In this document: positions 1 through 64,000 of the stretch, in pieces
Layout: the number at the start of each line of letters is the position of its first letter
How positions within the stretch are numbered: position 1 is the first letter of the stretch
From: Candidatus Saccharimonadota bacterium
Lineage (GTDB): Bacteria > Patescibacteriota > Saccharimonadia > CAILAD01 > BJGX01
NCBI GenBank assembly: GCA_046350735.1
Contig: JAXLZU010000001.1
Coordinates: 140,530-204,529 of the forward strand
DNA length: 64,000 nt
Direction: 5' to 3'
Made by a program: the position numbers and the translations under genes
The notes under the pieces: model-generated
Told to the model about the DNA's origin: nothing
Databases searched by the model: none
Seen by the model: only the letters and a program-made list of their open reading frames with translations

Positions 1-48
1 CTTGATTGGTATAGAGCTACAAAAGAAGGTCAATCAGTACTGCAAAGA

Positions 49-1533
49 TTGGGCTGGAAAGATGCTATAGATACAAAAGAAGAGATTAAAAGATTTTTAT
101 CCCAGGCAGTTATTATGGCTCATCAAAACAAGATTGAAGTTGGCCATACACAATCGATAAGTTGGGGTCATGAACAATTAGAAAAAAGAATACAAGAAAA
201 GCTAGAGAGTGGTGAATCGGCCACAGTCGAACCTACATTTTTCTCTTTTTTTACTAATCCAGAAATTCTTGTTGAGGTTGCTTTGCAGGCAGAAAAGCTA
301 AAACAATTTTATTTAGCTATAGAGACAGCTTTAAAGACTCAAAAACTTGATCATATAAATGAAGCCAAACAGATTATGTTAGGTTTGCATAAGCATCGTC
401 TTAATGCATTGATTGCAAGCAACTATCGAGATCTTATTATTCTGTTGGAACAATACAAACTAGCCCCAACAATACTAAATACAAAGCAAATTAACCAGTT
501 ACATACACTATTTCCGCATATAAGCAGAACCAATGTTGATGATTTGGATAAAATGGCGCAAATCTATAGTGTAATTGATAAATTTATTACAGGTATCGAC
601 ACAGAAAATAGTTTTGGACAAATAGAAGCCGAGATTGAATATTTAGAGATAGAACTGCAAAAAGACATTGCAGAACAAGATAGTGACATAGATAGTGCTA
701 AGCGACAAGAACTGCCTAACATAACCATTAATGCGAATGAATTAAAACAACTTTTTGAGACTATTTTATTAAAATATAATCTTCTAGATGAATTAAATCG
801 CAACTGGAATGAGGAAGAAAAAAATCAAAAATGGCATGTTGTTGTTAGTCGTCTAAAAGAAAACTTGTCGGTCTATGCAGAGAAGGGAATTATTTGGATA
901 CCCAAAGATTTTAATCGTAACCTTAATCAAAAAAAACCGGTAGGTGTTTTACCTCTGATAGACCATGAAATTACACATGTTCTGCAACATAAGAATGGTG
1001 CTGCTCTAGGGATTGGATTACTAGAGGTAGACCGGGCAGCTCGCTCTAGTATATGGTTTGAGGTAGGTGCTACCGAGCAAGAGAATCATTCATTCTTAGA
1101 ATACTTCAATATTCATAGGGGCCCAAATCTACATTACATAAAAGCTATGCAGACCCAGCTAAGAGGCGGGGGTATCTCTGATTGTATATTTACATTTTAT
1201 AAGAGCTTAATAGAATCGGGTGATATTGTAGACAAAAAAGCCGCAATAAGCTTCGCTACAGAAAGAACTTTACGCCTGTTTCGTAATGGTATTGAATACA
1301 CCCCAGGAAACGGTTATATCACGAATACCGAGCCCATAGAGTTTGCTTGGCAAGAATTGGTGTATAGACAGTTACCGGTTAACCTGCATTGGTTGTACTT
1401 TGTTGGCCGAATAAATTTTCTAGACTTAGCTGAACTACACCGAATTGGATGGCTAAATCGAGATGAAATATTTATTCCAGAGCTTATGCCAGATAAGATA
1501 GCATTGACCGAATTAAGAAAGCTCAAAAAATAG
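49..1533 (+). CDS. Uncharacterised HExxH-motif (zincin-like) protein, paralog A of the tandem pair
   Basis: 494-aa ORF. Contains 'LPLIDHEITHVLQH' (an HExxH motif) and shares several conserved blocks with the next ORF: 'GVLPLIDHExTHVLQH', 'ARSSxWFE', and a C-terminal 'YFVGRxNxxxLAxLHxIGWxN'. No recognisable signal peptide. The family is unknown to me. Confidence 0.6.
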   Translation: MGWKDAIDTKEEIKRFLSQAVIMAHQNKIEVGHTQSISWGHEQLEKRIQEKLESGESATVEPTFFSFFTNPEILVEVALQAEKLKQFYLAIETALKTQKLDHINEAKQIMLGLHKHRLNALIASNYRDLIILLEQYKLAPTILNTKQINQLHTLFPHISRTNVDDLDKMAQIYSVIDKFITGIDTENSFGQIEAEIEYLEIELQKDIAEQDSDIDSAKRQELPNITINANELKQLFETILLKYNLLDELNRNWNEEEKNQKWHVVVSRLKENLSVYAEKGIIWIPKDFNRNLNQKKPVGVLPLIDHEITHVLQHKNGAALGIGLLEVDRAARSSIWFEVGATEQENHSFLEYFNIHRGPNLHYIKAMQTQLRGGGISDCIFTFYKSLIESGDIVDKKAAISFATERTLRLFRNGIEYTPGNGYITNTEPIEFAWQELVYRQLPVNLHWLYFVGRINFLDLAELHRIGWLNRDEIFIPELMPDKIALTELRKLKK

Positions 1534-1582
1534 TCAATTAACTATATAAATGACTATATAATTATAAAGAAGGAATAATTTT

Positions 1583-3397
1583 ATGCCCGAGAAAAATCTA
1601 TCATTATATCCAGAAAGACCCAATTCAGAAAGCGATAGTTTCAGGCAGACTATTGAGATTTTAAGCAATCCTGCCGAAGTTGAATTGTCCCCAGAGCAGA
1701 AAGCTGAGGTAACAGCATTTGAACATTCGCTAGCGAATTGTAATATTGACGTGAGTAATGAAGTTAATAAACCTCCATATACTATTGGTGAAATATTTAA
1801 GATTGATATTCAAGAGGAAAAGCTTTGTCTTGACTATTTTTTGAATGCATTTGGCACGAGTGTAGATAACCCTACAGATAGAGAAGCTATGAAGCAAGCT
1901 TTGATTCGATTTCAATCGCTTCCCAAAGAAGAACGACTAACTCTTGAAGCGATCGAGAATTCTAAGAATTATGCTCGTGATATGCTTGAGGATAATCTTA
2001 GAGACCTTCTTGCTATTGGTGCCTATGATCGAAGGAAAGAGCCAACCTATTTACGTATTCTTGATGATCCAAATCTTTTAATTGAGAAAGTTGATGCTGC
2101 CCGTCAATTAAAGCATTACTATAAAGCAGTAGAGAGAGATATGGGTATCTTAAGTTCAGGTGATCCCGTCGATACAGCGAAACTACTGATGATACAACTG
2201 CACAAAGAGCGTATTAATACTATTATAGCTGCTAGCTATAGGGATGCTATCACCTTAATAGAACAGGATAGAGTTGGTAATGTATTAAGTGACGAACAAC
2301 GTGCTATTCTATTTCGTTCATTGCCTGGTTTGGCAGCTCGCAACAAAGATGCTTTACTCGATGATGCAGAGTTGGTTGATAAAGAAAGATTTGCACGCAC
2401 TTTGGCACGTATTGACCATTTTATTAATGGAGTCGACAAAAGCCGTGGATATTCACCAATTTCACAAGCGTTATTGGATTTACGGGATCGCTATGAAGCT
2501 GAGCAGATTGAGGGGCAATACGAATATGAAGATGTTGATCCAGAATTATTGAAGAAAACAAAAGTTAATGCCGAGCAGCTTGCAGAAATGTTTCAACAGG
2601 TATTACGCGAGTATGGTCTATTAAGCTCAAGTACCGATTATGATCCAAAATCTAGCGTGAGAGCAGAGGATGATTTGTGGCGGGTTATTATTGACCCACG
2701 GGCGAGTAGAAAATCGCTTGCTATTAACAATCTCAAAGGCACAGTTATGTTACCCCAAAAGTTTAGCAGAACATTAAATCAAACAATGCCGGCAGGCGTT
2801 TTACCTCTAATTGATCATGAAACTACTCACGTATTGCAACATGAGAATGCCGACAGGCTTGGTTTAGAGCTATTTAATGGACCAGGTAGTGCACGCTCTT
2901 CTTTGTGGTTCGAGGCGGGTGGTGTCGTTTGGGAAACGGTAGCTCAAGAGAAGCTTTTTGGACAGCAGCGATCAACCAATTTTACTTATCTTGCTGCTGT
3001 AGAGAAAAGACTAGAGGGTGGAAGTATGACAGATTGTGCATTTGAGTTCTTAAAAGAAAAGATGCGAACCAACCCTGATAAAGACCCACAACAAATGGTA
3101 TCTACAGCAGTTGGTAGCGCACTTAGGCTTTTTAATAATGGTGGAGAATGGACGGTCGGTACGAGCTATTGTAGCAATACAGGACCACTAGAATATGCAG
3201 AACAAAAGATACTAGCAGATTCTGTGCCAGAAAATATGCGATATCTGTTTTATGTTGGAAGAGTTAACTTAGAAGTATTGGCGCAGTTACATAAAATAGG
3301 CTGGTTTAATAAAGAGGATTTCATTGTCCCTGAAAGACTACCTTCAACAATCGTAGAGCCATATGTAAAGTCTGAAATCCTATCTGTAGAAGAGTAA
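1583..3397 (+). CDS. Uncharacterised HExxH-motif (zincin-like) protein, paralog B (longer N-terminus)
   Basis: 604-aa ORF. 'LPLIDHETTHVLQHEN' HExxH motif. Clear paralogy to the 49..1533 product over the C-terminal ~350 aa. RBS-like 'aaggaa' upstream of the ATG. Confidence 0.6.
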   Translation: MPEKNLSLYPERPNSESDSFRQTIEILSNPAEVELSPEQKAEVTAFEHSLANCNIDVSNEVNKPPYTIGEIFKIDIQEEKLCLDYFLNAFGTSVDNPTDREAMKQALIRFQSLPKEERLTLEAIENSKNYARDMLEDNLRDLLAIGAYDRRKEPTYLRILDDPNLLIEKVDAARQLKHYYKAVERDMGILSSGDPVDTAKLLMIQLHKERINTIIAASYRDAITLIEQDRVGNVLSDEQRAILFRSLPGLAARNKDALLDDAELVDKERFARTLARIDHFINGVDKSRGYSPISQALLDLRDRYEAEQIEGQYEYEDVDPELLKKTKVNAEQLAEMFQQVLREYGLLSSSTDYDPKSSVRAEDDLWRVIIDPRASRKSLAINNLKGTVMLPQKFSRTLNQTMPAGVLPLIDHETTHVLQHENADRLGLELFNGPGSARSSLWFEAGGVVWETVAQEKLFGQQRSTNFTYLAAVEKRLEGGSMTDCAFEFLKEKMRTNPDKDPQQMVSTAVGSALRLFNNGGEWTVGTSYCSNTGPLEYAEQKILADSVPENMRYLFYVGRVNLEVLAQLHKIGWFNKEDFIVPERLPSTIVEPYVKSEILSVEE

Positions 3398-3404
3398 AAA
3401 AGCA

Positions 3405-3433
3405 TTTACAATTAGGAAAAAATTTAGTATAAT
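3405..3433 (+). promoter_or_regulatory. Near-consensus sigma70-type promoter (TTTACA, 17-bp spacer, TATAAT) ahead of the ATP-grasp gene trio
   Basis: 'tttaca' at 3405-3410 and 'tataat' at 3428-3433, with a 17-bp spacer. RBS 'aggaag' then ATG at 3461. Confidence 0.5.
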
Positions 3434-3460
3434 CTGTTGATTAGTTAGGAAGCAAAGATA

Positions 3461-4372
3461 ATGAAAAAGATTCTCGTATTCTATAGTTACAAAAAGCACA
3501 AAACCGGCTACTACAAAACACTTTTTTCTCGACTTAATGAGGGCGCAAAAAAACACAACCTCAAACTTTTTCAAGGTTCGGTAAAAGATCTGCGCATAAG
3601 CATCCAGAATAATAAATTGTGTGTTGTAGAGGCTTTAACGAACCAACCACTCAATAATTTTGATGTGGTTTACTTTGAGTTATGGTCGAAAGCTCCACAA
3701 CATGCTCTGGCAGCTGCCATTTTTTTACACAATACTAATACACCATTTATTACTAGCGAGATGACTCAAGTAATGTCGACATCTAAGTTAGGCGAGATGG
3801 CTAAAATGACTTCAGTTAATTTACCTATGCCCGATAGTTATTTTGCTAACAATAAAGACTTACTAGAATTCAGCAAGCAAAAAGATGCCTTTATTTCATT
3901 TCCGATGATAGTAAAGAATACCGAGACTTTCGGTGGCCAAGATAATTACTTAGTAAAAAATAGTGTAGAGCTAGAGAAAATTCTTGCTCAACATCCAAAA
4001 GTTCAATTTGTCTTACAGCAATTTATTCCAAACGATTGTGATTATCGGGTTTTGGTTTTTGGCGGCAAGATACGTGCAATTATGCGACGTACAGCAGTAA
4101 AAGGTAGTCACCTCAATAACACTTCAGCAGGTGGTGAAGGAGAAATGTTACCACTTAATTCGCTCTCTCCAGAAATTTGTACTGATGTGTTGATGGCAGC
4201 AAAGGTAACTAACCGAGAAGAACTGGCTGGCGTGGACGTAGTAATTGATAAAAATACTAACAAGCACTATATACTGGAAGTAAATCAAGCACCTGGTATC
4301 GAATTGGGAGAACATACCGAAGTAAAGATGGACGCATTCTTTTCGTATATAAAGGAGCTGGCAAACCAATGA
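3461..4372 (+). CDS. RimK-like ATP-grasp ligase (alpha-L-glutamate-ligase-like), paralog 1
   Basis: 303 aa. ATP-grasp signature blocks including '[35 protein letters not shown]' (compare RimK '[10 protein letters not shown]') and 'YILEVNQAPG'. Stop overlaps the next start (ATGA). Confidence 0.7.
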   Translation: MKKILVFYSYKKHKTGYYKTLFSRLNEGAKKHNLKLFQGSVKDLRISIQNNKLCVVEALTNQPLNNFDVVYFELWSKAPQHALAAAIFLHNTNTPFITSEMTQVMSTSKLGEMAKMTSVNLPMPDSYFANNKDLLEFSKQKDAFISFPMIVKNTETFGGQDNYLVKNSVELEKILAQHPKVQFVLQQFIPNDCDYRVLVFGGKIRAIMRRTAVKGSHLNNTSAGGEGEMLPLNSLSPEICTDVLMAAKVTNREELAGVDVVIDKNTNKHYILEVNQAPGIELGEHTEVKMDAFFSYIKELANQ

Positions 4373-5754
4373 AAAAACCAAGTATTTTATTTATTTTTGC
4401 TAATCGCGGAAGTGAAACAAGCACTAGATTTGGTGGCTTTACAAAACGATTAAAAAAATATGATGCGTTAGGGTATACAAGCAAAGCTGATGTTGCTGCA
4501 CTCGAAGATTTTCTGTATGTAATTGATAATGGTGAAGCGAAGATTATTGATATGTTTACTGGCAAAGATATTGCGAGCTATAGCTTTGTGTACTTTAAGG
4601 GTTGGGAGAGTATGTCCGATAGAGCCGCAGCAGCAGCCATCTATCTTCAAGTACACGGCATACCTTTTATTGACACAACTGTAGCGCAAAAAGGAAATCC
4701 TAATAAATTAGTTTCTCATTTTCGTTTGTGGCAAAATTTATTGCCGGTTGCCAAAACACTGTATACAAGCTCTACCCATGCAGAGGCTGCGTTAGATAAA
4801 AAGATTCTCCAATATCCTATTGTTATTAAATCTACAGTTGGGCAAAAAGGAAAAGACAACTATTTAGCCAAAACAAAAAAAGAGGCTCTTAAGATTATCA
4901 AGACATATCCAGACACCGATTTTATGATGCAAGAGTTTATTCATAATGAGGGCGACTGGCGTATACAGGTATATGGTAATAAGGCTGCACTTGCCCTAAA
5001 ACGTATAGGTAAAACCGGCTCTCATTTAAACAATACTTCGGCCGGTGGCAAAACAGTTATGACAGAGCTTAGCAACGTTGGCCCATTACTTTTAGAGATG
5101 GCTGAAGATGCCGCCCAGGTAATGGACTTGCAGGTAGCAGGTGTGGATCTTATTGAAGATAAAAAGACAAAAAAAATCTACGTGCTAGAGGTTAATCAGG
5201 GATCGCAAATTATTACTGGGGCACCAGAATTTGTTAAGGCCAATATACCTGCATTCGATAATTTTCTAAAACGCGCAATAAAACGTCGTTTTACCCGTAA
5301 GAATAAATTTTACAATCTGCCAAAAACTATTATCGGACGACATGAGCTTGTAAGTTTACCAGAATTTGGTGTGACCGATATTACTGCTAAGACAGACACT
5401 GGTGCTTATCATAGTGCTCTGCATGCCGAGAATATTATTATCAAGAAAGAACGAGGCAAAGAGGTTTTGCACTTTAGTATACCTGTCTTTGCAAATGGAC
5501 ATCAGAAAACTGCAGTTATGGTTGATTGTACAAGTTTGGATTTTTCTGTAGTAGATATAAAAAACTCTTTCGGAGGATGGCAAAAACGTTATAAGATAAA
5601 TACAGTGGTTGAAATCGGTGGCAAAAAATACGATACTCAACTAACACTAACAAACCGCGAAAGCCAAAAAATCCCAATGTTGCTTGGTAGAAAGTTGCTT
5701 AGAGGAAACTTCTTGGTTAACGTTGAACTCTCACGAAAGGAAGTTGAAATATGA
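4369..5754 (+). CDS. RimK-like ATP-grasp ligase fused to a C-terminal DUF785 retropepsin-like ('putative ATP-dependent zinc protease') domain
   Basis: 461 aa. The N-terminal ~300 aa is paralogous to the previous ORF ('[34 protein letters not shown]', 'YVLEVNQGS'). The C-terminal ~150 aa has '[17 protein letters not shown]' (a D-T-G-A aspartic-protease-like motif), typical of the RimK-associated DUF785 domain. Confidence 0.65.
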
Positions 5755-6656
5755 AAATTGTTATTTTATCACGAGGCCCGTCGAACTATTCAACTAGACG
5801 TTTGGTAGAGGCAGCTATTGCACGTGGTCATAGTGCCAAAGTAGTTAATCATGCTAACTGTTATGTCGATATAGAACGAAATAAACCAGCAATTTTATAT
5901 AATGGCTATTCTTTAGAGAATGTAGATATTGTTATACCGCGTATTGGCCAGTCAATTACTAGCTACGGTTCTGCTGTTGTACGTCAGTTTGAGATGATGC
6001 GTGTTTATACTCCGGTTAGCTCTCTCGCCCTGGTTAGAAGCCGAGATAAGCTACGTAGCATGCAACTTCTTGCTCGCTCGGGAGTTGGTATTCCTAAGAC
6101 AGTGTTTGCACGACAAGCCAAAGAAACCGATGAGCTAATAGAAAAAGCTGGTGGTGCACCGGTGGTAATTAAGCTACTCGAAGGTACACATGGTATTGGT
6201 GTAGTCTTGGCCGAGACTCGTAAAGCGGCTAAGTCGGTTATTGAAGCATTTTATGGACTTGGTGCTAACATTCTTATTCAAGAATTTATTGAAGAAGCGC
6301 ACGGTGCAGATATTCGCGTAATTGTAGTAGGCGAGCGTGTGGTAGGTGCTATGATGCGCAAGGGTCCAGAAGATGAGTTTCGGTCCAACTTGCATCGTGG
6401 TGGCGAATCGTTGCCTGTTGAGCTAACCAAAAAAGAAGCTAATATTGCAATTAAGGCCGCCCGTACTCTTGGCCTGCCAATTGCTGGTGTAGATATCATC
6501 CGCTCTAAACGCGGCCCATTGGTATTAGAAGTTAATTCTAGCCCAGGACTAGGTGGTATCGAGATGCAAACCAAAGAAGATATCGCAGGTGAGATAATCG
6601 ACTACGTGGTTTCTAAGGCTTCAGGCAAACGCCGTAAAGATAGAATCGGTGCTTAA
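5751..6656 (+). CDS. rimK: Ribosomal protein S6 glutamate ligase RimK (canonical ATP-grasp)
   Basis: 301 aa. '[22 protein letters not shown]...', '[18 protein letters not shown]', '[15 protein letters not shown]'. Translationally coupled to the upstream gene (ATGA overlap). Confidence 0.85.
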
Positions 6657-6752
6657 GGATTGATTTTTGTAGAAAAATCAGGTTAAATATATAGGTATTT
6701 CCCTCAATCTTATTAGTTTTACCCGATCAAAAGCGATAATAATTTTGGATGC

Positions 6753-6829
6753 GGGTCCGTAGCTCAGTTGGTTAGAGCACCTGCCTTTTAAGCAGGGTGT
6801 CGTGAGTTCGAGTCTCACCGGACCCACCA
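6753..6829 (+). tRNA. tRNA-Lys (anticodon UUU)
   Basis: Hand-folded cloverleaf. Acceptor gggtccg/cggaccc (7 bp), D-arm 'agctcagttggttagagc', anticodon stem ctgcc/ggcag with loop 'cTTTTaa', T-arm gtgag-ttcgagt-ctcac, and a genomically encoded CCA. Confidence 0.85.
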
Positions 6830-6831
6830 AT

Positions 6832-6868
6832 AAATAAACCTCATCTATTGATGAGGTTTATTTATTGA
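6832..6868 (+). terminator. Hairpin terminator after tRNA-Lys
   Basis: 'aaataaacctcatc-tattg-atgaggtttattt' forms a perfect ~13-bp stem followed by a T-rich tail. Confidence 0.55.
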
Positions 6869-6976
6869 AGAAGTTTTGTTGGCTCGAACGCAGTTCGGTG
6901 TAAGAAAGCGCGCAGTGAAAATTGAAAAACTTGTTATGATATTTTTCAAGCACTTTCTGGAGGTGGCGAAGCCACT

Positions 6977-6994
6977 GTCTCACCGGACCCACCA
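6977..6994 (+). repeat. 18-bp exact direct repeat of the tRNA-Lys 3' end ('gtctcaccggacccacca'), 165 bp downstream of the tRNA
   Basis: Identical to 6812-6829. Immediately followed by a short hairpin ('ccgaa ttgt ttcgg') and a T-run at 7002-7027. Confidence 0.8.
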
Positions 6995-7075
6995 TAGAAA
7001 AAACCCGAATTGTTTCGGCTTTTTTCTTATGCTTGGATCTAAAATGCTCAAGCTCATAGCATAGATAAAAGATAT

Positions 7076-8566
7076 ATGAGACGCAATGTACAGATTATTC
7101 TATTTGCACTAGCCTTTATGGTTGGTATTATTTTGGCTGCCAACTTTTGGTTTCCTTTTTCTTGGTGGCTAGCGCTAGCTGGTTTGGTCTTTCTGTTAAC
7201 TGTGTTTATATTTAAATCAAAACTAGGATACATTGTAATTGTTGCTGCAGCTATGCTTTTAGGTATTGCTCGTTACGAGTTTTGGTATACTCATCAACCT
7301 GTCTCAGTAGACACATTAGCTGATCAGAAGGTAACAATTACCGGTGTCGTCAGTGGTGAGCCAAGTTGGGATCAATACCATATGTATGTCTTCTATATTG
7401 ATAATGTGCATGTTAACGGAGTAGGTTATGCGGGTCTTGTTCGAGCAAAAAGTGTTAGCGGACAAGTGCACGAAGGTCAGATGGTGCAAGTGCGTGGCAA
7501 AGCAAGATCGAGTCTGGGCAAAGCTAGCATACTAATAAGTTATGCTGATGTTGAGATAATCTCACGAGCTCAGCCGTTTATTGTTGTTGCAAAAGAAACT
7601 TTTCTGAATGGATTAAATACTACATTAAGTCACGATTCAGCGGCTTTTGTGGCTGGTACACTTATTGGCTCTCGCTCGGCACTGCCAAAAGCACTACAAG
7701 ATTTACTATCGGCAGTAGGTCTTTCTCATGTTATAGCTGTTTCTGGCTATAATCTAACCATTCTAGTTGCTCTGCTTGCTATGCTGCTTGGCAAGAAATG
7801 GCGATGGGGTGGCCTAATTATTTCACTTTGGGTAATTTTGGGGTTTGTGATAATCTCTGGTGCAAATGCCGCAATTGTAAGAGCAGGAATAATGAGCACA
7901 ATATTTTTGGTGGCCAACTTTTATGGTAAGCGTGTTAACTTGGTGGTATGTATGGCGTTAACGGGTCTGGGAATGGTAGTAATAAATCCTGCCAATCTAC
8001 TAAGCGATATTGGCTGGCAACTTTCTTTTGCTTCACTTTTTGGTATTGCTACCCTTGGGCCAAAGATTGGCCGACTTTTGCCAAAACGCCCTGCCTGGCT
8101 GAATGAGATTTTGTCGGTAACTCTATCAGCTCAGTTAGCTACTGCCGGTATTATTGCGTATAATTTTGGCACTCTTAGCCTGATTGCACCAATAGTAAAT
8201 TGTATTGTAATGCCATTGGTTCCGATAATAATGGCTTATGGAGCGCTAGTGGCGTTCTTTGGAATGATCTTACCAAATTTAGGTGGAATTATTGCCCGTC
8301 CATTAGATGCTTCAGTGGTAATACTATTTGATTTTCTAAAATTTATGCAGCATTTTAAATGGGCAAGCGTGCAAATATCGTCTCTGAGTATTGTGGTGGT
8401 TTGCTTGTATTATGCCGTATTATCTTTTTGGGTAATTATGGCCCGCAAAACAGATTCGAAAGATTTACCAACAGATATAGATCGTGCTACAATAACCAAT
8501 ATTGTTGACTCAGCAAATAAGCCAGTATTTTCTAAAAAAGGAGCACAAAATGTCAGGCCACAGTAA
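7076..8566 (+). CDS. comEC: ComEC/Rec2-family DNA internalisation channel protein
   Basis: 496 aa, polytopic. 'LSAVGLSHVIAVSGYNLTILVALL' matches the ComEC competence-domain motif. Confidence 0.75.
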   Translation: MRRNVQIILFALAFMVGIILAANFWFPFSWWLALAGLVFLLTVFIFKSKLGYIVIVAAAMLLGIARYEFWYTHQPVSVDTLADQKVTITGVVSGEPSWDQYHMYVFYIDNVHVNGVGYAGLVRAKSVSGQVHEGQMVQVRGKARSSLGKASILISYADVEIISRAQPFIVVAKETFLNGLNTTLSHDSAAFVAGTLIGSRSALPKALQDLLSAVGLSHVIAVSGYNLTILVALLAMLLGKKWRWGGLIISLWVILGFVIISGANAAIVRAGIMSTIFLVANFYGKRVNLVVCMALTGLGMVVINPANLLSDIGWQLSFASLFGIATLGPKIGRLLPKRPAWLNEILSVTLSAQLATAGIIAYNFGTLSLIAPIVNCIVMPLVPIIMAYGALVAFFGMILPNLGGIIARPLDASVVILFDFLKFMQHFKWASVQISSLSIVVVCLYYAVLSFWVIMARKTDSKDLPTDIDRATITNIVDSANKPVFSKKGAQNVRPQ

Positions 8567-9287
8567 ATGGGCAAGTATTAAACATAAAAAAGGCGCCGCC
8601 GATGCTAAGCGCGGTAAAATCTTTACCAAATTGGGTAACGAAATTGCTGTAGCTGCGCGCGAAGGTGCTGATCCTGCAATGAATTTCAAGCTTAGATTGG
8701 CTGTAGCTAAGGCCAAACAGGCCAATATGCCAGCTGCTAACATTGAGCGATCGATTGCTCGAGGGGCTGGTACTGGTGAAGGTGCCGCACTCGAAGAACT
8801 AACATATGAAGGTTATGGCCCTGCAGGAGTTGCTATTATGGCTAAGGCATTAACTGATAATCGCAATCGCACAGCCTCTGATGTAAAATCATCTTTTTCT
8901 AAATTTGGTGGTAATTTGGGCGGGCCAGGATCGGTCGCTTATATGTTTGATCAAAAAGGTGTTATTCTAGCAAAGCCAGATGTAGATAAAGATGATATTG
9001 CACTTAAGGCAATAGAGCTAGGTGCTGATGATATAGATGATAGCGGCCAACAAGTAATTGTGTACACTGCAGCCGGAGAGCTAGAGAAGATTCGTGATGA
9101 ACTCGGCCCAGACAATGTAGATACTGCCGAAGTAAAGTTGATTCCCAACCAATCTGTGTTGGTCGAGGACGAGGCTAAAGCCCGGACAATTATGAAGCTT
9201 ATGGATGCACTAGACGATCTAGATGATGTAGTAGAGGTAACTGCCAACTTTGATATTCCCGAAGAGATTTTAGAAAAGCTGGAATAA
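8550..9287 (+). CDS. yebC: YebC/PmpR-family transcriptional regulator
   Basis: Start chosen at 'MSGHSKWASIKHKKG' (RBS 'aaaggag' 8 nt upstream). The track ORF begins at 8502 and overlaps comEC. 'DNRNRTASDVKSSFSKFGGNLG' is characteristic of YebC. Confidence 0.85.
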   Translation: MSGHSKWASIKHKKGAADAKRGKIFTKLGNEIAVAAREGADPAMNFKLRLAVAKAKQANMPAANIERSIARGAGTGEGAALEELTYEGYGPAGVAIMAKALTDNRNRTASDVKSSFSKFGGNLGGPGSVAYMFDQKGVILAKPDVDKDDIALKAIELGADDIDDSGQQVIVYTAAGELEKIRDELGPDNVDTAEVKLIPNQSVLVEDEAKARTIMKLMDALDDLDDVVEVTANFDIPEEILEKLE

Positions 9288-9761
9288 ATGAAGATCTTAG
9301 GTATCGACCCTGGTACTGCCACAACCGGTTTTGGTGTTATTACAAAAGAACAGGGTAAGTTGTCTGCTATAGACTACGGTGTAATAAGCACTAGCAAACG
9401 GCTAGATATGCATTTACGCCTTAACATTATCTTCCAAGACTTAACCGATTTGATACACCATCATAAGCCAAATATTATTGCGGTAGAAAAGCTCTACTTC
9501 GTAAAAAACATCACTACAGGTATATCGGTAGGGCAAGCCAGGGGAGTAGTGTTGCTAACTGCTGCACGGGCCGATCTTACATTACTCGAATTTACGCCAC
9601 TACAAGTTAAGCAGGCAGTAACAGGGTATGGGCAGGCCAACAAAAAACAAATTCAAGAAATGGTAACAAAGATACTAAAGCTTCCTTCTCTTCCGCAACC
9701 AGATGATGCTGCTGATGCTCTGGCAATAGCTATTTGTGCCAGCTCGCAAACACGCATATAA
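9288..9761 (+). CDS. ruvC: Holliday junction resolvase RuvC
   Basis: 'MKILGIDPGTATTGFGVI'; 157 aa. Confidence 0.9.
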   Translation: MKILGIDPGTATTGFGVITKEQGKLSAIDYGVISTSKRLDMHLRLNIIFQDLTDLIHHHKPNIIAVEKLYFVKNITTGISVGQARGVVLLTAARADLTLLEFTPLQVKQAVTGYGQANKKQIQEMVTKILKLPSLPQPDDAADALAIAICASSQTRI

Positions 9762-9768
9762 TACAGAT

Positions 9769-10323
9769 ATGATTGCGAAAATAAGTGGAACAGTTAGTGA
9801 AAAACTAGTTACGAGTGTTATTGTAGATGTTATGGGAGTTGGTTATGAAGTTTTCTTAACTCCACGATCCTTCGATACAATTTTGCCTGGCGAGAAGGCC
9901 AATCTCTACATTGCTGAGCAAATAAAAGAAGATGAACATACATTGTATGGTTTTATTCATTTAGACGAGAGACAAATGTATTTTCAGCTTAATTCTGTTA
10001 GTGGCGTAGGACCAAAGGCAGCCATGGCAATACTTTCTCATCATCAAGTAGATGATATACAAGATGGTATTATGACTGACAATATAACTATATTTAGTAA
10101 TGTCTCTGGTATTGGCAAAAAAACTGCCCAAAGAATTATTTTAGAACTAAAGGGCAAATTGGTAGAAGCGCCAGAGAAGAAAGCATCTCCAGACGATCCA
10201 GCATATCTTGCGCTTCTTAGTTTGGGTTATAGTGCAAAAGATGCTGCTACGGCACTACAGAATGTTGAGACAAATTTAGAAACAAATGAGAGAGTAAAAC
10301 AAGCCCTAAAAGGGGTGAAATAA
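9769..10323 (+). CDS. ruvA: Holliday junction branch-migration protein RuvA
   Basis: 'MIAKISGTV...' is the typical RuvA N-terminus. The track ORF starts at 9736 and the true start is ambiguous. Has an HhH region ('NSVSGVGPKAAMAIL'). Confidence 0.85.
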   Translation: MIAKISGTVSEKLVTSVIVDVMGVGYEVFLTPRSFDTILPGEKANLYIAEQIKEDEHTLYGFIHLDERQMYFQLNSVSGVGPKAAMAILSHHQVDDIQDGIMTDNITIFSNVSGIGKKTAQRIILELKGKLVEAPEKKASPDDPAYLALLSLGYSAKDAATALQNVETNLETNERVKQALKGVK

Positions 10324-11355
10324 ATGATAGAACGACAAGAAGAGTCAGAACAGATTGAAGAACAGGCCGAAGAACAAGCCTTTGAAGATGTCCTGCGTCC
10401 ACAAAAATTTGAAGACTACATTGGTCAACAGCAACTAAAGAAAACTCTACAACTTGCTATGAGTGCAGCCAAGGGTCGCAACGAACCAGTTGACCACGTG
10501 TTGCTATATGGACCTCCCGGGCTTGGCAAAACTACCCTTGCACATGTTATTGCAAACGAAATGGGTAGAACTATTAAGGTTACAAGTGGCCCTGCCATTG
10601 AAAGAGCCGGAGATTTAGCATCATTACTTACAAATTTAGAAGAAGGCGATATTCTTTTTATTGACGAGATTCACCGGTTGCCAAGAAGTGTAGAAGAAAT
10701 ATTGTACCCTGCTATGGAAGACTATGTAATAGATATTATGTTAGGCAAGGGGCCATCAGCTCAGAGTTTGCGACTAGACCTGCCCAAATTTACCATGGTG
10801 GGTGCCACTACTCGTTATGGTTCGCTGGGTGGTCCGTTGCGCGATCGATTTGGCTTGGTAGGTAAACTAGAGTACTACAGTCCAGAAGAAATTGCCCATA
10901 TCCTTTCTCGTACAGCAAAAATTCTCGATATAGAAATTTCGTCGGCTGCAGTGAATGAAATGGCAAAACGAACACGCCTAACTCCTCGTATTGCAAATCG
11001 ATTGATGAAACGAGTACGTGATTGGGCACAAGTGCATGGTAACGGCACCATTGATGCAGAAGCATTAGATGAGACTCTAAAGCTACTCAATATTGATGAG
11101 TATGGATTAGAGGCTGCCGATAGAAAAATACTTAGACTAATTATTGATAATTATTCTGGTGGCCCAGTAGGGATAGGCACAATTGCTGCAGCTAGCGGTG
11201 AGGAGAAGCAGACCATAGAAGATGTGTACGAGCCTTATTTAATGCAAATTGGTTTGCTCGAGCGCACTCATCAAGGTCGCAGAGCAACAGAGAAAGCATA
11301 TTTACACCTTGGGGTAAAACCACCAAATACCAACAGTCAGGATAGTCTTTTGTAA
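10324..11355 (+). CDS. ruvB: Holliday junction ATP-dependent helicase RuvB
   Basis: Walker A '[11 protein letters not shown]', 'LFIDEIHRL'; 343 aa. Confidence 0.95.
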
Positions 11356-11384
11356 AAAATATGGTATACTAACTACAAAATACT

Positions 11385-11969
11385 ATGGATGAGAAAACTA
11401 CACGAGCAACAATGTATCCAGGTCAGCCCGTTGATGAAATAACACAACGGGTAATTTACAAACATATTATTTCTATTATGCCATTTATGTTTGTAGTCTT
11501 AGTAATGGGTATAGTTGGAATAATTGCAGCATATTATTTACAGAGCAATCCACAGATAACGACCTACGTGCCAGAAATATTTATTAGTTTGGGCTCACTT
11601 CTTTATATGCTAATTCTTATATTTCTCTTTGTTGGTGTCCTGTGGATCTGGCGTCGTAATAAAATCGTTATTACCAATCAGCATATTGTGGATGTCGATC
11701 AGCTAGGGTTGTTTAATCGTCGTGTATCAACATTACGTCTTGGTGAAATACAAGACCTCTCGGCTGACGTGCATGGTCCTACTCAAACAATTTTTCAATA
11801 TGGAACTTTATATATTCAAACTGCTGGTGAACGCGAAAACTTTACATTTGATTACGTGCCTCACCCCTACGAGCTAGAACATTATATTTTAGAAATACGT
11901 CAAAACTTCCATGGCGAATCAGGCGGATCACTTACTCAAGATCCAGTAGGGCCAAACCAACCGCAGTAG
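11385..11969 (+). CDS. Membrane protein with a bacterial PH-like (YdbT/bPH_2-like) domain
   Basis: Two TM helices, then 'ITNQHIVDVDQLGLFNRRVSTLRLGEIQDL...TLYIQTAGERENFTFDYVPHPYELEHYI'. Confidence 0.4.
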   Translation: MDEKTTRATMYPGQPVDEITQRVIYKHIISIMPFMFVVLVMGIVGIIAAYYLQSNPQITTYVPEIFISLGSLLYMLILIFLFVGVLWIWRRNKIVITNQHIVDVDQLGLFNRRVSTLRLGEIQDLSADVHGPTQTIFQYGTLYIQTAGERENFTFDYVPHPYELEHYILEIRQNFHGESGGSLTQDPVGPNQPQ

Positions 11970-12909
11970 CAAATAATGGGGCAATTTTTTTAGGAATTGG
12001 CTTAAGAGGATATTTGCCAATTCTTTTCCATGGGTCAGCGATAGTTACGGGTATATCTAGTATGCTTTGCATATACTCCGCAATACCTGGAATAACTGCA
12101 CCACCCCCACAAAGAATTATTTGCTCGGTGTTATAGATTGGTATGATATTTTGTAGAGCACTAAACAATGGTGCCAATACTAATTTGCTCGCCTCACGAA
12201 TCTTAACTTGCAAAGCACTTGGTAAAAAACCAAGACTAAATAGTAACTCAGTTGTTTCGTTAACTGGCATATTGAGTTTTTCGGCAAGTAGAGCAGCGAA
12301 TGAATCAACACCAAGATTTAGTTTTTGCGTAGATATAACTAGTGTATTAACTACGCCTACTACTGTTTCATTGCTACCAATATCAACGATGATAGCAGAT
12401 TGGGCTGTAATACCAAGTGTGCGAATAGCAGCTGATAGCTCATGGTCGGAGTTTGTAACTGTGCCAAGCTCTGAGAGAGTATTTAGATGTGCCGCAATAA
12501 TGGTTTGCGCACTTGCTATAGACACAGATAATGATTGACTGTGTCTATACGTGTTAATTATTAGATCATCAACTGTTGTATTGAGGCTTTTTATGGCTTG
12601 TTGTACAAATTCATCGGCAGAAACATTATGTTGAATAAAGGTGTGACGATCGGGCAGAGCTATCGCTAAATTTCGACCAGAAAATTCTCCATAATTAGGA
12701 GACTGTAGGAGATTTTGTAATGCAGGAAGATATTGAGAAGGGTGGAGAATCGAGTCAACTCTTCTGTTATTGTTAATATTTACTCTTGCATAAGCCAATA
12801 ATGCTATTTTGCTGTCTTTTCTCTTCTGTAACTGCACTGCCTTAATAGAGCTGCGGCCAATATCTAAACCAATGCTACTATTTTCGCCAGTCTGTAAAAA
12901 ACGTTTCAT
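11932..12909 (-). CDS. pilM: Type IV pilus assembly ATPase-like protein PilM
   Basis: 'SIGLDIGRSSIKAVQLQK' actin-like N-terminus; 325 aa. Lies directly downstream of the pilin gene on the same strand. Confidence 0.8.
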   Translation of the reverse strand: MKRFLQTGENSSIGLDIGRSSIKAVQLQKRKDSKIALLAYARVNINNNRRVDSILHPSQYLPALQNLLQSPNYGEFSGRNLAIALPDRHTFIQHNVSADEFVQQAIKSLNTTVDDLIINTYRHSQSLSVSIASAQTIIAAHLNTLSELGTVTNSDHELSAAIRTLGITAQSAIIVDIGSNETVVGVVNTLVISTQKLNLGVDSFAALLAEKLNMPVNETTELLFSLGFLPSALQVKIREASKLVLAPLFSALQNIIPIYNTEQIILCGGGAVIPGIAEYMQSILDIPVTIADPWKRIGKYPLKPIPKKIAPLFATAVGLALLDLE

Positions 12910-12929
12910 TACTCAGACCGGTATTTATA

Positions 12930-13343
12930 TCAGTTGGCGCTTGTTACTTCGTAAACGTTGGTGGTACCAGACTTAATATCTTTGTCGTTACCATTTTCTA
13001 AATTTGCTCGCAAAATATAAGAGTTGGGTGGATTACCAACAGTAATATATACATAATTCTGTTTTGTCTTCGGGTCTGTGGGAAGAGTAGTGAGGTAAGG
13101 TACGGTACCTTGTGTAAGTACATTTAAGTTGGCCGGATAGGCATTGTTGTCATTATAATAACTCTCTAAGCTAGCCTTTATTTTTCGAAGGTCAGATTTG
13201 CGTTGACTGTCTCTTGCGCGAGCTGGCCCAGACAAGAGGCTCGGCACAATTAAAACTGCCAAGATACCAACAATAACAATAACAATTAATAATTCTATTA
13301 GTGTAAAACCTTGTTGATCGCGCAGCCGCGAGAATATCTGCAT
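12930..13343 (-). CDS. Type IV pilin / pseudopilin (class III signal peptide)
   Basis: 'MQIFSRLRDQQGFTLIELLIVIVIVGILAVL' is the prepilin-peptidase motif G|FTLIE. Strong RBS (complement of 'cctcct') immediately upstream. Confidence 0.85.
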   Translation of the reverse strand: MQIFSRLRDQQGFTLIELLIVIVIVGILAVLIVPSLLSGPARARDSQRKSDLRKIKASLESYYNDNNAYPANLNVLTQGTVPYLTTLPTDPKTKQNYVYITVGNPPNSYILRANLENGNDKDIKSGTTNVYEVTSAN

Positions 13344-13499
13344 TTTCCTCCTCTTTGTTGTCGATTACAGTTATTGTAAACCTGTTATGGTTGTGGCGTC
13401 AAGATTATTACTTTCTTAACGCAAAAAGGGGCAGAAAGTATATACTTATTGTAGTTACGCTTTACTTTCGGTTTTTTGTTGTGATAGACTAAAAAAATT

Positions 13500-14804
13500 A
13501 TGAGGGTTAAGGGGGTAATTCTTAGTTTAATACTAGCAAGTATGATAGCGATATTTCATTCGTCAGTATCTGCTTTGGCGCAGTCTATTCAGGGCTCTAC
13601 TACTATTGTAATATCAGAGATATCAATGGGCACATCTGCATCGGCAAGTAATGAGTTTGTTGAGCTCTACAATAATGCAAAGACAGACATAGATGTAAGT
13701 AATTGGACTATCTATTACAAATCTTCTACTGGTAAAACATGGACTAAAAAAGCAAGTCTGCCACAGAATACTATTATTCACTCTCACGACTACTTACTTA
13801 TAGCATCTGAGTTGTCCGGTGCCGATGTTAAATTGAGTTCAGGTTTAGCACAGACTGGCGGTACGGTGCAGTTAAGAGACACAAATGGCACTAATATAGA
13901 TATGGTTGGCTGGGGCACGGCCGATACATCAGAACTACAAGCTGCCACTGCTGCTCAGGCTGACGAAGCGGTCTATAGACAATTTGATGATCAAACACAA
14001 ACTATGATTGATAGCGATAACAATTTCTCAGATTTTGATATATCAAGTACTGCTACACCAAAGTTACCACCGGCCATAGAGATACCTGCACCTGATATTA
14101 CTACTACATATCCTGTAATTAGTTTAAGTGAATTATTGCCCGACCCAGTGGCTCCCCAATCTGATACTAGCGATGAATTTATAGAGCTATATAATCCAAA
14201 TAATACCGAAGTTAACTTATCTGGTTGGATACTAAAAGATGCTGGTGGGACAAGCTACATACTAAAAGACAAAACTATTCCTTCACTTGGCTATCTAACC
14301 GTTACGAGCGCCGAATCTTCACTTTCTCTAAATAACAGTGGTGATAGTATTTATCTTTATTCTCCAGATAATAATCTTGTCGATGAGTCGGCTGATTATG
14401 GCAATGCCAAGCCAGGACTGAGTTGGGCAGTGGTAGGCAATAGTTGGTCTTGGACTGTTTCGCCTACCCCAAATGCTGCCAATAGCACTGTTTATGTTGA
14501 AACTATTACTTCAAAACCAGCTAATACTACTAAAACAACTACCGCTAAAAAAGCAGCAGTTGTAAAAAAAGCCGCCACCAGTAAGGTTGCTAAGGCAAAA
14601 GCAAAACCAAGTAGTACATCTTCTACTAAGAGCAATCAGGATAATCCAAATACACAAACAAGTACAAGCTCTAACTCTCTAATATGGTCGTGGTTGCTGA
14701 TTGCGCTAGGAGTCGGTACCATAGGATATGGAATATATGAATACCGACCAGAAATCATTGCGGCTTACCACCGACTTGTCACAAAGTTTGGCGCTAGCAA
14801 ATAA
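13500..14804 (+). CDS. Secreted/anchored protein with two lamin-tail domains (LTD)
   Basis: Signal peptide. 'ISEISMGTSASASNEFVELYNNAKTDIDVSNWTIYY' and a second 'SELLPDP...DEFIELYNPNNTEVNLSGWILKD' are LTD signatures. S/T/K-rich linker and a C-terminal TM helix. Confidence 0.7.
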   Translation: MRVKGVILSLILASMIAIFHSSVSALAQSIQGSTTIVISEISMGTSASASNEFVELYNNAKTDIDVSNWTIYYKSSTGKTWTKKASLPQNTIIHSHDYLLIASELSGADVKLSSGLAQTGGTVQLRDTNGTNIDMVGWGTADTSELQAATAAQADEAVYRQFDDQTQTMIDSDNNFSDFDISSTATPKLPPAIEIPAPDITTTYPVISLSELLPDPVAPQSDTSDEFIELYNPNNTEVNLSGWILKDAGGTSYILKDKTIPSLGYLTVTSAESSLSLNNSGDSIYLYSPDNNLVDESADYGNAKPGLSWAVVGNSWSWTVSPTPNAANSTVYVETITSKPANTTKTTTAKKAAVVKKAATSKVAKAKAKPSSTSSTKSNQDNPNTQTSTSSNSLIWSWLLIALGVGTIGYGIYEYRPEIIAAYHRLVTKFGASK

Positions 14805-15210
14805 CCTTGCTAGTATTGTTCAGCCACCCCAATTAATAGAATTAGTTGGAGATTTGGGTGGTGGTAAAACTACTTTTACAAAAGCATTTGGTAAAGCACT
14901 TGGAGTAGAAAAAACCATTACTAGTCCTACCTTTAATATTCATCGTAGCTATGAATATGGAAAAACTAATAGACTAGAACACTTTGATCTTTACCGTCTA
15001 AACGATGACGAAATTGTCCTTAACGAACTGCAAGAAAAGTTGAACGACCCTAAAACCATAACGGTAGTTGAATGGGCTGGCAATTTTTCACATACCCTAG
15101 CAAAGGATAGACTGGTAGTAGAGTTTCATTTTATAAATGAAGAGAAAAGAGAAATTGTAATGACTGCTACAGGGGTAAAGAGCCAGGCAATTTTGGAGAA
15201 GCTAAAATGA
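14728..15210 (+). CDS. tsaE: tRNA t6A37 threonylcarbamoyladenosine biosynthesis protein TsaE
   Basis: 'GDLGGGKTTFTKAFGKALGV...ITSPTFNIHRSYEYG...HFDLYRL'. The track start overlaps the LTD gene by 77 bp, so the true start is probably further downstream (a non-ATG start is possible). Confidence 0.75.
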   Translation: MEYMNTDQKSLRLTTDLSQSLALANNLASIVQPPQLIELVGDLGGGKTTFTKAFGKALGVEKTITSPTFNIHRSYEYGKTNRLEHFDLYRLNDDEIVLNELQEKLNDPKTITVVEWAGNFSHTLAKDRLVVEFHFINEEKREIVMTATGVKSQAILEKLK

Positions 15211-15602
15211 TATTAGCATTACGCACAGATTCTCCTACGGCTGAAATATATTTAGTCAGTAATTATCAAGAGATTGATCAAATAAAATGGTTGGCGCAGC
15301 GTAATTTGGCCGATGAATTGCTTATTAAAATAGAAGAGCTTCTTAAGAAAAATAACACTCAATTAAATGATCTAGGCGGAATAATTGTGTTTACCGGAGA
15401 AGGATCGTTTACTGGACTGAGAATAGGCACTACTGTTGCTAATTCGATTGCCTATGCGCTATCGATACCTGTACTGGCCTCTAGTGGTAAGGACTGGATT
15501 CTGTCTGGAGCTAAGAAACTTGTAACAGCAAAAAGTAATAATTATGTAATACCACAATATTCAGCAGAGCCGAATATTACCTCTCCAAAGCCAAAAACTT
15601 GA
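15207..15602 (+). CDS. tsaB: TsaB/YeaZ-like (inactive Kae1 paralog), short form
   Basis: 'MILALRTDSPTAEIYLV...FTGEGSFTGLRIGTTVANSIAYALSIPV'. Confidence 0.7.
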   Translation: MILALRTDSPTAEIYLVSNYQEIDQIKWLAQRNLADELLIKIEELLKKNNTQLNDLGGIIVFTGEGSFTGLRIGTTVANSIAYALSIPVLASSGKDWILSGAKKLVTAKSNNYVIPQYSAEPNITSPKPKT

Positions 15603-15723
15603 TTTAGTACTGAGAATGGTACTACTATAAATATAGTTAGTTATTTTTTATTTTTGGAAATTAATCAAAATCTAATCTAGTTTGCCAAACCAACAGGCTA
15701 GACTTGAGAATATGAGGTGAAAA

Positions 15724-17241
15724 ATGCCAATAGTAATTTTAATTGCTGCCATTTTGGGTGCTGGTGCCCTTGGGTATGGCGGTAGTTTAGTTGTAAGCAA
15801 AAAGAAAAGTCAGACAGAGAAGGCTGAAGCCGAAAAAACACTCGAAGCAGCAAAAACAAAGGCAAAAGAAATCGAACTAAAAGCCAAGGAAGAAGCTATT
15901 GCGCTGCAAAAAGAAACCAAAGACTTAGAAGCCAAGCGCCAAGCACGATTAGACGAGCAAGAAAAAAGAATGTTAGAGCGAGAGAAACTATTTGATTCCA
16001 AAATAGAATCTGTCGAGCGTCGTGCACAGACACTTGATAATGATGAAAAAGAAATTGAGGCTATTAAGCAAGAGTTGCGCGAGATTAAAGATAGGCAAAT
16101 TAAGAATCTAGAAAAAATTGCCAAAATGAAAAAGAAAGAAGCTAGTGAAAAGTTAATGCAGATGACAGAAAAAGAAATAAAGGCCGATTTGGTAGAATAT
16201 GTAGAAAAGCTAAAGCGCGATGCTAGTGAAAATGCCGATGACGATGCAAAAGAAATAATGGCACAGGCAATGGAGCGCATGGCTACTAGCCAAGCGGTAG
16301 AACGGACTGTTACCACAGTTGCTATTCCGAGCGATGAAGTGAAGGGTAAAATTATCGGTAAAGAGGGTCGTAATATTCAAAGTTTTGAACGCCTTACTGG
16401 AGTTGATGTACTTATTGATGAGAGTCCTGGTGTTATTACGCTTTCTGGTTTTGATCCTATTCGTCGCCAAGTAGCCAGAGTGGCAATGGAGCAATTAGTA
16501 AAAGACGGTCGTATTCACCCTGGACGTATCGAAGAAATTGTAGAGAAGGCACAAAAAGAAATAGACCAAGAAACTAAGAAGGCAGGAGAGCAAGCTGCTC
16601 GTGATGCTAAGGTTGTAGGTTTGCCACCAGAAATTAATAAACTTATGGGACAGTTAAAGTATCGTACAAGTTTTAGTCAGAACGTCTTACACCATTCTGT
16701 AGAGATGGCACATTTGGCAGCTATGATTGCCGAAGAGATTGGTGCCGATATACAAGTTAGTCGAACCGCTGCATATTTGCACGATCTTGGTAAGGCGGTA
16801 AGTCATGAGGTAGAAGGTAAACACCATCATATTACTGGCGATATTATGCGCAAAGAAGGGTTCGATGAAGCCACTGTTCATGCTGCTGAGGCGCACCATG
16901 ACGATTTAGAGGCTACTACTCCTGAGGCATTAATTGTAAGAGCGGTAGATGCATTAAGCGCAGGGCGTCCTGGCGCACGTGGTGATACTGCCGAAAACTT
17001 TGGCAAGCGTATGACAGACTTAGAGAATGTTGCCAAGGCTTTTCCGGGTGTAGAAAAAGTATATGCCATGTCTGCAGGCCGAGAAATTCGGGTTTTTGTA
17101 AGCCCAGAAAATGTAGACGACTTAACTGCAATAAAGTTGGCTCGTGATATTGCTACGAAAATTGAAGCTACGTTAAAGTATCCCGGTACAATAAAAGTTA
17201 ATATCATTCGCGAAACCCGTGCTGTGGAATTTGCAAAATAA
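15724..17241 (+). CDS. rny: Ribonuclease Y
   Basis: N-terminal TM helix, coiled-coil region, KH domain ('GKIIGKEGRNIQSFERLTGVDV') and HD domain ('HHSVEMAHLAAMIAEEIG...LHDLGKA'). Confidence 0.9.
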   Translation: MPIVILIAAILGAGALGYGGSLVVSKKKSQTEKAEAEKTLEAAKTKAKEIELKAKEEAIALQKETKDLEAKRQARLDEQEKRMLEREKLFDSKIESVERRAQTLDNDEKEIEAIKQELREIKDRQIKNLEKIAKMKKKEASEKLMQMTEKEIKADLVEYVEKLKRDASENADDDAKEIMAQAMERMATSQAVERTVTTVAIPSDEVKGKIIGKEGRNIQSFERLTGVDVLIDESPGVITLSGFDPIRRQVARVAMEQLVKDGRIHPGRIEEIVEKAQKEIDQETKKAGEQAARDAKVVGLPPEINKLMGQLKYRTSFSQNVLHHSVEMAHLAAMIAEEIGADIQVSRTAAYLHDLGKAVSHEVEGKHHHITGDIMRKEGFDEATVHAAEAHHDDLEATTPEALIVRAVDALSAGRPGARGDTAENFGKRMTDLENVAKAFPGVEKVYAMSAGREIRVFVSPENVDDLTAIKLARDIATKIEATLKYPGTIKVNIIRETRAVEFAK

Positions 17242-17256
17242 ACAAAAGGAGAAAGT

Positions 17257-17529
17257 ATGACCAAACGAGAACTTGTAGAAGAAGTAGCGAAAGCTGCGAA
17301 TATAACAAACAAACAAGCCGAACGGGTTATCGAAAAAACTGCACTAATAATAATGAGTGAGGTTAAACACGGCCAAAAAGTAAACATTACTGGCTTCGGT
17401 ACATTTTATTTAGGTAAGCGCGCAGCTCGTGCTGGTATAAATCCAAATACCGGAGATAAGATAGATATACCCAAAATTATGTTACCAAAGTTTCGTGCAG
17501 GCTCTAGATTTAAAAGCATGGTTCGCTAA
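17257..17529 (+). CDS. hup: DNA-binding protein HU
   Basis: 90 aa. 'MTKRELVEEVA...ITGFGTFYLGKRAARAGINPNTGDKIDIPKIMLPKFRAG'. Confidence 0.9.
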   Translation: MTKRELVEEVAKAANITNKQAERVIEKTALIIMSEVKHGQKVNITGFGTFYLGKRAARAGINPNTGDKIDIPKIMLPKFRAGSRFKSMVR

Positions 17530-17570
17530 CCATTTTCAAAGCATAAGCATAAAGACTATAATAAACAACT

Positions 17571-18830
17571 ATGAGTACTACTAATTTACCCGACGAAAAA
17601 GTTGTAGAGCAAATATCAAAATTACCAAAAGTTCGTATGACGTTATTTCGGGATATAGATGTAGCCCAGCAAGGATTTGTTTTGCTAAAACTCAGCAAGC
17701 GAATTCGACAAAATGTTATTGAAAATTTAGATAACAAAGAACTTATCGACTTACTTAATCACTTAGATCCAGACAAAGCAACAGACATTATTCAAGAGCT
17801 TAAAACTCATCGTGCCAAGAAGATAACTTCAGCGTTGAATGTAGAAGTAAAAGAAAAAGTTGAGACGTTGTTAAGTTTTAATCCTAAAACTGCAGCCGGT
17901 TTAATGAATCTTGACTATGTTGTGGTACAACCAAATGCACATTTTGCCGATGTCGCTAAAGATTTAATAGAGCATGAAAAACGTACTGGAAAATTTCCGG
18001 CAATTCTCGTTATAGATAAAGGCAAGCTTGTTGGCGAATTGCCAGGACACGAACTGGCGGTACGGTCGAGCAGGGATAAAATAGAAAATTATATAAAAAA
18101 AATCCCGGCTATTAAGTATGACAGTGACGAACATAAGGTGGTTAATTCATTTATTAAAAATCCTCACAATAAAGTTGCAGTGCTAGATGCGGATGATAGT
18201 GTACTTGGAATAATTCACTCGGATGATCTATTGGCCCTGATTGACAAGCGAACCGCCAATGATTTGTATGGGTTTGCAGGTGTTAGTAAAGAAGAAGATG
18301 CTTTAGATGGAGTAGGTACAAAAGTAAAACGCAGATATTTGTGGCTGGTCATTAACCTTGGCACAGCCTTTTTAGCAGCTTCGGTAGTTGGATTGTTTGA
18401 AAACACTATTTCTAAATTAACTCTACTTGCAGTCTATATGCCAATTGTGGCAGGAATGGGCGGGAATGCAGCAACCCAAACACTCGCCGTTGCAGTACGT
18501 GGTCTGGTTTTAAAAGAGATTGATCTCAAACACGGAATTGGGTTTGCTGCGAGAGAGTTAGGCGCCGGTATTATCAATGGTGCTATAAATGGCACTATCG
18601 TGGCGCTAGTAGCTATCTTTGTTAATAAGAACCCAATGCTTGGCTTGGTATTAGCAATGGCTATGATTGGCAACTTAATTATCGCTTCGGTTGCAGGTGC
18701 AATTATACCGCTCATTATGAAAGCACTCGGTAAAGACCCTGCTACATCGGCAACTATCTTTATTACTACCTGTACTGATGTAGGTGGGTTTTTTATATTT
18801 CTTGGCTTAGCCCAACTTATGCTAGTATAA
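17571..18830 (+). CDS. mgtE: Magnesium transporter MgtE
   Basis: MgtE N-domain, CBS pair, and C-terminal TM region with 'MPIVAGMGGNAATQTLAV' and 'TDVGGFFIFLGLA'. Confidence 0.9.
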   Translation: MSTTNLPDEKVVEQISKLPKVRMTLFRDIDVAQQGFVLLKLSKRIRQNVIENLDNKELIDLLNHLDPDKATDIIQELKTHRAKKITSALNVEVKEKVETLLSFNPKTAAGLMNLDYVVVQPNAHFADVAKDLIEHEKRTGKFPAILVIDKGKLVGELPGHELAVRSSRDKIENYIKKIPAIKYDSDEHKVVNSFIKNPHNKVAVLDADDSVLGIIHSDDLLALIDKRTANDLYGFAGVSKEEDALDGVGTKVKRRYLWLVINLGTAFLAASVVGLFENTISKLTLLAVYMPIVAGMGGNAATQTLAVAVRGLVLKEIDLKHGIGFAARELGAGIINGAINGTIVALVAIFVNKNPMLGLVLAMAMIGNLIIASVAGAIIPLIMKALGKDPATSATIFITTCTDVGGFFIFLGLAQLMLV

Positions 18831-18855
18831 ACATAACATTAATGCGGAGTTAGAA

Positions 18856-19917
18856 ATGAAAGAAGGCGAGCAGAAGACAGAAGAAGCTGTTGTAAGCAAG
18901 GACACTCAAAGCGAAGAAAAAGCTAATGAACAGACCAATTCGCTACAATCAACACAGCAGACAGTAAAAAAAACCAAAAAAGTTTGGTACAAGAATCCAT
19001 GGTTTTGGATAGGTATAGTAGCGGCAACAGTTGGCGTGGTAAGTATTACACTTGGTCTTATTTATCGCAGTAATGTTCTAAAAACAAACCAAGCTATTAC
19101 AGATGGTTGGGTTGATATTACTACTCAAGCGAACCAAGTTGTGGTTTTGCAAAACAGACTTAGCAGCACAAAGGACTACAACTCATACTCTATACAGTTG
19201 CATAGTATGGATAACTCAATAACGAACAGAAAAAATGCTAGTAATAGCTTGCCGGCCTGGCTTAATAATACTGCTGAGTTGAATCGCTATAAGGAGTTCT
19301 TGAGCCAATACAGTGCCTATATCGGCAAGTCTGCATCTTTAAGTGACACACCAGACAAAATCAGTACGAGCGATATTAGCTCGCTGAGTGATAATTCTAA
19401 ATCTGCCCAGGCGGCTGCAGAAAATCTTAAAAATAACTCTTCTTTCTTGCAAGCACAAATGCCAGAAGATATTTATAAAATCCCGCAGACATTACAAATG
19501 GTGGTAGACACACTATTGAATAAACAAAAACAAACTGCCGCAGAGCAGCAAGCCGCAGCTAATGCTGCTGCTAAAGATGCAGCCAACCAACAGGCAGTGA
19601 CAACTTCTGTTACTACCTTTCAAAATGGTTTTGTAGCTGGTAATGCCGCCGCTATGCGTCCGGTAATGACTACTGGATTCCAGAATGAATATAACTTTAA
19701 CCAATTAAATCCTGACCAACGCCAGTATCAGTATCCAGCAAGCTTTCGTATTATTAATGTAACCAAGCAAACAGACGGAACCTATAAGGCGAATGTGAAT
19801 GTGTTGTTTAAATATACAGACAACCCCAACCAATACACTCAGGGCTATGAATATAGTGTCATTAGCTCTAATGGCAAGTGGTTACTCAATAATGAAAAAC
19901 AAACTAATAGCTTCTAG
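18856..19917 (+). CDS. Hypothetical membrane-anchored protein (N-terminal TM helix, Q/A/N-rich)
   Basis: ORF with RBS 'ggagttag'. Single TM helix 'WFWIGIVAATVGVVSITLGLIY'. No recognisable domain. Confidence 0.45.
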   Translation: MKEGEQKTEEAVVSKDTQSEEKANEQTNSLQSTQQTVKKTKKVWYKNPWFWIGIVAATVGVVSITLGLIYRSNVLKTNQAITDGWVDITTQANQVVVLQNRLSSTKDYNSYSIQLHSMDNSITNRKNASNSLPAWLNNTAELNRYKEFLSQYSAYIGKSASLSDTPDKISTSDISSLSDNSKSAQAAAENLKNNSSFLQAQMPEDIYKIPQTLQMVVDTLLNKQKQTAAEQQAAANAAAKDAANQQAVTTSVTTFQNGFVAGNAAAMRPVMTTGFQNEYNFNQLNPDQRQYQYPASFRIINVTKQTDGTYKANVNVLFKYTDNPNQYTQGYEYSVISSNGKWLLNNEKQTNSF

Positions 19918-19932
19918 AAGAGTACGAAGGAG

Positions 19933-19966
19933 CTTGCAAAATCTTAAGATTTGCAGTATCATTTTG
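19933..19966 (+). terminator. Hairpin plus U-tract terminator
   Basis: 'cttgcaaaatctt-aag-atttgcag' stem with one bulge, followed by 'tatcatttt'. Confidence 0.45.
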
Positions 19967-20078
19967 TACTTGTAGGCTCTTTTTGTAGCCCGCACCTTGT
20001 ATGCTTACATACTTTTTCTAAAGAGATTTAGAAAAACTGCAAAATGTGGTCCGCAATTTGGCGGATCTGTTTTGTCAG

Positions 20079-20153
20079 GCGGGTATCGTATAATGATTAT
20101 TATTCCTGCCTTCCAAGCAGGTGATGCGGGTTTAATTCCCGCTACCCGCTCCA
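20079..20153 (+). tRNA. Atypical tRNA-Gly (anticodon UCC): lacks D-loop G18-G19 and the T-loop 'TTC'
   Basis: Acceptor gcgggta/tacccgc (7 bp) plus discriminator and CCA. Anticodon stem cctgc/gcagg with loop 'cTTCCaa'. T-arm gcggg-tttaatt-cccgc. AT-only D-arm 'gtataatgattattat'. Hand fold. Confidence 0.6.
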
Positions 20154-20266
20154 GAGATTATTTACAAATGGGCAGAGATTCTTTAAGAGAAAAAGCATCC
20201 TCTGCCCATTTGTTAATGGTCGTGTTAAGCACTCACTTTATTGGTACAATAGTGTGAGTGACACAG

Positions 20267-20343
<77 letters not shown>

Positions 20344-20344
20344 T

Positions 20345-20422
20345 GGTGAGTGTAGCTCAGTTGGTTAGAGCGTCGGTTTGTGGTACCGAAGGTCGTGGGT
20401 TCGAGACCCATCACTCACCCCA
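20345..20422 (+). tRNA. tRNA-His (anticodon GUG) with an encoded G-1
   Basis: G-1 at 20345. Acceptor gtgagtg/cactcac, anticodon stem tcggt/accga with loop 'tTGTGgt', T-arm gtggg-ttcgaga-cccat, CCA. Confidence 0.85.
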
Positions 20423-20427
20423 TAGTA

Positions 20428-20455
20428 AACGTCCGAGCTTTGCTCGGATTTTTAC
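20428..20455 (+). terminator. Hairpin plus T-run terminator after the tRNA trio
   Basis: 'tccgagc-tttg-ctcgga' followed by 'ttttta'. Confidence 0.55.
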
Positions 20456-20469
20456 TATGGCAGATAAAA

Positions 20470-21054
20470 TTATTTTGCCTTATCGGCCAGATGTCGACGC
20501 CATACAGACCATTCGAGGCCAGCGTCAATAATACAGAAGAAGAAAAATGCTACCGCCGATAGTATTAACTCGGTAGGAACAGTAAAGCCACTATACGCAA
20601 GAATTATGCCAACAATAGAGTAGAGAGCTACCAAAACAAGATAACTAAGATTAAATCGATAGATGGCCGATGTAATAAGCATGCCGGCAGCTACCATAAA
20701 AAACCAACCCGAAACCATGCCATGAATACCTATCTTAATCCCGCTAGAATATTCTAAATAGGTTAACCAAGTTCCAACAAGAATTAGTCCAAACCAAACA
20801 ATTTGTAGAAATATTGCCTTAGCGTCTTTAGGAAATCCTAGAATAATTTGTGCGCCAAGGCCTACAATTAGTACAAGTAGCCAAATTTCTGCCAACATAG
20901 TAGGGGCAGCTAGGGCAATATTGCTTGCTAGATATCCAAAGGCTAATAATATAGCCCATACAAACATTATTTTTTGGTAGCGATTAAAAATTCTTACTGG
21001 AGGGGCAACACGTTTTTTGGAGGGAACCATAACAACTATTGTATCAGAAAACAA
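20470..21054 (-). CDS. Hypothetical polytopic membrane protein
   Basis: 194 aa, roughly six hydrophobic helices. No recognisable motif. Confidence 0.45.
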   Translation of the reverse strand: MFSDTIVVMVPSKKRVAPPVRIFNRYQKIMFVWAILLAFGYLASNIALAAPTMLAEIWLLVLIVGLGAQIILGFPKDAKAIFLQIVWFGLILVGTWLTYLEYSSGIKIGIHGMVSGWFFMVAAGMLITSAIYRFNLSYLVLVALYSIVGIILAYSGFTVPTELILSAVAFFFFCIIDAGLEWSVWRRHLADKAK

Positions 21055-21126
21055 AAAATATTTGCCAGTTTTTTAGAATAGGTATACAGTAATAGTTAAG
21101 AACAATAAATTTAACAAGGAGTCTTT

Positions 21127-21549
21127 ATGAAAAAAACAGTATTAAAGGCAGCTGGTGCAGGTAGCTTGTTGGCGCTTGTTCCTTTTGCCGCACATGCAGC
21201 AGATGATTTTACTACTACATCTACCACTGATGCTGCCACTACTGCAGCGGGCGGTACCGCAGCAGCTGGCTTGGTTGGCGGGTTATTAATCTTTTGGCTA
21301 ATCTTCCTTATTATTGGCCTAGGGTTATTTATCTTTTGGATTGTAATGCTCGTTGATGCATTTAAGCGAACTAACTGGCAAGATGATAATCAGAAAAACC
21401 TCTGGTTAATAATATTGATTGTTTCAATCTTTGTAGGGCTATCTGGACTAGCTGCAATACTCTACTACTTTATTATTAAGCGTGCGCTCGACAGTAAAGC
21501 TACAGTATCGAATACACCACCTACTCAAACTCCACCAGCTGCACAGTAA
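21127..21549 (+). CDS. Small secreted/membrane protein with a PLDc_N-like C-terminal membrane domain
   Basis: Signal peptide 'LLALVPFAAHAADD'; Thr/Ala-rich linker; two TM helices. 'NLWLIILIVSIFVGLSGLAAILYYFIIKR' resembles the PLD-nuclease N-terminal (PLDc_N) motif. Confidence 0.4.
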   Translation: MKKTVLKAAGAGSLLALVPFAAHAADDFTTTSTTDAATTAAGGTAAAGLVGGLLIFWLIFLIIGLGLFIFWIVMLVDAFKRTNWQDDNQKNLWLIILIVSIFVGLSGLAAILYYFIIKRALDSKATVSNTPPTQTPPAAQ

Positions 21550-21568
21550 TAGCTAGTAGTTTGTAAAT

Positions 21569-21597
21569 AAAAAACCTGACTGTATGTCAGGTTTTTT
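21569..21597 (+). terminator. Bidirectional hairpin terminator
   Basis: 'aaaaacctgac-tgtat-gtcaggttttt' is a perfect stem flanked by A- and T-runs. Confidence 0.6.
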
Positions 21598-21600
21598 ATT

Positions 21601-21677
21601 TGGTCGGGGTGAGAGGACTCGAACCTCCGGCCTCATCGTCCCAAACGACGCGCGCTAGCCAACTGCGCCACACCCCG
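21601..21677 (-). tRNA. tRNA-Pro (anticodon UGG)
   Basis: Reverse complement folds: acceptor cggggtg/caccccg, D-arm 'gcgcagttggctagcgc', anticodon stem cgtcg/cgatg with loop 'tTTGGga', T-loop 'ttcgagt', CCA. Confidence 0.8.
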
Positions 21678-21796
21678 GCGTCAAATTAACACTTAAGATT
21701 TATGAATTACATAACAATTTAATTCTTAAATTATCATATTAATTTTCGTTCTTGGCCAAAACTATTCTCGCTTTTGGCCGCTATATATATCATCTT

Positions 21797-21872
21797 TGGT
21801 GGGTCCGGTGGGACTCGAACCCACAACCAATTGCTTAAGAGGCAACTGCTCTACCAATTGAGCTACAGACCC
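21797..21872 (-). tRNA. tRNA-Lys (anticodon CUU)
   Basis: Reverse complement folds: acceptor gggtctg/cggaccc, anticodon stem gttgc/gcaat with loop 'cTCTTaa', T-arm gtggg-ttcgagt-cccac, CCA. Confidence 0.8.
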
Positions 21873-21895
21873 TCATAAAAAATTGTACTTAGATG

Positions 21896-21972
21896 TGGTG
21901 CGCCCTGAGGGATTCGAACCCCCGGCCTTCTGGTCCGAAGCCAGACGCTCTATCCAGCTGAGCTAAGGGCGC
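21896..21972 (-). tRNA. tRNA-Arg (anticodon UCG)
   Basis: Reverse complement folds: acceptor gcgccct/agggcgc, anticodon stem tctgg/ccaga with loop 'cTTCGga', T-arm cgggg-ttcgaat-ccctc, CCA. Confidence 0.8.
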
Positions 21973-22060
21973 GAAAATACCAAAACGAACCTGTATATTC
22001 TACTATAAAAGACCCAAAAAGAAAAGAACCAATTTATATAATTGGTGCTATAATGTTGAT

Positions 22061-22285
22061 ATGGATTTAAACACACTTACAGGTCAATATTGGTGGCTCT
22101 TAATTCTCACATTAATTTGGAGTATTGGTTGGAAGGGCTGGGCACTATGGATAGCTGCCCATAGGGAAGAAAAAGTATGGTTTATTGTTTTTCTGATAGT
22201 GAATACTGTTGGTATTTTAGAAATCTTTTATATTTTCTACTTTTCTAAGCAATCGCAAAATAATACTTCTCCTGCAAAGAAATAA
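22061..22285 (+). CDS. Small two-TM membrane protein (PLDc_N-like / CPR-type small membrane protein)
   Basis: 74 aa. 'WWLLILTLIWSIGWKGWALWIAA...WFIVFLIVNTVGILEIFYIFYFSKQ'. Confidence 0.4.
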   Translation: MDLNTLTGQYWWLLILTLIWSIGWKGWALWIAAHREEKVWFIVFLIVNTVGILEIFYIFYFSKQSQNNTSPAKK

Positions 22286-22299
22286 TATCTTGCGAAAAG

Positions 22300-22911
22300 A
22301 TGCATTCTAAAAAGTCGAAACGTATTAACCATCAATCAAAAAAACGTACTAGTACTTCAGTAATACTGATTATTATTGCTGGTGTGCTTTTGGGTGCAGG
22401 AATTTACATATTACTGCTATTGCTAACACCCAAACTTAGCAGAAATTCAGCCAAAGAATTTCAGAAAACCCAAGAGCAGTTACAAGTATCAAATAAAAAT
22501 TTTCTTACTATTCCAAGTGCAAGTATTGCGGCAGAAATATCAGAAGGCGATGTGAATGTCCTAGATAAAGGTGTAGTCTGGCACCGATTGCCAGCGGTCG
22601 GTAATCCAGAAAAAGGCGGAAATACTATCCTTACTGGTCATAGCTTTGTTTGGGGATATACTCCAAAGCAAATTAAAGAGCAATCAATTTTTTATAATCT
22701 AAATGAAGTTAAGGTGGGCGATAAACTACAGGTGCGCTGGAACAATACAACCTACAATTACGAAGTGAGTGAAACGAAACAGGTTAAGCCGAACCAAATT
22801 GAGATTGAAAAACCCAGCAAAGAGGCCAAATTAACCATATATACCTGTACACTTGGCGGTAGTGCCGATGGTAGAGTAGTGGTAATTGCCAGGCCTACAG
22901 ATACGCACTAG
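22300..22911 (+). CDS. Sortase (class E-like transpeptidase)
   Basis: N-terminal TM anchor. His 'ILTGHS', Cys 'LTIYTCTLGG' (TLxTC) and Arg 'RVVVIARP' catalytic motifs. Confidence 0.85.
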   Translation: MHSKKSKRINHQSKKRTSTSVILIIIAGVLLGAGIYILLLLLTPKLSRNSAKEFQKTQEQLQVSNKNFLTIPSASIAAEISEGDVNVLDKGVVWHRLPAVGNPEKGGNTILTGHSFVWGYTPKQIKEQSIFYNLNEVKVGDKLQVRWNNTTYNYEVSETKQVKPNQIEIEKPSKEAKLTIYTCTLGGSADGRVVVIARPTDTH

Positions 22912-22948
22912 TTTGACCAAAAGCTAATCATCGGCTAGACTTATAAGC

Positions 22949-24787
22949 ATGAGAAGATTACAAATCTTTGGTTTGATGCTGATAGCAGCAGTATTGTGTG
23001 TATTTTTGTTTAGTAATAAAGCTCATGCCGCCACGTTTACTGTTACTGACAACGGAGATGCTTCTGCCGTAGACCCTTCAGTTAGCTGTGATACTGCCGG
23101 AAGTGTATGTACGCTTCGTTCTGCTATTGAGGCTGCCAATGCCCAGGCTGGGGCTGATAGTATCTCTTTTAATATTCCAGGTTCTGGTGTACATACAATT
23201 ACACCTGGTTCAGCATACCCCAATATTACTGATGAAGTTACAATAGATGGTTCGACCCAACCAGGTGCACAATGCGGCACATTAGTACCAGCAAATCTAC
23301 CACAATCTAGCAATACGCCACACACTCTACTTATTGAAGTAAACGGCTCGAATATTGTGGGTAGCATCTTAACCATTTCTACTGCTTCAGCAAATAACTC
23401 GATAGTAAAAGGCTTGGTACTAAACCATGCAGTATCTGGTAATGCTATTGTAGTAAATGGCGCAAATAACTCAACAATAGAATGCAATTATCTAGGTACC
23501 AACACCAATGGTTCGGCTGCTGCAGGAAATTATGCTGCTGGGGTATCAGTAAGTAATGTACCAACAATAACTATTCAAAATAATTTAATCTCCGGCTCTT
23601 CATCGGGTAATGGCATAGATATTAGTTCTGATGGTAGTGTAGGTTCTGGGTTAATACAAAATAATCTAATCGGAACAGATTCTTCTGGTATTAATGGTCT
23701 TAGCAATAGCTATACGGGTGTAAATATGTTCAACACAAATGGTTGGGGTGTAAAACATAATGTTGTTTCGGGTAATAATACTATTGGAATCAATATTAGT
23801 ACATCTTTTTCTGTGACGGTCACGGGCAATTTTGTAGGAGTAAATTTAAATGGCTCTCCATTAGGAAATAATAGTGACGGTTTGGTATTTTTTAGCTCTT
23901 CTAATTTTGTTATTGGTGGTAATACTGCTACCCTACGCAATGTACTATCTGCAAATCAAGGAGATGGGCTACATATTTATAATAACTGCCAAGGAGATAC
24001 TGCTTCGGCAAACTCTACGATACAAGGTAACTATATAGGAACCACTGCATCTGGTTTGCCTCAGGCGGGGTATGGCAACCAAGGTGCTGGGATAGAAGTG
24101 AACGAATATCAGGGTAGCTGTGGAAGCGTATATCGTCATCAAATAGGGGGTGACGGTTCTGGTGAATCAAATATTATCGCCGGTAACACTAATCAGGGAA
24201 TACTAGTGCATCAAGACAGCAGTCATGACGTATTTAGTATAAGTTCTATAGGTAATAGTATTTATGCCAATGGTCAGTTTGGTATAGACTTAGCTGCTGA
24301 TACAGGAGGTGATGGTATTGCAGATGTTGATCTAGGGCCAAATCTACTCAACAATTTTCTCATGACGTATGGCGCTACTAATGCTAATTATTACATTAAT
24401 CGACCAGTAATTAATTCAACTTCATACACTGGCAATCAGCTAACGGTTAATTACAGTTTGCAAGCTCCTGGTATTACCGATAACTTACCATATATACAGG
24501 CATCTAACCTTGTGGGATTTCGCCTTGACTTCTATCTAAATGATGCCGGACAAGATGGAGCATATTCTGGCTATTCTCAAGGCAAGACACATCTTGGATC
24601 CTTTATAGTTAACGGCCCTGAAAATAATGCAAATCATACCTTTACCAGTCCAGTTACACTTAAGGATGGACAGACAGTTACGGCAACAACTACTGTTTTA
24701 TGGCAGATAATTCCAAACCCAGGCACTAATTGCCAAGGTGATATTTGGGGTGTTGGTGTACCATATACTACAACTTGTAATCAATAA
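22949..24787 (+). CDS. Secreted right-handed beta-helix (pectin-lyase-fold / NosD-like repeat) surface protein, paralog 1
   Basis: Signal peptide 'MRRLQIFGLMLIAAVLCVFLFSNKAHA'. Repeated 'NN.I.GN...GI' beta-helix-type repeats. Paralogous over its full length to 25140..26987. Confidence 0.7.
   Translation: MRRLQIFGLMLIAAVLCVFLFSNKAHAATFTVTDNGDASAVDPSVSCDTAGSVCTLRSAIEAANAQAGADSISFNIPGSGVHTITPGSAYPNITDEVTIDGSTQPGAQCGTLVPANLPQSSNTPHTLLIEVNGSNIVGSILTISTASANNSIVKGLVLNHAVSGNAIVVNGANNSTIECNYLGTNTNGSAAAGNYAAGVSVSNVPTITIQNNLISGSSSGNGIDISSDGSVGSGLIQNNLIGTDSSGINGLSNSYTGVNMFNTNGWGVKHNVVSGNNTIGINISTSFSVTVTGNFVGVNLNGSPLGNNSDGLVFFSSSNFVIGGNTATLRNVLSANQGDGLHIYNNCQGDTASANSTIQGNYIGTTASGLPQAGYGNQGAGIEVNEYQGSCGSVYRHQIGGDGSGESNIIAGNTNQGILVHQDSSHDVFSISSIGNSIYANGQFGIDLAADTGGDGIADVDLGPNLLNNFLMTYGATNANYYINRPVINSTSYTGNQLTVNYSLQAPGITDNLPYIQASNLVGFRLDFYLNDAGQDGAYSGYSQGKTHLGSFIVNGPENNANHTFTSPVTLKDGQTVTATTTVLWQIIPNPGTNCQGDIWGVGVPYTTTCNQ
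23023..23125 (+). repeat. ~103-bp perfect direct repeat shared by the 5' ends of the two beta-helix paralog genes (second copy at 25214-25316)
   Basis: 'ctcatgccgccacgtttactgttactgacaacggagatgcttctgccgtagaccc...cgttctgc' is identical in both copies. Similarity continues beyond this at lower identity. Confidence 0.85.
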
Positions 24788-24808
24788 TAATTAAAGAGAG
24801 GAGCCAAG

Positions 24809-25111
24809 ATGAGAAATAGTTTAACTAAAATAAGTGTGTTGCTAGTAGGAATACTGACATATGGATTTGTTAGCTTATCTATTCCTTCTATTGCACTAGC
24901 TCAAGAGATTAATCCTGCTGCTGGAACATATTCTTATGGTTCTACCTCAGAGTTTTCTCCTTATGTAGCCCTTACATCCAGCTCAACGCTCGCACCAACA
25001 GGTGCTGACCAGTATGTTGGCTATATAGCAATAGGTATATTGCTGCTAACTGCTAGTGGAATTTTTGTATACGCTATTAAGAATCGACGTCAGTATATTC
25101 GGGCTAATTAA
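24809..25111 (+). CDS. Small sortase substrate: signal peptide plus LAPTG cell-wall sorting signal
   Basis: 100 aa. N-terminal signal 'ISVLLVGILTYGFVSLSIPSIALAQE'. C-terminal 'LAPTG', then the hydrophobic 'YVGYIAIGILLLTASGIFVYAI', then the basic tail 'KNRRQYIRAN'. This is the classic tripartite sorting signal, and LAxTG is the class E sortase motif. Confidence 0.8.
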   Translation: MRNSLTKISVLLVGILTYGFVSLSIPSIALAQEINPAAGTYSYGSTSEFSPYVALTSSSTLAPTGADQYVGYIAIGILLLTASGIFVYAIKNRRQYIRAN

Positions 25112-25139
25112 TTGAAAAGTCATTTGCATCGAGATAAAA

Positions 25140-26987
25140 ATGAAAAAATTTTCTACACTCTGCCTTAGCCTAATACTAGCGTTACTCTGCGTACTAATTT
25201 TTTCTACCAAAGCTCATGCCGCCACGTTTACTGTTACTGACAACGGAGATGCTTCTGCCGTAGACCCTTCAGTTAGCTGTGATACTGCCGGAAGTGTATG
25301 TACGCTTCGTTCTGCCATTGAGGCTGCTAATGCCCAGGCTGGGGCAGACACAATAAGCTTTAATATTAGCGGACCTGGAGAACATACAATTAGTCCAGCA
25401 ACTGCTCTGCCTGATATTACTGATGAAGTTACAATAGATGGTTCGACCCAACCAGGAGCGCAGTGCGGTACGTTAGTACCAGTAAATCTACCCGCAACCA
25501 ATACACCCCATGTTCTTAACGTCGTAATTAATGGTAATGCTCTTGGTGCTGCTAATACATTATTATTTGATACCGGTTCAGATAATTCTGTAGTTAAGGG
25601 TCTGGTATTAAATGGAAATACTGGCAATACAGCATTGCAAATTAACTCTACCGTAGGAGGGGTATTAATTGAGTGTAACTACTTAGGTACCAATGCGGCT
25701 GGCGACACAATAGTTACAAATTCTAACCTCAATATAGGTGCCTTTATTAATTCTGGTACCACCACTATTCAAAACAACTTGATTTCTGGATCGAGTGTGG
25801 GAGTGTTGGCTAACTCAGCAAATATAACGAATAACCTTATAGGCACGAATGCTAACGGTACTGGTGCATTAGGTAATAGTGCACAAGGTATATTAATTAA
25901 CTATAGCTCGCAGAATCTGGCAATTTCGCATAATATTATATCTGGCAACAATCTAGGTATTTATATCACATTAAATGGTCCAAATAATAGCATTCATGGA
26001 AATTATATCGGTGTAGGTGTAACAGGGAACCCACTTGGTAATACCACTGGCGGCATTACCGCATTTGGTGCAAATGATTTTTCAATAGGGGGTGTTTCGG
26101 TTACCGACAGAAATATAATTTCTGCTAATGGAGGTGATGGTATACATATATATAGTAATTGTAATACCGGCCAATCTGTTGGTTCGACTACATACGGCAA
26201 CTATATTGGCACAAACACCTCTGGTAATGTTCAAAACGGATTTGGAAATAACGGAGCTGGGATAGAGGTAAACGAATATCAGGGGAGTTGTGAGTCTGTT
26301 TATAATCATGTTATCGGCGGTGATTTAGCTGGTCAACCAAATACTATCGCAGGTAATACTAATCAAGGAGTGCTTGTACATCAGGACCTGGACCATGACG
26401 TATTTAGCGTAGTAATATTAGGTAATAGTATCTATGGTAATGGCCAGTTTGGTATTGATTTGGCATCTGATTCGAGTGGTTTTGATGGAGTAGCTGATAC
26501 CGATCTTGGACCCAATCCACTTAACCAACTCGCAATGACGTATCCAACCACAGTTGCTAATTATTATCTAAATACTGCTACAATAAATTCAGCCACCTAC
26601 ACTGGGAACGAAATTACAGTCAACTATAGTTTTCTAGCAAATCCTGTACAAAATAGTAATGATGGGGTAAGTTTGCTTACTAGTGATTTAGTTGGCTATC
26701 GTTTAGATTTCTACATTAATAATGGAGGGCAAGATGGCGCATATGCTGGCTATGGTCAAGGTAAGATCCACTTGGGCAGTTTTATTGTAAGTGGTGCTGC
26801 CAGTGGGGCTACACATACTTTCACAAGCCCAATACCTCTCACGAATGGTCAAAATATCACTGTAACATCAACAGCACTTTGGACTAATAATCCAGGTCCT
26901 GCTATTACTCCTCGTTCTTGTGACGGTGAAACCCAGCGCGTCGGCAATGGTCCAAAGTATGATTACCAAGGCTCTTGCCCTAACTAG
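25140..26987 (+). CDS. Secreted right-handed beta-helix surface protein, paralog 2
   Basis: Signal peptide. The first ~60 residues after the signal are identical to paralog 1. Later conserved blocks include 'GAGIEVNEYQGSCxSVY.H.IGGD' and 'GNSIYxNGQFGIDLA'. Confidence 0.7.
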   Translation: MKKFSTLCLSLILALLCVLIFSTKAHAATFTVTDNGDASAVDPSVSCDTAGSVCTLRSAIEAANAQAGADTISFNISGPGEHTISPATALPDITDEVTIDGSTQPGAQCGTLVPVNLPATNTPHVLNVVINGNALGAANTLLFDTGSDNSVVKGLVLNGNTGNTALQINSTVGGVLIECNYLGTNAAGDTIVTNSNLNIGAFINSGTTTIQNNLISGSSVGVLANSANITNNLIGTNANGTGALGNSAQGILINYSSQNLAISHNIISGNNLGIYITLNGPNNSIHGNYIGVGVTGNPLGNTTGGITAFGANDFSIGGVSVTDRNIISANGGDGIHIYSNCNTGQSVGSTTYGNYIGTNTSGNVQNGFGNNGAGIEVNEYQGSCESVYNHVIGGDLAGQPNTIAGNTNQGVLVHQDLDHDVFSVVILGNSIYGNGQFGIDLASDSSGFDGVADTDLGPNPLNQLAMTYPTTVANYYLNTATINSATYTGNEITVNYSFLANPVQNSNDGVSLLTSDLVGYRLDFYINNGGQDGAYAGYGQGKIHLGSFIVSGAASGATHTFTSPIPLTNGQNITVTSTALWTNNPGPAITPRSCDGETQRVGNGPKYDYQGSCPN

Positions 26988-27142
26988 AAATTTACCAAAC
27001 AGAATATATTTTAATTGATTCTCATCTAATCGGGTACATATTATTTACCTTTTGCTAGTAAGTGTAATAGTTGCTAGGTAATATATTTTACTTTGACAAA
27101 TAGTTTCTTGAAGAAAACCTTTTTCTGATAGATAATAGAGTA

Positions 27143-28453
27143 ATGAATAAAGTTACTCCACGTCGTCCATCTGGGTTTCCAGAATATTTACCTGCAGAGC
27201 AAATTGAGTTTCAACGAATGATCTCTGCAATTGCTGATACATATGAGTTGTTTGGATTTACACCAATAGAAACTCCAGCCATCGAATTAGCAGAAGTATT
27301 ATTGGCTAAGGGTGGCGGAGAAACAGAAAAAGAAATTTACCGGTTTAGTAAAGGCGAAAAAGAGTATGCTCTGCATTATGATTTAACTGTTCCACTGGCT
27401 CGCTATGTATCAGAACACCAAAACAATTTGGCAATGCCATTTAGACGTTATCAAATTCAAAAAAACTGGCGTGCCGAGCGAGCGCAAAAAGGTCGCTTTA
27501 GAGAATTTTTGCAATGCGATGTAGATATCATTGGTTCTCACTCTGTATTACACGATGCTGAAATAGTTGCAGTTGTGAGTGAAGCTTTTGCTCGGCTAGC
27601 AATAGGTGAATACATTATTCGTATTAGTAATAGAAAATTACTCAGTGGTTTTGTGGATGCAATTGGCTTGGCAGATAAAGCAGCCGATGTTCTGCATCTT
27701 GTTGATAAGTTAGACAAAATTGGTAAAGATATGCTTGCAGAAGAATTTGGCAAGATTGGTTTGAGTAGTAATGACACTCAACAAGTAATCGACTTTGTTT
27801 CTATGAGCGGCACGCCAGAAGAGGTATTAGAACAACTAGAAGGTCTCTCTATTGATAATAAAACCTTTCTTACTGGTATCGCAGAAATGAAAGAGCTACT
27901 CTTTGCACTAAAAGCAGCCAACGTTAATCCCAAAGTTTATTCTTTTGATTTACGAATAGTAAGAGGATTAGATTATTATACTGGCACTGTGTACGAAACT
28001 AACTTAGTTGATTATCCAGAATTTGGTAGTGTGTGCTCAGGTGGACGGTATAACGATCTCACAAAATATTACTCCAGCGCAGATTTACCCGGGGTGGGTA
28101 TTTCTATTGGACTAACCCGACTCTTTGCGGCTATGCAAGAAGCACATAAAATAGATAGTAAAGCTGCTTCGCCAAATAAAATACTAATTGCCCAGTTTGG
28201 CGGTAAAGAAGTACTTGCTAAAGCATTGAATGTTGCTAGTGAATTACGTAGTCAAAAAATTAATACACAAATATACCTCGACGAAGCAAAACTAGATAAA
28301 CAATTTAAGTATGCAGACAAGTTAGGTGTGCCATATGTTCTGGTTATTGGAACCGCTGAGCTCGAAAGCGGTAATGTTGTCTTAAAAGATATGAAAACAG
28401 GCGAGCAAGCAGTATTGTCTATAAAAGAAGTATTAGAAAAACTAAGCCAATAA
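27143..28453 (+). CDS. hisS: Histidine--tRNA ligase
   Basis: Class II motifs ('FRRYQIQKNWRAERAQKGRFREFLQCDVDIIG', 'GGRYNDL', 'GVGISIGLTRL'). C-terminal anticodon-binding domain. Confidence 0.9.
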   Translation: MNKVTPRRPSGFPEYLPAEQIEFQRMISAIADTYELFGFTPIETPAIELAEVLLAKGGGETEKEIYRFSKGEKEYALHYDLTVPLARYVSEHQNNLAMPFRRYQIQKNWRAERAQKGRFREFLQCDVDIIGSHSVLHDAEIVAVVSEAFARLAIGEYIIRISNRKLLSGFVDAIGLADKAADVLHLVDKLDKIGKDMLAEEFGKIGLSSNDTQQVIDFVSMSGTPEEVLEQLEGLSIDNKTFLTGIAEMKELLFALKAANVNPKVYSFDLRIVRGLDYYTGTVYETNLVDYPEFGSVCSGGRYNDLTKYYSSADLPGVGISIGLTRLFAAMQEAHKIDSKAASPNKILIAQFGGKEVLAKALNVASELRSQKINTQIYLDEAKLDKQFKYADKLGVPYVLVIGTAELESGNVVLKDMKTGEQAVLSIKEVLEKLSQ

Positions 28454-28456
28454 AAG

Positions 28457-28485
28457 CAGCAAGCACTTGCTGTTTATGTATTTAC
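28457..28485 (+). terminator. Hairpin terminator after hisS
   Basis: 'cagcaagc-a-cttgctg' followed by 'tttatgtattt'. Confidence 0.45.
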
Positions 28486-28569
28486 ATTATATCACACATT
28501 AATACCAAAAAACAGTCTTGTTCTTTTGTCAAATTAAGAGCAGAATACTTAAATAAATAGGAGTTAAAT

Positions 28570-29859
28570 ATGAAATATAAGACCCATCTAATATCTTTAA
28601 AAAATGGTGCTAGTCTTTTGGCTATTGATGTAGCAGATACTAAGAAGTTTTTATTTAACTCATGTTTTAGGGCTGGCTGGGATTATACAGAACCATCAAA
28701 GCAAGAGCTAGCACATTTATTAGAGCACTTAGCCTTTTGTGGTAATTCAAAATACAAAACTGAGGAAGCACTTTCATATGAGGCAGAAAAATATGGTGTA
28801 AGGTTTAATGCGAATACATCTGATCATCTAATTAGGTATTATTATAATGGTGGTATTAATGAGTATGAACATATTATAGATTTAGCTACTGCACAAATTG
28901 GTAAACCAATTTTTTCAAAAAAAGACATTGATAATCAAAAAAAAGTTGTTGCCGTAGAACTTTCTAGAAAAAAGGATAACGACTCAGATAGATGTGGTTA
29001 CCTGGCAAGTCAAACAATAATGACAAAGTTTTTGTCCATAGATGAAAGAATTGCGTCTCTCAATAATATTAATCGAAAAGATATAGTTAAATATTTTAAT
29101 CAATACCATGTAGCTCAAAATTTATATTTTATTATAGCTGGTGATCTCAGCAGTGGAAGACTATCAAATATCGAATCTATTTTAAATAAGTTTTTAGAAA
29201 CATATAGAACAGGTGAAAAACAAAAATGGAATAAGAAAAATCTAGGGAAATTTAATAAACAGATACTAGTTCAAGATTCTAAGTTAGAAGCAGAACAACA
29301 TTTTGAATTACACTTTACTAAAAAGAATTACAATAAACAATTAGAGGCACCAATGAAGATATTTAATACTCTTTTGGGTGTTGGATTTGGTGCTAGATTA
29401 TTTACAAAAACACGCCAAGAAGGATTGAGTTACGGTGCGCATTCCTATTTTGAAATAGACGAAGATTATAGTTACTTTATTATAAAAGACCGAACTCAAC
29501 CTAAAAATACTACTAGACTATTCGACATTTGCGTAAGTGAAGTTGCAAAAATTTTGGATGGTAAATTTACTAAGGAAGAGTGGGAAAGAGCAAAGGGTTT
29601 TTGTTTAGCTTCTTTAGAAATTGGATTTGAAACACCGGATGATCTTGAATATTGGTTTGACACAGACTTTTTAGAAGATAAGCCACTTGAGACACCAGAT
29701 AGTTTTATTAATAAACTCAAAAAAGTGCAACCAAAAGATATCACAAAACTCAGAAATTCATTTTTTAAAGACTCAGAATGGCTTGTATCATTAGTGGGTA
29801 AGGATATTGGTAAAGATCAAGCAAAATATAAGCAAATTGTTGAAAAGTATTTTGGTTAG
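28570..29859 (+). CDS. M16 (pitrilysin)-family zinc peptidase
   Basis: The inverted zinc-binding motif HxxEH is present in 'LAHLLEHLAFCGNSKY'; 429 aa. Confidence 0.7.
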   Translation: MKYKTHLISLKNGASLLAIDVADTKKFLFNSCFRAGWDYTEPSKQELAHLLEHLAFCGNSKYKTEEALSYEAEKYGVRFNANTSDHLIRYYYNGGINEYEHIIDLATAQIGKPIFSKKDIDNQKKVVAVELSRKKDNDSDRCGYLASQTIMTKFLSIDERIASLNNINRKDIVKYFNQYHVAQNLYFIIAGDLSSGRLSNIESILNKFLETYRTGEKQKWNKKNLGKFNKQILVQDSKLEAEQHFELHFTKKNYNKQLEAPMKIFNTLLGVGFGARLFTKTRQEGLSYGAHSYFEIDEDYSYFIIKDRTQPKNTTRLFDICVSEVAKILDGKFTKEEWERAKGFCLASLEIGFETPDDLEYWFDTDFLEDKPLETPDSFINKLKKVQPKDITKLRNSFFKDSEWLVSLVGKDIGKDQAKYKQIVEKYFG

Positions 29860-31103
29860 TTAATTAATTCAGAGATTTTTATCATTTCTTTTTTGCCTGT
29901 TGCTCGGTCTACAATCTCTACAGAATCTGTTTCTAGTGTCTTTTTAGAAATAATTATTTGGTTAGGAATACCAATAAGGTCGGCGTCACCAAATTTTTCA
30001 CCTGGGCTTACATCAATACGGTCGTCAAAGAGACAGGTATCTACACCAAGTGTAGAGTATATCTTTTCGCCTGCATCTATATTAGCTTTATCTGGCAATG
30101 CAATAATATGGTATTTGTATGGAGAGACATTTTCGGGCCATACCAACCCTTTTGTGTCTGCAAATTTTTCTGCAATAACACCCATTAGGCGAGATATGCC
30201 AATACCATAACTACCCATCCAAACTAATTTGCGCTGATTGTCTTTGTCGGTATAGTTGTAGTCTAATAGCTCAGAATATTTGGTACCCAATGGAAAAATA
30301 TTACCAACCTCACTAGCCTTTAGTTGCTCGAGCTTGCTAAAATCTACACCGAGTTTTTTAGCATCTTCTGGTGTGGTTACTTCTTTATTGTAGGCAATAT
30401 TATTTTTTCGATCTAAATATATAACATCCTCACCGCTTTCTAAAATGGTCTGAAACTCATGTGAATATTCTTTAGTAAAATCGCCACCAGATGCCAGGGT
30501 AATAAATGTGTCGCTTGCAAGACCAAGTTTTTTATATACTGCTAAATATCGTTCTTTGGCTATTTCGTAAAACTCTTTTAGACTTTCTTCTGTTGTATGA
30601 AAACTATACAGATCTTTCATAATAAATTCACGCCCTCGCAATAGACCAGATTTTGCACGGGCTTCATTGCGGAATTTAGTTTGAATTTGGTAGGTAGCAA
30701 AAGGTAGATCTTTATAACTAGCGGCATATTGTTTGGCAATAGGAGTAATAATATCTTCGTGGGTAGGATTAAGAATGTATTCGGCTGTACTTTTTTGCAA
30801 AGCAACTTCGTTAGCAGCCTTAGTACTCATTAGTACATCTACACTATCGTGACGTTTGGTAGCTTGCCATCTCTCTCTTGGAGATAGAGAAGTAAGATGT
30901 AGTTCTGTAGCTATTTTGTTCATTTCTTCTCTTACAATAGACTCAATATTTTGAATTACTCGCCAGCCTAATGGTAAGAATGCATATGCTCCAGCTAGTT
31001 CTTGATAAATAAACCCAGCCCGAATTAATAACTTAGCATTAATTGATTCAGTTTCTGTTGAAACGGTTTTTGAGGTCTTGGTAAAGTTTTGAGAAAATTT
31101 CAT
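29856..31103 (-). CDS. proS: Proline--tRNA ligase (short form without an editing insertion)
   Basis: Class II motif 2 'FRNEARAKSGLLRGREFIMKDLYSF', motif 3 region 'GSYGIGISRLMGVIAE', C-terminal anticodon-binding region; 415 aa. Confidence 0.8.
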   Translation of the reverse strand: MKFSQNFTKTSKTVSTETESINAKLLIRAGFIYQELAGAYAFLPLGWRVIQNIESIVREEMNKIATELHLTSLSPRERWQATKRHDSVDVLMSTKAANEVALQKSTAEYILNPTHEDIITPIAKQYAASYKDLPFATYQIQTKFRNEARAKSGLLRGREFIMKDLYSFHTTEESLKEFYEIAKERYLAVYKKLGLASDTFITLASGGDFTKEYSHEFQTILESGEDVIYLDRKNNIAYNKEVTTPEDAKKLGVDFSKLEQLKASEVGNIFPLGTKYSELLDYNYTDKDNQRKLVWMGSYGIGISRLMGVIAEKFADTKGLVWPENVSPYKYHIIALPDKANIDAGEKIYSTLGVDTCLFDDRIDVSPGEKFGDADLIGIPNQIIISKKTLETDSVEIVDRATGKKEMIKISELIN

Positions 31104-31144
31104 GTTCTTATTATCTTATGGAACAGATAGTAAAGCAATAAAAA

Positions 31145-32323
31145 TTACTTTTTCATTAAAACCTCTATGCCTGGTAATTTCTTGCCCGACAATAGTTCGA
31201 GACTAGCCCCACCGCCAGTTGAGACAAAACTAAAGTGAGAGTGCAAACCAGCACCATCTATATATGCAGCTGTATCACCACCACCAATAATAGTTTTAGC
31301 ATCACTACTAATCATGGCATGCGCCAAACTTTCAGATGCTTTGGCGAGAGTAGGAACTTCGGCGCGTCCAAGTGTACCATTCCAAAATACCGTTTTACTA
31401 CCAGCGATAACCTCATTAAATAAATCCATGGTTTCAGGACCAAGATCGAGTGTAATTTCTTGTGGTTTTAGCTGATTAATCTTGGTGGTTCGTAGGTCTT
31501 TTTTGCCATTAACATCTTTTGCAACAACTACGTCACTGGGGAGTAGTAGGCGAACTTTACGTCGCTTGGCGGCAGCGATAATCTTTTTGGCATCAGCAAA
31601 CGAATCTTTTTCTACAAGACTAGCTTGCATATTATTACCAAGTGCTGCCAAAAAAGTATTGGCCATTGCACCGCCTATTAGCAATGCATTAACGTGTTTA
31701 AGAAGTTCATTGAGTACTTCTATCTTGTCCGATATTTTAGCCCCACCAATAACTGCTGTGTATGGTTTGGCTGGAGACTTCATAAGTTCTGTAATAGTAT
31801 TATATTCTCGCTCTAACAAAAGCCCTGCAGCATGAGGAAGAATTTTAGGAACACCAACGATACTTGCGTGTGCCCGGTGAACGGCTGCAAAGGCATCGTC
31901 TATATAGCAATCGGCAAGTGCGGCTAGGTCTTTGGCAAATTGCTTGTCATTATCTTCTTCGCCTTTATGAAATCGTAAATTTTCGAGAAGTAATATATCG
32001 CCGGTACGTAGATATTTTGCTTCACTTTCTACCTCGCTGCCCACACAATTATCAACAAAAATAACATCTCTATTAAGTAGCTTGGGTAATAGTTTGGCAA
32101 CTGGTCTTAGACTTAACGCATCAACAACTCTACCATTAGGTCTTCCATTATGACTAGCTAAAATTATCGAACAGTCTTGCTCTAATAAGTATTCAATAGT
32201 TGGTAAGCTTGATCGTACCCGAAACTCATCGGTAACTTCGCCGTCATTAACAACATTATAATCTACCCGTAGAAATACTTTCTTGCCGGCAAAATCGACA
32301 TTATCGAGCGTAAGCAGTTTCAT
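31145..32323 (-). CDS. pgk: Phosphoglycerate kinase
   Basis: 'KKVFLRVDYNVV', 'ILASHNGRP', 'GGGDTAA', 'STGGGASLELL'. Confidence 0.95.
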   Translation of the reverse strand: MKLLTLDNVDFAGKKVFLRVDYNVVNDGEVTDEFRVRSSLPTIEYLLEQDCSIILASHNGRPNGRVVDALSLRPVAKLLPKLLNRDVIFVDNCVGSEVESEAKYLRTGDILLLENLRFHKGEEDNDKQFAKDLAALADCYIDDAFAAVHRAHASIVGVPKILPHAAGLLLEREYNTITELMKSPAKPYTAVIGGAKISDKIEVLNELLKHVNALLIGGAMANTFLAALGNNMQASLVEKDSFADAKKIIAAAKRRKVRLLLPSDVVVAKDVNGKKDLRTTKINQLKPQEITLDLGPETMDLFNEVIAGSKTVFWNGTLGRAEVPTLAKASESLAHAMISSDAKTIIGGGDTAAYIDGAGLHSHFSFVSTGGGASLELLSGKKLPGIEVLMKK

Positions 32324-32351
32324 TTAGTCATTATATCAAAGAATGATACTC

Positions 32352-33263
32352 TTACGGTAGCAATAGAGCATTTCTAACTCGAGGCATGGTATAGCGATTG
32401 GCTGATGATTGCATGGTATCAGAATGTGTAGTAACAGCAGTTAAAAACCCAGCCTTTTTTACAAGCTCTATTGTTACCTGATCGTACTTTCCGTATGGGT
32501 AGGCAAAAGTAGTAACCGCTATATTATACATATCTTCTAGTCGGTTCTTACTCTCGAGTATTTCTTGCAACTGTTCTTTTTCTACCAAACTTGGTAGATC
32601 GGGGTGATTGAGTGTATGTGCGCCTATCTCAATAAGTCCAGTGTCGTGCAAAGTTTTTAATTGGGTCCAATTTAGATAACTATCGCCACAATTGAGATTG
32701 GTACGTGACAAACCAATACAGTAATTGCTTCTCTCGCCTCCAAGGATAATATAATATGTAGCCTTCATATTATATCTTTCTAACAGAGCAAAACTCTTTA
32801 GTTGATCTTCAAATCCATCATCAAAGGTAATAACAACTGGTTTAAAAGGAAGTGGCGTACCCTTATATAAAAATTCACTTACCTCTCGCATAGAAACTGT
32901 TTGATAGCCATGGCTTTGTAAGTGCTGTAGCTGCTCTTCAAAATTATTTGGTGTGTAGTGATACATCAATACAGGTATATTGGCAGAAAAATTCTCTCTT
33001 GGAACACTCGGTATTGGTTCTGGGCCGGCAAAAGCAGTCTGGCCAAAAACTTTTGGCTTGTTTAGTTCTACGTTATATTGTTTGAGAGAAATATGAGAAC
33101 GAGCGGGCGGTATTGATACAATAAAGTACACACATGAGAAAAGTAGCAAAACAAAAATAGCCCCAACTAAACCGATAATAGATATTGTGTGTGGCCCGGT
33201 ATTACTGGTTTGATTCTTTTCAAAATCAAACTCAACCTCAGGATGAAGTAATAAAAGAGACAT
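32352..33263 (-). CDS. Membrane-anchored polysaccharide deacetylase (NodB homology domain)
   Basis: N-terminal TM helix. 'VVITFDDGFEDQ' (the NodB motif 1 DD), 'ATYYIILGG', 'HTLNHPDL'. Confidence 0.75.
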   Translation of the reverse strand: MSLLLLHPEVEFDFEKNQTSNTGPHTISIIGLVGAIFVLLLFSCVYFIVSIPPARSHISLKQYNVELNKPKVFGQTAFAGPEPIPSVPRENFSANIPVLMYHYTPNNFEEQLQHLQSHGYQTVSMREVSEFLYKGTPLPFKPVVITFDDGFEDQLKSFALLERYNMKATYYIILGGERSNYCIGLSRTNLNCGDSYLNWTQLKTLHDTGLIEIGAHTLNHPDLPSLVEKEQLQEILESKNRLEDMYNIAVTTFAYPYGKYDQVTIELVKKAGFLTAVTTHSDTMQSSANRYTMPRVRNALLLP

Positions 33264-33303
33264 TTATTAGTTAGTATACTTGGCAGGTAAGTTATTTTCG
33301 AGC

Positions 33304-34782
33304 TTAAGGGGAAAGCTGTGGGCCAGGAGGCGGTGTTGGTGAAGTGGGTGGTGTAGGCATTTGTGCGGTAGGTGGTAATTGAGTTGCGGGTGCAGGCGCA
33401 ACTTGAGTAGCTGGAGCAGTAACAGGGTTTTGAGTTTGGTTAGTATTTGACATCGAGGTACTTGCCTCAGACGGTTGGGCTACAGGGTTGGTTTTTTCAG
33501 TTGCTGCCGGTGCTGGTGCTGCCTGTGGTGGTGTTGTGCCAGCACTAGCTTGGTTGGCATCTAGGTCAGCCTGAATTTCTAATAGCCGATTATATTTTGC
33601 TACTCGCTCGCCACGCATTGGTGCTCCAAGTTTCATACCCATTGCACCTACACCATAGGCTAAGTCGACAACAAAATCGTCATTGGTTTCACCGCTTCTA
33701 TGACTAATGATAATTTTTGCTTTCGAAGCTCGTGCAGCCTTAATAGCTTCAAACGTTTCGGTAATAGTGCCGACTTGATTAGGCTTAATAATTACTCCAT
33801 CAAAAAGCTCTGATTTTTGTAGCTCTTCTATTCTTTCTTTATTGGTAACTGTATAATCGTCGGCAATAATGAGAAATGGTTTTTCTGGTCTTGGCAGAGT
33901 TTTTAGTAGCTCAATACCTTCTACATCATTTTCGGCAAAAGGATCTTCGATAGAAAAAATTGGAAATTTTGTATTCCAAGACTCGTAGAGTTTTAGTAAA
34001 TCACTAGCATGTAATTGTTGGTTTTCGATTGCATACAGGCCATCTTTATAAAATGTGTTAGCTGCAGCATCGAGTGCAATATCAAACTTTTCTTGCATCT
34101 TAGAGTTGAGCTGACTAAATGCTTCTAATATAACCTCGGTATTTGTACCAATTGGTGCCAGACCTCCTTCGTCACCCACCAGTTTTGCAGAAGGACCATA
34201 GAGGTTTTGCATAACTTTTTGTATTGTATGATACACATTGTAAATAACTTTTATTGCATCGCTTGGTGTATTGGTGGCAGGTACCACCATATATTCCTGT
34301 ATGTCCAAACCAGGCGCATGCTTGCCACCACCAATTATATTAGCAAATAGACGAGGAAATTCTGGTGTGGTTTGGTTGGTTTCAGCAATGTATTGCCAAA
34401 GCGGCTTTTCATTTTCTAACGCACTAAGCTTTAAGTAGGCACCAGAAAGGCCCAATAATGTATTTCCACCAAGGTTGGCTTTTTTTTCTGAACCGTCTAG
34501 GGCAATTAGTAAGCCATCAAAGTCGTCTTGTTGGTTGAGTGGGTAGCCAATAAATTTAGGAGCAATTACTTGAGTAATAATGTCTAGGCAGCTAGTTACA
34601 CCCTTGCCATTAAAATCGGCACCACCATCACGTTTTTCGGCGGCTTCGTTAGCACCACGGCTGGCACCAGCTGGCACAGCAAATTCCGCACTATTGCCAG
34701 AGTCAGAAACCATTCTAACCATAATAGTAGGTTCGCCACGACTATCGAGTATTTGGTAGGGGGTAATTTGCTTAATATTCAT
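33304..34782 (-). CDS. eno: Enolase with a ~80-aa Pro/Ala/Thr/Gln-rich C-terminal extension
   Basis: Enolase core ('ITPYQILDSRGEPTIMV', 'SHRSGETNDDFVVDLAYG', 'KYNRLLEI'), then the tail 'TPPQAAPAPAATEKTNPVAQPSEASTSMSNTNQTQNPVTAPATQVAPAPATQLPPTAQMPTPPTSPTPPPGPQLSP'. Confidence 0.95.
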   Translation of the reverse strand: MNIKQITPYQILDSRGEPTIMVRMVSDSGNSAEFAVPAGASRGANEAAEKRDGGADFNGKGVTSCLDIITQVIAPKFIGYPLNQQDDFDGLLIALDGSEKKANLGGNTLLGLSGAYLKLSALENEKPLWQYIAETNQTTPEFPRLFANIIGGGKHAPGLDIQEYMVVPATNTPSDAIKVIYNVYHTIQKVMQNLYGPSAKLVGDEGGLAPIGTNTEVILEAFSQLNSKMQEKFDIALDAAANTFYKDGLYAIENQQLHASDLLKLYESWNTKFPIFSIEDPFAENDVEGIELLKTLPRPEKPFLIIADDYTVTNKERIEELQKSELFDGVIIKPNQVGTITETFEAIKAARASKAKIIISHRSGETNDDFVVDLAYGVGAMGMKLGAPMRGERVAKYNRLLEIQADLDANQASAGTTPPQAAPAPAATEKTNPVAQPSEASTSMSNTNQTQNPVTAPATQVAPAPATQLPPTAQMPTPPTSPTPPPGPQLSP

Positions 34783-34833
34783 AGGGAATAACTTACTTAA
34801 AGTATACCATAAGCAGTATAGGCAAAAAAATAG

Positions 34834-35844
34834 CTATACAGTATTGGTTGGCATCTGTTTAAAGAAGTTAGAAATATTCTCTAGAGTAGTTATATTAATT
34901 CTTTCGATAGCTTCTTTAGAATTAAACGCATTGTGTGGCGTAATAATTACATTGGGCATTTTTTCTAGTACCATTTGCTCGACCGCATAGTCAAAACCCC
35001 GAAGACTTTTATTATGTAGTAGCTCGCTTTCTTCATTTAGTAATAATAGATTTTCACCCTCTACCACATCAAGTCCGGCTCCGCCGAGCTTACCACTTGC
35101 TAGTACGGCAACTAATGCCTTGGTATCAACTAGTTCGCCTCGTGATGTGTTAATTAATATGGCCCCCTTCTTCATAGAAGCAAATGCTTGTGTATTAATA
35201 AGGTGTTTGTTCTCACCAGTATATGGTGCATGGAGAGTAATAATATCAGCACTTGCAAAAAGCTCATGTAGGTTAACATAGCGCAAGTTATAGTCGTTTT
35301 CGAGATTATTATTAGGAAAAGGATCGTACGCTATTACTGGCATACTAAACCCATTAGCAATACGAATAACGTGTTGACCAATACTACCGGTACCAATTAC
35401 ACCCAGCGTTTTACCACTTAAGTCAAAACCAGTTAGCACAGAGTGATCTATCTTGCCAGATTTGTTTTGTTCGACTGAAGGAAAGACCTTTCGACTGAGT
35501 GCTAAGAGTAGCATAAATGTGTATTCTGCTACAGTATTTTCTCCATAGCGAGGGGCATTTGAAACTGTTATATTAGCTTTTTTTGCTGCCTCTACATCTA
35601 TATTGTCATAGCCTGTTGTACGAGCAGCAATAAACTGCAAATGCGGCAAAGCATGCATAACAGCGGCACTAACCTTACTCGCTACATGAACACTAATAAC
35701 GTTGGCATTTTCTGCCAGTTGAATATTTTGCTCACTTATTGGCTCTTTATAAAATACCAATTCAGCACCAAAATTACGTAAATGATGAGAAAAGTACCGG
35801 TGGTCGGCAGGAGTAGAATCGAAAAATACAAATCGGTTTTTCAT
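34834..35844 (-). CDS. D-isomer-specific 2-hydroxyacid dehydrogenase family (candidate glycerate/hydroxypyruvate or phosphoglycerate dehydrogenase)
   Basis: NAD-binding 'GKTLGVIGTGSIGQHV'. Catalytic-domain blocks 'ILINTSRGELVD' and 'GAGLDVVEGE'. Confidence 0.8.
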   Translation of the reverse strand: MKNRFVFFDSTPADHRYFSHHLRNFGAELVFYKEPISEQNIQLAENANVISVHVASKVSAAVMHALPHLQFIAARTTGYDNIDVEAAKKANITVSNAPRYGENTVAEYTFMLLLALSRKVFPSVEQNKSGKIDHSVLTGFDLSGKTLGVIGTGSIGQHVIRIANGFSMPVIAYDPFPNNNLENDYNLRYVNLHELFASADIITLHAPYTGENKHLINTQAFASMKKGAILINTSRGELVDTKALVAVLASGKLGGAGLDVVEGENLLLLNEESELLHNKSLRGFDYAVEQMVLEKMPNVIITPHNAFNSKEAIERINITTLENISNFFKQMPTNTV

Positions 35845-35862
35845 AGGGGATAGTGTTTTTGC

Positions 35863-37128
35863 TTATCTTCTTAATACTACTATAAAATCTGATATATTAG
35901 CAGTGACTTTACGGATTTTAAAAATCCCCTGAATCTTCTTGAGTGTGATATAACTTCTATTCATTTCTACAGCTTCGGTAGGATTAGCATCAATTTGTTC
36001 TATCTTCCACACTGAATAGTCATCATCCACCAGTCCGCCTGCCACGGGAATATTGTCTTTTCCATCGCTAGCACACGACATTATGGCAGAATTTTCTGGT
36101 AAAAAGGGCATAGCAGAAAGGGCAACATCTTGATTGCGACCACCTTTTCCTGGGTGGGTTACGTGCACTTGTGTTTCACCACAAGCTAGTAGGGCTTGCC
36201 CAGGAGTAACCGATTGTGCCATTTGTGGACCAACATTTTTTGCAAAACCAGTGAGGGCTTTAGAATATATTTTGGGAGAGTAGCCAAGCTCGACCGCCTT
36301 GGTTTTCATAGCGTATAGAGCTGTTTCACCACTTGCCAAGACAATATTATTTACGTGTTCAAAATACTTTTGGTCTTTAGGGGTTTCGACAAAATCGAGA
36401 TTTGCTAAGCCATATTTTTTTCCAAGTGCCCTAGCATCGGCAATTGTTGTGGTATCTCTTACTGTTGGCCCCGAAGCAATCATATCTATCTTATTGCCAG
36501 GTACGTCAGATACTATCAAACTTAATACGTGGGCAGGGTAGGCATATTTTGCTAAATAACCACCATGAATTTCGCTTAAATGTTTTCGAATGGTATTTAT
36601 CTCAGTAATACTTGCACCACTTTTTAGTAGATGATCTCCCACAGCCTGAAGATCGGTACAGGTAATTTTGTTACAGGGCCGACAAATAAGTGAGCTACCA
36701 CCTCCACAAATTATAGTAATTACCAAATCGTCTTTTGTGGCCTTGGTGAGTAGTTTTACTATTTCATTGGTTGCTGCAATATTTTTATTTGAAGGAAGTG
36801 GGTGTGTGCCCTTATATGACTTAATTTTGCCGAGCCATTGTTTTTCGATATCAATAACCACACCACCACTAAGCATGTTGCTTGGAATAGTCTTTAAAAT
36901 CGATTTAGTAGCTCGCGCTGACCCCTTACCAAGCCCAATAATATATATTTTTTTATAAATATCTAAGTTAAACTCGTGCATACCAATACACAGTTTTTTT
37001 TGTTCCATAGAGCAGACATTCTGAAAAAGCCGATTAATTTCTATGGCTTCATAGCCCGCCTCGGCAATTAATAATGCATCGCGTCGAACTTCGTTAACGC
37101 CAAGTTTTGAGAAATTTTTGATTATCAT
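35863..37128 (-). CDS. Glycerate 2-kinase (MOFRL / GckA-TtuD family)
   Basis: 'IICGGGSSLI' and C-terminal MOFRL block 'LACGETQVHVTHPGKGGRNQDVALSAMPFL'; 421 aa. Sits in an operon with eno and pgk. Confidence 0.65.
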   Translation of the reverse strand: MIIKNFSKLGVNEVRRDALLIAEAGYEAIEINRLFQNVCSMEQKKLCIGMHEFNLDIYKKIYIIGLGKGSARATKSILKTIPSNMLSGGVVIDIEKQWLGKIKSYKGTHPLPSNKNIAATNEIVKLLTKATKDDLVITIICGGGSSLICRPCNKITCTDLQAVGDHLLKSGASITEINTIRKHLSEIHGGYLAKYAYPAHVLSLIVSDVPGNKIDMIASGPTVRDTTTIADARALGKKYGLANLDFVETPKDQKYFEHVNNIVLASGETALYAMKTKAVELGYSPKIYSKALTGFAKNVGPQMAQSVTPGQALLACGETQVHVTHPGKGGRNQDVALSAMPFLPENSAIMSCASDGKDNIPVAGGLVDDDYSVWKIEQIDANPTEAVEMNRSYITLKKIQGIFKIRKVTANISDFIVVLRR

Positions 37129-37333
37129 AATTATACTTATGTTTATTATAACAATTTCGTTTGTAGAATTGGTTTTATTGCCAAGAGAAAAACCTCCAAG
37201 TACAACTTGAAGGTTTTTCTTGAATATACAGTATCTATAAATTCTATGGTGAACCTAAAGGGGGCTGATTCCGAAACCTTTTATCGTGATCTGGAGGAAT
37301 TGGCAAACAAGCTGGCTACACAGGAGGGTCACA

Positions 37334-37732
37334 ATGTTTAGTTTACTCCGTAGAGCACCAAAAGCCACACTGACAAATACCTCGCTGTACAATGAGCAGT
37401 CCTTCTATAACGCATTTGTACGAGATGTAAAACAAGCGCAATCAACGGTCGTTATAGAAAGCCCCTTCTTGACCGAAAAAAGAGCACTGTATTTTGCAAG
37501 GTTATTCAACAAACTGGCCAGAAAAGGTGTGAGAGTCCGCGTAAATACCCGCAACCCACGCCACCATGATAAATCACTGGAGATACAAGCTTGGAAATCC
37601 ATCAGGATCCTGAGAAATAACGGGGTTAAGGTCTACTTCTTTAGCGATATGCGCCACCGCAAGCTGGCAATCATAGATCAACAAAATTTTATGGGAGAGT
37701 TCGCTCAATATCTTGTCGCAGGTACTCAGTAA
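37334..37732 (+). CDS. PLD-family (HKD motif) Nuc-like domain protein, possibly C-terminally truncated
   Basis: Start chosen at 'MFSLL' after RBS 'aggaggg'. 'MRHRKLAIID' fits HxK(x)4D. The ORF ends about 20 aa after the HKD motif, without the usual GSxN block. Confidence 0.4.
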   Translation: MFSLLRRAPKATLTNTSLYNEQSFYNAFVRDVKQAQSTVVIESPFLTEKRALYFARLFNKLARKGVRVRVNTRNPRHHDKSLEIQAWKSIRILRNNGVKVYFFSDMRHRKLAIIDQQNFMGEFAQYLVAGTQ

Positions 37733-37831
37733 AGAAATTATGCGCCGAACCAACTCAGCCGAACTAGCCCGTCAAATGGCATCGTTCACAAAAATACACA
37801 GTCGGTTTTGGTGATATACTAAAGATCAACT

Positions 37832-38038
37832 ATGAAGGACGATTACAAGATAAACGAAGAAGACATCCAAAAGGTTATAAAGTACCTTGAGTTTCACGAT
37901 CCTAAAAATGCCGACCGTGAATACGCCATTGAATTTATCCAGGCAATGCAGATTGAGGGCAACGAAATAGCTCGAACTGACGAGAAGCTAGCCGAGGCAA
38001 TCCGTGACTTTACTCGCAAGAAAGAAGAGGACAGCTAA
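37832..38038 (+). CDS. Small hypothetical acidic protein
   Basis: 68-aa ORF. No motif recognised. Confidence 0.3.
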   Translation: MKDDYKINEEDIQKVIKYLEFHDPKNADREYAIEFIQAMQIEGNEIARTDEKLAEAIRDFTRKKEEDS

Positions 38039-38256
38039 GCCCTGTTAGGGAAGATATCCGAAGCCTTAACACCTAACGCAGCAAATATCTCATACAGCGT
38101 TTCAACCGAGGCGATAGCTACCCCTTGCTCTAAGGTAGCGTAGTAATTGGTAGTCAGACCAACCTTTTCGGCAACATCTTTTTGGGTGTAATGCCGGGCT
38201 TTACGAGCCTTTTGCAGGTTCGCGCCAATTGTTTTCCTGAGTTTTGCTTCGTTCAT
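38035..38256 (-). CDS. XRE-family helix-turn-helix transcriptional regulator
   Basis: 'KARHYTQKDVAEKVGLTTNYYATLEQG' is the HTH_3 signature; 73 aa. Confidence 0.75.
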   Translation of the reverse strand: MNEAKLRKTIGANLQKARKARHYTQKDVAEKVGLTTNYYATLEQGVAIASVETLYEIFAALGVKASDIFPNRA

Positions 38257-38294
38257 ATGTACTATCCTAATTCTACACCAGACTGTAGCAGATA

Positions 38295-40946
38295 TTGCCA
38301 GTCAAGTCCACCTCTGTTAGTATGAAGTCAGTCAGATCGTTGTACAAGGGAGCCACCATGACAAATGAATCTGGTGGGCAAACAATGGAGCTAGTGGAGT
38401 TCATTCAAACAGCCCTGCCGCTGCTAGGGGTTACGGTAGTCTGCGCTGTCCTGCTCTTCTTCCTTATCTTTACTGTTCTCCGACTTATTAACTACCGCCG
38501 AAAGCTGAAGCAAGAGAGTGTGCTGCTTGAGATAACACCGCCAGCCTTTCAAGATAAAGTACCGATTGCCACCGCCCAACTCTTCTCAGTCTTTCATGGC
38601 TTGCTTAAGCACCGTTCGCTAACCGACGTGCTACTCAGATATGCACCAAGTTTCTCACTCGAGATTGTCTCCTCCAAAGACAAGGGCATTCGCTATCTAG
38701 TCCGTACGGATACAGACAGCGCCGATATCATCCGCCATAACGTCCAAGCCTACATTACTGATGCAAAAGTCACGGAAGTTGACGATTATCTTCACGAGGC
38801 AGCCCACAGCTCAATCCAAGTGTTCAAACAGGCCAACCACTTTGCCCACCCGATTGATACCAGCAGCACCATTAGCGAACATGATCCAGTTGCCTATCTC
38901 ACGAATGCCATGACCAAGCTTGATGACGATGAATTGATGAGCTTCCAGATGGTAGTCACACCAGCTGCTATTGCCGAAGCCGCTAAGATTGATCACAAAA
39001 TACGGCGGGGCTACTGGTCTGGTTCGAGCCTTGAAAAATCCTTTTCAGGTAAAAATATCCTGAAGATTATCTGGGTTATCGTTAAGTTTCCAATCGTCTT
39101 TACCTGGGGTTTACTCTACGCCTTTTTTACTCATGATCTGTATGATTCACCGAAGTCCAGATACGACTCACCCCAGGCCTCACACGTACCGCCCGCTGAA
39201 CAAGAGCTGCTTGATGAAATGCACGTCAAGCTAAGCCAGGATTTGTTTTACGCTGATCTCAGACTACTGGTGCTGGTCGGTAGCAAACAGCACCTCAAAG
39301 AACGCGTCCGAACATTTGCCGGCTCACTCGCAACCTACGCCACACCGAATTGGCAGATGCTAAAACAATCCCGTAACTACCTGTTTCGATATGGCTATAT
39401 ATTCCGGCATTTTATCTTTAGAAACCGTCTGCCGTCACTGATTCACTCCAACTCCAGCATACTCAGCACCGATGAGCTTGGCGCACTCTTTCACTTCCCA
39501 CACACCAGAGCTGCCAGGACGGATAATGTATCTAAATCACTCAGTAAGACCTTGCCAGCACCAACCTCACTGAAAGACAAGAACAACAAACTAAGCATTG
39601 TCCTCGGACAGAACAAGCACCAAGGACAGATTACGCCGTTTGGCCTGACTGAAGCTGAACGAGAGCGTCATATCTTCATGATTGGCGGCACGGGCAATGG
39701 TAAAACCACCATGTTGCAGTATGGCATCGTCCAGGACATTAGAAGCGGTAAAGGCGTAGCCGTGATCGACCCGCATGGCGATATGGCACAAAACTTACTG
39801 CGCTACATACCGAAAAACCGTATAAAAGATGTCATTTACTTCAACCCTGATGACATTGACCATCCGCTGGCGATGAACTTGCTTGAAATACCAAGAGGGC
39901 TGAGAGGCAGCGCACTGGAGCGAGAAAAAGACCGCGTTACTGAATCGGTTATCTCAGTGCTGCGAAAAATATTCTCTGATGACGATACCGGCGGCCATAG
40001 AATTGAATACGTACTCAGAAATGCCATTCAGACAGCGCTAACCACTGAAGACCCAACTATTTTTACTATATTTGAACTGCTCACAAACGACACCTATCGC
40101 AAGAAAATAACCAATGACTTACCGGCTGGAACGCTCAAAAACTTCTGGCAAAACGAGCTTGGTAAAGCCGGAGCCATGCAACGGGTAAAAATGAGCCACG
40201 GTGTAACCAGTAAGATTGGTCGTTTTGAGTTTTCGCCCGCTACCAAGCGAGTGATGGGGCGACCAACTTCCACTTTAGATTTTGACGACCTGCTCAGCTC
40301 TGGCAAAATCCTCATCTGTAATTTCTCCAAAGGTAACTTAGGTGAAGATACCTCAGCTTTATTTGGCACGGCGGTACTGGCTAAATTACAGACCGCCGCG
40401 CTCAGAAGAGCCAGAATCGACCAACGTGAACGCACCCCGTTTTATCTCTATGTTGATGAGTTTCAGAACTTTGCGACTATGCCGTTTGTACAGATGTTAT
40501 CTGAAGCTCGGAAGTACAAACTGTTTCTGACCATGGCTGAGCAGTCGACGACGCAACAGGACGAGCAGCGGTTAGTAAATATCATCTTAGCTAATGTTGG
40601 TACAGTAATCACCTTTAGAACTGGCAGCCCGGTAGATGAGCAATTAGTGCTACCGTTGTTTAGGCCGTATATTGAGCCGGGCGAAATAGCCAACCTGCCA
40701 AGCTTTAATTTTTATGCACGGCTGTCTGCCATACGGTCGCAGGAGCCGTTATCTGGAGAGACGCTGTTGCTCAACGATGATGGTGATCAAGCGATTGCCA
40801 AACAAGCTGTACGGTCTTCTCAGAAATTGTATGCTTACAAATATAAGGAAGAGGCAAAGAAGAGCAAGACAGACAAAGCCAAGCCCGATGAAGCGCAAGA
40901 TGCCAAAAACACCGACTCAAAAGAGGATGAGGCAATAGATGTGTAG
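38295..40946 (+). CDS. Type IV secretion coupling-protein-like ATPase (VirD4/TraG/TraD family) with an acidic C-terminal tail
   Basis: N-terminal TM helices. Walker A 'IGGTGNGKTTM', Walker B-like 'LYVDEFQNFAT'. K/D/E-rich C-terminal tail as in TraD. 883 aa. The exact start is uncertain. Confidence 0.55.
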   Translation: MPVKSTSVSMKSVRSLYKGATMTNESGGQTMELVEFIQTALPLLGVTVVCAVLLFFLIFTVLRLINYRRKLKQESVLLEITPPAFQDKVPIATAQLFSVFHGLLKHRSLTDVLLRYAPSFSLEIVSSKDKGIRYLVRTDTDSADIIRHNVQAYITDAKVTEVDDYLHEAAHSSIQVFKQANHFAHPIDTSSTISEHDPVAYLTNAMTKLDDDELMSFQMVVTPAAIAEAAKIDHKIRRGYWSGSSLEKSFSGKNILKIIWVIVKFPIVFTWGLLYAFFTHDLYDSPKSRYDSPQASHVPPAEQELLDEMHVKLSQDLFYADLRLLVLVGSKQHLKERVRTFAGSLATYATPNWQMLKQSRNYLFRYGYIFRHFIFRNRLPSLIHSNSSILSTDELGALFHFPHTRAARTDNVSKSLSKTLPAPTSLKDKNNKLSIVLGQNKHQGQITPFGLTEAERERHIFMIGGTGNGKTTMLQYGIVQDIRSGKGVAVIDPHGDMAQNLLRYIPKNRIKDVIYFNPDDIDHPLAMNLLEIPRGLRGSALEREKDRVTESVISVLRKIFSDDDTGGHRIEYVLRNAIQTALTTEDPTIFTIFELLTNDTYRKKITNDLPAGTLKNFWQNELGKAGAMQRVKMSHGVTSKIGRFEFSPATKRVMGRPTSTLDFDDLLSSGKILICNFSKGNLGEDTSALFGTAVLAKLQTAALRRARIDQRERTPFYLYVDEFQNFATMPFVQMLSEARKYKLFLTMAEQSTTQQDEQRLVNIILANVGTVITFRTGSPVDEQLVLPLFRPYIEPGEIANLPSFNFYARLSAIRSQEPLSGETLLLNDDGDQAIAKQAVRSSQKLYAYKYKEEAKKSKTDKAKPDEAQDAKNTDSKEDEAIDV

Positions 40947-40975
40947 GGGCCATGGAGCTACTGTAACCTAGCCTC

Positions 40976-41154
40976 TAAGAGTCAGCGAACAGACAACCCG
41001 TTGTTGCGATCGTTGTTGTTGTCCGGGTTCACGTTGTCGGCATTGAAGTTCGCGTTGAACGCGTTGTTGGCATTGTCTGGATTGGCCGAAGCCGACCACA
41101 AGTTGCCGTTGTCACCCTGGTTGTTGAAGCCCTCCCACCAGACACCAGCGAACG
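40976..41154 (-). repeat. DGR template repeat (TR), 179 bp, intergenic
   Basis: Aligns with no gaps to 42569-42747 at a constant offset of +1593. About 30 mismatches, every one at a plus-strand T in this copy, which is an A on the minus (sense) strand. Lies 3' of the RT gene on the same strand. Confidence 0.85.
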
Positions 41155-41360
41155 AAAAGGACCCAAACCAGGCACCCGCTTGTCAATACTGCTCGTTATA
41201 CTACGCCCAGCGTACCAAGCGTAGGGAGGCCTTGACGGCGCTGCCCCTATAGAACTAGCTATGAACAAGTCAAAGCTAGTGAGTATTGTCTCTTAGATAT
41301 GCTTATGTGCCAGGCCGATCATCGGGTAGTGAGCAAAAAGCCGTCAAGCGCCACCCGCCC

Positions 41361-42479
41361 CTAGGCCAGGCAAAGCATAGCTTCTATTGTACCCCCCCGA
41401 ACTTTTACACCACTCTTGATACCATCCAAAAGTTTGCGATGCCTATAATGCTTCACCAACCCCCGATACGATGCCTCGGTTGACTCGAGGCAATCTTGCC
41501 GAGATAATGCGGCTAGTAGGTTACGCTTTAAACGCCTGCCAGGATGTATACGAAATGGATATACCACCGCACCCAGAAATGCAACTCCCTTGCTATATTC
41601 TTGCAGGTGTCGCTTATGAGGATGGAGCGTCAACCCAAGTTGCTGGCCCGCATAGTGCTCGATAGCGGCCAGTGCCCGAACGAGCTCCTCTTTTTTGAGA
41701 GAAACAATATAAAAATCATCAACGTACCGGCCATAATGTGCAAATCCGAGCTCAAGCGTCACAAAACGATCGAGTTGGTCCAGATACATATTGCTTAGTA
41801 GCTGTGAAGTGAGATTGCCGATAGCAATGCCCCGGCCTTTTGGCTGGTGAAACAAACTCTTGCTCGGCGGCAAGCCCTTCCAGGCGCTCCGCGGACAACT
41901 GAACTCCACGTTCTTCAGGGGATCGTTGAAAATAATGACCTTCCATAAAAACTTACACAGTTGGTAGGCGTAGCCTTTATCGGGAAATTGCCTATCCAGC
42001 CCCCACATTGCTCGCACGTATAGTTTTTTGCGATCTAAGCTCATGAAGTACCCCAGAAGATCGAGCTGTAGTATATATGCTGGCCGCGTATAATTACGGC
42101 TTTCTGAACGGATATGATGGTCAAGGCGACGGATACCATACAGCGTACCTTTGCCCTTGCGGCAACTGTAGTTGTCTGCAATGAACCGCGCATCCCACCA
42201 TGTGTTGACTTGGTTGAATAAAAAGTGATGCACCACTCTATCCCGAAAGGCCGCAGCGAAGATCTCTCGTTTGACGGGTTTGTTCACGATAAAGGCTGTT
42301 GATGGCCGTGGTGTATAGGTTCGCGAATGAATTTCTCTGGCCAGTGCTGCAATCTCTGACCGAGCGACTTTGTCAAATGCTTCCACTTGTGGTTTTTTGG
42401 TTTTGCCGCGCCGCGCATCGAGGTAAGCCTTCTGCAGCTCTTTGGCAAGCCAAGCGTTGCGTTTTTGCGATGTGTCCAT
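41361..42479 (-). CDS. Diversity-generating retroelement reverse transcriptase
   Basis: RT motifs including 'YILQLDLLGYFMSL', 'GIAIGNLTSQLLSNMYLDQLD' (the DGR-type [I/L]GxxxSQ motif) and 'RYVDDFYIVS' (YxDD). 372 aa with no maturase or endonuclease domain. Confidence 0.85.
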   Translation of the reverse strand: MDTSQKRNAWLAKELQKAYLDARRGKTKKPQVEAFDKVARSEIAALAREIHSRTYTPRPSTAFIVNKPVKREIFAAAFRDRVVHHFLFNQVNTWWDARFIADNYSCRKGKGTLYGIRRLDHHIRSESRNYTRPAYILQLDLLGYFMSLDRKKLYVRAMWGLDRQFPDKGYAYQLCKFLWKVIIFNDPLKNVEFSCPRSAWKGLPPSKSLFHQPKGRGIAIGNLTSQLLSNMYLDQLDRFVTLELGFAHYGRYVDDFYIVSLKKEELVRALAAIEHYAGQQLGLTLHPHKRHLQEYSKGVAFLGAVVYPFRIHPGRRLKRNLLAALSRQDCLESTEASYRGLVKHYRHRKLLDGIKSGVKVRGGTIEAMLCLA

Positions 42480-42562
42480 AGGAGGTAATACACCCCAGTC
42501 GACTCAGCGGGCTCAGGCCTGGTCAGGCCCTCGCGCCTGCTTCGCTTTGTGGGGTGTATTGC

Positions 42563-43912
42563 TTAATGTAAGAGACAGCGAACAGACAACCCGCCGTCGC
42601 GATCGACGCCGCCGCCCGGGACCACGCTGCCGGCACTGAAGTCCGCGCCGAACGCGCTGCTGGCATCGACTGGAAAGGCCGAAGCCGACCACAAGTCGCC
42701 GTAGTCACCCTGGCCGTAGAAGCCCTCCCACCAGACACCAGCGAACGTGCCTTGAAACGGTCCTGGGTAATTCCACTGGGCAGGGCTGCTACCGAGTGCG
42801 GTATAGAGCGCTGCGAACTCACCGCCACTACCACCGGTTGGCAGCCGCCAATTGGCCGGACAAATGGAATAGGGGGCATTGCCAGAGCCTGCAGGCATAC
42901 TGGTTCTGGATTCCCCTGCAGTGGCCGCGCTCCAGTTGTAGAGATAACCGTAATTGGTTTCTCCTGCGCCGGTGTCGCCAGGGGCGGGGCCGTAGGCACC
43001 AGGGTTGTCGTAGTCGGCTGTGCCGGTGGTGACCACTTGTGGCAAGGTGAAGTTGCTGGCGATGTTGGTGTCTGCTGGGGTGAGTTCTAGGGTGCTGGTA
43101 GTACTACCGAGCTTGAGGTTGTTTAACATCCAGCAGTTGCCATCGGCCAGTTTAGCAACCTCATAGGTTTGGTTGTTCGCACGGGTGTCGGTGAGGGTCA
43201 GGATGGCGTCTTGGTTGCTACCGTTGTAGATAGTCATGTAGTTCTCGCAGTAGCTGGTGGTCATTTCTTGCATGGTGGTAGGGGTTGGAGGGAGAGGGGT
43301 CTCATTGTCGGTGGCACTGTAAGTGAGCTTGAGCTCTTTTTGGCCTGCGGTGACCGTACTATCTATGGTGAAGTCTAAGGTGACTTCGGTGGTGTCGTTG
43401 GATGACGCACTGTCGGTGGTCTTGAGCGTGAGAGCTGGAGCGCCAGGTTCGAGCGCGGTGCTGGTGGTAATGTTACCCCCTTTGAGCTTGATGGCGATAC
43501 CTGGTTCAGCTTCGGTGAGTGCTGCCGTGAGGCTGTAGCCAGTGGGGTTGGTGGTGCCGGTAGTGATGGCGGTTGTGGTAGTTGCAGTACCGCCACCTTC
43601 GGGAACCGTAACTGTCAGGGTATCTTGGTTGGCACCGAGGCTCAGTGTGGGAGCAGCAGAAACGCTTGAGAGGTTGAGGCCAAGGCCAATGGTGGCAACA
43701 GAGAGAAAGGCAAAGGTGGCAATGCTACGGAAGCTAAGCTTACGTAGTTTAGTGCGCACACGTGGCATTCGGGAAAACAAAAACAGGACGGCTACGGCAA
43801 TAAGACTGACGCCAATTGCGGTGTACAGGGTGGTGTTTGCGCCGGTGTTGGCGAGGTTACCCCCTGCTTCTCCGCCGATGACGATGTTGATGGTTTGGGT
43901 TATGGATTCCAT
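42563..43912 (-). CDS. DGR target (variable) protein: Thr-rich surface protein with a C-terminal FISUMP/C-type-lectin-fold domain containing the VR
   Basis: Signal-peptide-like 'FRSIATFAFLSVATIGLGLNLSSVSAAP' after a 48-aa N-terminal segment (an alternative start at 43768 is possible). T-rich repeats. C-terminal 'NYGYLYNWSAA...YSICPANWRLPTGGSGGEFAALYTAL...VRCLLH' is typical of the Fibrobacter-succinogenes-major-paralogous (C-type lectin) fold used by DGR targets. Confidence 0.8.
   Translation of the reverse strand: MESITQTINIVIGGEAGGNLANTGANTTLYTAIGVSLIAVAVLFLFSRMPRVRTKLRKLSFRSIATFAFLSVATIGLGLNLSSVSAAPTLSLGANQDTLTVTVPEGGGTATTTTAITTGTTNPTGYSLTAALTEAEPGIAIKLKGGNITTSTALEPGAPALTLKTTDSASSNDTTEVTLDFTIDSTVTAGQKELKLTYSATDNETPLPPTPTTMQEMTTSYCENYMTIYNGSNQDAILTLTDTRANNQTYEVAKLADGNCWMLNNLKLGSTTSTLELTPADTNIASNFTLPQVVTTGTADYDNPGAYGPAPGDTGAGETNYGYLYNWSAATAGESRTSMPAGSGNAPYSICPANWRLPTGGSGGEFAALYTALGSSPAQWNYPGPFQGTFAGVWWEGFYGQGDYGDLWSASAFPVDASSAFGADFSAGSVVPGGGVDRDGGLSVRCLLH
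42569..42747 (-). repeat. DGR variable repeat (VR) at the 3' end of the target gene
   Basis: Counterpart of the TR. Substitutions relative to the TR occur only at TR adenines (sense strand), mostly A to G with some A to T. Ends 6 bp before the target gene's stop codon. Confidence 0.85.
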
Positions 43913-44085
43913 GGTATTCTTTTTTCCTTTCTTTGGTTATAGCTGCTTTGTTATGGTTGGTTGATGAATGAATAGACTGCGGATAAAACCAAAACTAGCC
44001 GCTCAGGATAGAGACGGCTGTTGAGGGAGATAGGCTGAAGGTGTGACGTTGAACGGTAGCAGTGCGGTTAGCGCATGCGCTAACC

Positions 44086-44104
44086 GAGAGAGAGAGAGAG
44101 AGAG
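44086..44104. repeat. (GA)n dinucleotide tract (~9.5 units) flanked by two palindromes, upstream of the DGR target gene
   Basis: 'gagagagagagagagagag'. On its left is the 20-bp perfect palindrome 'ggttagcgcatgcgctaacc' (44066-44085). On its right is the hairpin 'tagattgcgc-taac-gcgcaatcta' (44105-44128). Confidence 0.8.
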
Positions 44105-44581
44105 TAGATTGCGCTAACGCGCAATCTAAACCACTGATAGTGCCGGTTTGATTATTCCCCTCTAATGTATACGTAGTTTTCATAGTTTTTGCTTCCACTC
44201 ACGGTAGTTTTGTGCATAGTATATGTGAGTACTATGCATATGCACAAAACTGCTTACGTATATTTTATCATACATGCTTATTGATACAAACGGTATCTTT
44301 TACTATCGATAAAAATAAGAAAAGGCGCCTCAGGTTCAATACAGTACCGTATACGCCTTTTACGGGCTGTGTTATAGGGTAGCTCATTATATTGCTAAGG
44401 CTTTTTGAGCCAGCTAAATTCAATATTGACATAAACACTATTGTTTGATAGTATATTTATAAGACCTTCGGCAAGTGGTTTTTAGGCCACCCCAGCGGAA
44501 GGCCTGAGTGAAAAGCTTCGCGTAGTTTATACACTACACTTGCGAGGTTTTTCTTTTTGTTTGAAATCTGAAAGTCTGGAT

Positions 44582-44992
44582 TTAGTGTGGCGGGAACACG
44601 GACACGAAGTACTTGTTATCTGTCCTGTTGTCTTCTTTAACTTGTACATAAAACAAATCGCCGTCTTTGGTCTGGCCTGCGAAACGATGCACCAGTTCAT
44701 TACGCCCGTTCGGGTTCGGCTTTGTGACAGGCTCTGCTGTACTATGGCGAAGCAGCTCAATGGCAGCTGCGTAGTATTTGATACGTCGCTTGCGATCATA
44801 CTGTGGTTTTTGATGCAGGTGATCCCAGAAAAGGTTGATGAATATCTTGCTATTTTTGAAATACGCACTTCGTATGTAGGGGTTACGCTTTGAACGAGCA
44901 GCAATGGAGTTATGCAATTTGCGAGCCTTGCGCTCCACGTCAGAGTACGAACGACCAGTGTATTTAACTGCTTTTGTTCGGTAGGCTTTCAT
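44582..44992 (-). CDS. Hypothetical basic protein
   Basis: 136-aa ORF whose start overlaps the upstream gene's stop. No motif recognised. Confidence 0.35.
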   Translation of the reverse strand: MKAYRTKAVKYTGRSYSDVERKARKLHNSIAARSKRNPYIRSAYFKNSKIFINLFWDHLHQKPQYDRKRRIKYYAAAIELLRHSTAEPVTKPNPNGRNELVHRFAGQTKDGDLFYVQVKEDNRTDNKYFVSVFPPH

Positions 44993-45768
44993 ATTGCCAG
45001 TATAACACCTCGCTCGAGAGCAGGAGGACTTATGTCTTGGCTGCCAATACCCTCTAGCGTAGTGGCCGTTATAGTGAGCTCCACGTAGCTGCTATCCAGC
45101 TCTTTCGTGGCTATGCTTTCTACTTTCTTCTTCAGGTTATTTGATTCGCACACAAATAGGATGGTGGGGTGAGGTTGATTCGGTTTATGCTTTTGCCATA
45201 TGCCAAGTTCTGCATACGTAATGTAGCGTTTCACGGCTTTCCTGAACGTCCAGAAGCTGGCGGTATCTTCCAGGCAGTCCATGAAATAGTGCTGGTTGGT
45301 CTGGGCGTCTATGATCTGAGCATCAGGTTTGGTTTTGGGGGCGTAATTTTTATTCATCAGCTCGGTTTTGCTAAAGAACTTGAAGCGCCCAGGATAAGTA
45401 TTTTTGAGATCGATAAAGACTCTAAAAACATTAAGTCTGTGCGCGATCTGGCTCGGCGTTGCCCGCTTATCATGGTAGATACTCCTGAGTGCTGATTCTT
45501 GTACGTACGATTGCTGCCGTAAGTATCTGACACCCTTGGGCAGTAAATAATAGGCAGCTGGCTGGCCTTTAATTCTGTAGCTACTGTCATAATTCATACC
45601 GATATATTCTTGTTCTACCAGTATCTTTAGTCTATTGGATGTAACTCGTAGGTGCTTAGCGTTTTGATTTTCAGCTAAGAGTGAGGCAGTTACGAAGCGA
45701 AACTTATAGAGTGTATTTAAGATAGTAAGTTGATGGTTGTTTAATGGTCGTCGGTATTTTGGTTGCAC
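44989..45768 (-). CDS. Putative replication-relaxation-family / plasmid-type HTH protein
   Basis: N-terminal 'HQLTILNTLYKFRFVTASLLAENQNAKHLRVTSNRLKILVEQEYI' resembles the replication-relaxation winged-helix pattern. This is a weak call. Confidence 0.3.
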   Translation of the reverse strand: MQPKYRRPLNNHQLTILNTLYKFRFVTASLLAENQNAKHLRVTSNRLKILVEQEYIGMNYDSSYRIKGQPAAYYLLPKGVRYLRQQSYVQESALRSIYHDKRATPSQIAHRLNVFRVFIDLKNTYPGRFKFFSKTELMNKNYAPKTKPDAQIIDAQTNQHYFMDCLEDTASFWTFRKAVKRYITYAELGIWQKHKPNQPHPTILFVCESNNLKKKVESIATKELDSSYVELTITATTLEGIGSQDISPPALERGVILAI

Positions 45769-45965
45769 GTTTAGTATTACTCCCTATACGTAGTATAGGT
45801 AATTATATAACAAATGATTATAAATATAACAGATATAAATGCTGTATATAGATAGCCTAACGATGAGATATCCACAGTTTTACTAAATAAGCCGTGTTTT
45901 ATGTTTGAACTATCTCTATTATCCATAGTATACTATAGATATAATCAATAGTTTCCGAGGGTATT

Positions 45966-46097
45966 ATGGCAAATAATAGATGGTTAGCCAAAGCGAAAAA
46001 CAAGCTCGACACAAACGAGCAGGAACGTCTTGAGCTGCTGGCGGATATCCTGTTGGAAATAGCCTTGGAGGAGGGTCAGGATGAGGCAGCAAGCTAA
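45966..46097 (+). CDS. Small acidic ORF (43 aa) overlapping the recombinase start; candidate excisionase / recombination directionality factor
   Basis: 'MANNRWLAKAKNKLDTNEQERLELLADILLEIALEEGQDEAAS'. 'gaggg' RBS-like sequence upstream. Found by manual translation and absent from the track because it is shorter than 60 aa. Confidence 0.25.
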   Translation: MANNRWLAKAKNKLDTNEQERLELLADILLEIALEEGQDEAAS

Positions 46098-47790
46098 CCG
46101 TAATGCCGTTGCCGCCATCCGCGTTTCGACCACTAAACAGGGTCGTGACGGTGACTCGCCCGAAGCTCAAAAAGAGCAAATAGAGCGCTTCGCGCAGAAT
46201 AAAGGTATTACCATCAAGAAGTTCTTTGTCTTCATGGAATCAGCCAGCAAAGAGCAACAGCCGATGCAGGAAGCCATAGATTACTGTAAGAACAAGGAAA
46301 ACAACGTAGATTTGTTTATTATTAAGTCGATAGATCGATTCACCCGTGGCGGGTCACTATCGTATGACCTGCTCAAAACCCAGCTGGATCGCTGTGGTAT
46401 TACACTTATCGATACCTACGGCGTTATTAGCCAGGAACAAGTTAATACGTTGGAGCATCTTGGACATAGCTACAAATGGAGCACCTACTCACCGAGCCGT
46501 AAGTCTGAGATGCTGGAAGCCGAGCGATCCAAAGATGAGGTCAGAGACATTTTAAGCCGTGTGATCGGTGCCGAAATCCGCTATACCAAAATGGGCTACT
46601 ACATGCGTAGACCACCCTATGGGTTTATGAGCGAAAAGGTAGAAACCCAGCACGGTAAGCGCACCATCTTGAAGCCACACACCGAAGAGTCCAAGTTCAT
46701 TATTAAGCTATTTGAACTGCGAGCCAGCCGACAATTTACCGATAAAGAAATAGCTACTAAGCTGAACGACATGGGCTACCGCGGACGGACACAGTACCGC
46801 CGCTCAAAAACAGACCGCAACCGTATTATTGGCAAGACCGAAGGTACGCTGCTAGATGATAAGAAAGTCTGGAGAATCGTCAGAAACCCCATCTATACCG
46901 GCATTATTGTTGAAAAGTGGACGAAATATCAGCCAGTCAAAGCTATGTTTGATGGGCTAGTATCAGTTGAGCTGTTTAACCGAGCCAACAAAGGTAAGCG
47001 CACTATTATTGAAATGCCCGGTAACAAAATCGCTATTACTGACAATGTCGCTACCAGAAACGCCACCCCGCAAGGTACACGCAACAATGACTTTGCTTTT
47101 AAGCACTACGTGATGTGCCCACAGTGCAATAAACCACTATCCGGCAGTACCTCACGCGGTAAAACTGGAAAATACTACTCGTACTACCACTGTGACAAAC
47201 GCGGCCATAAATTCAGAGTCAGTAAAGAAGATTTGGAAACTAAAATATACAGCTTCATTGATGGCATGGCGTTCTCCGAGGAGCGTATCGACAAAGTGTT
47301 TGCCATTGTTCGAAAGAAATACGAGCAGCACATCGCCACCTACGAGGCTCAGACAACAGCACTAAACGGACAGAGTACCACGCTTGAAGCCAAGGCTAGA
47401 GAACTCACCAGAAGCTTTGCAACCATCGCCCCATCAGCCCAGAAATACGTTAACGAGGAGCTGGAGGATATAGATATACAAATTAAGCGTTTAGCGCTGG
47501 AAAGGACGAATATGGAGAGCAAGAAACCCATGGATATAGATAAAGTTTTGAGCAGAATCAAGAAGTTTTCCGAAAACATTGGTCAGGCTATTGCTCAACA
47601 GAGTAACGACATCAAAAAAGCCCAGCTTTTCGGGCTATTATTCAAGACTTTGCCAACCTACAATGATTTAACTTTCCGAAACCGAAAAACACCCCTTTTT
47701 ACAGGGGTGCATCCGGTCTTCAATCTTCTCGCCACCGATAATCTACATTTGGTGACCCCAAGGGGAATCGAACCCCTGTTGCCAGGATGA
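46081..47790 (+). CDS. Large serine recombinase (integrase)
   Basis: Catalytic 'AAIRVSTTKQGRDGDSPEAQ' with 'KSIDRFTRG'. Recombinase domain ('PPYGF', 'WRIVRNPIYTG'). Zinc ribbon 'CPQCNKPL...YYHCDKRGH' and a coiled-coil C-terminus. The ORF runs 41 bp into the antisense strand of tRNA-Glu. Confidence 0.85.
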   Translation: MRQQANRNAVAAIRVSTTKQGRDGDSPEAQKEQIERFAQNKGITIKKFFVFMESASKEQQPMQEAIDYCKNKENNVDLFIIKSIDRFTRGGSLSYDLLKTQLDRCGITLIDTYGVISQEQVNTLEHLGHSYKWSTYSPSRKSEMLEAERSKDEVRDILSRVIGAEIRYTKMGYYMRRPPYGFMSEKVETQHGKRTILKPHTEESKFIIKLFELRASRQFTDKEIATKLNDMGYRGRTQYRRSKTDRNRIIGKTEGTLLDDKKVWRIVRNPIYTGIIVEKWTKYQPVKAMFDGLVSVELFNRANKGKRTIIEMPGNKIAITDNVATRNATPQGTRNNDFAFKHYVMCPQCNKPLSGSTSRGKTGKYYSYYHCDKRGHKFRVSKEDLETKIYSFIDGMAFSEERIDKVFAIVRKKYEQHIATYEAQTTALNGQSTTLEAKARELTRSFATIAPSAQKYVNEELEDIDIQIKRLALERTNMESKKPMDIDKVLSRIKKFSENIGQAIAQQSNDIKKAQLFGLLFKTLPTYNDLTFRNRKTPLFTGVHPVFNLLATDNLHLVTPRGIEPLLPG

Positions 47791-47824
47791 AAACCTGGTG
47801 TCCTAACCGCTAGACGATGGGGCC
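47750..47824 (-). tRNA. tRNA-Glu (anticodon UUC)
   Basis: Reverse complement folds: acceptor ggcccca/tggggtc (one G-U pair), D-arm 'gtctagcggttaggac', anticodon stem ccagg/cctgg with loop 'tTTTCat', T-arm agggg-ttcgatt-cccct, CCA. Confidence 0.8.
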
Positions 47825-47926
47825 TGACGGCTGTTTTTAACCTTAAAATAGTACCACAAATAGTCGGTTCAATCAAGAATGTTGAAGAAAGTAAAATTTG
47901 TAGGTATAGTAACCATAAGGATATTT

Positions 47927-48649
47927 ATGGAAACACGAAGCAACTCAGACTTTAGTGGCGACAGACTAACTCTTAGTGATATTGGAGTTAGTAAGGACGA
48001 TTTGCAAGCCGAGCTAGAGGCTATTAAGCAAACCCCAGATAATGTAGTACAAATGAGCGACTATAGGCCAGTAGAAGACCAGACTGAGATAGACAAAAAA
48101 CATGCTATTGCAGAAAGAAAGAAAAAGGTAAAAGCCATTGCCTTAGCAGGAGCAGCCTTGCTAGGTACAGCCAAGTTTGGCTACGAAATGTTTCGCGAAA
48201 AAGTTCATCCTGCAGAGCGAATTGTTTCTGCCGAAGCATTAACTACAGCAAGAGACATCGAAATAACAGATGTTGCACCAGGTGATGAAATTGAGGTTTC
48301 ACCATTTTCTTACACCATTACTGGTGGAAATGTTCGTACTAGCCCAGGTGTTGATATTAATAACGAAAACCTTGTTAACACAGACTTATCTGGCAAAGTA
48401 ATTACTCACCCTATAGAAGTTGCTGACGTGTCAAATGCAAAAAATGGTGATTGGTTTGTTTTTTATGACAGTGAAGGTCAAAAGTTTGCAGTGAACGAAC
48501 AAAATGTAGCCGTAGTGCCAGACAATAGTATTACCGAAACCAGAGATATAACGGTAACCGTTGATAAAACTACCAACTTTGGAATTATTGCTCATGATGG
48601 CAATAATATCTCAATGCAGGTTGCAACAGTAGTTGAAGTAAAAAGTTAA
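47927..48649 (+). CDS. Hypothetical protein
   Basis: Start chosen at 'METRSN' after RBS 'aagga' (the track ORF begins at 47879). One TM-like segment 'AIALAGAALLGTA'. Confidence 0.4.
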   Translation: METRSNSDFSGDRLTLSDIGVSKDDLQAELEAIKQTPDNVVQMSDYRPVEDQTEIDKKHAIAERKKKVKAIALAGAALLGTAKFGYEMFREKVHPAERIVSAEALTTARDIEITDVAPGDEIEVSPFSYTITGGNVRTSPGVDINNENLVNTDLSGKVITHPIEVADVSNAKNGDWFVFYDSEGQKFAVNEQNVAVVPDNSITETRDITVTVDKTTNFGIIAHDGNNISMQVATVVEVKS

Positions 48650-48703
48650 TAAATTACTATTTATAGCTAATAAAAGCATAACCATTTCTGGTATCATAAA
48701 GAT

Positions 48704-50239
48704 ATGAAAATAGATGCCAGTAAATTTAAAAAAACCAAAATTGTTGCCACTATTGGCCCAGCCAGCGAAGAAAAGATAGAGCAACTATTGGCAGCGGGGG
48801 TAAATGCGGTACGTCTTAACTTTAGTCATAACACCCATAACTGGCACGCTAATGTCTTAAAAAATGCTCGACTAGCAGCCAAAAAGCTTAACCGATCGGT
48901 GGCTGTTATTGCTGATTTGCAAGGGCCCAAAATTCGCTTAGGAACGTTGCCCGAAGGAAGTATAGAACTACGTACCGGGCAAAAGTTAGAGCTTTGTGCT
49001 CACAAAAATTGTGCCGATAAGCATTTGCCTATTCAGTTTGATTTTTCTGGCCTAGTAAAGAAGGGCGACAGCGTATTTTTACGTGATGGTAGTATTCGTA
49101 CAGAAGTGGTAAGCGTTAAAGATGGCGTAATACACGTTGAGGTAAAAAACTCTGGCAAGGTTTCGAGTAACCACGGGATTAATTTGCCCGACACCGTATT
49201 CGATTCAAAATCTCTTCTTACACCCAAAGATCTTAAAGATTTAGAATTTGTATACAAAAATGATGTAGACTATGTCGCGCTCAGCTTTGTACAAACTGCC
49301 AACGATATTGTACATTTACGGAAATTATTAGGGCAACATAAAAGCGAAGCACGTATTATTGCAAAGATAGAAACTCGCATTGCAACGCAAAACCTAGAAG
49401 AAATTATAGCTGCTAGCGACGCAGTTATGATAGCCAGAGGCGATTTAGCCACCGAGACAAGCAACGAAGACGTTCCATTAATAGGTAGGGAGATAATTCA
49501 GCTAGGTAGGCAATATAAGAAACCTGTTATTATGGCTACGCAAATGCTCGAGAGTATGATTAGCAGCCCGCAACCGACTCGGGCAGAAGTAAATGACATT
49601 GCTAGTGCAGTAAGCCTAGGAGTGAGTTGTGTAATGCTTTCTGGAGAAACAGCTATGGGGCAATACCCAGTGCAGACTGTAGAGCTTATGAAACGGGTGA
49701 TATTAAAAAGTGAACACTACTTTGTAGAAAATCGGTTAGAAATAGATTTTGTACCAGACAAAAATATTAATGATGCTATTGTACCGATTGAATACAGCCA
49801 AGAAGTAGGCAGTCTAGAACGTCTTATTACAGGTTCTCGTAAAATATTTGGCCATTCGTTTCATTCGGGTAGGTTAGCAGGAGAAGAAGCCCAAACTAGT
49901 GTAAGCTTGGCAGCAATTACACTAGCCCAACAAGTAGGGGCTAAGCTTATATTGGCAGAAACACTCACCGGTAGTACGGCACTTTCTATTGCATCACTGC
50001 GCCCACCAATGCCAATTATTATAGCTAGCCCTAATGAGAGAGTATGCAACCAAATGGCAATAGTATGGGGTGGTAAACCATTTTTGGTTTCAAAAAGACG
50101 TGAAATATCAGAAAAAATTATTAAAGATTTATACAAGAGGGGTAACGTGCAAAAAGGCGATTGGATAGTGCAAGCCTTCGGCAAGGCTCGTGGAGTAGCG
50201 GGTGGAACAGACACTATACGACTAGTAGAAGTTAAGTAG
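48704..50239 (+). CDS. pyk: Pyruvate kinase
   Basis: 'KTKIVATIGPAS', 'VRLNFSHN', 'IIAKIETRIA', 'MIARGDLATE', 'MLSGETAMGQYP'. Confidence 0.95.
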   Translation: MKIDASKFKKTKIVATIGPASEEKIEQLLAAGVNAVRLNFSHNTHNWHANVLKNARLAAKKLNRSVAVIADLQGPKIRLGTLPEGSIELRTGQKLELCAHKNCADKHLPIQFDFSGLVKKGDSVFLRDGSIRTEVVSVKDGVIHVEVKNSGKVSSNHGINLPDTVFDSKSLLTPKDLKDLEFVYKNDVDYVALSFVQTANDIVHLRKLLGQHKSEARIIAKIETRIATQNLEEIIAASDAVMIARGDLATETSNEDVPLIGREIIQLGRQYKKPVIMATQMLESMISSPQPTRAEVNDIASAVSLGVSCVMLSGETAMGQYPVQTVELMKRVILKSEHYFVENRLEIDFVPDKNINDAIVPIEYSQEVGSLERLITGSRKIFGHSFHSGRLAGEEAQTSVSLAAITLAQQVGAKLILAETLTGSTALSIASLRPPMPIIIASPNERVCNQMAIVWGGKPFLVSKRREISEKIIKDLYKRGNVQKGDWIVQAFGKARGVAGGTDTIRLVEVK

Positions 50240-50274
50240 CCGCGCCAATCTAAAGTTGTTATACTTATAAGCAA

Positions 50275-51048
50275 ATGAATCTCCCCCGTAAAATTATTAT
50301 TGGTAATTGGAAGCTAAACGATACTATCGCTGAGGGTACAGTATTGTTGCAAAAAATTCACCAAGAACTAAAGGGTGTTTCGACTACAACTATTGTAGTT
50401 TGCCCACCTGCCACACACCTCTACCCGCTCCATAGAGAACTAGCTAGCTTTAAGACTGATCCTAAAATTCAGCTTGGGGCTCAGAATATTTCTGACTATG
50501 AGGCAGGGGCACACACCGGAGAAGTTTCTGCTGCTATGATACGTGAGTTAGCCAAATATACTATTGTCGGCCACTCTGAGCGCCGTACTCATTATGGCGA
50601 GAGTGATGATCAAATAACGCGCAAAGTAGCTATCGCTCTCGAGCACGGCTTGCAGCCCATTCTTTGTGTTGGCGAAAACTTAGCACAACGTCACGACGGC
50701 AAAGCCCACCAGGTAGTACTAGACCAATTAAATAGTGATCTTTCTGACGTAACTGCCGATGAGATAAAAAGAATAATAATTGCCTATGAGCCAGTCTGGG
50801 CAATTGGCACCGGTACGTTTGCTAAGCCGGGCGAAATAGAAGATATGTTGCGTCTTATTCGTAACGCACTAGTACAACGGTTTGGACGATTGGCTAGCAC
50901 TGATAGCCGCATTGTATATGGAGGTAGTGTTGATGGCGAAAATGCCAAAGCAATTATGCACTTGCAGGGCTGTGATGGTGTATTGGTAGGGGGTGCCAGT
51001 CTAAAGCCAAAAGAATTTGCAGCAATTGTGCGTGCCGCCCTTAGCTAA
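50275..51048 (+). CDS. tpiA: Triosephosphate isomerase
   Basis: 'IIGNWKLN', 'VGHSERR', 'AYEPVWAIGTG', 'YGGSV'. Confidence 0.95.
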   Translation: MNLPRKIIIGNWKLNDTIAEGTVLLQKIHQELKGVSTTTIVVCPPATHLYPLHRELASFKTDPKIQLGAQNISDYEAGAHTGEVSAAMIRELAKYTIVGHSERRTHYGESDDQITRKVAIALEHGLQPILCVGENLAQRHDGKAHQVVLDQLNSDLSDVTADEIKRIIIAYEPVWAIGTGTFAKPGEIEDMLRLIRNALVQRFGRLASTDSRIVYGGSVDGENAKAIMHLQGCDGVLVGGASLKPKEFAAIVRAALS

Positions 51049-51107
51049 ATATAGAAATTACTTCATATAATTGCTATAATGTAGCAGAAATTAACCGGAG
51101 AACATCA

Positions 51108-51626
51108 ATGTCACTCTTAGATATGACTTATGGCGAAAAGGCCCCAAATATTGTAAATACTGTAATAGAAAACTCTAAAGGTAGTAGACTTAAAATTGAA
51201 TTTGATAGAGAACTAGATAATTTTGTATTAGATAGAGTACATCAAACACATCTTGGTAGTCCGTCTGAATATGGCTTTGTGCCTTCTACGCTAGACGAAG
51301 ATGGCGATGCATTAGACGTTTTGCTTATTTCTGACGACCCTATGCCAATGGGTTTAATTGTTCCTACACGGGTAATTGGTGTGATGTATATGATAGACAG
51401 CGGTGAGGTAGATAATAAGTTAGTAGGTGTACCTGCCGATGATAAACATTATGATGATATTCAGACCATTGAAGACGTCAGTGAACACTGGAAGAAAGCT
51501 GTTCAGCACTATTTTGAGCATTATAAAGATCTAAAGGGCGACAAAGTAGAGATTAAAGGCTTTGCAGGTATCGACGAAGCTACCAAGATCTTTAATGAGT
51601 GTGTAGAGCGCTATAATAATAAATAA
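51108..51626 (+). CDS. ppa: Inorganic pyrophosphatase (family I)
   Basis: 'DGDALDVLLISD', 'DSGEVDNKLVGVPADD'. Confidence 0.9.
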   Translation: MSLLDMTYGEKAPNIVNTVIENSKGSRLKIEFDRELDNFVLDRVHQTHLGSPSEYGFVPSTLDEDGDALDVLLISDDPMPMGLIVPTRVIGVMYMIDSGEVDNKLVGVPADDKHYDDIQTIEDVSEHWKKAVQHYFEHYKDLKGDKVEIKGFAGIDEATKIFNECVERYNNK

Positions 51627-51675
51627 TAATTCGTGCTACAATCTGATAGTCATAATCTAGCCTAAAGGGGTAGAG

Positions 51676-52089
51676 ATGAAGATCTTTGTTTGTTGTAGTA
51701 AAGCGTTTTATCCAAAAGTCTCACCAATCAAACATCAGTTAGAAGCAATGAGACACACCGTAACTTTACCCAATAGTTATGACAATCCGGGTAGAGAAGT
51801 AGAAATGCATAGCTTAGGCGCCAGAGAGCATGCGCAGTGGAAAGCCAGTATGCTTCGCTTGCAAAAGCAAAAAGTAGAAGACTGTGATGTTATCTTGGTA
51901 CTTAACTTTACCAAAAATGGCGTGCCTAACTATATCGGTGGAGCAACTTTTCTGGAGATGTACATGGCTTTTGAGGCTAGTAAACCAATTTTTCTGTACA
52001 ACCAAATTCCCGAAGGGATGCTACGTGATGAAATACTGAGTTTTGAACCAACTGTAATTAATGGCGATCTTCATTTAGTTAGGACCTAG
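51676..52089 (+). CDS. Nucleoside 2-deoxyribosyltransferase-like protein
   Basis: 'MKIFVCCS...' and 'CDVILVLNFTKNGVPNYIGGATFLEMYMAFEASKPIFLY' fit the D...G(T)xFExGYAxAxGKP pattern of that fold. Confidence 0.35.
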   Translation: MKIFVCCSKAFYPKVSPIKHQLEAMRHTVTLPNSYDNPGREVEMHSLGAREHAQWKASMLRLQKQKVEDCDVILVLNFTKNGVPNYIGGATFLEMYMAFEASKPIFLYNQIPEGMLRDEILSFEPTVINGDLHLVRT

Positions 52090-52109
52090 AAATCTAGGTT
52101 CTTTTTTTA
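52083..52109 (+). terminator. Hairpin plus T7 terminator
   Basis: 'gacctaga-aa-tctaggttc' followed by 'ttttttt'. Confidence 0.55.
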
Positions 52110-52127
52110 TGTTAGAATGTATCTAAC

Positions 52128-52603
52128 CCGCAAGCGTTTCGGGTTCTACGACGGCTTGGCTTTGCCGAACCTCCCTATGTCAACGGAAAAAATAGATCAG
52201 GAACGAAAAGCGGGAGAGAAAAAGCAAACGCTACTCGATGTGCTAGGGCAAAAGTGCTAGACCGACGCCTTTATGGGGGAAGTTTGGCAAACTAAGCCCA
52301 CTGGCCCAGGCGACAAGCCAAAGCGAGAAACAGCACATAGTGTGGGATTAGATACCCCACCAACCAGAGCACGTAGGTACACTTGGTAATGCCGGTACCC
52401 TGCGCCGGACGGGCAAAGTGCCCCATTTTGTACCACCTCCACTGCACGCAGCCGCGGTAAGAGTGGTGTAGGGTAGTGTGATTGCGCCAAGCAGTTGCAT
52501 TGCCAAACCGGAATAGAAGCGCCTTGGCGTGTAAATTCCAACCATCACCGGTGTGGTGGGTAGAGATGTTCACCTTGTCTCTGCCCACCCACCGGGTTTT
52601 TTT
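52128..52603 (+). ncRNA. Candidate structured noncoding RNA (~480 nt) of unknown class, with promoter-like -10 and a strong intrinsic terminator
   Basis: No credible ORF. The minus-strand ORFs here are low-complexity and one of them overlaps dut. 'tagaat' -10-like element at 52116-52121. A 17-bp GC-rich stem 'ccggtg(t)ggtgggtagag...ctctgcccacccaccgg' plus T8 at 52547-52603. Internal motifs: 'ggattagatacccc' and 'gcagccgcggtaa' (exact 13-mers of universal 16S rRNA sites); 'gcggtaagag' (RNase P-like); 'gggcaaa(a)gtgc' occurs twice. Confidence 0.35.
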
Positions 52604-52655
52604 ATTCTTCGTGCGCTTTTTGTTCGCCGCTAAATATTCATAGTACAATAGAGTT

Positions 52656-53099
52656 ATGACAAAAAAACTTACTATAAAAGTAAAAAGATTCGATACAACA
52701 CTACCCTTGCCAGAGAGAAAGTCTGACGGTGCAGCCTGTTTAGATCTATCTGCCAGAGTCGACGTAATTATAGAGCCAAAAAGTTTTGGTAAGATACCCC
52801 TTAATGTAGCTGTACAGGTACCAAAGGGGCATTGGGTGATGTTGGCAGCACGCAGCTCGACCCATAAGTTAGGGTTGCTACCTGCTAATGGGATTGGTAT
52901 AGGTGATGAAGACTTTTGTGGTAATGACGATGAGTACCAATTTTTGGCATACAACCCAACAGAACAACCAACTACAGTAGAAAAAGGTACTAGAGTTGCT
53001 CAAATGATGGTATTACCATACGAAATACCAGAGATAGTAGAAGTGGATGAAATGAAATCTGAGAATAGGGGTGGTATTGGGAGTACTGGTACAAAATAA
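52656..53099 (+). CDS. dut: dUTP diphosphatase
   Basis: Five dUTPase motifs in order: 'AACLDL', 'ARSST', 'GIGDEDFCGN', 'RVAQMMV', 'RGGIGSTG'. Confidence 0.8.
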   Translation: MTKKLTIKVKRFDTTLPLPERKSDGAACLDLSARVDVIIEPKSFGKIPLNVAVQVPKGHWVMLAARSSTHKLGLLPANGIGIGDEDFCGNDDEYQFLAYNPTEQPTTVEKGTRVAQMMVLPYEIPEIVEVDEMKSENRGGIGSTGTK

Positions 53100-55252
53100 T
53101 GAGTAAAATTCTCGACGGCCTTAATGATCAACAGCGTGAGGCTGTGTTGGCAATTGATGGCCCAGTACTAATGTTGGCCGGTGCCGGCTCTGGCAAAACA
53201 AAAACCCTTACTCACCGCTTGGCATATTTAGTGCAAGAAAAAAAAATAAATCCGGCAAATATCTTAGCGGTAACTTTTACTAATAAAGCTGCCGGCGAAA
53301 TGCGTCGACGGGTAGCCAGACTATTACGCTTTGACGATAATAATTCGCAGTATCTACCATTTCTCGGAACATTTCACTCTATTGCTAATCGCATTTTGCG
53401 TCGCGAGGCAGCAGAGATTGGGTATAGTAGTAACTTTCTTATTTACGATACATCAGACAGCCAATCGCTTATTAAGAAGATATTAAAAGATCTTAAGATA
53501 GATGAAAAACAAATTACTCCTAGCGGTATTGCAAATGCTATATCGAGTGCCAAGAACGAGTTGGTAAGCCCTAATGAATATAAGGCATTTGCCACTGGTA
53601 AAATACAAGAAGCAGCTGCTCAGGTATATCCTATTTATCAAAAAGAACTGCTTAAGGCAGGTGCCATGGACTTTGATGATCTTATTATGAAGCTTACAGT
53701 CTTGCTTATCGAAAACGAAACAATTCGTAAAAAATACCAAAAACAATTTGAATATATACTGGTAGATGAGTATCAAGACACCAACCAGGCACAGTATCAG
53801 ATGGTAAAACTCCTAGCTCAGACCCATCATAATATCTGTGTGGTAGGTGATGACTGGCAAAGTATTTATTCTTGGCGTGGGGCTAATTATGAAAATATTT
53901 TAAATTTCGAAAAAGATTATCCCGAGGCTAAGGTTATTAAATTAGAACGTAACTACCGAAGTACCCAAAATATCTTAGACGCAGCACACGCAGTAATTAC
54001 TCGTAATACTTCGCGATCAGAAAAGACTCTTTGGACAGAACAAGGTAGCGGCGAACAAATTCATATTGTTGGTGTACGAGATGAGCTCGATGAAGGTAGG
54101 TTTGTAATTGAAACAATCGGGCAGCTGCAAAAGCAAGATACTCGTCTGGGGCTGCACGACTTTGCAATTTTGTACCGCACGAATGCCCAGTCTCGATCAT
54201 TAGAAGAAGCTTTTTTACGGTATGGTGTTCCATACCAAATTATTGGCGGCGTGCGTTTTTACGAACGTAAAGAGATAAAAGATATCTTGGCATATTTACG
54301 ATTTATCTATCAGCCCAATGATGCTGTTAGTCTAGGACGTATTATTAATGTTCCGGCTAGGGCACTCGGGCAAAAATCTCTCAGTGTGTTTTACGACTAT
54401 GCTGCTAAGTACGAATTGCCATTGCTTGATGCTATGGCACAAGCTGGAGAAATAGAAGGGCTAAGCACGAGGGCTTCGGCTAGTTTGGTAGAATTTGGCG
54501 CCATGATAACAAGTCTTGCCGAGCTGAGCAAAACGGTTCCAGTAAGTGAGTTTATAGATGCAACATTAAAACGAAGTGGCTATTTAGATTATCTTAACGA
54601 TGGTAGTCTGAGCGCCGAAGAACGGGTAGAGAACGTACGAGAGCTTATCTCGGTAGCCAAAGCGTATGACACCACGGGTCTAGACGAGTTCTTGTCAGAG
54701 ATCAGCTTAATTGCCGATGTAGATAGTCTAAAGAATGGAGGTGAAGCAGTAGTAATGATGACCCTGCACTCTGCCAAAGGGTTGGAGTTTAATACTGTCT
54801 TTATCTGCGGAATGGAAGAAGGAATTTTTCCGCATAGCCGTACGTTTTTCGAACCTAGCGAGCTCGAAGAAGAACGCCGCTTATGTTATGTAGGTATGAC
54901 CAGGGCTAAAGAACGTTTGTATTTATTACACGCGCATGGTCGACTACTCTATGGTACTACTCAACATAATGTACCATCTCGGTTCTTAAGTGAGATTCCT
55001 GACAATTTAGTAGTGCACGAAAGCAAAAATACTATTGCAAGCATGCAGTCACAACATGTAGGAGAAAAAGAGCAGCCAAATGACCCTTTTATGGCAGATA
55101 CTCCTACATTAACAACGGGTGATAGGGTAATGCACGAGAGCTGGGGTGAGGGAGAGGTGGTGCACGCAGGTGAATACGAGGTAACTGTGCGTTTTGCGAG
55201 TGTCGGACAAAAAACACTCAACCTTACTTTTGCACCACTGAGGAAGTTATAG
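53099..55252 (+). CDS. pcrA: ATP-dependent DNA helicase, UvrD/PcrA/Rep family
   Basis: 'LAGAGSGKTKTLTHR', 'ILVDEYQDTN', 'VVGDDWQSIYSWRGA', 'LERNYRST', 'MTLHSAKGLEF', 'VGMTRAKERL'. Confidence 0.95.
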   Translation: MSKILDGLNDQQREAVLAIDGPVLMLAGAGSGKTKTLTHRLAYLVQEKKINPANILAVTFTNKAAGEMRRRVARLLRFDDNNSQYLPFLGTFHSIANRILRREAAEIGYSSNFLIYDTSDSQSLIKKILKDLKIDEKQITPSGIANAISSAKNELVSPNEYKAFATGKIQEAAAQVYPIYQKELLKAGAMDFDDLIMKLTVLLIENETIRKKYQKQFEYILVDEYQDTNQAQYQMVKLLAQTHHNICVVGDDWQSIYSWRGANYENILNFEKDYPEAKVIKLERNYRSTQNILDAAHAVITRNTSRSEKTLWTEQGSGEQIHIVGVRDELDEGRFVIETIGQLQKQDTRLGLHDFAILYRTNAQSRSLEEAFLRYGVPYQIIGGVRFYERKEIKDILAYLRFIYQPNDAVSLGRIINVPARALGQKSLSVFYDYAAKYELPLLDAMAQAGEIEGLSTRASASLVEFGAMITSLAELSKTVPVSEFIDATLKRSGYLDYLNDGSLSAEERVENVRELISVAKAYDTTGLDEFLSEISLIADVDSLKNGGEAVVMMTLHSAKGLEFNTVFICGMEEGIFPHSRTFFEPSELEEERRLCYVGMTRAKERLYLLHAHGRLLYGTTQHNVPSRFLSEIPDNLVVHESKNTIASMQSQHVGEKEQPNDPFMADTPTLTTGDRVMHESWGEGEVVHAGEYEVTVRFASVGQKTLNLTFAPLRKL

Positions 55253-55481
55253 CCCTCTATCTTATTTCGAACACATATCTTGTTCGAGTCAAGATTGACA
55301 AGCCATAAGCATAAAAGATAAAATAGCGCTTAAGGTAAAACAAAAACAAAATCACGAGATAGTTTACTAACAAAGTGAGGCAGTTATTTTACCGAAGTTT
55401 GATAGCGTTTCTCGTAAACGTTTAATACGTAAAAAAAAGAGCAAGGTAGTAAAATCGAAGCCGTATACCTTTAAGCGAGGC

Positions 55482-56597
55482 TTGTTGGTATTTGGGCTTA
55501 TTTTTATGTTTATTATGCTGGTTAGTAATTGGGCTAACAACCAGATTACTGTACCTACCGATCAAAAAGCCTTTGCTGATGGCCAGAACCTAGTAAGTGT
55601 ATACTATGATGGCAATAAGAAGACTGTTGCTACCAACGCCAATACTGTTGGCGAGGCTCTACAGAAGATGGGAGTCACTCTTAATAAAGGGGATGTCGTT
55701 GAGCCGGCTGCTGACCAGCCACTAAGTGAAGCAGTAACCAATATAAATGTTTACCGTGCTTATCCATATGTTATTTATGATGGCAACAAGAAGATTCAGA
55801 CACTCTCTGGCTACCGTAGTCCTCGCAAAATTATTGAGCAAGCTGGCATTACTGTTTATCCAGAAGACGATATTACTACCGATAGAATAGATCAGTTTGA
55901 GAGCGCCGGCTCGGTAGGTGAAAGCATTCATATAGATAGAGCGATGCCTGTAACAGTAGTTCTAGCTGGTAAAACTTTTGAGTTTCGCACTCATAAAGGT
56001 ACCGTTGCAGAACTTTTTACCGAAAAAGGACTCGAAATTAAGCCATCAGACGGGTTAAATACACCTCTTACTACTAAGCTAACACCAGGTATGAAAGTTA
56101 TTGTTCGTCGTCTGGCGCAACATATTATTACCGAGCAACAAGCAATTGATCCTAACGTGCAGTATATTACCGATCAGTCAAAACCGGTTGGTTATAGTCA
56201 GGTACAAGACCCAGGTGCAGCCGGCTCGCAAACTCTTAGTTTCTTAGTGACAGATCAGGACGGTGTAGAACAGAGTAGACAGCTGCTTGATACTAAGGTA
56301 ACTTTGCAGCCACATACCAAAGTTGTGGTTATTGGCCCCTCTACCTTGCATTCTGGTAGTAGTCTAGCAGACGGTTGGGCTAAGTTACGTCAATGCGAAT
56401 CTGGTGGAAATTATGCCAACAAACGTAACCCACTCTATAGAGGTGCTTACCAATTCGATTATTCTACCTGGGGTAATTATGGTGGCTATCACGACCCAGC
56501 CGATGCTCCACCAGCGGTGCAAGATGCCAAAGCCCAAGAAACCTATGCCCGTCGTGGCGCTAGCCCATGGCCTATTTGCGGTCGGTTCCTACGCTAA
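55482..56597 (+). CDS. RpfB-like protein: DUF348 repeats, G5 domain, and a resuscitation-promoting-factor/transglycosylase-like domain
   Basis: TM anchor. Repeated 'V.V..DG....V.T...TVG.AL...G..L..GD' units. C-terminal 'WAKLRQCESGGNYANKRNPLYRGAYQFDYSTWGNYGG...ASPWPICG'. Confidence 0.65.
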   Translation: MLVFGLIFMFIMLVSNWANNQITVPTDQKAFADGQNLVSVYYDGNKKTVATNANTVGEALQKMGVTLNKGDVVEPAADQPLSEAVTNINVYRAYPYVIYDGNKKIQTLSGYRSPRKIIEQAGITVYPEDDITTDRIDQFESAGSVGESIHIDRAMPVTVVLAGKTFEFRTHKGTVAELFTEKGLEIKPSDGLNTPLTTKLTPGMKVIVRRLAQHIITEQQAIDPNVQYITDQSKPVGYSQVQDPGAAGSQTLSFLVTDQDGVEQSRQLLDTKVTLQPHTKVVVIGPSTLHSGSSLADGWAKLRQCESGGNYANKRNPLYRGAYQFDYSTWGNYGGYHDPADAPPAVQDAKAQETYARRGASPWPICGRFLR

Positions 56598-56639
56598 TAC
56601 TCCACTACATCACTCTCAACTCCGTGGTACAATCTTTGC

Positions 56640-57431
56640 ATGAAGATAAAAGCTAAAAAATCTCTTGGTCAACACTGGTTGCGCGATAAAGCCACCCTAT
56701 TTGATGTTGTAACAGCGGCAGAGATTACAAAAGATGATACTGTTTTAGAAGTTGGTCCCGGCCTCGGTGCTCTTACCGAAATACTCTGCGAATCTGCAAA
56801 ACAAGTGATAGCTGTAGAGGCGGACTCAGAGCTAATATCGCCACTGAAGGTTCAGTTTTATAATACGCCAAATGTAGAGTTTGTAGAAGCAGACATACTT
56901 ACGTTCGATCTTGGTGTCTTACCGCAAAAGTATAAAGTGGCAGCTAATATACCTTACTATTTAACATCTAACCTTATTCGTATGTTTCTCGAGGCAAATA
57001 ATCCTCCAGAAATTATGGCCTTACTTATTCAAAAAGAAGTAGCTGAGAGGATAATAGCTAAACCCGGACAAATGTCAGTCTTGGCTTTTTCGGTGCAATA
57101 TTATGCCAAAGCTCAAATTACTCGTGCCGTAGGTAAAGAACTTTTTGACCCTCCACCCAAAGTAGAGTCGGCGATACTGCAAATTATTCGTCGAGACAAA
57201 CCAGTATTTAGCGCGGATAGAGAAAAGTTATTTAAGCTGGTAAAGGCAGGTTTTGGTGAGAAACGTAAAATGTTGCGCAACGCATTGGCTGGTGGATTGC
57301 GCCTAGAAACTAGTCAAGTCGAAGAATTGCTGCAAAAATCAGGCCTACCGGCAAACGCACGTGCGCAAGAACTTAGCCTAGATGATTGGCGGCAAATATA
57401 CAATAATGCTTTAGCTTTACAGATTATTTAG
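56640..57431 (+). CDS. rsmA: 16S rRNA (adenine1518/1519-N6)-dimethyltransferase RsmA/KsgA
   Basis: 'SLGQHWL.D', SAM motif 'VLEVGPGLGALTE', 'NIPYYLTS'. Confidence 0.85.
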   Translation: MKIKAKKSLGQHWLRDKATLFDVVTAAEITKDDTVLEVGPGLGALTEILCESAKQVIAVEADSELISPLKVQFYNTPNVEFVEADILTFDLGVLPQKYKVAANIPYYLTSNLIRMFLEANNPPEIMALLIQKEVAERIIAKPGQMSVLAFSVQYYAKAQITRAVGKELFDPPPKVESAILQIIRRDKPVFSADREKLFKLVKAGFGEKRKMLRNALAGGLRLETSQVEELLQKSGLPANARAQELSLDDWRQIYNNALALQII

Positions 57432-57472
57432 ATAAGGTATAATACTGAAGTTCTATCCATCACAGAGAAAAG

Positions 57473-57958
57473 GTGAATATGGACGACGTTGATGTTTATC
57501 AACTGGTACCTAGACATTTTGCCAATGCGCTACCGGGCGCTTGCTTGCACGATAAGTTGGTTTCGCTATTTTATCAGCTGCTAGGTGAAGTAGATATTGA
57601 AGATATTATATCTACTGTGGTGTGTGATTTCTCTAATCTAGTGGTTGCAGAAATTGGAAGAAATTATAAGGCACTAGGAATAGAATTTGGCGAAATTGTT
57701 GGCGCTGCTACACTGATTGTTATGCTTACTCCTCATGGTAGGGTGGGTTATGTACACGATGTAATTGTCGACGAAAAGTATAGAGGCAAAGGTATTGGCC
57801 GAAAATTGATGCAAGAAATAATTCAGATTGCTCAAGACAATAGTCTAAAGGAGATTAATCTTACCACCAATGCCCCAAAACGACCAAACGCTGAAGCTTT
57901 GTACCTGAGTCTGGGGTTTTGCAAGAAGCCCACCGGCTTTTATGTAATAACTATTTAG
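57473..57958 (+). CDS. GNAT-family N-acetyltransferase
   Basis: 'GYVHDVIVDEKYRGKGIGRKLMQEIIQIA' is the motif A (Q/RxxGxG/A) region. Confidence 0.75.
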   Translation: MNMDDVDVYQLVPRHFANALPGACLHDKLVSLFYQLLGEVDIEDIISTVVCDFSNLVVAEIGRNYKALGIEFGEIVGAATLIVMLTPHGRVGYVHDVIVDEKYRGKGIGRKLMQEIIQIAQDNSLKEINLTTNAPKRPNAEALYLSLGFCKKPTGFYVITI

Positions 57959-58030
57959 TACTCACTCCTCAATCATTACCGATTGGGGTTTTTATATATT
58001 TACAGATAAAGCTTATGATAAAATAAACAT

Positions 58031-60019
58031 ATGAATTTAGGCAGCAAATATACACGACATCTTCGAGGTCTAATTGCTGTTATACTAGGCGCATTAATTT
58101 TACTAACGGCTTTTGCACATAGCACACAAGCAAGCAGTGATTTTAGCTATAATGTGGCGGTAAATTATCGCGTTACCAGTGATGCCAATACTCGCGTGCA
58201 AGAGATATATAGCGTTACGAGCCGCAGCGCCAATAAATATCTTTCTAATATTCAGTTATCTACACCTACTGACGATGTACGAAATATTAGTGTGGAATAT
58301 AGTGATGGCAGCAACATTCCATTTAGTACCACCAAAAAGCATACTGAGGTATCGGGCTATCCATATGACTATGTAGAAATAGATATTAATTTTACACGCC
58401 AAACTTCTGGAGTTGGATCTACTTGGAGTTTTGTTGTGAGTTACGACACCTCCAAATTGGTAGAAACAAAGGGCGGGGCACATACTGTCTACGTGCCTGC
58501 AATATCTCAAGACTCTAGCGAAAGTTACTCGGTAAAACTAACTGTGCCAGAAAGTTTTGGCACGCTTCACACCACTGGCCCAAGGCCAATTAGTCAAAGT
58601 AGTAAAAATGGGCAAGTTACTTACGGATTTGATAAAAAAGACCTTATAGATAAATCGCTGGCTTTGGTTTTTGGTGATAGTACAGTCTATAAAGTTAATT
58701 TTAATTTTCCACTCAATAACGATTCACCAATAACACAAACTTTTACCATAGCCTTACCTCCTAATACTTCGGGACAGAAGATTATCTTAAGAGGTCTTAG
58801 CCCTCAACCAAAAAACACCCGCCTAGACGTTGATGGCAATATTCTGGCTGATTACGATGTACCTGCGCATACACATATTGTCGTGCAGACCGATGTACAG
58901 GCAGTTATTCGCTATTTAGAATACGACCTTTCAAAAAGCGGTACTAAGTCACAAATACCCAAAGACCTAGTCGCGCGTTATACTTCGAGCCAACAATATT
59001 GGCCCGCCAATAATGCTCAAATACAAGCCAAAGCCAAAGAGCTTACGGCCGGTAAACCAAAGGTAGCCGACCAAGTATTAGCGATTAATAATTATGTTAT
59101 TGATACGCTTAGTTATAATAACGAAAAAATCAAATATAATATTCGCCAAGGTGGAATAAAGGCTTTGCAAGATCCAAACAATGTAGTGTGTTTGGAATAT
59201 TCCGATTTAACAATTAGTTTACTTAGAGCTGCTGGTATTCCGGCAAGAATGCCGATAGGGTACGGGTATAGTGGCGACCTCAAACAATCTACTGCTGTTA
59301 CAGACTCACTGCATAGTTGGGTGCAGGCGTATGTACCAGAAATAGGCTGGATGAATCTAGACCCTACATGGGGAGAAAAATTTCACAATTTTGGCAGCTC
59401 AGACTTAGACCATGTTGCTTTTGCCATTTGGGGCCAGAGCGATGATAGCCCGGTAGCTGTAACTGCATCTGGAAGAGATACAAATTATCAGTACGAAAAT
59501 ACTACAATTACGTATGAGAGCTTGCCTGCCAATATAGTACTCGATGGCAAACTAAGTGGTAGTAAATGGCAGATATTACCCTTTCTATCGCTGGTAAAAT
59601 ATGATGTGGTGGCACCAACTTCAACCGCTGGAGAAGACTATGTGCTCGAGTCTCGCTCGGGAGCTTCGACATTTACTATTATGTTGGGTAATTTGGCGCC
59701 ACAACAAAAAGCAACATTTTATCGTCCAGAGTTTGGAGTAAGTGCCGCTAAGGCTGAGACTGTAGAGTTTACACAAAATGGTAATACAGCACTCATCTTA
59801 GCAACAGCCCGTCTTGGGGCAACTAACTGGCCAATGTGGATTGTATTGGTTGTTATAGCTAGCCTTATTATCTGGAAACTGGTACAATTAAGAGCCAAAA
59901 AGACAAAACAAACTAGCAGTGATGCACCAAAAGCTATTCCTACACTCACAACAGCGCCAGACGAAAAAGAAGAAGTAAAGAATGAAGAAAACCACCAAAG
60001 TAAACCAAGCAAAAAATAA
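58031..60019 (+). CDS. Transglutaminase-like (Cys-His-Asp papain-fold) domain surface protein, C-terminally membrane-anchored
   Basis: Signal peptide. Core 'VVCLEYSDLTISLLRAAGIPARMPIGY...SLHSWVQAYVPEIGWMNLDPTWG'. C-terminal TM helix 'WPMWIVLVVIASLIIW' plus a basic tail. Confidence 0.7.
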   Translation: MNLGSKYTRHLRGLIAVILGALILLTAFAHSTQASSDFSYNVAVNYRVTSDANTRVQEIYSVTSRSANKYLSNIQLSTPTDDVRNISVEYSDGSNIPFSTTKKHTEVSGYPYDYVEIDINFTRQTSGVGSTWSFVVSYDTSKLVETKGGAHTVYVPAISQDSSESYSVKLTVPESFGTLHTTGPRPISQSSKNGQVTYGFDKKDLIDKSLALVFGDSTVYKVNFNFPLNNDSPITQTFTIALPPNTSGQKIILRGLSPQPKNTRLDVDGNILADYDVPAHTHIVVQTDVQAVIRYLEYDLSKSGTKSQIPKDLVARYTSSQQYWPANNAQIQAKAKELTAGKPKVADQVLAINNYVIDTLSYNNEKIKYNIRQGGIKALQDPNNVVCLEYSDLTISLLRAAGIPARMPIGYGYSGDLKQSTAVTDSLHSWVQAYVPEIGWMNLDPTWGEKFHNFGSSDLDHVAFAIWGQSDDSPVAVTASGRDTNYQYENTTITYESLPANIVLDGKLSGSKWQILPFLSLVKYDVVAPTSTAGEDYVLESRSGASTFTIMLGNLAPQQKATFYRPEFGVSAAKAETVEFTQNGNTALILATARLGATNWPMWIVLVVIASLIIWKLVQLRAKKTKQTSSDAPKAIPTLTTAPDEKEEVKNEENHQSKPSKK

Positions 60020-61433
60020 GTTCTACGTAACGACACCTATTTATTATATTAATGATGTGCCGCATATTGGGCATGCGTATTCTACAATAGCTGCCGACAC
60101 GTTGGCACGCTACTATCGTGGTAAGTTAGGTAAAGATAATGTCTTATTTGTAACCGGAACCGACGAAAACTCGCAAAAAACAATTAATGCTGCGGAGCTT
60201 GCCAAACAAAGTCCAGAAGAATATACAGAAATAACCGCCCAAAAATGGCAAAACATCTTTAATACACTTGGCATTACTTACAATCGATTTATTCGCACAA
60301 CAGAAGACGATCATAAAAAAACTGTACAAGACATTTTGCAAAAAGTGTATGACAATGGCGATATTTATAAAGGTGTCTATGAAGGCTTGTATTGTGTTGG
60401 CCATGAAGCATTTATGAAAGAAGAAGACCTTGTAGATGGTCTTTGCCCCGATCACAAAAAAGCCCCAGAACACATTAAAGAAGAGAATTGGTTCTTTAAG
60501 CTCAGTAAGTATCAAGACAGATTAAAGCATTATATTTTAGATAACCCAGATTTTATTCAGCCACAATCGCGCCGTAATGAAGTATTAAGTTTTATCGAAA
60601 CAAAAGGTCTTGAAGACTTTAGTATTAGTCGCGAAACACAAGACTGGGGAATACGATTGCCATTTGACGATAGCCAAGTGGCCTATGTGTGGTTTGATGC
60701 GCTACTTAACTATGTAACTGCCGCTGGCTATGGCACAGAAAAGTTTGATAAATGGTGGCCAGCAGATTTACATATTGTCGGTAAAGATATTATTAAGTTT
60801 CATTGTATCTACTGGCCAGCAATGTTATGGAGTGCCGGTTTAGATTTACCTCATCAAGTTTTTGCGCATGGATTCTTTACAAATAATGGCGAAAAAATTA
60901 GCAAAAGTCTTGGCAATGCCATTGATCCAATTGAGTTAGTACAAAAATATGGCAATGATGCTCTGCGTTACTATTTATTACGCGAAATAACTTTTGGTAG
61001 CGATGGTGACTTTAGCTTGCAACGTTTTAACGAAGTATATAACTCTGACCTAGCAAATAACCTAGGCAATCTTGTATCGAGATTGGCTACAATGCTTAAT
61101 AAATACAATAATGCCGAGTATAACGAAGTAAAGGTAAAGCCGCGCTATGAGTACGAAGATGATATTACGCAGTTAAAATTCCATGCATGCCTTAGTGAAT
61201 TATTTTCTTGGCTCGATAGCCTGAATGGTGCAATAGAAGAAAACAAACCGTGGGAGTTGTTTAAGACAAACCCCCAAAAGACTGTAGAGGTGTTAAGCGC
61301 AATTACTTGTGAGATGGTAATGATTGCTAAATACTTAGAACCATTCTTGCCCGAAGCGAGTAAAAAAATACAAGCCATATTCAATAATGGTAATGTTCTT
61401 ACTCCTGAAGTTTTGTTTCCAAAATTTGACTAG
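59982..61433 (+). CDS. metG: Methionine--tRNA ligase (minimal form)
   Basis: HIGH region 'YINDVPHIGHAYSTIAADTLARYYR', KMSKS 'KISKSLGN', 'WFDALLNYVTA'. Start overlaps the upstream gene by 38 bp. Confidence 0.9.
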   Translation: MKKTTKVNQAKNKFYVTTPIYYINDVPHIGHAYSTIAADTLARYYRGKLGKDNVLFVTGTDENSQKTINAAELAKQSPEEYTEITAQKWQNIFNTLGITYNRFIRTTEDDHKKTVQDILQKVYDNGDIYKGVYEGLYCVGHEAFMKEEDLVDGLCPDHKKAPEHIKEENWFFKLSKYQDRLKHYILDNPDFIQPQSRRNEVLSFIETKGLEDFSISRETQDWGIRLPFDDSQVAYVWFDALLNYVTAAGYGTEKFDKWWPADLHIVGKDIIKFHCIYWPAMLWSAGLDLPHQVFAHGFFTNNGEKISKSLGNAIDPIELVQKYGNDALRYYLLREITFGSDGDFSLQRFNEVYNSDLANNLGNLVSRLATMLNKYNNAEYNEVKVKPRYEYEDDITQLKFHACLSELFSWLDSLNGAIEENKPWELFKTNPQKTVEVLSAITCEMVMIAKYLEPFLPEASKKIQAIFNNGNVLTPEVLFPKFD

Positions 61434-61453
61434 ATAATAAAGGAGAGCTCATC

Positions 61454-62254
61454 TTGCAGTTAATAGATACACATGCCCATATACATTTCGATGAGTTTAA
61501 AGACAATCTCACTGGGCTGTTTTCTCGTGCTCTAGAGACTGGTGTAGAATCTATCATTACAGTTGGTACGGATGATGTTGATTCTCGACAAGCATTAGAA
61601 TTTGTCAGAAATAAAGAGATTGCACAAACAGCCAAAGGGATTAGTCTATATGCCTCGGTAGGTATTCACCCACATGATGCTCATCTGGGTGGTGATGGAT
61701 TTCTAACTATTAAAGAGTTAGTACAAAATGAAGAATATAGTAACAAATTGGTTGCCATTGGAGAGTGTGGTTTGGATTATTATAAAAACCTTTCATCTCC
61801 CATAGAACAAAAAGAAATGTTACGCTGGCAAATAGAACTTGCGCAGGAGTGTAGTTTGCCACTTATTTTTCATGTTCGTGACGCCTGGGAAGATTTTTTT
61901 GCAATCATCAAAGACTACCCGAAAGTACGAGGTGTCATTCATAGCTTTACTGGAACAAAAAGAGAAGTTGAACAGGCCTTAGATTATAATCTCCACTTTG
62001 GGTTAAATGGGATTGTTACGTTTACCAAACAACAAGCACAATTGGATGGAGTACTAGCTATACCAAAAGAACGTATTGTACTCGAGACCGATTGTCCTTT
62101 CTTAACCCCAGTACCAATGCGAGGCAAGATTAATGAGCCGGGCTACATGCATTTTACTGCCGAGTTTGTAGCTAACTTACGTAATGAAAAACTAGAGGAA
62201 TTTTCTCAAGAAATTTTAGCGAATTCTAACGCACTGTTTAAGCTTGAAAAATAA
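61454..62254 (+). CDS. tatD: TatD-family metal-dependent DNase/hydrolase
   Basis: 'LIDTHAHIHFDEF', 'AIGECGLDYY', 'LPLIFHVRDA', 'HSFTG', 'LETDCPFLTP'. Apparent TTG start. Confidence 0.85.
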   Translation: MQLIDTHAHIHFDEFKDNLTGLFSRALETGVESIITVGTDDVDSRQALEFVRNKEIAQTAKGISLYASVGIHPHDAHLGGDGFLTIKELVQNEEYSNKLVAIGECGLDYYKNLSSPIEQKEMLRWQIELAQECSLPLIFHVRDAWEDFFAIIKDYPKVRGVIHSFTGTKREVEQALDYNLHFGLNGIVTFTKQQAQLDGVLAIPKERIVLETDCPFLTPVPMRGKINEPGYMHFTAEFVANLRNEKLEEFSQEILANSNALFKLEK

Positions 62255-62281
62255 TTTAAAAATACGTATAATAATGCAACT

Positions 62282-63430
62282 ATGAAGCGGGTTTATTTAG
62301 ACTATGCAGCGGCGACACCAATAGAAGCAGAAGTTGCGGTAGCTATGCAAAATGCAGTGGCGAATTTTGCGAATCCGGCTGCAGCGTATACTTCTGCAAG
62401 ACTAGCAAAAACCGAGCTCGACAAACATCGTAAGACACTAGCTATGTTTATTGGTGCTAACAGTGATGAGATAGTATTTACCAGTGGTGCAAGTGAGTCT
62501 AACAATCTGGCAATTTTGGGTGCAGCACGCAAAAAGGGTAAAGGTGAAATTATATCTGCCCTAAGCGAACATAGCTCTGTTCGTGAGCCGCTGAAGCAGC
62601 TAGAAAAAGAAGGTTTTATTGTTCACTGGTGCAGAGTAGATAACCAAGGTCGAATAGATAAAACACAGTTTAAACAACTGCTGCATACCAATACTATTCT
62701 TGTCACTCTAAGTTTGGCAAACTCAGAATATGGAACCATAGAAGATATTACTGGGCTTGTAGAAATAGTGCGAGAGTTTGAAAAAGAGCAGAAGTCAAAG
62801 GTGCTGTTTCATACCGATGCTAGTGCAGCGGCCATGGTAAATAATTGTAGTGTATCTCGGCTAGGGGTAGATCTGCTTACTCTGAGCAGCGCTAAGCTAT
62901 ATGGCCCAAATGGCATAGGGTTAGTATATGTGCGTCGAGGTAGCGCTATTCAGCCACAAATATTTGGTGGTAAGCAAGAAAATAGTTTGCGTGCCGGAAC
63001 AGAGAGTGGTTTTTTACTAGCCGGCTTTGCCAGGGCTATAGAAATAGTTCTGCAAAAGCGCAAAGACGATGAAAAGCATTTTAGAGAACTTTACTCTAAG
63101 CTAACAGATTACTTTAAGACAAAGAATGTGGTAATTAATGGTGATAGTAAGCATCGCTTGTACTCTTTGCTTAGTGTAAGTTTTAGGAATATTAATGGCG
63201 AAGATTTAGTTGCTTATCTAGACAGTAAGGGTTTTGAAGTTTCTACCGGAGCAGCCTGCGAAGTCAGTAATCAGACACCCAGCACGGCACTACTTGCGTT
63301 AGGACGAACCAAAAAAGAAGCTCAAGGCAGCTTACGTATTTCGTTTGGTAGAACCACTACAAGTAATGACATTATGGCATTCACAAACGCCCTAGAAGAA
63401 ACGTTAACTATACTAGAGAGTCAGCAATGA
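62282..63430 (+). CDS. Cysteine desulfurase (class V aminotransferase; IscS/NifS/SufS-like)
   Basis: 'RVYLDYAAATP', 'FTSGASESNN', PLP-lysine region 'LSSAKLYGPNGIGLVYVRR', 'SLRISFGRTTT'. Confidence 0.85.
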   Translation: MKRVYLDYAAATPIEAEVAVAMQNAVANFANPAAAYTSARLAKTELDKHRKTLAMFIGANSDEIVFTSGASESNNLAILGAARKKGKGEIISALSEHSSVREPLKQLEKEGFIVHWCRVDNQGRIDKTQFKQLLHTNTILVTLSLANSEYGTIEDITGLVEIVREFEKEQKSKVLFHTDASAAAMVNNCSVSRLGVDLLTLSSAKLYGPNGIGLVYVRRGSAIQPQIFGGKQENSLRAGTESGFLLAGFARAIEIVLQKRKDDEKHFRELYSKLTDYFKTKNVVINGDSKHRLYSLLSVSFRNINGEDLVAYLDSKGFEVSTGAACEVSNQTPSTALLALGRTKKEAQGSLRISFGRTTTSNDIMAFTNALEETLTILESQQ

Positions 63431-64000
63431 AAAAGTTTTTTATTACACTGGCAATAATTTTGGGAGTATTAGTGGTACTAGCAACGACATTTATAGTTGG
63501 TATTGGCTATTACCTTAGCCCGCAATCAAAGCTAGAAAAAGCCGATGCGATTGTAGTTATTTCTGGAGGCCAGACAACCTCGCGTGCCGATAAGGGTATT
63601 GATTTGTATAAACAAGGTTATAGCAAAAATATTATTTTTTCGGGTGCTGCGTTAGACGATGGACCAAGTAATGCCGCAGCTATGCAACAACAAGCACTCG
63701 ATGCCGGTGTGAGCGCAAAGGTAATATATACCGATGAGGCATCACAAGACACCTACCAAAATGCTGTTAATAGTAAAGAAATACTACAAAAGCTAGATGA
63801 GAAAAAAATAATTCTTGTAACGAGCCCATACCATCAGCGTCGAGCCTACGAGACATTTAAGCAAGTGCTTGGTCCAGACTACACAATACTAAATGCTAGT
63901 GCTTTTGATGACAGATGGAGTAAATCTCGATGGTGGGAAAAGGGCTTTGCTTCTAATATTACCTTAAGTGAATCTGCCAAACTCTTTTATATTTTAGTAA
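63427..64000 (+). CDS. DUF218 (YdcF/ElyC/SanA-like) domain protein, 3'-partial at the window edge
   Basis: ATG overlaps the upstream stop (ATGA). TM helix, then 'DAIVVISGGQTTSRADKGIDLYKQGYSKNIIFSGA'. No stop codon before the end of the window. Confidence 0.6.
   Translation, partial: MKKFFITLAIILGVLVVLATTFIVGIGYYLSPQSKLEKADAIVVISGGQTTSRADKGIDLYKQGYSKNIIFSGAALDDGPSNAAAMQQQALDAGVSAKVIYTDEASQDTYQNAVNSKEILQKLDEKKIILVTSPYHQRRAYETFKQVLGPDYTILNASAFDDRWSKSRWWEKGFASNITLSESAKLFYILV

Follow-up and report, generated by a model that had tools for sequence, protein, structure and literature searches.

Among the described systems that resemble the locus analysed here, the RimK-RimB (RimABK) system, which glutamylates ribosomal protein S6 in Pseudomonas and E. 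coli, combines a bona fide RimK with a retropepsin of the RimB family, according to a ligase/Glu-protease logic (PMC11957791, PMC7343187). RimB, an endopeptidase specific for Glu, trims the tails made by RimK and stimulates RimK; in addition, RimK makes free poly-alpha-L-glutamate, again with stimulation by RimB (PMC11957791). In a RimBK hybrid (Little et al. 2025) the RimB domain is located N-terminal to RimK. The RloABC proteins of P. aeruginosa comprise a retropepsin, a 7TM inactive transglutaminase and an ATP-grasp protein (PMC12239564). In eukaryotes, acidic C-terminal tails are written by ATP-grasp ligases of the TTL/TTLL type and erased by metallopeptidases, such as CCP (M14) and MATCAP. 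The latter enzyme (MATCAP/TMCP1) is characterized by an HExxxH motif and the third-ligand motif EEG (PMC10499314).

The window, a stretch of 64,000 nucleotides of Candidatus Saccharibacteria DNA, opens with five ORFs that all lie on the + strand (49-1533, 1583-3397, 3461-4372, 4369-5754 and 5751-6656). The preliminary description read them as a five-gene operon. The co-orientation and the coupling of the ligase genes (4-bp overlaps, ATGA, at the G1/G2 and G2/G3 junctions) stand, but a sixth gene is located just upstream, off the window. It encodes a conserved multi-pass membrane (TM) protein of 165 aa and has a 4-bp overlap with the first HExxH gene; the unit is one of six genes, the TM gene included. 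Similarly, of the two protein sizes given for the HExxH proteins, 604 aa is correct for the second, but the 494 aa given for the first arise only because the window edge cuts its gene: reading frame 1 is open from window base 1 and the gene is complete on an identical contig (L007:2761-4518), where it encodes 585 aa. The window holds its 3' 511 codons (1-1533). The spacer of 63 bp between the second HExxH gene and G1 indeed contains the near-consensus promoter noticed earlier (TTTACA-17-TATAAT, 3405-3433, + strand). With an 11/12 match it is the best such site within 7.2 kb, where the total number of promoter-like sites (22) equals the expectation from shuffled sequences (21.2); judged by its consensus match, it may drive the ligase genes from within the unit. 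The rest of the window contains no additional members of the family and no additional ligases.

The two HExxH proteins are paralogs (33% identity over 465 aa, E = 5e-90) and share the motif GVLPLIDHE(I/T)THVLQH (nt 943-990 and 2795-2842), as was originally noted; also in agreement with the original reading, no signal peptide is visible by inspection at either N-terminus. Paralog 1 carries HEITH at 964-978 and a putative third-ligand Glu (in WFEVG) at 1060-1062. Paralog 2, a predicted MATCAP-like gluzincin (1583-3397, + strand, 604 aa), consists of a helical N-terminal region of ~320 aa and a C-terminal catalytic domain, with HETTH at 2816-2830 and the putative third ligand E444 at 2912-2914. 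Within an alignment of 144 diverse homologs with a mean column identity of 20%, just four columns are invariant: H412, E413, H416 and E444. The motif lies within a predicted helix (406-426), whereas E444 is found 28 residues past H416 in a second one (441-459). The full-length AlphaFold2 model (pLDDT 82.7, pTM 0.83; catalytic domain pLDDT 82.6) has a predicted fold that matches MATCAP, DUF885 and M32, the nearest solved structure being the human tubulin-trimming MATCAP, with an identity of 11-12% in structural alignments; a Foldseek comparison of the HExxH protein to the PDB returned nothing under E = 0.27. The model thus displays the traits of a gluzincin (clan MA(E)): the zinc motif on a helix, a third-ligand Glu (E444) and a zincin fold. 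Considering the invariant H-E-x-x-H with downstream Glu and the likeness to MATCAP, DUF885 and M32, the HExxH proteins are very probably gluzincin peptidases, in line with the metallopeptidase identity proposed before, with zinc binding and peptidase activity predicted from sequence and model. The nearest folds would point to an exopeptidase mode of action. In paralog 1 the near-invariant LEYAEQ (3188-3205 in paralog 2) is replaced by IEFAWQ (1336-1353; Y538F, E540W). Having lost two near-invariant residues, this copy may be inactive or functionally changed. The C-terminal -VEE of paralog 2 was considered as a self-substrate signal and rejected, as it is not kept in orthologs.

The suggested link to the DUF1704/QEGLA family was useful as a lead. 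Weak as they are, the matches to PF08014 (MATCAP, formerly DUF1704) and TIGR02421 (QEGLA) rank first for the new family, each model being hit by 6 of 79 members; the best PF08014 score is 26.9 bits (P0122) against a gathering score of 27, P0067 reaches 17 bits, and one member matches PF02074 (22.3 bits; cutoff 25.1). The window proteins themselves, however, have no match in Pfam or NCBIfam at E<=0.1 and lack HExxxH and (Q/E)EG; they are not members of DUF1704/PF08014. Sequence-profile searches of the PDB, with profiles of 15 and 144 sequences, returned nothing or spurious matches to the coiled-coil heptad repeats of coronavirus S2. A gluzincin core is nevertheless common to the family, MATCAP/TMCP1-2 (KIAA0895L, KIAA0895) and QEGLA. 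About a quarter of the family has the MATCAP spacing (HExxxH in 42 and HExxH in 114 of 160 representatives), and the third-ligand Glu is found in E-G/A-G, to be compared with EEG and QEGLA. The HExxxH members mostly have HEIEGH with E(G/A)G(A), the window proteins HExxH with WFE(A/V)G. Unlike MATCAP, the latter also possess the extra helical N-terminus of ~320 aa, giving a length of ~600 aa versus the 365 positions of the Pfam model. They resemble M32 (Taq/Pfu) and DUF885 (PF05960) in being two-lobed, helical and ~500-600 aa long with HExxH about two-thirds along, yet differ from these in HMM membership and genomic context. The family numbers 533 representatives at 50% identity, with proteins of ~600 aa.

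The three downstream genes were described as ATP-grasp ligases, two divergent paralogs and a canonical RimK. This assignment holds, but a retropepsin domain in G2 had been overlooked. G1 (3461-4372, + strand, 303 aa) and G2 (4369-5754, + strand, 461 aa) are paralogs (32% identity, 6e-44) that both have the loop [11 protein letters not shown] (4103-4135 in G1, where the Mg-site LEVN is at 4274-4285). Both match the RimK-like ATP-grasp model PF08443 (60.8 and 75.5 bits; cutoff 21) and fail the RimK family model TIGR00768 (71.5 and 101.2 bits; cutoff 143.4). In G2 the ATP-grasp part (residues ~1-315) is followed by a RimB-like retropepsin (residues ~319-455, nt ~5323-5733). PF05618 matches residues 321-455 with 62.5 bits (gathering score 27), whereas the RimB equivalog NF052261 is failed (69.5 bits; cutoff 200); the catalytic DTGA (residues 343-346, nt 5395-5406) and the E-x-N magnesium site are both intact. 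Such a C-terminal retropepsin on a divergent RimK-like ligase is widespread in the Saccharimonadales (at least 342 clusters). The third ligase, G3 (5751-6656, + strand, 301 aa), matches both PF18030 (Rimk_N) and PF08443 (RimK), carries the loop [10 protein letters not shown] (nt 6375-6404) and scores 373.1 bits on the RimK equivalog NF007764 (cutoff 331; residues 1-291 of 300). The predicted amino-acid specificity of G1 and G2 is of the glutamate type.

In comparison with RimABK, the locus shares the bona fide RimK and the RimB-family retropepsin, but it lacks RimA and has additional components: two divergent ligases, a large metallopeptidase in one or two copies, and a membrane protein. Moreover, the RimB domain here forms the C-terminal part of a ligase other than RimK and is followed by a separate canonical RimK, unlike the arrangement in the RimBK hybrid. 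The similarity to the eukaryotic TTL/TTLL-CCP pair is a functional analogy only: the ligases are of the RimK type, with faint matches to the TTL model PF03133, and the peptidase is a gluzincin instead of an M14 funnelin. The logic is like that of MATCAP acting on the tails written by TTL/TTLL enzymes.

The gene neighbourhood is conserved in many relatives. L003, L005, L007-L012 and L014 share the syntenic order TM-HExxH-G1-G2(RimB)-RimK, and in Saccharibacteria the HExxH gene always has a membrane-protein gene in translational coupling with it. Distant family members (~25% identity) follow a 7TM_transglut gene, an ATPgrasp_ST-RimB fusion and 1-4 RimK-like ligases (L015, L019, L020, L023, L025-L028, L034, L035, L037, L039-L042). 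Taken together, ligase linkage is seen in about 24 of 32 informative loci, the distant branches having other ligases and another gene order. Orthology of G1 and G2 to the distant-cluster ligases was rejected, and the association thus recurs independently. RimK-like ligases have reportedly been linked with peptidase families before, by Iyer et al. in 2009. The linkage is not obligatory in either direction, as HExxH homologs stand alone in L001, L002, L013, L016, L022, L029, L038 and L048, and the ligase trio is found without HExxH or TM genes in two other Saccharibacteria (L050, L051). Tandem HExxH copies occur only in this genome, all other loci having a single copy. Since the duplication is genome-specific and copy 1 has lost two near-invariant residues, the earlier argument that duplication of both components points to several substrates is weakened. 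Otherwise, neither an assignment to a non-peptidase family, nor loss of the motif in orthologs, nor a lack of synteny in relatives was encountered.

These observations are best explained by a chromosomal module in which glutamate-type peptide tails are added without the ribosome and trimmed, a reading to which we assign a probability of roughly 0.55. The three ATP-grasp ligases, RimK and two divergent paralogs with another substrate loop, would use ATP to attach amino acids to a terminal carboxylate, glutamate in alpha linkage being the likeliest. This carboxylate would belong either to the C-terminus of a protein (ribosomal protein S6, for instance) or to a free peptide under elongation. The retropepsin fused to G2 would then cleave within the acidic tail in the manner of RimB, whereas the two ~600-aa HExxH zinc gluzincins, a putative new family with MATCAP/DUF1704 as its sister group and the M32 carboxypeptidases as close neighbours, would trim it from the C-terminal end. 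The small membrane protein, whose gene is translationally coupled to that of the first peptidase, probably acts as a membrane anchor for, or a membrane-bound partner of, that enzyme. The pairing of ligases with a trimming metallopeptidase that was suggested at first is supported by the recurrent linkage, with the amendment that the trimming side also includes the RimB-type retropepsin of G2. As to substrates, rpsF is absent from the window and from every fetched locus, and the proposed search for templated acidic tails yielded no candidates within the window. Two other functions were considered and rejected. The 420-bp gap past rimK contains a tRNA-Lys and implausible small ORFs only, which speaks against a RiPP/graspetide-like system, and none of the six proteins has a match to known anti-phage defence in PADLOC.

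The ligases could instead produce a free poly-amino acid or oligopeptide. They would then polymerise glutamate, and perhaps other residues, in the cytoplasm or at the membrane, and the retropepsin and the HExxH proteins would degrade or size the polymer. We consider this alternative unlikely on balance, though it is to be taken seriously; the evidence on it is indirect throughout. The RimB-stimulated synthesis of free poly-alpha-L-glutamate by RimK (PMC11957791) provides a precedent; moreover, the clusters have multiple ligases (up to 4-5 in L019, L026 and L050), L015 carries an extra Mur-ligase-like gene, the same domain pairing as in cyanophycin synthetase, M32-like folds typically act on free peptides, and no protein substrate is evident from the acidic-tail search of the window. 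On the other hand, the local RimK passes the model of the S6-ligase equivalog, the nearest structure, MATCAP, works on a protein tail, and genes for polymer export or storage were not identified. Like cyanophycin or poly-glutamate elsewhere, such a polymer might store amino acids for an episymbiont that is auxotrophic, or protect it against osmotic stress.

A comparison of two closely related genomes revealed that HExxH, G1 and G2 are only 39-50% identical, whereas the flanking TM and RimK proteins are 94-98% identical. At the nucleotide level, positions 1-5607 of the window (+ strand), i.e. the HExxH genes, G1 and most of G2, show <=64% or undetectable similarity to the close relative L011, whereas the flanks (the off-window upstream dnaJ-TM region and the window from 5608 onward) are ~80-83% identical; the three components diverge jointly as a single block. 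It is conceivable, though doubtful, that this block is a swappable specificity cassette that writes and erases a lineage-specific non-ribosomal peptide tail (a 'tail code') on a target protein and has diversified fast among otherwise near-identical Saccharibacteria, perhaps in host or phage conflict. Its ligase and MATCAP-type gluzincin would then be a prokaryotic prototype of the eukaryotic cycle of tubulin tyrosination/glutamylation and MATCAP. Ribosomal protein S6 and the co-encoded membrane protein are candidate targets for such a tail.

A role in the cell envelope similar to that of Rlo is rather improbable. In that case an anionic peptide would be assembled by the ligases, either attached to a constituent of the membrane or envelope or destined for it; the TM protein of the operon, a lipid and a peptidoglycan precursor are conceivable constituents. 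The peptidases would keep the peptide from accumulating to toxic levels, and the system would have effects on osmotic tolerance and cell shape. Like RloABC, the locus combines a membrane component, a ligase and a retropepsin, and the distant HExxxH-branch clusters even contain rloABC components, namely PF14402 (7TM_transglut) and the fusion of ATP-grasp and retropepsin; the constant coupling of the Saccharibacteria HExxH gene to a membrane-protein gene fits as well. Loss of rloB or rloC suppresses the phenotype of a protease-null strain (PMC12239564), and low salinity induces a QEGLA gene of Photobacterium along with its ATP-grasp neighbour and rimK (PMC10308900). However, PF14402 is confined to the distant-branch clusters. 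The small TM protein was rejected as a 7TM_transglut homolog (no PF14402 match, hhalign probability 0.1%) and is not homologous to RloB; a transglutaminase-like domain is lacking. In addition, the enzymes here have no signal peptides, the retropepsin forms part of a cytoplasmic ligase protein whereas RloA is secreted, and Rlo has no metallopeptidase. A merely coincidental adjacency, with the HExxH proteins as general housekeeping oligopeptidases like M3 and M32 beside a rimK locus, would agree with the solitary family members, the ligase trios without HExxH and the promoter-like site before G1, but is very improbable in view of the linkage across branches of ~25% identity with differing ligase families and gene order, the co-variation of HExxH, G1 and G2 as a block and the tight or overlapping intergenic gaps.

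The proposed tail-adding and trimming module includes a new family of ~600-aa peptidases that is present in neither Pfam nor NCBIfam and to which a predicted fold, active site and genomic context can now be assigned. The family ties MATCAP-type peptidases, whose role in erasing the tubulin code has come to light only recently, to bacterial ATP-grasp tail ligases, which supports a bacterial operon origin of this writer/eraser logic. The mosaic divergence of the peptidase/ligase block provides a natural entry point to the determinants of specificity. Genomes of the Candidate Phyla Radiation measure ~0.8 Mb. The devotion of ~7 kb to an expanded RimK/RimB system therefore implies that these episymbionts have a post-translational or polymer chemistry that is important and so far unexplored.

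Five co-oriented ORFs on the forward strand open the window, at the positions that the preliminary description had assigned to them. The first two encode the large HExxH proteins HExxH-1 (in the window up to 1533) and HExxH-2 (1583-3397), which are, as had been noticed, clearly paralogous (33% identical over 465 residues, E = 5e-90) and have the motif GVLPLIDHE(I/T)THVLQH in common. They are followed by three ATP-grasp ligase genes with a 4-bp overlap at each junction: G1 (3461-4372, +), G2 (4369-5754, +) and, as the last gene of the unit, rimK (5751-6656, +). The length of 494 aa initially given for HExxH-1 is an artefact of the window edge, as its reading frame (frame 1) is already open at the first base; a metagenomic contig of identical sequence (L007; L-numbers denote related loci from other genomes or contigs) gives 585 aa for the full-length protein (L007:2761-4518). 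The proposed five-gene operon thus has its five ORFs but is incomplete in two respects: a sixth gene, encoding a 165-aa multi-pass membrane protein (TM), lies just upstream of window base 1 (L007:2267-2764) and overlaps HExxH-1 by 4 bp, and G2 is a fusion with a RimB-like domain. The unit therefore reads TM, HExxH-1, HExxH-2, G1, G2-RimB, RimK.

In the window genome, a Candidatus Saccharibacteria MAG, the unit is flanked by dnaJ on one side and by a tRNA-Lys gene followed by comEC, yebC and ruvC on the other. The best promoter-like match of the region, TTTACA-17-TATAAT, is located in the 63-bp spacer 5' of G1, although the total number of promoter-like sites over the whole region does not exceed chance. 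The 420 bp that separate rimK from comEC contain the tRNA-Lys (anticodon UUU; 6753-6829, +; Rfam tRNA 75.8 bits, in agreement with ARAGORN) and no precursor peptide. With its listed TTG start at 8502, the yebC-like ORF shares 65 nt (8502-8566) with the 3' end of comEC; translation probably begins at an ATG further inside (M17, around nt 8550).

The last ligase was correctly recognized as a canonical RimK: it has both RimK domains and passes the NCBIfam S6--L-glutamate ligase equivalog (373 bits versus 331), and it carries [10 protein letters not shown]. G1 and G2 are paralogs (32% identity, 6e-44) that share [11 protein letters not shown]; they match only the generic RimK-like ATP-grasp domain and stay below the rimK_fam cutoff. 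The E-x-N magnesium site is kept in all three ligases. At residues ~319-455 G2 carries a retropepsin domain of the RimB-like type (PF05618; 62.5 bits, gathering score 27), the DTGA of which is intact. Ligases with a retropepsin fused to their C-terminus are widespread, with at least 342 clusters, of which those with a name are Saccharimonadales and carry generic names only; the published RimBK hybrid differs in having RimB on the N-terminal side of RimK (PMC11957791). RimB itself is an endopeptidase specific for glutamate that trims the S6 tails made by RimK and stimulates poly-alpha-glutamate synthesis (PMC11957791).

The HExxH proteins form a new family, very probably of gluzincins, that lacks a Pfam or NCBIfam model. 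Neither of the two matched any Pfam or NCBIfam model, and a profile of the family yielded nothing real among PDB sequences. When 1.84 billion representatives were searched exhaustively by HMM, 533 homologs were returned (357 below 1e-30), nearly all of about 600 aa. In an alignment of 144 homologs with a mean column identity of 20%, the sole invariant columns are H412, E413, H416 and E444, as expected for a gluzincin, with two His as ligands, a catalytic Glu and a Glu on the next helix as third ligand. The motif is HExxH in 114 of 160 representatives and HExxxH, mostly HEIEGH, in 42. The hallmark of the tubulin-trimming peptidase MATCAP/TMCP1 is HExxxH plus an EEG motif (PMC10499314). When 79 members were scanned singly, the models most often matched were PF08014 'MATCAP', formerly called DUF1704, and TIGR02421 'QEGLA' (6 members each; best values 1.3e-6 and 1.4e-7, respectively); these matches span the catalytic core and all fall below threshold, the member P0122 scoring 26.9 bits on PF08014 against a cutoff of 27. 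One member reached 22.3 bits on Peptidase_M32, where 25.1 is required. Foldseek gave no significant match, and the relationship is therefore remote. The overall architecture resembles that of DUF885 and M32, with an extra helical N-terminal region of ~320 aa. The initial guess of DUF1704 thus holds as a remote relationship and fails as membership: the family is sister to MATCAP/DUF1704. The HExxH gene of one Saccharibacteria MAG falls into two ORFs, of 334 and 272 aa (L008:7995-8999 and 9030-9848), which may reflect pseudogenization, a frameshift or faulty assembly. A second 610-aa ORF without Pfam match (L002:5584-7416) lies near the stand-alone homolog P0011; it is apparently unrelated, as a local search with family probes gave no match.

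The two paralogs differ in a near-invariant segment. In paralog 1 (1336-1353; counterpart in paralog 2 at 3188-3205) LEYAEQ is replaced by IEFAWQ (Y538F, E540W), while HExxH and the third Glu are retained; judged from these residues, paralog 1 may have degenerated or taken on another role. The single HExxH copy of L011 retains LEYAEQ. HExxH-2 ends in -VEE (3389-3394), and a Glu-Glu C-terminus is also found in E. coli S6, the substrate of RimK; the resemblance is probably a coincidence, since it is absent from the orthologs.

The TM proteins are conserved (~165-175 aa; L003:9477-10004, L005:9498-10004, L011:7507-8004, L012:7533-8033) and in every case their gene is translationally coupled to that of the HExxH protein. 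Their Y-N-L motif (NYNLAAM) is invariant, and their C-terminal tail is rich in Lys and Asp (e.g. DKSDKDDKK). They belong to no Pfam family and show no detectable homology to 7TM_transglut.

A comparison with L011, the locus of a close relative, revealed a mosaic. DnaJ, TM, RimK and YebC are 94%, 94%, 98% and 94% identical, respectively, and the flanks ~80-83% at the nucleotide level. Between them (window 1-5607 versus L011:8005-12033) HExxH, G1 and G2 are 39-50% identical: the single L011 HExxH shares 47% with paralog 1 and 39% with paralog 2, G1 45%, the ligase part of G2 44% and its retropepsin domain 50%. On one side the divergent block borders precisely on the 3' end of the TM gene, and on the other its limit is position 5608, inside G2. 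Moreover, HExxH-2 and G2 of the window are closer to their counterparts in L003/L009, a lineage that is far more distant (47%, 48% and 60%). Given this divergence between a constant TM and RimK, the peptidase and G1/G2 behave as one swapped or fast-evolving module; the pattern suggests cassette exchange or very fast evolution of the HExxH-G1-G2 block.

A system for the writing and trimming of peptide tails is the best-supported reading, with a probability of roughly 0.55. In it, RimK, G1 and G2 would add glutamate-type residues to the terminal carboxylate of a putative acceptor, the retropepsin fused to G2 would cut inside the acidic tail, the MATCAP/M32-like gluzincins would trim from the C-terminal end, as presumed exopeptidases, and TM would partner the peptidase. 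Established are the gene content, the motifs, the fold and the linkage; catalysis, specificity, the exo- or endopeptidase mode and the acceptor are inferred. The preliminary observation was largely correct, and its interpretation as a tail ligation and trimming system was a reasonable lead, which now has the support of the conserved active site, the fold and the synteny. rpsF is absent from the window and from all loci analysed, and no acidic-tail candidate substrates were found nearby; that the module instead makes and mobilises a free poly-amino acid is possible, if rather doubtful.

TM-HExxH-G1-G2(RimB)-RimK is found at the same chromosomal position in Saccharibacteria (L003, L005, L007-L011, L012, L014), with G2 and RimB as separate genes in L005, a variant in L012 and two HExxH copies only in the window genome. 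In addition, HExxxH-type members (~25% identical) terminate clusters of other make-up (L015, L019, L020, L023, L025-L028, L034, L035, L037, L039-L042), which comprise PF14402 7TM_transglut, an ATPgrasp_ST-retropepsin fusion, 1-4 RimK-like ligases and, in one case, a Mur-ligase-like gene (Mur_ligase_M + Mur_ligase_C; L015:4503-5723). A 274-aa protein without Pfam match is encoded among four or five ligases in L019 (2417-3241). These distant clusters are similar in make-up to P. aeruginosa rloABC (retropepsin, 7TM inactive transglutaminase, ATP-grasp), the products of which act together in a single pathway that influences cell shape and the tolerance of hypo-osmotic conditions (PMC12239564), and in Photobacterium a QEGLA-motif gene and an adjacent ATP-grasp gene are induced with rimK at low salinity (PMC10308900). 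The 7TM protein of the distant clusters and the TM of Saccharibacteria are not homologs, nor are the ligases of these clusters orthologous to G1/G2. An Rlo-like envelope function of the present unit seems improbable. No component matched known defence systems.

The association of the HExxH family with sets of ATP-grasp, retropepsin and membrane proteins thus recurs with different parts, which argues for a functional link. By our count it is seen in about 24 of 32 informative loci, and a coincidental adjacency is very hard to believe. There are exceptions of both kinds: HExxH genes stand alone in L001, L002, L013, L016, L022, L029, L038 and L048, and L050 and L051 have G1-G2-RimK in the same place after dnaJ, with neither TM nor HExxH, so that the ligase trio is the Saccharibacteria core and TM plus HExxH the accessory pair. 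L050 also encodes a 347-aa protein without Pfam match (5025-6068) that resembles a fourth ATP-grasp (IIEVNGRN, LVIQEYMPE). The system is of the RimK/RimB (and Rlo) kind, within which its unannotated MATCAP-like peptidase family sets it apart.

Follow-up and report, generated by a model that had tools for sequence, protein, structure and literature searches.

The G19:C56 base pair is nearly universal among tRNAs and counts among their most conserved tertiary contacts. The elbow surface that it caps is used for stacking by RNase P and by the L1 stalk of the ribosome, and T-box RNAs likewise stack on it. Structurally, the elbow stack runs C61-A58-G18-R57-(G19:C56), with G19:C56 on its outer side (PMC7912444), and an engineered pre-tRNA-Gly in which both partners were exchanged (G19A/C56U) showed wild-type cleavage kinetics with protein-only RNase P (PMC4797305). 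For natural A19-U56 pairs, our literature search returned only engineered mutants and mitochondrial cases. In the searchable literature, which is itself a part of the published total, we found nothing on the tRNA anatomy of Saccharibacteria and no published description of the A19:U56 trait reported here for these bacteria, although the tolerability of such a pair was already known experimentally.

Among glycine tRNAs with deviant loops, the closest described species are the non-proteogenic tRNA-Gly of staphylococci, which are extra paralogues that accompany the proteogenic UCC isoacceptor and have been reported as confined to staphylococci (PMC7826273). Their T-loop has UGC or UGU where UUC is usual and is therefore devoid of U55, and hence of a pseudouridine at that position, and their T-stem is of a composition that is weak for EF-Tu (A49-U65, U50-A64 and A51-U63) (PMC7826273). 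Here we compare with these systems a tRNA-Gly(UCC) gene located in a 64-kb stretch of Saccharibacteria DNA, hereafter the window, for which an initial annotation had proposed a similar departure from the canonical elbow.

Anatomy of the tRNA-Gly(UCC) gene

Positions 20079-20153 (+) of the window hold a 75-nt tRNA-Gly(UCC) gene with an encoded CCA, as called by ARAGORN, which finds eight tRNA genes in the window, and as seen by direct reading. The gene gives a full-length match to the Rfam tRNA family RF00005 (60.4 bits, E=4.7e-12, model positions 1-71; gathering score 29), so the identification made in the initial annotation was borne out. The low or unusual score anticipated there was obtained only in part: the gene has the lowest score of the six tRNAs at 20.0-22.0 kb (the others score 62.5-75.8), but ARAGORN calls it and its score is about twice the family threshold. 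An 86-aa open reading frame that overlaps the gene (19997-20257) was taken as spurious.

Direct reading agreed with the 7-bp acceptor stem, GC-rich T-stem (GCGGG/CCCGC), anticodon loop (CUUCCAA, with the anticodon at 20112-20114, +), discriminator (U73) and CCA that had been described for the molecule. The identity set recognized by glycyl-tRNA synthetase (GlyRS), as listed in PMC7826273, is intact (G1-C72, C2-G71, (G3-C70), U73, C35 and C36, within the sequence GCGGGUA...UACCCGC-U-CCA). The D-stem contains a U13-U22 mismatch and a G10-U25 wobble, and the D-arm is the weakest in its set.

Rfam and ungapped E. coli alignments assign the D-loop as A14 A15 U16 G18 A19 U20 U20a A21 and the T-loop UUUAAUU (20131-20137, +) as U54 U55 U56 A57 A58 U59 U60, which places G18 at 20095, A19 at 20096 and U56 at 20133 (+). 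The elbow nucleotides G18, U54, U55, A57 and A58 and the G53-C61 pair are kept, and the altered ones are G19, which is A (20096), and C56, which is U (20133); A19 and U56 can form a Watson-Crick pair. At position 57 the exchange of G for A is a harmless purine change that is also found in the E. coli copy. The earlier reading that both G18-G19 and T54-Psi55-C56 are missing therefore stands for G19 and C56 and fails for G18, U54 and U55, all of which are present. Likewise, the joint change of elbow partners that it had noted is real for 19:56, where G:C has become A:U, and does not extend to any further pair, and the D-arm described as entirely A/T is indeed A/U-rich but not peculiar, since that of E. 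coli tRNA-Gly(UCC) is the same. The elbow deviation is thus compensated, and the gene is still within the bacterial elongator tRNA family.

tRNA cluster and upstream leader

The tRNA-Gly(UCC) gene opens a Gly(UCC)-Arg(UCU)-His(GUG) cluster, in which tRNA-Arg(UCU) (20267..20343, +) is followed after 2 nt by tRNA-His(GUG) (20346..20422, +), and a terminator-like hairpin followed by TTTTT, found by consensus scan (20431..20449, +), closes the cluster. Both neighbours have a canonical elbow, as had been stated previously, and the same is true more widely: all seven other tRNAs of the window carry GG and TTCGA loops. A second cluster, Arg(UCG)-Lys(CUU)-Pro(UGG), lies 1.2 kb away on the opposite strand, and both the Gly-Arg-His order and the adjoining second cluster recur in related loci, where tRNA-Gly(UCC) is without exception part of this arrangement. 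The genes 5′ of the cluster encode an LTD-domain protein, TsaE, TsaB, RNase Y, HU, MgtE and a 353-aa protein without an assigned family, whereas a sortase gene and two large secreted paralogues lie 3′ of it. The RNase Y of the window shows 100% identity to a protein that carries the name 'Candidatus Saccharibacteria bacterium', and an identical locus is present on one Logan contig. In the spacer 3′ of tRNA-Gly, direct reading revealed a perfect 13-bp hairpin, CAAATGGGCAGAG...CTCTGCCCATTTG (20165..20212, +), that is identical in locus L042 and not conserved in L065.

Upstream of tRNA-Gly, a consensus scan identified a sigma-70-like element (TTGCAA-17 nt-TATCAT, 19934..19962, +), which, judged by its sequence, may serve as the promoter; its -10 box and the following sequence are conserved in L042, L065 and 13 related loci. 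Between this candidate promoter and position +1 of the tRNA, conservation and folding delineate a strongly structured 5′ leader that is roughly 110 nt long (19963..20078, +). The leader is nearly invariant across the window, L042 and L065, in which the adjacent protein is only 67-70% identical, and folds into three to four hairpins, with z-scores of -4.5 to -6.6 in five of eight leaders. Its final long hairpin (about 20037-20078) abuts the 5′ end of tRNA-Gly and shows compensatory changes between the window and L065. A leader motif, UUGUAGGC-loop-GCC..G[C/U]ACCUU, occurs 54-91 nt upstream of tRNA-Gly(UCC) in 13 loci (the window, L042, L065, L040, L057, L072, L044, L049, L052, L071, L080, L075 and L233) and before no other tRNA; the leader itself is present in at least 13 related species. 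It matched no Rfam family, and when the leader sequences were aligned and folded with MAFFT and RNAalifold, the alignment was poor and yielded no consensus that could be used. Two readings of the leader were dropped: a boxA-like element at GGCUCUUU, because the loop sequence varies in L075 and L233, and pairing of the leader GCACCU with AGGUG of the tRNA, because no covariation was seen.

Conservation in Saccharibacteria-type genomes

We scanned one genome per GTDB species with a pattern that forced a tRNA-Gly(UCC) to carry both A19 and U56 and obtained 56 matches. Among these, 28 loci in 27 assemblies (GTDB species; mostly Saccharibacteria/Patescibacteria metagenome-assembled genomes (MAGs)) have the variant on the same backbone as the window gene; their labels include Saccharibacteria or Saccharimonadia (19), 'Patescibacteria group' (3), Berkelbacteria (1, L045, which carries the A19/U56 variant) and Gammaproteobacteria (1, probably misbinned). 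The other matches comprised four hemoplasmas, one Nitrososphaerales MAG and a remainder that consisted mostly of chance matches within coding sequence. In the contig binned as a Nitrososphaerales archaeon (L037, 671-744, +), the A19/U56 tRNA-Gly(UCC) is bacterial-looking (U73, CCA) and adjoins a tRNA-Gly(GCC); the contig may be misbinned or carry a viral insert.

A second sample was blind to the tRNA and consisted of loci reached via RNase Y homologues at 68-71% identity. A19/U56 was found in all four tRNA-Gly(UCC) loci of this sample (L096/L097, L098, L233 and L234; three species), one of which, L096/L097, is the complete 916-kb genome CP064998.1; the RNase Y neighbourhoods L099, L100, L231, L232 and L235 had no tRNA-Gly nearby. 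The D-loops of the tRNA-blind loci include AACGA and AAAGA. Because the genome-scan pattern demanded the D-loop AATGA, Saccharibacteria with these D-loops went unseen in it, and the 27 assemblies are a lower bound.

The sample comprises 33 genes (32 loci and the window), or 35 when L002 and L096 are included. Across all Saccharibacteria-type loci, the T-loop triplet is TTT in 35/35 tRNA-Gly(UCC) genes and TTC in each of the 114 other tRNAs, so the change is specific to the Gly(UCC) isoacceptor. With every sampled Saccharibacteria-type tRNA-Gly(UCC) sharing A19/U56, tRNA-blind loci included, the conservation that the initial annotation had proposed to look for in related genomes was found, and its suggestion of a lineage-specific structural variant is supported. 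Within this set, identity to the window falls from 96% to 48% for MgtE and down to about 64-70% for RNase Y, which indicates that the A19/U56 state is old. Two Patescibacteria outgroups from outside the Saccharibacteria, L229 and L230, keep G19:C56, the latter being fully canonical; the trait is thus not universal in the Patescibacteria radiation. L229, a relative of L045, has its tRNA-Gly(UCC) in an equivalent cluster (6628-6701, -) and retains G18, G19 and C56 in a molecule whose T-loop, UCCGACU, has C55 instead of the nearly universal U/Psi. A C50-A64 mismatch is present in the tRNA-Gly(UCC) of both L229 and L049.

No second tRNA-Gly(UCC) was found in the 64-kb window or in the Saccharibacteria-type loci (8-21 kb). 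A metagenome-wide scan for the G19 version of the same backbone returned eight matches, none of them Saccharibacteria-like, and no sister-state orthologues; the matches belong to other lineages, as judged by a discriminator A, the absence of CCA, a Cys-Gly cluster or an array of phage type.

Covariation at positions 19 and 56

The 33 sampled Saccharibacteria-type genes represent 14 distinct sequences, across which compensatory changes occur in the T-stem and the anticodon stem; the T-stem variants are GCGGG/CCCGC, GAGGG/CCCUC, GUGGG/CCCAC, GCGAG/CUCGC and ACGGG/CCCGU. In an ungapped alignment of 33 sequences that included canonical comparators and whose rows were hand-chosen (alignment A2), 95.3% of cells were paired and double changes were seen in 20 of 22 pairs; none of 500 shuffles matched the observed values, and slid controls did not come close. 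At 19:56 this alignment contained A:U 17 times, G:C 13 times, G:U twice and one unpaired combination, a distribution that is illustrative given the hand-chosen rows.

For phages, four scans of viral contigs were performed, one per 19/56 combination, with intact acceptor and T stems required. Counted as distinct tRNA-Gly(UCC) sequences, the combinations were G/C in at least 99, A/U in 15, G/U in 3 and A/C in 1 (Fisher's exact p=3.5e-15), a statistic that is conservative in that G/C is a minimum and inflated by kinship among phage tRNAs, but clear in its direction. Joint replacement of both partners greatly outnumbers replacement of either one alone, which is the pattern that a required base pair would produce.

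Interpretation of the A19:U56 pair

We regard the window gene as encoding the regular tRNA-Gly(UCC) of translation, in which the elbow pair has undergone a compensated change, and put the probability of this reading at about 0.85. Given its intact identity elements, its T-stem and its place in a tRNA operon, we infer that the tRNA is a substrate of GlyRS, a ligand of EF-Tu and a participant in ribosomal translation. It would read GGA and GGG codons, which together make up 260 of the 911 glycine codons (29%) in 30 window genes, so that a UCC decoder is needed. In this lineage A19:U56 has taken the place of G19:C56, and the neighbouring G18-U55 and U54-A58 contacts are kept. Since A:U is isosteric with G:C, the elbow stack and its flat outer surface should be kept, and the L-shape with its stacking surface would be retained with one hydrogen bond fewer. 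The swap would then represent compensated drift, probably by way of a G19:U56 wobble intermediate, a state that is still present in a few phage genes.

The restriction of the change to one isoacceptor, together with its recurrence in hemoplasmas and phages, could nevertheless reflect selection rather than neutral compensated drift. On this less favoured account, which we consider unlikely, the tRNA would continue to serve translation, and an elbow-reading partner would recognize tRNA-Gly(UCC) differently on account of the altered elbow. Candidates for this partner would be a nuclease or toxin that acts on tRNA, an enzyme of tRNA modification such as TruB or TrmA, RNase P, or a regulator; such recognition would account both for fixation in Saccharibacteria and for the renewed origin of the pair in hemoplasmas and phages. 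The confinement of the swap to Gly(UCC) (35/35, against 0/114 other tRNAs of the Saccharibacteria-type loci), its independent recurrence on different backbones in hemoplasmas and many phage tRNA arrays, and the conserved structured leader upstream, which is specific to tRNA-Gly(UCC), are consistent with this account, as is the absence of TruB from hemoplasmas (PMC4014445). However, the scans outside Saccharibacteria targeted Gly(UCC) only, so the special status of this isoacceptor there is partly a sampling artefact, and a TTT T-loop is also carried by about 3% of the other phage tRNAs. The isostericity of A:U and the wild-type-like behaviour of the engineered double mutant with one elbow-reading enzyme also argue against an effect on recognition. 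We therefore doubt that A19:U56 is a selected recoding that, by altering the sole base-specific face at the corner of the elbow, renders tRNA-Gly(UCC) invisible to, or specifically recognizable by, an elbow-reading factor. If it were, the factor might be a nuclease or defence system directed against tRNA-Gly, an enzyme of tRNA modification or a regulator, and the structured leader could belong to the same specialized handling.

The initial annotation had further raised the possibility of a dedicated non-ribosomal glycine donor for the peptidoglycan cross-bridge (Fem/FmhB type) that avoids EF-Tu. In favour of this, the window molecule is a UCC-reading type of glycine tRNA whose D-loop/T-loop contact departs from the norm, and S. 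aureus FmhB finds its identity determinants in the D arm and the T arm (PMC7826273); moreover, the translated sequence of the window includes a sortase (gene at 22300-22911), so that these Saccharibacteria presumably have a Gram-positive-type wall. Nonetheless, both U54 and U55 are present in the window tRNA, which has a strong T-stem for EF-Tu, identical to that of E. coli, and its gene is located in a housekeeping tRNA cluster with no canonical twin found in the window, the related loci or the metagenome scan. No match to the FemAB Pfam family was found among the 30 window open reading frames scanned or in the precomputed Pfam annotations for the related loci, and the staphylococcal non-proteogenic lineage is reported to be confined to staphylococci. 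The same swap, in addition, is found in hemoplasmas, which are Mollicutes without a cell wall or peptidoglycan, so the variant tRNA must serve translation there and cannot serve a wall. A Fem-type role that escapes EF-Tu is thus unsupported, and we consider it highly improbable for the window tRNA. The null hypothesis of a decaying pseudogene, for which the lowest Rfam score of the six cluster tRNAs, the U13-U22 mismatch and the G10-U25 wobble could be cited, is refuted by a score twice the threshold, the presence of the same U13-U22 mismatch in E. coli tRNA-Gly(UCC), the intact CCA, discriminator and GlyRS identity elements, and compensatory stem changes and conservation across distant genomes whose MgtE is only 48-96% identical.

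Read as an ordinary translational tRNA with a compensated pair, the gene reveals no new function, and the tempting analogy to the staphylococcal cell-wall tRNAs is removed. The lineage-wide presence of A19:U56 in exactly one isoacceptor amounts to a clean natural experiment, of which the hemoplasmas and phages provide independent repeats, and these natural cases indicate that pairing geometry at 19:56 is required and G:C identity is not. The pair also offers a ready marker for Saccharibacteria-type tRNA-Gly genes, and annotators should not take this deviation as a sign of a pseudogene.

Other features of the window

A higher-GC island (about 37200-47830; up to 52% GC versus about 40% elsewhere) lies next to tRNA-Glu (47750-47824, -) and encodes a type IV secretion system (T4SS) coupling-protein-like gene (38295-40946), a Replic_Relax protein (44989-45768) and a large serine recombinase (46081-47790), the end of which overlaps the 3′ end of tRNA-Glu. 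The island has the appearance of an integrative mobile element sited at tRNA-Glu, and no att repeat was detected. Inside the island is a diversity-generating retroelement (40976-43912, -) composed of a 179-nt template repeat (40976-41154), a reverse transcriptase (41361-42479) and a target gene (42563-43912) that encodes a Fib_succ_major domain and whose 3′ end contains the variable repeat (42569-42747). All 30 mismatches between the template and variable repeats fall at template adenines (22 A to G and 8 A to T).

A class II synthetase gene (29856-31103, -) was considered as a GlyRS and rejected, as it encodes a prolyl-tRNA synthetase (ProRS) without the editing domain: the 415-aa protein matches both ends of bacterial ProRS models, is missing the central editing insertion, and scores below the cut-off of the equivalog NF006625 and above that of TIGR00409. 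Elsewhere in the window, three RimK-like ATP-grasp genes follow one another (3461-6656, +), the second of which is a fusion with a putative zinc-protease domain, with tRNA-Lys(UUU) (6753-6829) just downstream of the trio. The two paralogous secreted proteins directly 3′ of the sortase gene (22949-24787 and 25140-26987, +; about 612 aa) are nearly identical over their initial 110 or so residues and have diverged in their repeat-rich cores; homologues of these proteins also adjoin a sortase in L074 and L075.

Comparison with known glycine tRNAs

The E. coli comparator, a tRNA-Gly(UCC) of the glyT type (NZ_CP025840.1, 4516841-4516915; locus L001), is 88% identical to the window gene over 75 nt without gaps. 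The two molecules have in common the acceptor stem, the A/U-rich D-arm with its U13-U22 mismatch, the 4-nt variable loop UGAU, the T-stem GCGGG/CCCGC, the anticodon loop CUUCCAA, A57, U73 and CCA. At the elbow, E. coli has G19 and C56 where the window has A19 and U56; otherwise the two differ by G10-C25 in E. coli versus G10-U25 in the window, at positions 20 and 26, and at three paired sites in the anticodon stem.

The same elbow pair is found in phages and hemoplasmas. Among IMG/VR phage tRNA-Gly(UCC), A19:U56 occurs in 15 distinct, well-formed tRNAs that are located within tRNA arrays and have diverse backbones; phage tRNAs also show many further T-loop deviations. The hemoplasmas with an A19/U56 tRNA-Gly(UCC) are M. 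haemofelis, M. haemocanis, Ca. M. haematohominis and Ca. M. haematobovis. Like the window gene, theirs keep G18, U54, U55 and A58 and are part of a housekeeping tRNA operon, here in the order Tyr-Gln-Lys-Leu-Gly, in a reduced genome; M. haemofelis and M. haemocanis have just 31 tRNAs (PMC3196708, PMC3496576). The hemoplasma backbone, however, is different (74 nt, with the D-arm AGUUCAAUGAUAGAAC), which points to an independent origin of A19/U56.

The staphylococcal species NP1-NP3 and S. epidermidis Ia/Ib resemble the window tRNA in having a UCC anticodon, intact GlyRS elements and non-canonical D- and T-loops. The resemblance does not extend to the features that set the non-proteogenic tRNAs apart: these are devoid of U55, whereas the window T-loop UUUAAUU has both U54 and U55, and their T-stem is weak, whereas that of the window tRNA (G49-C65, C50-G64 and G51-C63) equals the E. 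coli stem and shares C50-G64 and G51-C63 with the staphylococcal proteogenic isoacceptors. Unlike in the staphylococcal non-proteogenic tRNAs, the change in the window tRNA is confined to the 19:56 pair, and it is isosteric.

Follow-up and report, generated by a model that had tools for sequence, protein, structure and literature searches.

Diversity-generating retroelements (DGRs) are, to our knowledge, the sole natural targeted protein hypermutation system in prokaryotes. They are assumed to aid tiny episymbionts, the Saccharibacteria among them, in adapting their attachment proteins to hosts, and the DGRs of CPR/Patescibacteria were reportedly treated by Paul and colleagues in 2017. The prototype, found in Bordetella phage BPP-1, has the arrangement mtd-avd-TR-brt and requires Avd, which occurs in ~74% of DGRs and is not universal. 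Several parts of the prototype have been characterized, including the function of the hairpin following the variable repeat (VR) (PMC3240598) and the pairing of the template repeat (TR) with the segment 'Sp' beside the priming adenosine (PMC6182149). In the survey of Wu et al. 2018, category 'd' targets with DUF1566/Fib_succ_major domains were also described (PMC5758913). DGRs are enriched in CPR/Patescibacteria, and both the architecture and the target class considered below have already been catalogued (PMC5758913, PMC8144416). DGRs in CPR, including those of clade 2 in Roux et al. 2021 (PMC8144416), are taken to vary the proteins by which episymbionts attach.

The locus described here lies at positions 40976-43912 of a 64-kb window (the whole stretch of DNA that was analysed) of a Candidatus Saccharibacteria chromosome. 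We read it, with a probability of about 0.9, as a complete and apparently competent DGR of the accessory-gene-less RT-TR type. This reading rests on the pair of repeats with its adenine-specific differences, the class of the reverse transcriptase (RT), the fold of the target, the conserved cis-elements and the diversification of sister copies. A preliminary description had already interpreted the locus as an intact DGR of a likely episymbiotic cell with the minus-strand order target, RT, TR. The adenine-specific mismatches, the DGR-type RT, the gene order and the host support that interpretation; the ORF positions give the order target(VR)-RT-TR, the host is Candidatus Saccharibacteria, and RT, TR and cis-elements are all intact. 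The parts of the system are as follows.

40976..41154, minus strand: TR, non-coding (repeat finder, base-by-base comparison, codon analysis)
41184..41351, minus strand: R2, a conserved structured RNA of ~170 nt between the RT stop and the TR (comparative covariation, CM search)
41361..42479, minus strand: DGR RT, 372 aa, with IGNLTSQ and YVDD (Pfam RVT_1, PDB phmmer, NCBIfam)
42485..42561, minus strand: R1, a conserved 77-nt irregular hairpin directly after the VR and stop codon (folding, covariation, CM search)
42563..43912, minus strand: target gene of the DGR, 449 aa, VR in the C-terminal domain (ORF and domain analysis)
42569..42593, minus strand: IMH-like invariant 3' end of the VR, ...CGGGTTGTCTGTTCGCTGTCTCTTA on the minus strand (clade comparison, TR/VR comparison)
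42569..42747, minus strand: VR, target codons ~390-448 of 449 (repeat finder, base-by-base comparison)

The repeat finder returned one two-copy family of 179 nt, ungapped, with an offset of 1593 and 83% identity; there are no further copies beyond TR and VR in the 64-kb window, and the homology breaks off abruptly at both ends. An independent base-by-base count turned the approximately 30 mismatches of the earlier hand alignment (no gaps, offset +1593) into exactly 30 in 179 nt. All 30 fall, as had been claimed, on minus-strand adenines of the TR (plus-strand T in the intergenic copy), and re-alignment revealed no mismatch (0 in 179 nt) off the TR adenines. With 46 T among the 179 positions, the hypergeometric probability of finding all 30 mismatches at a T is P = 9e-23. 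The coding copy had been said to carry mostly C and otherwise A at the variable sites, and 22 T>C and 8 T>A changes were counted on the plus strand, corresponding to 22 A>G and 8 A>T on the coding strand. A>C is absent among the 30 coding-strand changes of this copy and accounts for ~4% of 368 changes in the clade (tally of per-locus counts); it is the rarest outcome both here and in BPP-1, and dG misincorporation is likewise the least frequent for the BPP-1 enzyme, bRT (PMC7826257). The VR was earlier placed 6 bp before the stop, which holds for the last base of the ORF; the stop codon itself begins only 3 bp (one His codon) after the VR.

Adenine-specific TR-to-VR differences in near-repeats, with the VR in the 3' end of a coding target and a non-coding TR, are found here as in BPP-1. 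In the frame of the VR, 43 of the 46 TR adenines occupy codon positions 1 or 2, and the TR reads as 15 AAC and 3 AAT codons with an in-frame TGA at 40982-40984. Thirty of the 46 adenines are altered in the VR, every one of the 15 AAC codons is changed, and the codon changes in the mutagenised part of the VR are non-synonymous in 21 of 21 cases. An ordinary duplication or gene conversion with a strand-specific, deamination-type bias, not involving reverse transcription, could produce the 22 of 30 changes that are A>G transitions. Such an origin is extremely improbable, given that the other 8 changes are A>T transversions and that changes are limited to one copy, at codon positions 1 and 2 of AAC/AAT codons. 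Moreover, the unchanged copy is non-coding and adjoins a DGR-type RT, sister elements with an identical TR have divergent VRs, and A-biased changes were not seen in the flanking DNA (0 differences across the island described below).

The preliminary description had assigned 41361..42479 to a DGR-type RT with IGNLTSQ and YVDD, and an ORF of 372 aa with both motifs was confirmed. A phmmer search of the PDB gave 8ub7_A as the best match (E=8e-27), as against 1.5e-4 for a group II RT and 2.6e-3 for a retron RT. The matched stretch of 8ub7_A is the brt product of phage BPP-1 (100% identity over 102 aa, tblastn), which makes the prototype enzyme the closest solved homologue, and its IGSLTSQ aligns with IGNLTSQ. 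Identity to phage homologues reaches 33-40%. Both the motif 4 sequence ([I/L/V]GxxxSQ; I/LGxxxSQ is shared with BPP-1) and the PDB matches place the enzyme in the DGR clade, nearest to bRT. Alternatively, the RT could stem from another retroelement (group II intron, retron or Abi/DRT) and the repeat could be an unrelated duplication that is biased by chance. This alternative can draw on sub-threshold NCBIfam matches of the kind expected for any RT, namely 87 bits against a cut-off of 300 for TIGR04416 (group II RT/maturase) and, as score/cut-off, Drt3a 36/200, retron St85 33/235, Drt2 28/390 and Drt4 22/450. All of these lie far under the family cut-offs, bRT is by far the best solved relative, and Rfam scans (gathering score on the window; E<=1 on 40850-42650) found no group II intron and no retron RNA. 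Adenine-only mismatches (P ~1e-22) also recur as a pattern in the relatives, and the alternative is very improbable and already effectively refuted.

Neither the island ORFs nor 10 further small ORFs from the window matched the Pfam family Avd/23S_rRNA_IVP, and no other accessory gene was found among them. This lack of a match is not disqualifying, since 29% of the DGRs in the survey of Wu et al. are without an accessory gene (PMC5758913). The target-RT-TR order without avd, HRDC, MSL or CH1 is that of Architecture A2 DGRs (RT-TR core; PMC5758913), from which the locus does not differ in principle, although the clade-specific R1 and R2 do not figure in that classification. In contrast, BPP-1 has an Avd gene, and its TR does not lie downstream of the RT as it does here. 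We infer that the locus is independent of Avd. A small island gene, orf136 (44582-44992), was considered as an Avd substitute and rejected; it has no Pfam or PDB relative and co-occurs with Replic_Relax, not with the RT.

The target ORF of 449 aa at 42563-43912(-) was also confirmed. Its N-terminus carries LAxTG, a transmembrane (TM) stretch and a basic segment resembling a sorting signal, followed by a second hydrophobic/signal-like segment; a beta-sandwich domain occupies ~residues 89-202, and the C-terminus consists of an FGE-type C-type-lectin/FISUMP domain that carries the VR. The VR is thus presented on a C-type-lectin fold at the C-terminal end of a variable protein, as in the ligand-binding protein of BPP-1. 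The FISUMP/C-type-lectin assignment of the preliminary description stands as to the domain, although the FISUMP scores in Pfam and NCBIfam are just under the curated cut-offs. No meaningful relative was found among PDB sequences, and Foldseek gave no significant match in the PDB. A sortase is encoded in the window.

Among described targets, LdtA of Legionella pneumophila (category 'd', with a CLec2 VR) shares the weak, mixed DUF1566/Fib_succ_major signal and the C-terminal location of the VR in a protein displayed on the surface. However, LdtA is a Tat-exported outer-membrane lipoprotein and its DGR has avd, whereas the target described here has an N-terminal LAxTG/TM segment, with a sortase encoded in the window and no avd. 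TvpA of Treponema denticola (PDB 2y3c) is only 14% identical to the target, and is a lipoprotein that lacks both the N-terminal LAxTG segment and the pilin-like middle domain. The clade 2 DGRs of CPR belong to the same host lineage, but their targets are usually without recognisable transmembrane or conserved domains (PMC8144416), unlike the present one with its TM segments and FISUMP-like domain. The target may act as an adhesin.

The cis-elements further resemble those of BPP-1 in that the VR has an invariant IMH-like 3' end unlike its TR counterpart, and a hairpin follows the VR and not the TR. These directionality signals differ in detail from the prototype. IMH and IMH* differ here by a single nucleotide, A at 40982 in the TR (TGA) against T at 42575 in the VR (TGT = Cys), and this difference is fixed in 16/16 clade copies (the window and 15 relatives). 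One relative, L066, has TCA in its TR at this place, and the adenine-versus-T difference from its VR is nonetheless kept. The non-adenine TR/VR differences of L066 and of a second relative, L021, lie only in this 3' segment. Since the 42575/40982 difference is fixed in the clade and non-adenine differences occur nearby, an IMH/IMH*-type difference is a better reading of it, from these comparisons, than random mutagenesis. We also considered that T 42575 is an ordinary mutagenised adenine retained by selection for Cys, and the frequency of TGT alone is compatible with this, A>C being ~4% in the clade; given the neighbouring non-adenine differences of L066 and L021, a segment that is not transferred is favoured over selection for Cys.

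The hairpin R1 has a minimum free energy of -41.5 kcal/mol (z=-4.2) and 26 pairs, 15 of which show compensatory changes. Its covariance model (CM) returned a single strong copy on the same strand (57-99 bits) for the window and for every one of 22 close-clade loci, and none for 58 more distant loci. In L015, where a two-ORF module is inserted before the RT, R1 stays with the VR. Its 77-nt irregular stem with a GACC apical loop contrasts with the 8-bp stem and GRNA loop of BPP-1 (PMC3240598). R1 is a candidate target-site recognition hairpin or cruciform.

The second element, R2, comprises helices at 41348-41340/41239-41231, 41280-41274/41260-41254 and 41224-41215/41210-41201. Two of its segments, UAAGAGACA at 41295-41287 and GAGCAGU at 41194-41188, are complementary to the 3' end of the TR. 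In the clade alignment, 17 pairs are changed on both sides, whereas shuffles give 7.7 and slid controls 3-5. The structure is revealed only by comparative analysis, and the whole 466-nt RT-to-TR region folded alone is not significant (z=-1.1). With the R2 model, one copy following the RT was detected in the window and at each of 19 close-clade loci, with a second, weaker copy in L021; no conservation downstream of the TR was found in the clade comparison. By analogy, the spacer may be the counterpart of 'Sp' of BPP-1 and pair with the 3' end of the TR, around adenosine 40982, which would stay unpaired, although the structured RNA lies 5' of the TR here and Sp lies 3' of it in BPP-1. The pairing of spacer and TR 3' end shows little covariation, with one pair supported by two compensatory events in one register and none in the other. 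R1 and R2 are two covariation-supported non-coding elements shared by the clade, and neither has an Rfam counterpart (gathering score on the window; E<=1 on 40850-42650).

Reasoning from BPP-1, cDNA synthesis and homing at this locus would proceed as follows. A minus-strand transcript would contain the RT gene, followed by the structured spacer RNA of ~170 nt and then the TR; a scan for promoter and terminator consensus sequences gave no more matches than in shuffles. The RT would reverse-transcribe the TR, misincorporating opposite template adenines, and the mutagenised cDNA would replace the VR in the 3'-terminal part of the target gene. Homing to the VR would be directed by the invariant IMH-like 3' end and the 77-nt hairpin, which is absent after the TR. 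As a result, up to ~25 codons (15 AAC, 3 AAT) would be rewritten on the ligand-binding face of the C-type-lectin domain of a surface protein. The theoretical diversity from the TR is ~1e25 proteins.

Twenty-two Saccharibacteria/Patescibacteria loci contain the same element type (RT 72-83% identical). Fifteen relatives in this range of RT identity, one of them (L012) cut by a contig end, share the layout and have 16-32 TR/VR mismatches, 81-100% of which are at TR adenines. In three sister MAGs (L009, L010 and L011) the TR is identical and the VRs show 20-25 differences from one another, of which 19-24 lie at TR adenines; apart from this, L010 and L011 have approximately the same sequence across 5.8 kb. 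Identical TRs with VRs that differ nearly always at TR adenines suggest that the element type is active.

The VR of the present copy is fixed in the available assemblies. It is identical in 6/6 independent contigs that cover it, from several projects, the TR is identical in 8/8 contigs carrying an identical RT, and the 90%-identity protein cluster of the target is a single sequence. Thus, the evidence for diversification comes from the sister copies, and the population variability of the VR on which the preliminary description had made its reading depend is seen in those copies and not in assemblies of this one. A search of JGI metagenome contigs with an IUPAC pattern (VR flank and VR, N at TR adenines) gave 0 matches and was uninformative, as the native allele was not matched either.

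The cassette could therefore be structurally intact but quiescent or domesticated in this lineage, the VR being a fixed allele from a past homing event. Possible causes would be repression, the lack of a host or accessory factor, or strong purifying selection that favours a single successful VR. Such quiescence would agree with the identical VR in six contigs from several projects, the one-member target cluster and the lack of Avd in the island and small window ORFs. Roux et al. also reported lower-than-average apparent activity for the Patescibacteria DGR clade, and pointed out that activity can be hidden by purifying selection (PMC8144416). On the other hand, the 0 non-adenine TR/VR mismatches and the intact RT, TR and cis-elements argue that the last homing event was recent. 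The 100% identity of the island among contigs implies that little time has elapsed, and the contigs may merely descend from a very recent common ancestor. Diversification is evident in sister copies that have the same parts, minority VR variants are invisible in consensus assemblies, and the contig of L007 ends inside the VR, at window position 42607, a kind of break that heterogeneous VRs can cause. Taken together, quiescence is possible but doubtful, and a competent DGR remains the preferred reading.

The DGR lies within an island of higher GC (0.42-0.55, as against ~0.39 elsewhere), whose other features are the following.

37802..47824, strand not assigned: ~10-kb higher-GC island carrying the DGR (GC, Pfam, tRNA, SNP distribution)
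37832-38038, plus strand: hyp68, island gene
38035-38256, minus strand: XRE, island gene (Pfam)
38295-40946, plus strand: T4SS coupling-protein homologue with TrwB/TraG-like T4CP domains (Pfam)
44582-44992, minus strand: orf136, without Pfam or PDB relative
44989-45768, minus strand: Replic_Relax (Pfam)
46081-47790, plus strand: large serine recombinase, overlapping the tRNA-Glu (Pfam)
47750-47824, minus strand: tRNA-Glu (tRNA search)

Comparison of the window with L001 revealed 38 differing sites, all at or before 37801 and 0 in 37802-47808, so that the flank diverges by ~1.6% (38 sites in 2.4 kb). The same island gene set flanks the DGR in L015, L017 and L013. An integrase at a tRNA, Replic_Relax with a T4CP, the GC contrast and the discordant divergence are features of an integrative mobilisable/conjugative element. 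Att-type direct repeats between the left edge and the tRNA-Glu amount to only a 10-mer, as expected for a serine recombinase. The DGR cassette is carried as cargo by an integrative island of ~10 kb that lies at tRNA-Glu and is probably mobilisable. Its setting is a chromosomal island in a cell, unlike the phage tail-fibre gene of BPP-1; the L. pneumophila DGR, as in the account ascribed to Arambula et al. in 2013, is reportedly carried on an integrated mobile element too.

These features can be combined into a more speculative proposal, which we consider unlikely, of an Avd-independent lineage with a template RNA layout other than that of BPP-1 and a DGR that possibly serves the island itself. 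In this proposal, the ~170-nt RNA 5' of the TR may replace the 3' Sp and pair around the invariably unpaired adenosine 40982, a candidate priming or boundary nucleotide, while the clade-specific 77-nt hairpin may mark the target site. The DGR may be stable cargo of a tRNA-Glu-integrating mobilisable island, and the target may be a surface protein that combines a pilin-like domain with a LAxTG sorting signal unusually located at the N-terminus. By analogy with the shufflon-varied PilV of R64, such a protein could recognise recipient or host cells for island transfer, and not only serve the cell.

DGRs of this kind are already well known, and the general picture of DGRs in episymbionts is not changed by this locus, which contributes a clean example that is delimited in full and has every cis-element mapped. 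A 100% identical island in strains with ~1.6% flank divergence shows how such diversifiers spread within Saccharibacteria. The locus also offers testable material on cDNA synthesis by the approximately one quarter of DGRs without Avd, for which the compact RT, the ~170-nt RNA and the TR are the candidates here, and the covariation-supported 77-nt hairpin is a candidate for target-site recognition.

The cassette and the right boundary of the island that carries it consist of the following elements.

40976-41154 (minus strand): template repeat (TR)
41184-41351: R2, the conserved, structured RNA spacer between RT and TR (three helices)
41361-42479 (minus strand): reverse transcriptase (RT), 372 aa
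42485-42561: R1, an irregular hairpin of 77 nt, 9 nt past the target stop codon
42563-43912 (minus strand): target gene, 449 aa, with the variable repeat (VR) at 42569-42747
46081-47790: large serine recombinase, whose 3' end overlaps tRNA-Glu (47750-47824)

The single two-copy repeat returned by the repeat finder in this region is a direct, ungapped pair of 179 nt (offset 1593, 83% identity) whose similarity stops sharply at both ends; no third copy was found within the window. Base-by-base comparison of TR and VR gave exactly 30 mismatches, all of them (30/30) at a plus-strand T of the intergenic copy, that is, at an A on the minus strand encoding RT and target. The minus strand of TR contains 46 adenines, 30 of which are altered in VR (P = 9e-23 for all 30 mismatches landing on these 46 among 179 positions), and the coding-strand changes from TR to VR comprise 22 A>G, eight A>T and no A>C. 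This re-count bears out the preliminary description, which had claimed a 179-bp repeat with an offset of +1593 and about 30 adenine-only mismatches, and the ORFs and motifs quoted there are also correct. In the frame of the 449-aa ORF, TR contains 15 AAC and three AAT codons, and 43 of its 46 adenines lie at codon position 1 or 2. VR differs from TR in each of the 15 AAC codons, and every altered codon is non-synonymous. As read from the sequence, this codon layout is that of a textbook diversity-generating retroelement (DGR) template.

By domain match, RT belongs to the RVT_1 reverse transcriptases. Among solved structures, chain 8ub7_A is the closest by a wide margin (E=8e-27), and its IGSLTSQ aligns to the IGNLTSQ of RT; the matched 8ub7 segment is brt of the Bordetella phage BPP-1, the prototype DGR (100% identity by tblastn). 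Group II intron RTs (1.5e-4) and retron RTs (2.6e-3) are weaker solved relatives. Membership in the group II, Drt or retron families was rejected, all NCBIfam matches being far under the family cut-offs. No Avd was detectable in the ~10-kb island (37802-47824) or in ten other small ORFs of the window; Avd is likewise absent from 26-29% of catalogued DGRs (29% without an accessory gene; PMC5758913).

Database records list the identical RT as a protein of a Candidatus Saccharibacteria MAG, on a contig of 798 kb, and a scan with one genome per species gave 80 loci, nearly all from Saccharibacteria/Patescibacteria. The same layout, a homologous target ending in VR followed by RT and then TR, recurs in 15 loci with RTs 72-83% identical (one of them, L012, cut by a contig end), where TR lies ~170-290 nt past the RT match. 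The TR and VR of these relatives differ at 16-32 positions, 81-100% of them TR adenines. In the tally of the window and its relatives, A>C is rare (16/368 changes), in the same direction as the behaviour of the BPP-1 enzyme bRT, which misincorporates dG least often (PMC7826257). In a distant Saccharibacteria/Nanosyncoccus clade with RTs 45-56% identical (L035 6166-6962, L052 6176-7169, L054 6106-6819 and L075 6152-6868), the template copy lies directly 3' of RT and the mismatches fall at T of the RT strand, which indicates a TR/VR pair read from the strand opposite RT. Both R1 and R2 are absent from these four loci.

Evidence of activity comes from three MAGs (L009, L010 and L011) with identical TRs, whose VRs differ pairwise at 20-25 positions, 19-24 of them at TR adenines. 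Over 5.8 kb aligned, L010 and L011 show only ~24 mismatches, essentially all within VR. The element type thus diversifies in nature. For the present copy, consensus assemblies show the outcome that the preliminary description had named as refuting, a VR that does not vary in the population. Eight other contigs, from several projects, carry the exact RT; TR is identical in 8/8 and VR is identical to the window in 6/6 contigs spanning it, and the 90%-identity protein cluster of the target holds one sequence. This result is weakened by the 100% identity between these contigs and the window over the full island, which points to a very recent shared ancestor, and by the lack of any non-adenine TR/VR mismatch, which places the last homing event recently on a mutational time-scale. 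Further, two contigs with identical RTs end at window position 42607, 39 nt inside VR (L007), and at 42507, 62 nt short of it (L008). As heterogeneous VRs tend to break assemblies, the L007 end also weakens the result, and both ends might be assembly breaks from VR heterogeneity in those samples.

Several cis-elements were mapped. TR reads TGA where VR reads TGT (Cys) at 40982/42575, and this adenine-versus-T difference is kept in 16/16 clade copies compared, the TR of L066 reading TCA. The non-adenine TR/VR differences of L066 and L021 are confined to the last ~10 nt of the repeat. Because the A/T difference is fixed in the clade and these other differences are limited to the same stretch, we read the segment as a probable non-transferred IMH/IMH*-type stretch at the 3' boundary and not as a random mutagenic hit.

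The R1 hairpin (MFE -41.5 kcal/mol, z=-4.2) aligns with 26 pairs, 15 of which show compensatory changes, such as C-G to G-C in the apical stem GGC[C/G]U-GACC-A[G/C]GCC. Its covariance model found a strong same-strand copy exactly once in the window and once in every close-clade locus (22/22, of which 11 had been left out of model building), and none in 58 more distant loci. In L015 the hairpin still lies 32 nt after VR, although a two-ORF insertion parts it from RT; the inserted ORFs (4340-4908; 103 and 86 aa) are RelB/RelE-like by eye, and the island is otherwise syntenic. By analogy, R1 would be the functional counterpart of the BPP-1 hairpin/cruciform needed for efficient homing, but it is much larger and has a GACC rather than a GRNA loop (PMC3240598).

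In R2, 17 pairs carry changes in both partners (shuffles, 7.7; slid controls, 3-5), and the window and 19 close-clade loci each have one copy following RT. L021 has a second match of lower score (69 bits) ~1.3 kb downstream of its TR (7826-7969), perhaps a remnant or an additional template unit. Rfam has no family matching R1 or R2. The R2 segment UAAGAGACA (41295-41287) is complementary to the TR 3' end, with U-A to C-G covariation in L021 and L024, while GAGCAGU (41194-41188) is an alternative complement with wobble-compatible changes only; A40982 is unpaired in both registers. The putative R2/TR pairing is thus compatible with the data, and covariation backs it weakly. In BPP-1, a 7-bp TR-Sp duplex sets the priming adenosine Sp A56 beside the first templated base (PMC6182149). 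Sp of BPP-1 lies 3' of TR, whereas the equivalent RNA here appears to lie 5' of it; clade comparison found no conserved sequence downstream of TR.

The DGR segment has a GC content of 0.42-0.55 (genome ~0.39), and its right boundary is formed by the serine recombinase. Also in the segment are Replic_Relax, an XRE regulator, small ORFs and a coupling-protein homologue of the TrwB/TraG type, which is convergent on TR. Contig L001 and the window differ at 38 positions; these lie no further right than 37801 (1.6% over 2.4 kb), and the 10 kb of 37802-47808 contain none. This pattern implies that the island recently spread horizontally, or recombined, between strains of Saccharibacteria. Its genes also flank the DGR in L015, L017 and L013, and some of them do so in other loci; several MAGs hold two or three such loci. 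The DGR is thus carried stably by a family of small islands that are integrative and probably mobilisable; with no T4SS channel genes in it, the island looks mobilisable rather than self-transmissible. The stretch upstream of the target gene (44065-44251) is dense in symmetry elements.

44065-44086: perfect 22-bp palindrome
44086-44104: (GA)9.5 microsatellite
44105-44128: hairpin with 10-bp arms
44206-44218 and 44239-44251: 13-nt inverted arms

Part of it is conserved in L009-L011, and the (GA) tract did not vary in length among the contigs compared. Possible roles of this stretch are those of an operator, an oriT or a slipped-strand switch.

The C-terminal, VR-bearing domain of the target has the FGE-type C-type-lectin fold, which SUMF2, OvoA and SenA share and which DGR variable proteins use; the middle beta-sandwich domain of the target matches donor-strand pilins. 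Residues 1-48 (43770-43912, minus strand) comprise a short conserved beta-strand (TQTINIVIG), an LAxTG motif, a hydrophobic helix and a basic patch, i.e. a complete sortase-type sorting signal in an N-terminal rather than a C-terminal position; a second hydrophobic, signal-peptide-like segment (...SVSA/AP) follows. Among 69 homologues T23 is invariant and G24 >90% conserved, NCBIfam gave a weak match to 'LAXTG motif-containing small protein', and residues 2-12 form a strand in the AF2 model. One possibility is that the N-terminal peptide, anchored to the wall, could hold the secreted target body by strand complementation. The window also has a sortase gene (22300-22911, plus strand; PF04203, E=4e-21), which shows that the LAxTG signal could be processed by the host. 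Downstream of the sortase gene (22949-24787 and 25140-26987, plus strand) lie genes for two secreted paralogues of 612 and 615 aa, with near-identical N-terminal regions and neither a Pfam match nor an LPXTG motif. The chromosomal part of the window also contains a type IV pilin-like gene (12930-13343, minus strand; N_methyl, T2SSG and ComP_DUS matches), in keeping with the type IV pili reported for Saccharibacteria.

Judged at the sequence level, the cassette has all the defining DGR features visible there except Avd and variation of this copy among assemblies, and the DGR interpretation of the preliminary description was right. The layout is Architecture A2, and the target belongs to the category 'd' class (DUF1566/Fib_succ_major, CLec2), of Wu et al. 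(PMC5758913). Since DGR enrichment in CPR/Patescibacteria is also already known (PMC8144416, PMC10221324), the system belongs to a known kind. What it adds is a compact, Avd-less system with mapped clade-specific RNA and DNA elements, its mobile-island setting and, in its target, an odd LAxTG signal at the N-terminus.

Follow-up and report, generated by a model that had tools for sequence, protein, structure and literature searches.

A putative stand-alone RNA of Saccharibacteria with exchangeable copies of ribosomal RNA hairpins

Upstream of dut, a 64,000-nt stretch of Saccharibacteria DNA (hereafter the window, meaning the whole stretch analysed) contains a noncoding, G+C-rich unit of about 480 nt on the plus strand (52125-52603) that is bracketed by promoter and terminator signals of its own and which we predict to yield an independent, structured RNA. 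With its homologs it would form an RNA scaffold in which conserved 5' and 3' domains enclose an exchangeable middle and which carries sense-strand copies of rRNA hairpins, namely the 16S h18/530 loop in all members, the h24/790 loop in the window, L010 and L024 (L numbers denote contigs used for comparison) and the complete 23S GTPase-associated centre (GAC; H42-H44) in four relatives. At about an even chance, we favour the reading that this RNA acts by molecular mimicry in trans, binding proteins that recognise these rRNA sites.

A predicted transcription unit upstream of dut

The unit lies between a gene for a protein of 137 amino acids (51676-52089) and dut (52656-53099). An earlier note on this DNA had proposed here a noncoding plus-strand transcript of about 480 nt, starting behind an upstream terminator with a -10-like TAGAAT and ending at a strong terminator; these signals were all recovered, and homologous loci align to the window over 52125-52602, transcription itself being deduced from the signals. 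The features of the locus are the following:

52081-52109, plus strand: intrinsic terminator of the upstream 137-aa gene, with a 9-bp stem (52081-52102) and a T run; 5' boundary of the RNA unit
52110-52118, plus strand: extended -10 promoter element TGT-TAGAAT, with TAGAAT at 52113-52118
52125-52238, plus strand: conserved 5' domain of 114 nt, with a hairpin ACCCG/CGGGU and a long-range helix CUCCC/GGGAG around A-rich loops
52239-52341, plus strand: variable middle cassette of the window type, without a secure homolog in the other architectures
52342-52360, plus strand: mimic of the 16S h24 apex (790 loop), with stem GUGGG/CCCAC and the 9-nt loop AUUAGAUAC in the centroid fold
52369-52436, plus strand: 5' part of the 3' core, with the invariant stretch CACUUGG.AAU.CCGG, two small hairpins and CAUUUUGUACCA
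52437-52468, plus strand: mimic of upper 16S h18 (530 loop), with stem CUCCACU/AGUGGUG and loop GCACGCAGCCGCGGUAAG; found in every family member
52472-52504, plus strand: G-U-rich 14-bp hairpin with the conserved loop GCCAA; 97% of cells paired, double changes in two pairs
52510-52539, plus strand: hairpin GGAAU-AGAA-[GCGC CUUG GCGU]-GUAA-AUUCC in the predicted fold; deleted in L024
52548-52603, plus strand: intrinsic terminator of the RNA, a hairpin (52548-52595) of 20 pairs with one bulge, followed by U7
52604-52655, plus strand: probable dut promoter region outside the RNA, separate and strongly conserved, with invariant alignment columns

TAGAAT is counted as an extended -10 element because TGT precedes it, and the start site is expected near A52125; the promoter and terminator scan scored no -35 element upstream of the RNA. 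L006 and L024 carry GTGCTACAAT at the same spacing from the conserved 5' end as the promoter element of the window. The upstream terminator is kept in L003, L009-L014 and L025, and the promoter element and downstream terminator are present in all sequence types. The earlier description of the latter as a 17-bp stem followed by T8 was right about a strong hairpin (-37.2 kcal/mol, z = -7.3), but the count had to be changed to 20 pairs, one bulge and seven T. G+C content reaches 57% in the RNA unit compared to 37-42% in the flanks, and the fold of the entire region (z = -4.1) is more stable than 100 of 100 shuffles. No credible ORF was found between the 137-aa gene and dut, those listed being short, mutually overlapping or starting in the promoter (a 47-aa ORF begins within the spacer between the -10 element and the start site); minus-strand ORFs over the RNA are not conserved and have no homologs, and a protein search with a spurious ORF called over the RNA retrieved only itself.

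An extended -10 sequence, TTCGTGCTACAATCT, is located at 51633-51647 of the window, upstream of the 137-aa gene, and is found directly upstream of the RNA in L006 (2352-2366) and L024 (about 2312-2298, minus strand), both of which lack that gene. This placement makes the 137-aa gene, together with its terminator and a second TGTTAGAAT promoter, look as if it had been inserted between an older promoter and the RNA.

On the other side, the segment 52604-52655 is nearly invariant across all lineages (TTCGTGCGCTTTTTGTTCGC...TTCATAGTACAATA), with a conservation exceeding that of the RNA, and probably represents the dut promoter plus operator.

The whole window gave only tRNAs in Rfam 15 at the gathering threshold, and the 851 nt of 51950-52800 only hairpin noise at E<=10, while ARAGORN found 8 tRNAs and no tmRNA in the window. 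These tRNA genes are located at 6753-6829, 20079-20422, 21601-21972 and 47750-47824, several of them in two tight clusters on opposite strands, and their ARAGORN predictions end 3 nt past the Rfam matches, consistent with a genomically encoded CCA. That the sequence does not fit RNase P RNA, tmRNA, 6S or SRP RNA, as the earlier reader had judged by eye, thus agrees with the database searches. Neither RNase P covariance model (RNaseP_bact_a/b) matched at the gathering threshold or at E<=10, although the earlier note had seen an overlap with an RNase P-like motif. The short sequence GCGGTAAGAG is found in E. coli RNase P RNA too, but no GGAAAGUCCGG or ACAGAA..CCGGCUUA-like pair (motifs CR-I/CR-V) was seen in the sequence; moreover, near-universal presence would be expected of this essential gene, yet the loci of sister Saccharibacteria are without the RNA. 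A tmRNA was rejected on the lack of an ARAGORN or Rfam match and on the 3' end, which is a terminator hairpin; 6S and SRP RNA gave no covariance-model match and OLE RNA no Rfam match, and within the reach of covariance models the other known large ornate RNAs are excluded as well.

We consider it very improbable that the unit represents a highly divergent form of one of these housekeeping RNAs (RNase P RNA, tmRNA, 6S, SRP RNA) or acts in cis as a dut leader. Stable RNAs are indeed similar in size and in their richness in G+C, and E. coli RNase P RNA likewise contains GCGGUAAGAG. However, the empty searches with Rfam, down to E<=10, and with ARAGORN speak against the first possibility, which the earlier note had also raised, and so does the absence of the RNA from sister Saccharibacteria with the same synteny, which would be impossible for an essential housekeeping RNA. 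A dut leader is hard to reconcile with a strong terminator followed by a separate conserved dut promoter, and in L006 an additional ORF intervenes between the RNA and the dut promoter region. For the same reason a cis-acting ribosomal-protein leader was rejected, the downstream gene being dut with its own conserved promoter beyond a -37 kcal/mol terminator. Full-text literature searches found no description of such an RNA, and it has no Rfam family.

Copies of ribosomal RNA hairpins

Two 13-mers that the earlier note had matched to 16S rRNA are confirmed as exact and non-collinear, with minor corrections to their coordinates: GGATTAGATACCC (52345-52357, plus strand) is identical to E. coli 16S 785-797 and GCAGCCGCGGTAA (52448-52460, plus strand) to 521-533. 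Each occurs once in the window, and they lie 90 nt apart in an order opposite to that in rRNA. With up to one mismatch allowed, the chance expectation per 64 kb is 0.07 for GGATTAGATACCC and 0.03 for GCAGCCGCGGTAA; the note had called chance unlikely, and the two matches are indeed not due to it.

Both 13-mers lie in hairpins that resemble those of the ribosome. The copy of the 790 region in L010 extends to 24 nt of 16S 776-799 with 1 mismatch, on a stem CAGG/CCUG, and that of L024 has a stem UAGG/CCUUA, so that the loop is invariant in the window, L010 and L024, whereas the stems differ with compensation. The module is missing from L003, L006 and L025. The 530 hairpin, in contrast, occurs in all members, with the consensus CUCCA(C/U)U-[GC(A/C)(C/A)GCAGCCGCGGUAA(G/C)]-AGUGGUG, and L006, L025 and L024 contain the 18-mer UGCCAGCAGCCGCGGUAA, identical to 16S 516-533. 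Its 13-mer is invariant in the 3'-core alignment, and stem length and loop match 16S 511-540 (CUCCGU...ACGGAG). The stem does not vary apart from one C-G to U-G change and thus provides no covariation, so the h18-like fold is proposed by analogy with h18; the GGC partner needed for the rRNA pseudoknot is absent from the mimic.

The longest copy was found in relatives. L010, L003, L006 and L025 contain a GAC of about 100 nt that matches positions 1071-1169 of the LSU_rRNA_bacteria model with helices intact (81, 69, 81 and 82 bits, respectively; E 1e-19 to 2e-23). It is decayed in L003 and in L024, in the latter too far to score, and absent from the window. The fragment in L025 (472-568, minus strand) was skipped by Rfam in its default gathering mode but scored 81.6 bits in a more permissive mode, above the 50-bit threshold of the family. 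Inserts of such a kind would be overlooked by routine genome annotation, and the rRNA-like pieces include sites for 515F-type primers that are nearly perfect.

Elsewhere in the RNA, sense-strand similarity to E. coli rRNA does not exceed that of the antisense strand or of shuffles. The RNA is therefore not a decayed rRNA gene but an unrelated scaffold with discrete rRNA copies. An rRNA gene or pseudogene was likewise rejected for the window: the two 13-mers are its only matches, their order is the reverse of that in rRNA, and neither the SSU nor the LSU model gave a hit at E<=10; no rRNA genes were found in the window or in the other loci retrieved. Further pieces had been suspected by eye (PTC 2490-2506, 23S 2422-2435, 5S 75-83, 16S 544-552, the 1400 region and 23S H71), but were dropped because sense matches were neither more frequent nor longer than antisense matches or shuffles.

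The 5' domain, 82-96% identical to those of L010, L003, L006 and L025, shows no rRNA similarity above chance. Within the 3' core, the segment 52472-52548 folds with z = -5.0, and the outer helix of the hairpin at 52510-52539 covaries by eye (GGAAU/AUUCC, GGAAG/CUUUC, AGAAG/CUUCU). This hairpin tentatively resembles 16S h16: the L003 sequence aligns to E. coli 16S 409-445 with only 2 of 300 shuffles as good, but the other members gave no significant alignment and no covariance-model match was obtained. The motif GGGCAAA(A)GTGC does occur twice, as previously noted (52246-52257 and 52411-52421), but is not conserved in homologs. The sequence CACCUCC at 52434-52440, just 5' of the h18-like stem, equals the anti-Shine-Dalgarno end of 16S rRNA; it is probably incidental, since the window, L010 and L025 share it whereas L003, L006 and L024 have altered forms.

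Range, selection and cassette exchange

The proteins encoded around the RNA assign the window to Candidatus Saccharibacteria, its PPase being 100% identical to one annotated under that name on a 797-kb contig. Six sequence types, all of them from genomes of related Saccharibacteria, have the RNA in syntenic position, within the recurring order PK-TIM-PPase-[variable gene]-RNA-dut-pcrA-Rpf-ksgA. The syntenic contigs and the three layouts of the RNA are:

L001, L002, L009-L014: dut 99% identical
L003-L005 (GCA_029778565.1): dut 84% identical
L006-L008 (GCA_009613035.1): dut 79% identical
Layout A (L010, L024): 5' domain, hairpin, module X, 790, GAC, core
Layout B (L003, L025, L006): 5' domain, hairpin, GAC, core
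Layout C (the window and seven other contigs): 5' domain, divergent middle, 790, core

Scanning 185,579 species-representative genomes with a 3'-core motif added only L024, a Saccharibacteria MAG, and scanning JGI metagenomes added only L025; these scans were motif-based, so that divergent relatives could escape them. Viral contig scans were empty. Sister lineages (PPase 84% and 70% identical) retain the order PK-TIM-PPase...pcrA/Rpf but have neither the RNA nor dut at this place, and a family profile search of them was empty; around more distant dut homologs (WWE3 and others) synteny is lost and the RNA is missing. Because the sister loci are without the RNA and the scans added only two homologs, the family, which we regard as real on the comparisons given here, appears confined to a small clade of Saccharibacteria.

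In L039-L046, dut, the 137-aa gene and the RNA are all absent between PPase and pcrA, and the sister interval holds other genes (a Caroten_synth-like gene, an AAA_33 kinase). The nearest dut homologs beyond the clade belong to other Patescibacteria (WWE3, Dojkabacteria; 60-66% identity), and dut, the 137-aa gene and the RNA could have been gained in one block. In a WWE3 contig (L018, 1746-2903), an acetyltransferase gene is preceded by about 1.16 kb in which no gene was called, with no Rfam match at the gathering threshold and no similarity to the Saccharibacteria RNA.

The neighbouring genes give no hint of a protein partner: the gene upstream of the RNA differs among members (the 137-aa protein has a weak Nuc_deoxyrib_tr match, and L024 has a methyltransferase instead), dut adjoins on the other side, and no conserved adjacent protein gene suggestive of a partner was found. 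A gene for a KsgA/RsmA-type 16S rRNA dimethyltransferase (RrnaAD, 56640-57431) follows about 4-5 kb downstream, on the far side of pcrA and an Rpf-like gene. KsgA makes contact with h24 of the 30S subunit, but the proximity looks coincidental because L046, without the RNA, has the same pcrA-Rpf-ksgA order.

Between the window and L003, L006, L025 and L024, the 5' and 3' domains of the RNA are 79-87% identical, whereas third codon positions of PPase, TIM and dut are only 45-69% identical. Because the RNA domains exceed third codon positions in identity, this comparison argues that the RNA is under purifying selection. Covariation among related loci, a check proposed in the earlier note, was analysed in the 3'-core alignment of 7 distinct sequences, with slid-partner controls and 500 shuffles. 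In the proposed helices 96% of cells are paired, compared to 39-48% in the slid controls, and double changes occur in seven pairs, as many as in 2 of 500 shuffles; with only about 7 distinct sequences these statistics are modest. Four of the double-changed pairs lie in the terminator and two in the 14-bp hairpin, and in the 5' domain the helix CUCCC/GGGAG is replaced by CUCGC/GCGAG in L006, again with compensation. Conservation and covariation together point to a functional plus-strand RNA, as far as sequence comparison can tell.

These results bear on the possibility, named in the earlier note, of a scrambled relic derived from rRNA. Such a relic would be a non-functional leftover of rRNA gene fragments that came to lie between a terminator and a promoter, for instance through ectopic intron homing or illegitimate recombination. 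The 530, 790 and GAC sites coincide with classic insertion hot spots of rRNA introns, the order of the pieces is non-collinear, and the GAC is decayed in L003 and L024 and lost in the window, all of which a relic would explain. But the gap in identity between RNA domains and synonymous sites, the compensatory changes in several helices including the terminator, and the conservation of promoter and terminator in all members would not be expected of a relic, and we consider this origin quite improbable.

The middle of the RNA evolves in another manner. As members of the same species, the window and L010 are 94-95% identical at third positions, and identity in the conserved RNA domains is 96-99%. 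Their middles (130 nt and 286 nt), however, are essentially unalignable, with sharp breakpoints, whereas L010 and L024, despite the distance between their genomes, share 85% identity over 264 nt of the middle. Because conspecific middles are unalignable while those of distant genomes are alike, the middle behaves, in these alignments, as an exchangeable cassette. The window cassette takes the place of the 286-nt middle of L010, and its local alignments to L010 and L024 are only borderline. MAFFT placed the window middle against the GAC of relatives, but in pairwise tests two different modules aligned to it equally weakly, and no homology is claimed. Every rRNA module but h18 is dispensable in some lineage.

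Possible functions and comparison with known systems

Of the three options left by the earlier note, an rRNA-mimicking RNA is the one that we favour, in view of h18- and h24-like hairpins with invariant loops and compensated stems and of the GAC in relatives. It assumes that the RNA is made and stable and that the copies would be read by the same kinds of molecule as in the ribosome. Because the 530 13-mer is among the most invariant columns and the 790 loop persists on stems of different sequence, the rRNA loops themselves appear to be what is read. Within the ribosome, uL10/uL11 bind H42-H44, h18 has uS12 and uS4 in its vicinity, and h24 is the place of platform proteins, IF3 and KsgA; candidate ligands would be uS12/uS4, uS11 and uL10/uL11, or initiation, assembly or modification factors that bind ribosomes. 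The resulting RNP might buffer or titrate the bound proteins or employ them as subunits. Isolated 530 and 790 hairpins are not known to be primary protein-binding sites, and the GAC and 790 modules, being dispensable in some lineages, could be passengers rather than working parts.

This last point leads to another possibility, namely that fragments of the cell's own rRNA genes were captured by recombination and exapted as structural modules or as ribosomal-protein handles that stabilise an RNP, with the function residing in the domains that are not rRNA-like. The 5' domain and most of the 3' core indeed have no rRNA similarity above chance, and the GAC and 790 modules were gained, lost or decayed among lineages. 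It would, however, leave unexplained why few columns of the family alignment vary as little as the 530 13-mer with its flanks, and why the 790 loop was preserved though its stem was rebuilt, and we consider such building blocks unlikely.

It is equally tempting to speculate that the RNA is a modular decoy of ribosomal sites, whose cassettes, copying the 530 loop of the decoding centre, the 790 loop and the GAC, imitate the places hit by rRNA-targeting toxins or antibiotics of the host community, or sequester the cell's own initiation factors or GTPases in a 6S-like manner. Soaking up or inhibiting such agents would shield the ribosomes of the epibiont, sequestration of factors would shut down translation, and the swapping of cassettes would reflect an arms race. 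All three mimicked sites (530, 790 and GAC) are established points of attack for thiopeptides, streptomycin and kasugamycin/edeine/pactamycin, and IF1, IF3 and GTPases bind there as well. In addition, the wholesale replacement of the middle between conspecific strains, with flanks and conserved domains 94-99% identical, is typical of conflict loci. On the other hand, no toxin, immunity or resistance gene is linked to the locus, stoichiometric decoys protect poorly against enzymes, and most of these ligands need the three-dimensional context of the ribosome, not lone hairpins. A decoy or immunity role, an idea that is wholly inferential, seems to us doubtful, though it deserves some weight.

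If mimicry in trans holds true, this RNA, built largely around literal copies of functional centres from both subunits, would be the clearest natural multi-site mimic of the ribosome, with an intact 100-nt GAC in relatives and strain-specific cassettes. Reduced epibiotic bacteria possess few regulators, and the RNA could reveal how they watch over or defend their translation machinery; natural ligands of minimal size would also become available for proteins that recognise the 530 and 790 loops and the GAC.

There is an outward resemblance to the mitochondrial rRNAs of Plasmodium, in which short pieces of the most conserved rRNA core (530, 790 and GAC among them) are likewise encoded out of order (PMC3382252). 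On this analogy the modules might serve a fragmented ribosome as parts added in trans, like those of apicomplexan mitochondria, and short, scrambled core pieces would suit such a role. Whereas the Plasmodium pieces together make up the rRNA of the ribosome, however, there are three pieces only, all within one unrelated transcript; the GAC and 790 modules are missing from some members, conspecific strains differ, and related organisms are without the entire locus. We give this explanation hardly any credence.

Mimicry in trans, the reading we prefer, has parallels in bacterial regulation. In 6S RNA (a mimic of open promoter DNA), CsrB/RsmZ and GlmY, the same logic is found as proposed here, with a stable RNA that competes by imitating a ligand; in the Saccharibacteria RNA, the ligand imitated is rRNA and the titrated protein is only proposed. 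Mimicry of rRNA itself is familiar from the short cis-acting leaders of ribosomal-protein genes, with L10, S15, L20 and Firmicutes S4 leaders being examples (PMC7247131; Meyer, 2018, cited therein). Like them, the Saccharibacteria RNA is an extra-ribosomal RNA that copies sequence and secondary structure of protein-binding sites in rRNA, with the apices of h18 and h24 in the window and H42-H44 in relatives. Those leaders, however, are short 5' UTRs of ribosomal-protein operons with one mimic each, whereas the RNA described here, 480-630 nt long, has a terminator of its own, stands alone beside dut and combines mimics from both subunits with interchangeable cassettes.

A stand-alone case has been shown only recently with OLE RNA, in which a mimic of the 16S anti-SD/SD duplex serves to bind bS21 (PMC12054373). 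Both are large, structured bacterial noncoding RNAs with an rRNA mimic: OLE recruits a ribosomal protein into an RNP, and for the Saccharibacteria RNA we find an independent unit, deduced from its transcription signals, with a conserved structure and embedded rRNA mimics. The two are unrelated in sequence and structure, they mimic other rRNA sites, and OLE occurs in Bacillota; in Saccharibacteria the copies are far more literal (13-100 nt) and the architecture is modular and variable, with partner proteins that are candidates only. What would be new compared to both systems is that a single stand-alone RNA unites several literal modules of rRNA, with both subunits represented, and that cassettes are exchanged at the level of strains.
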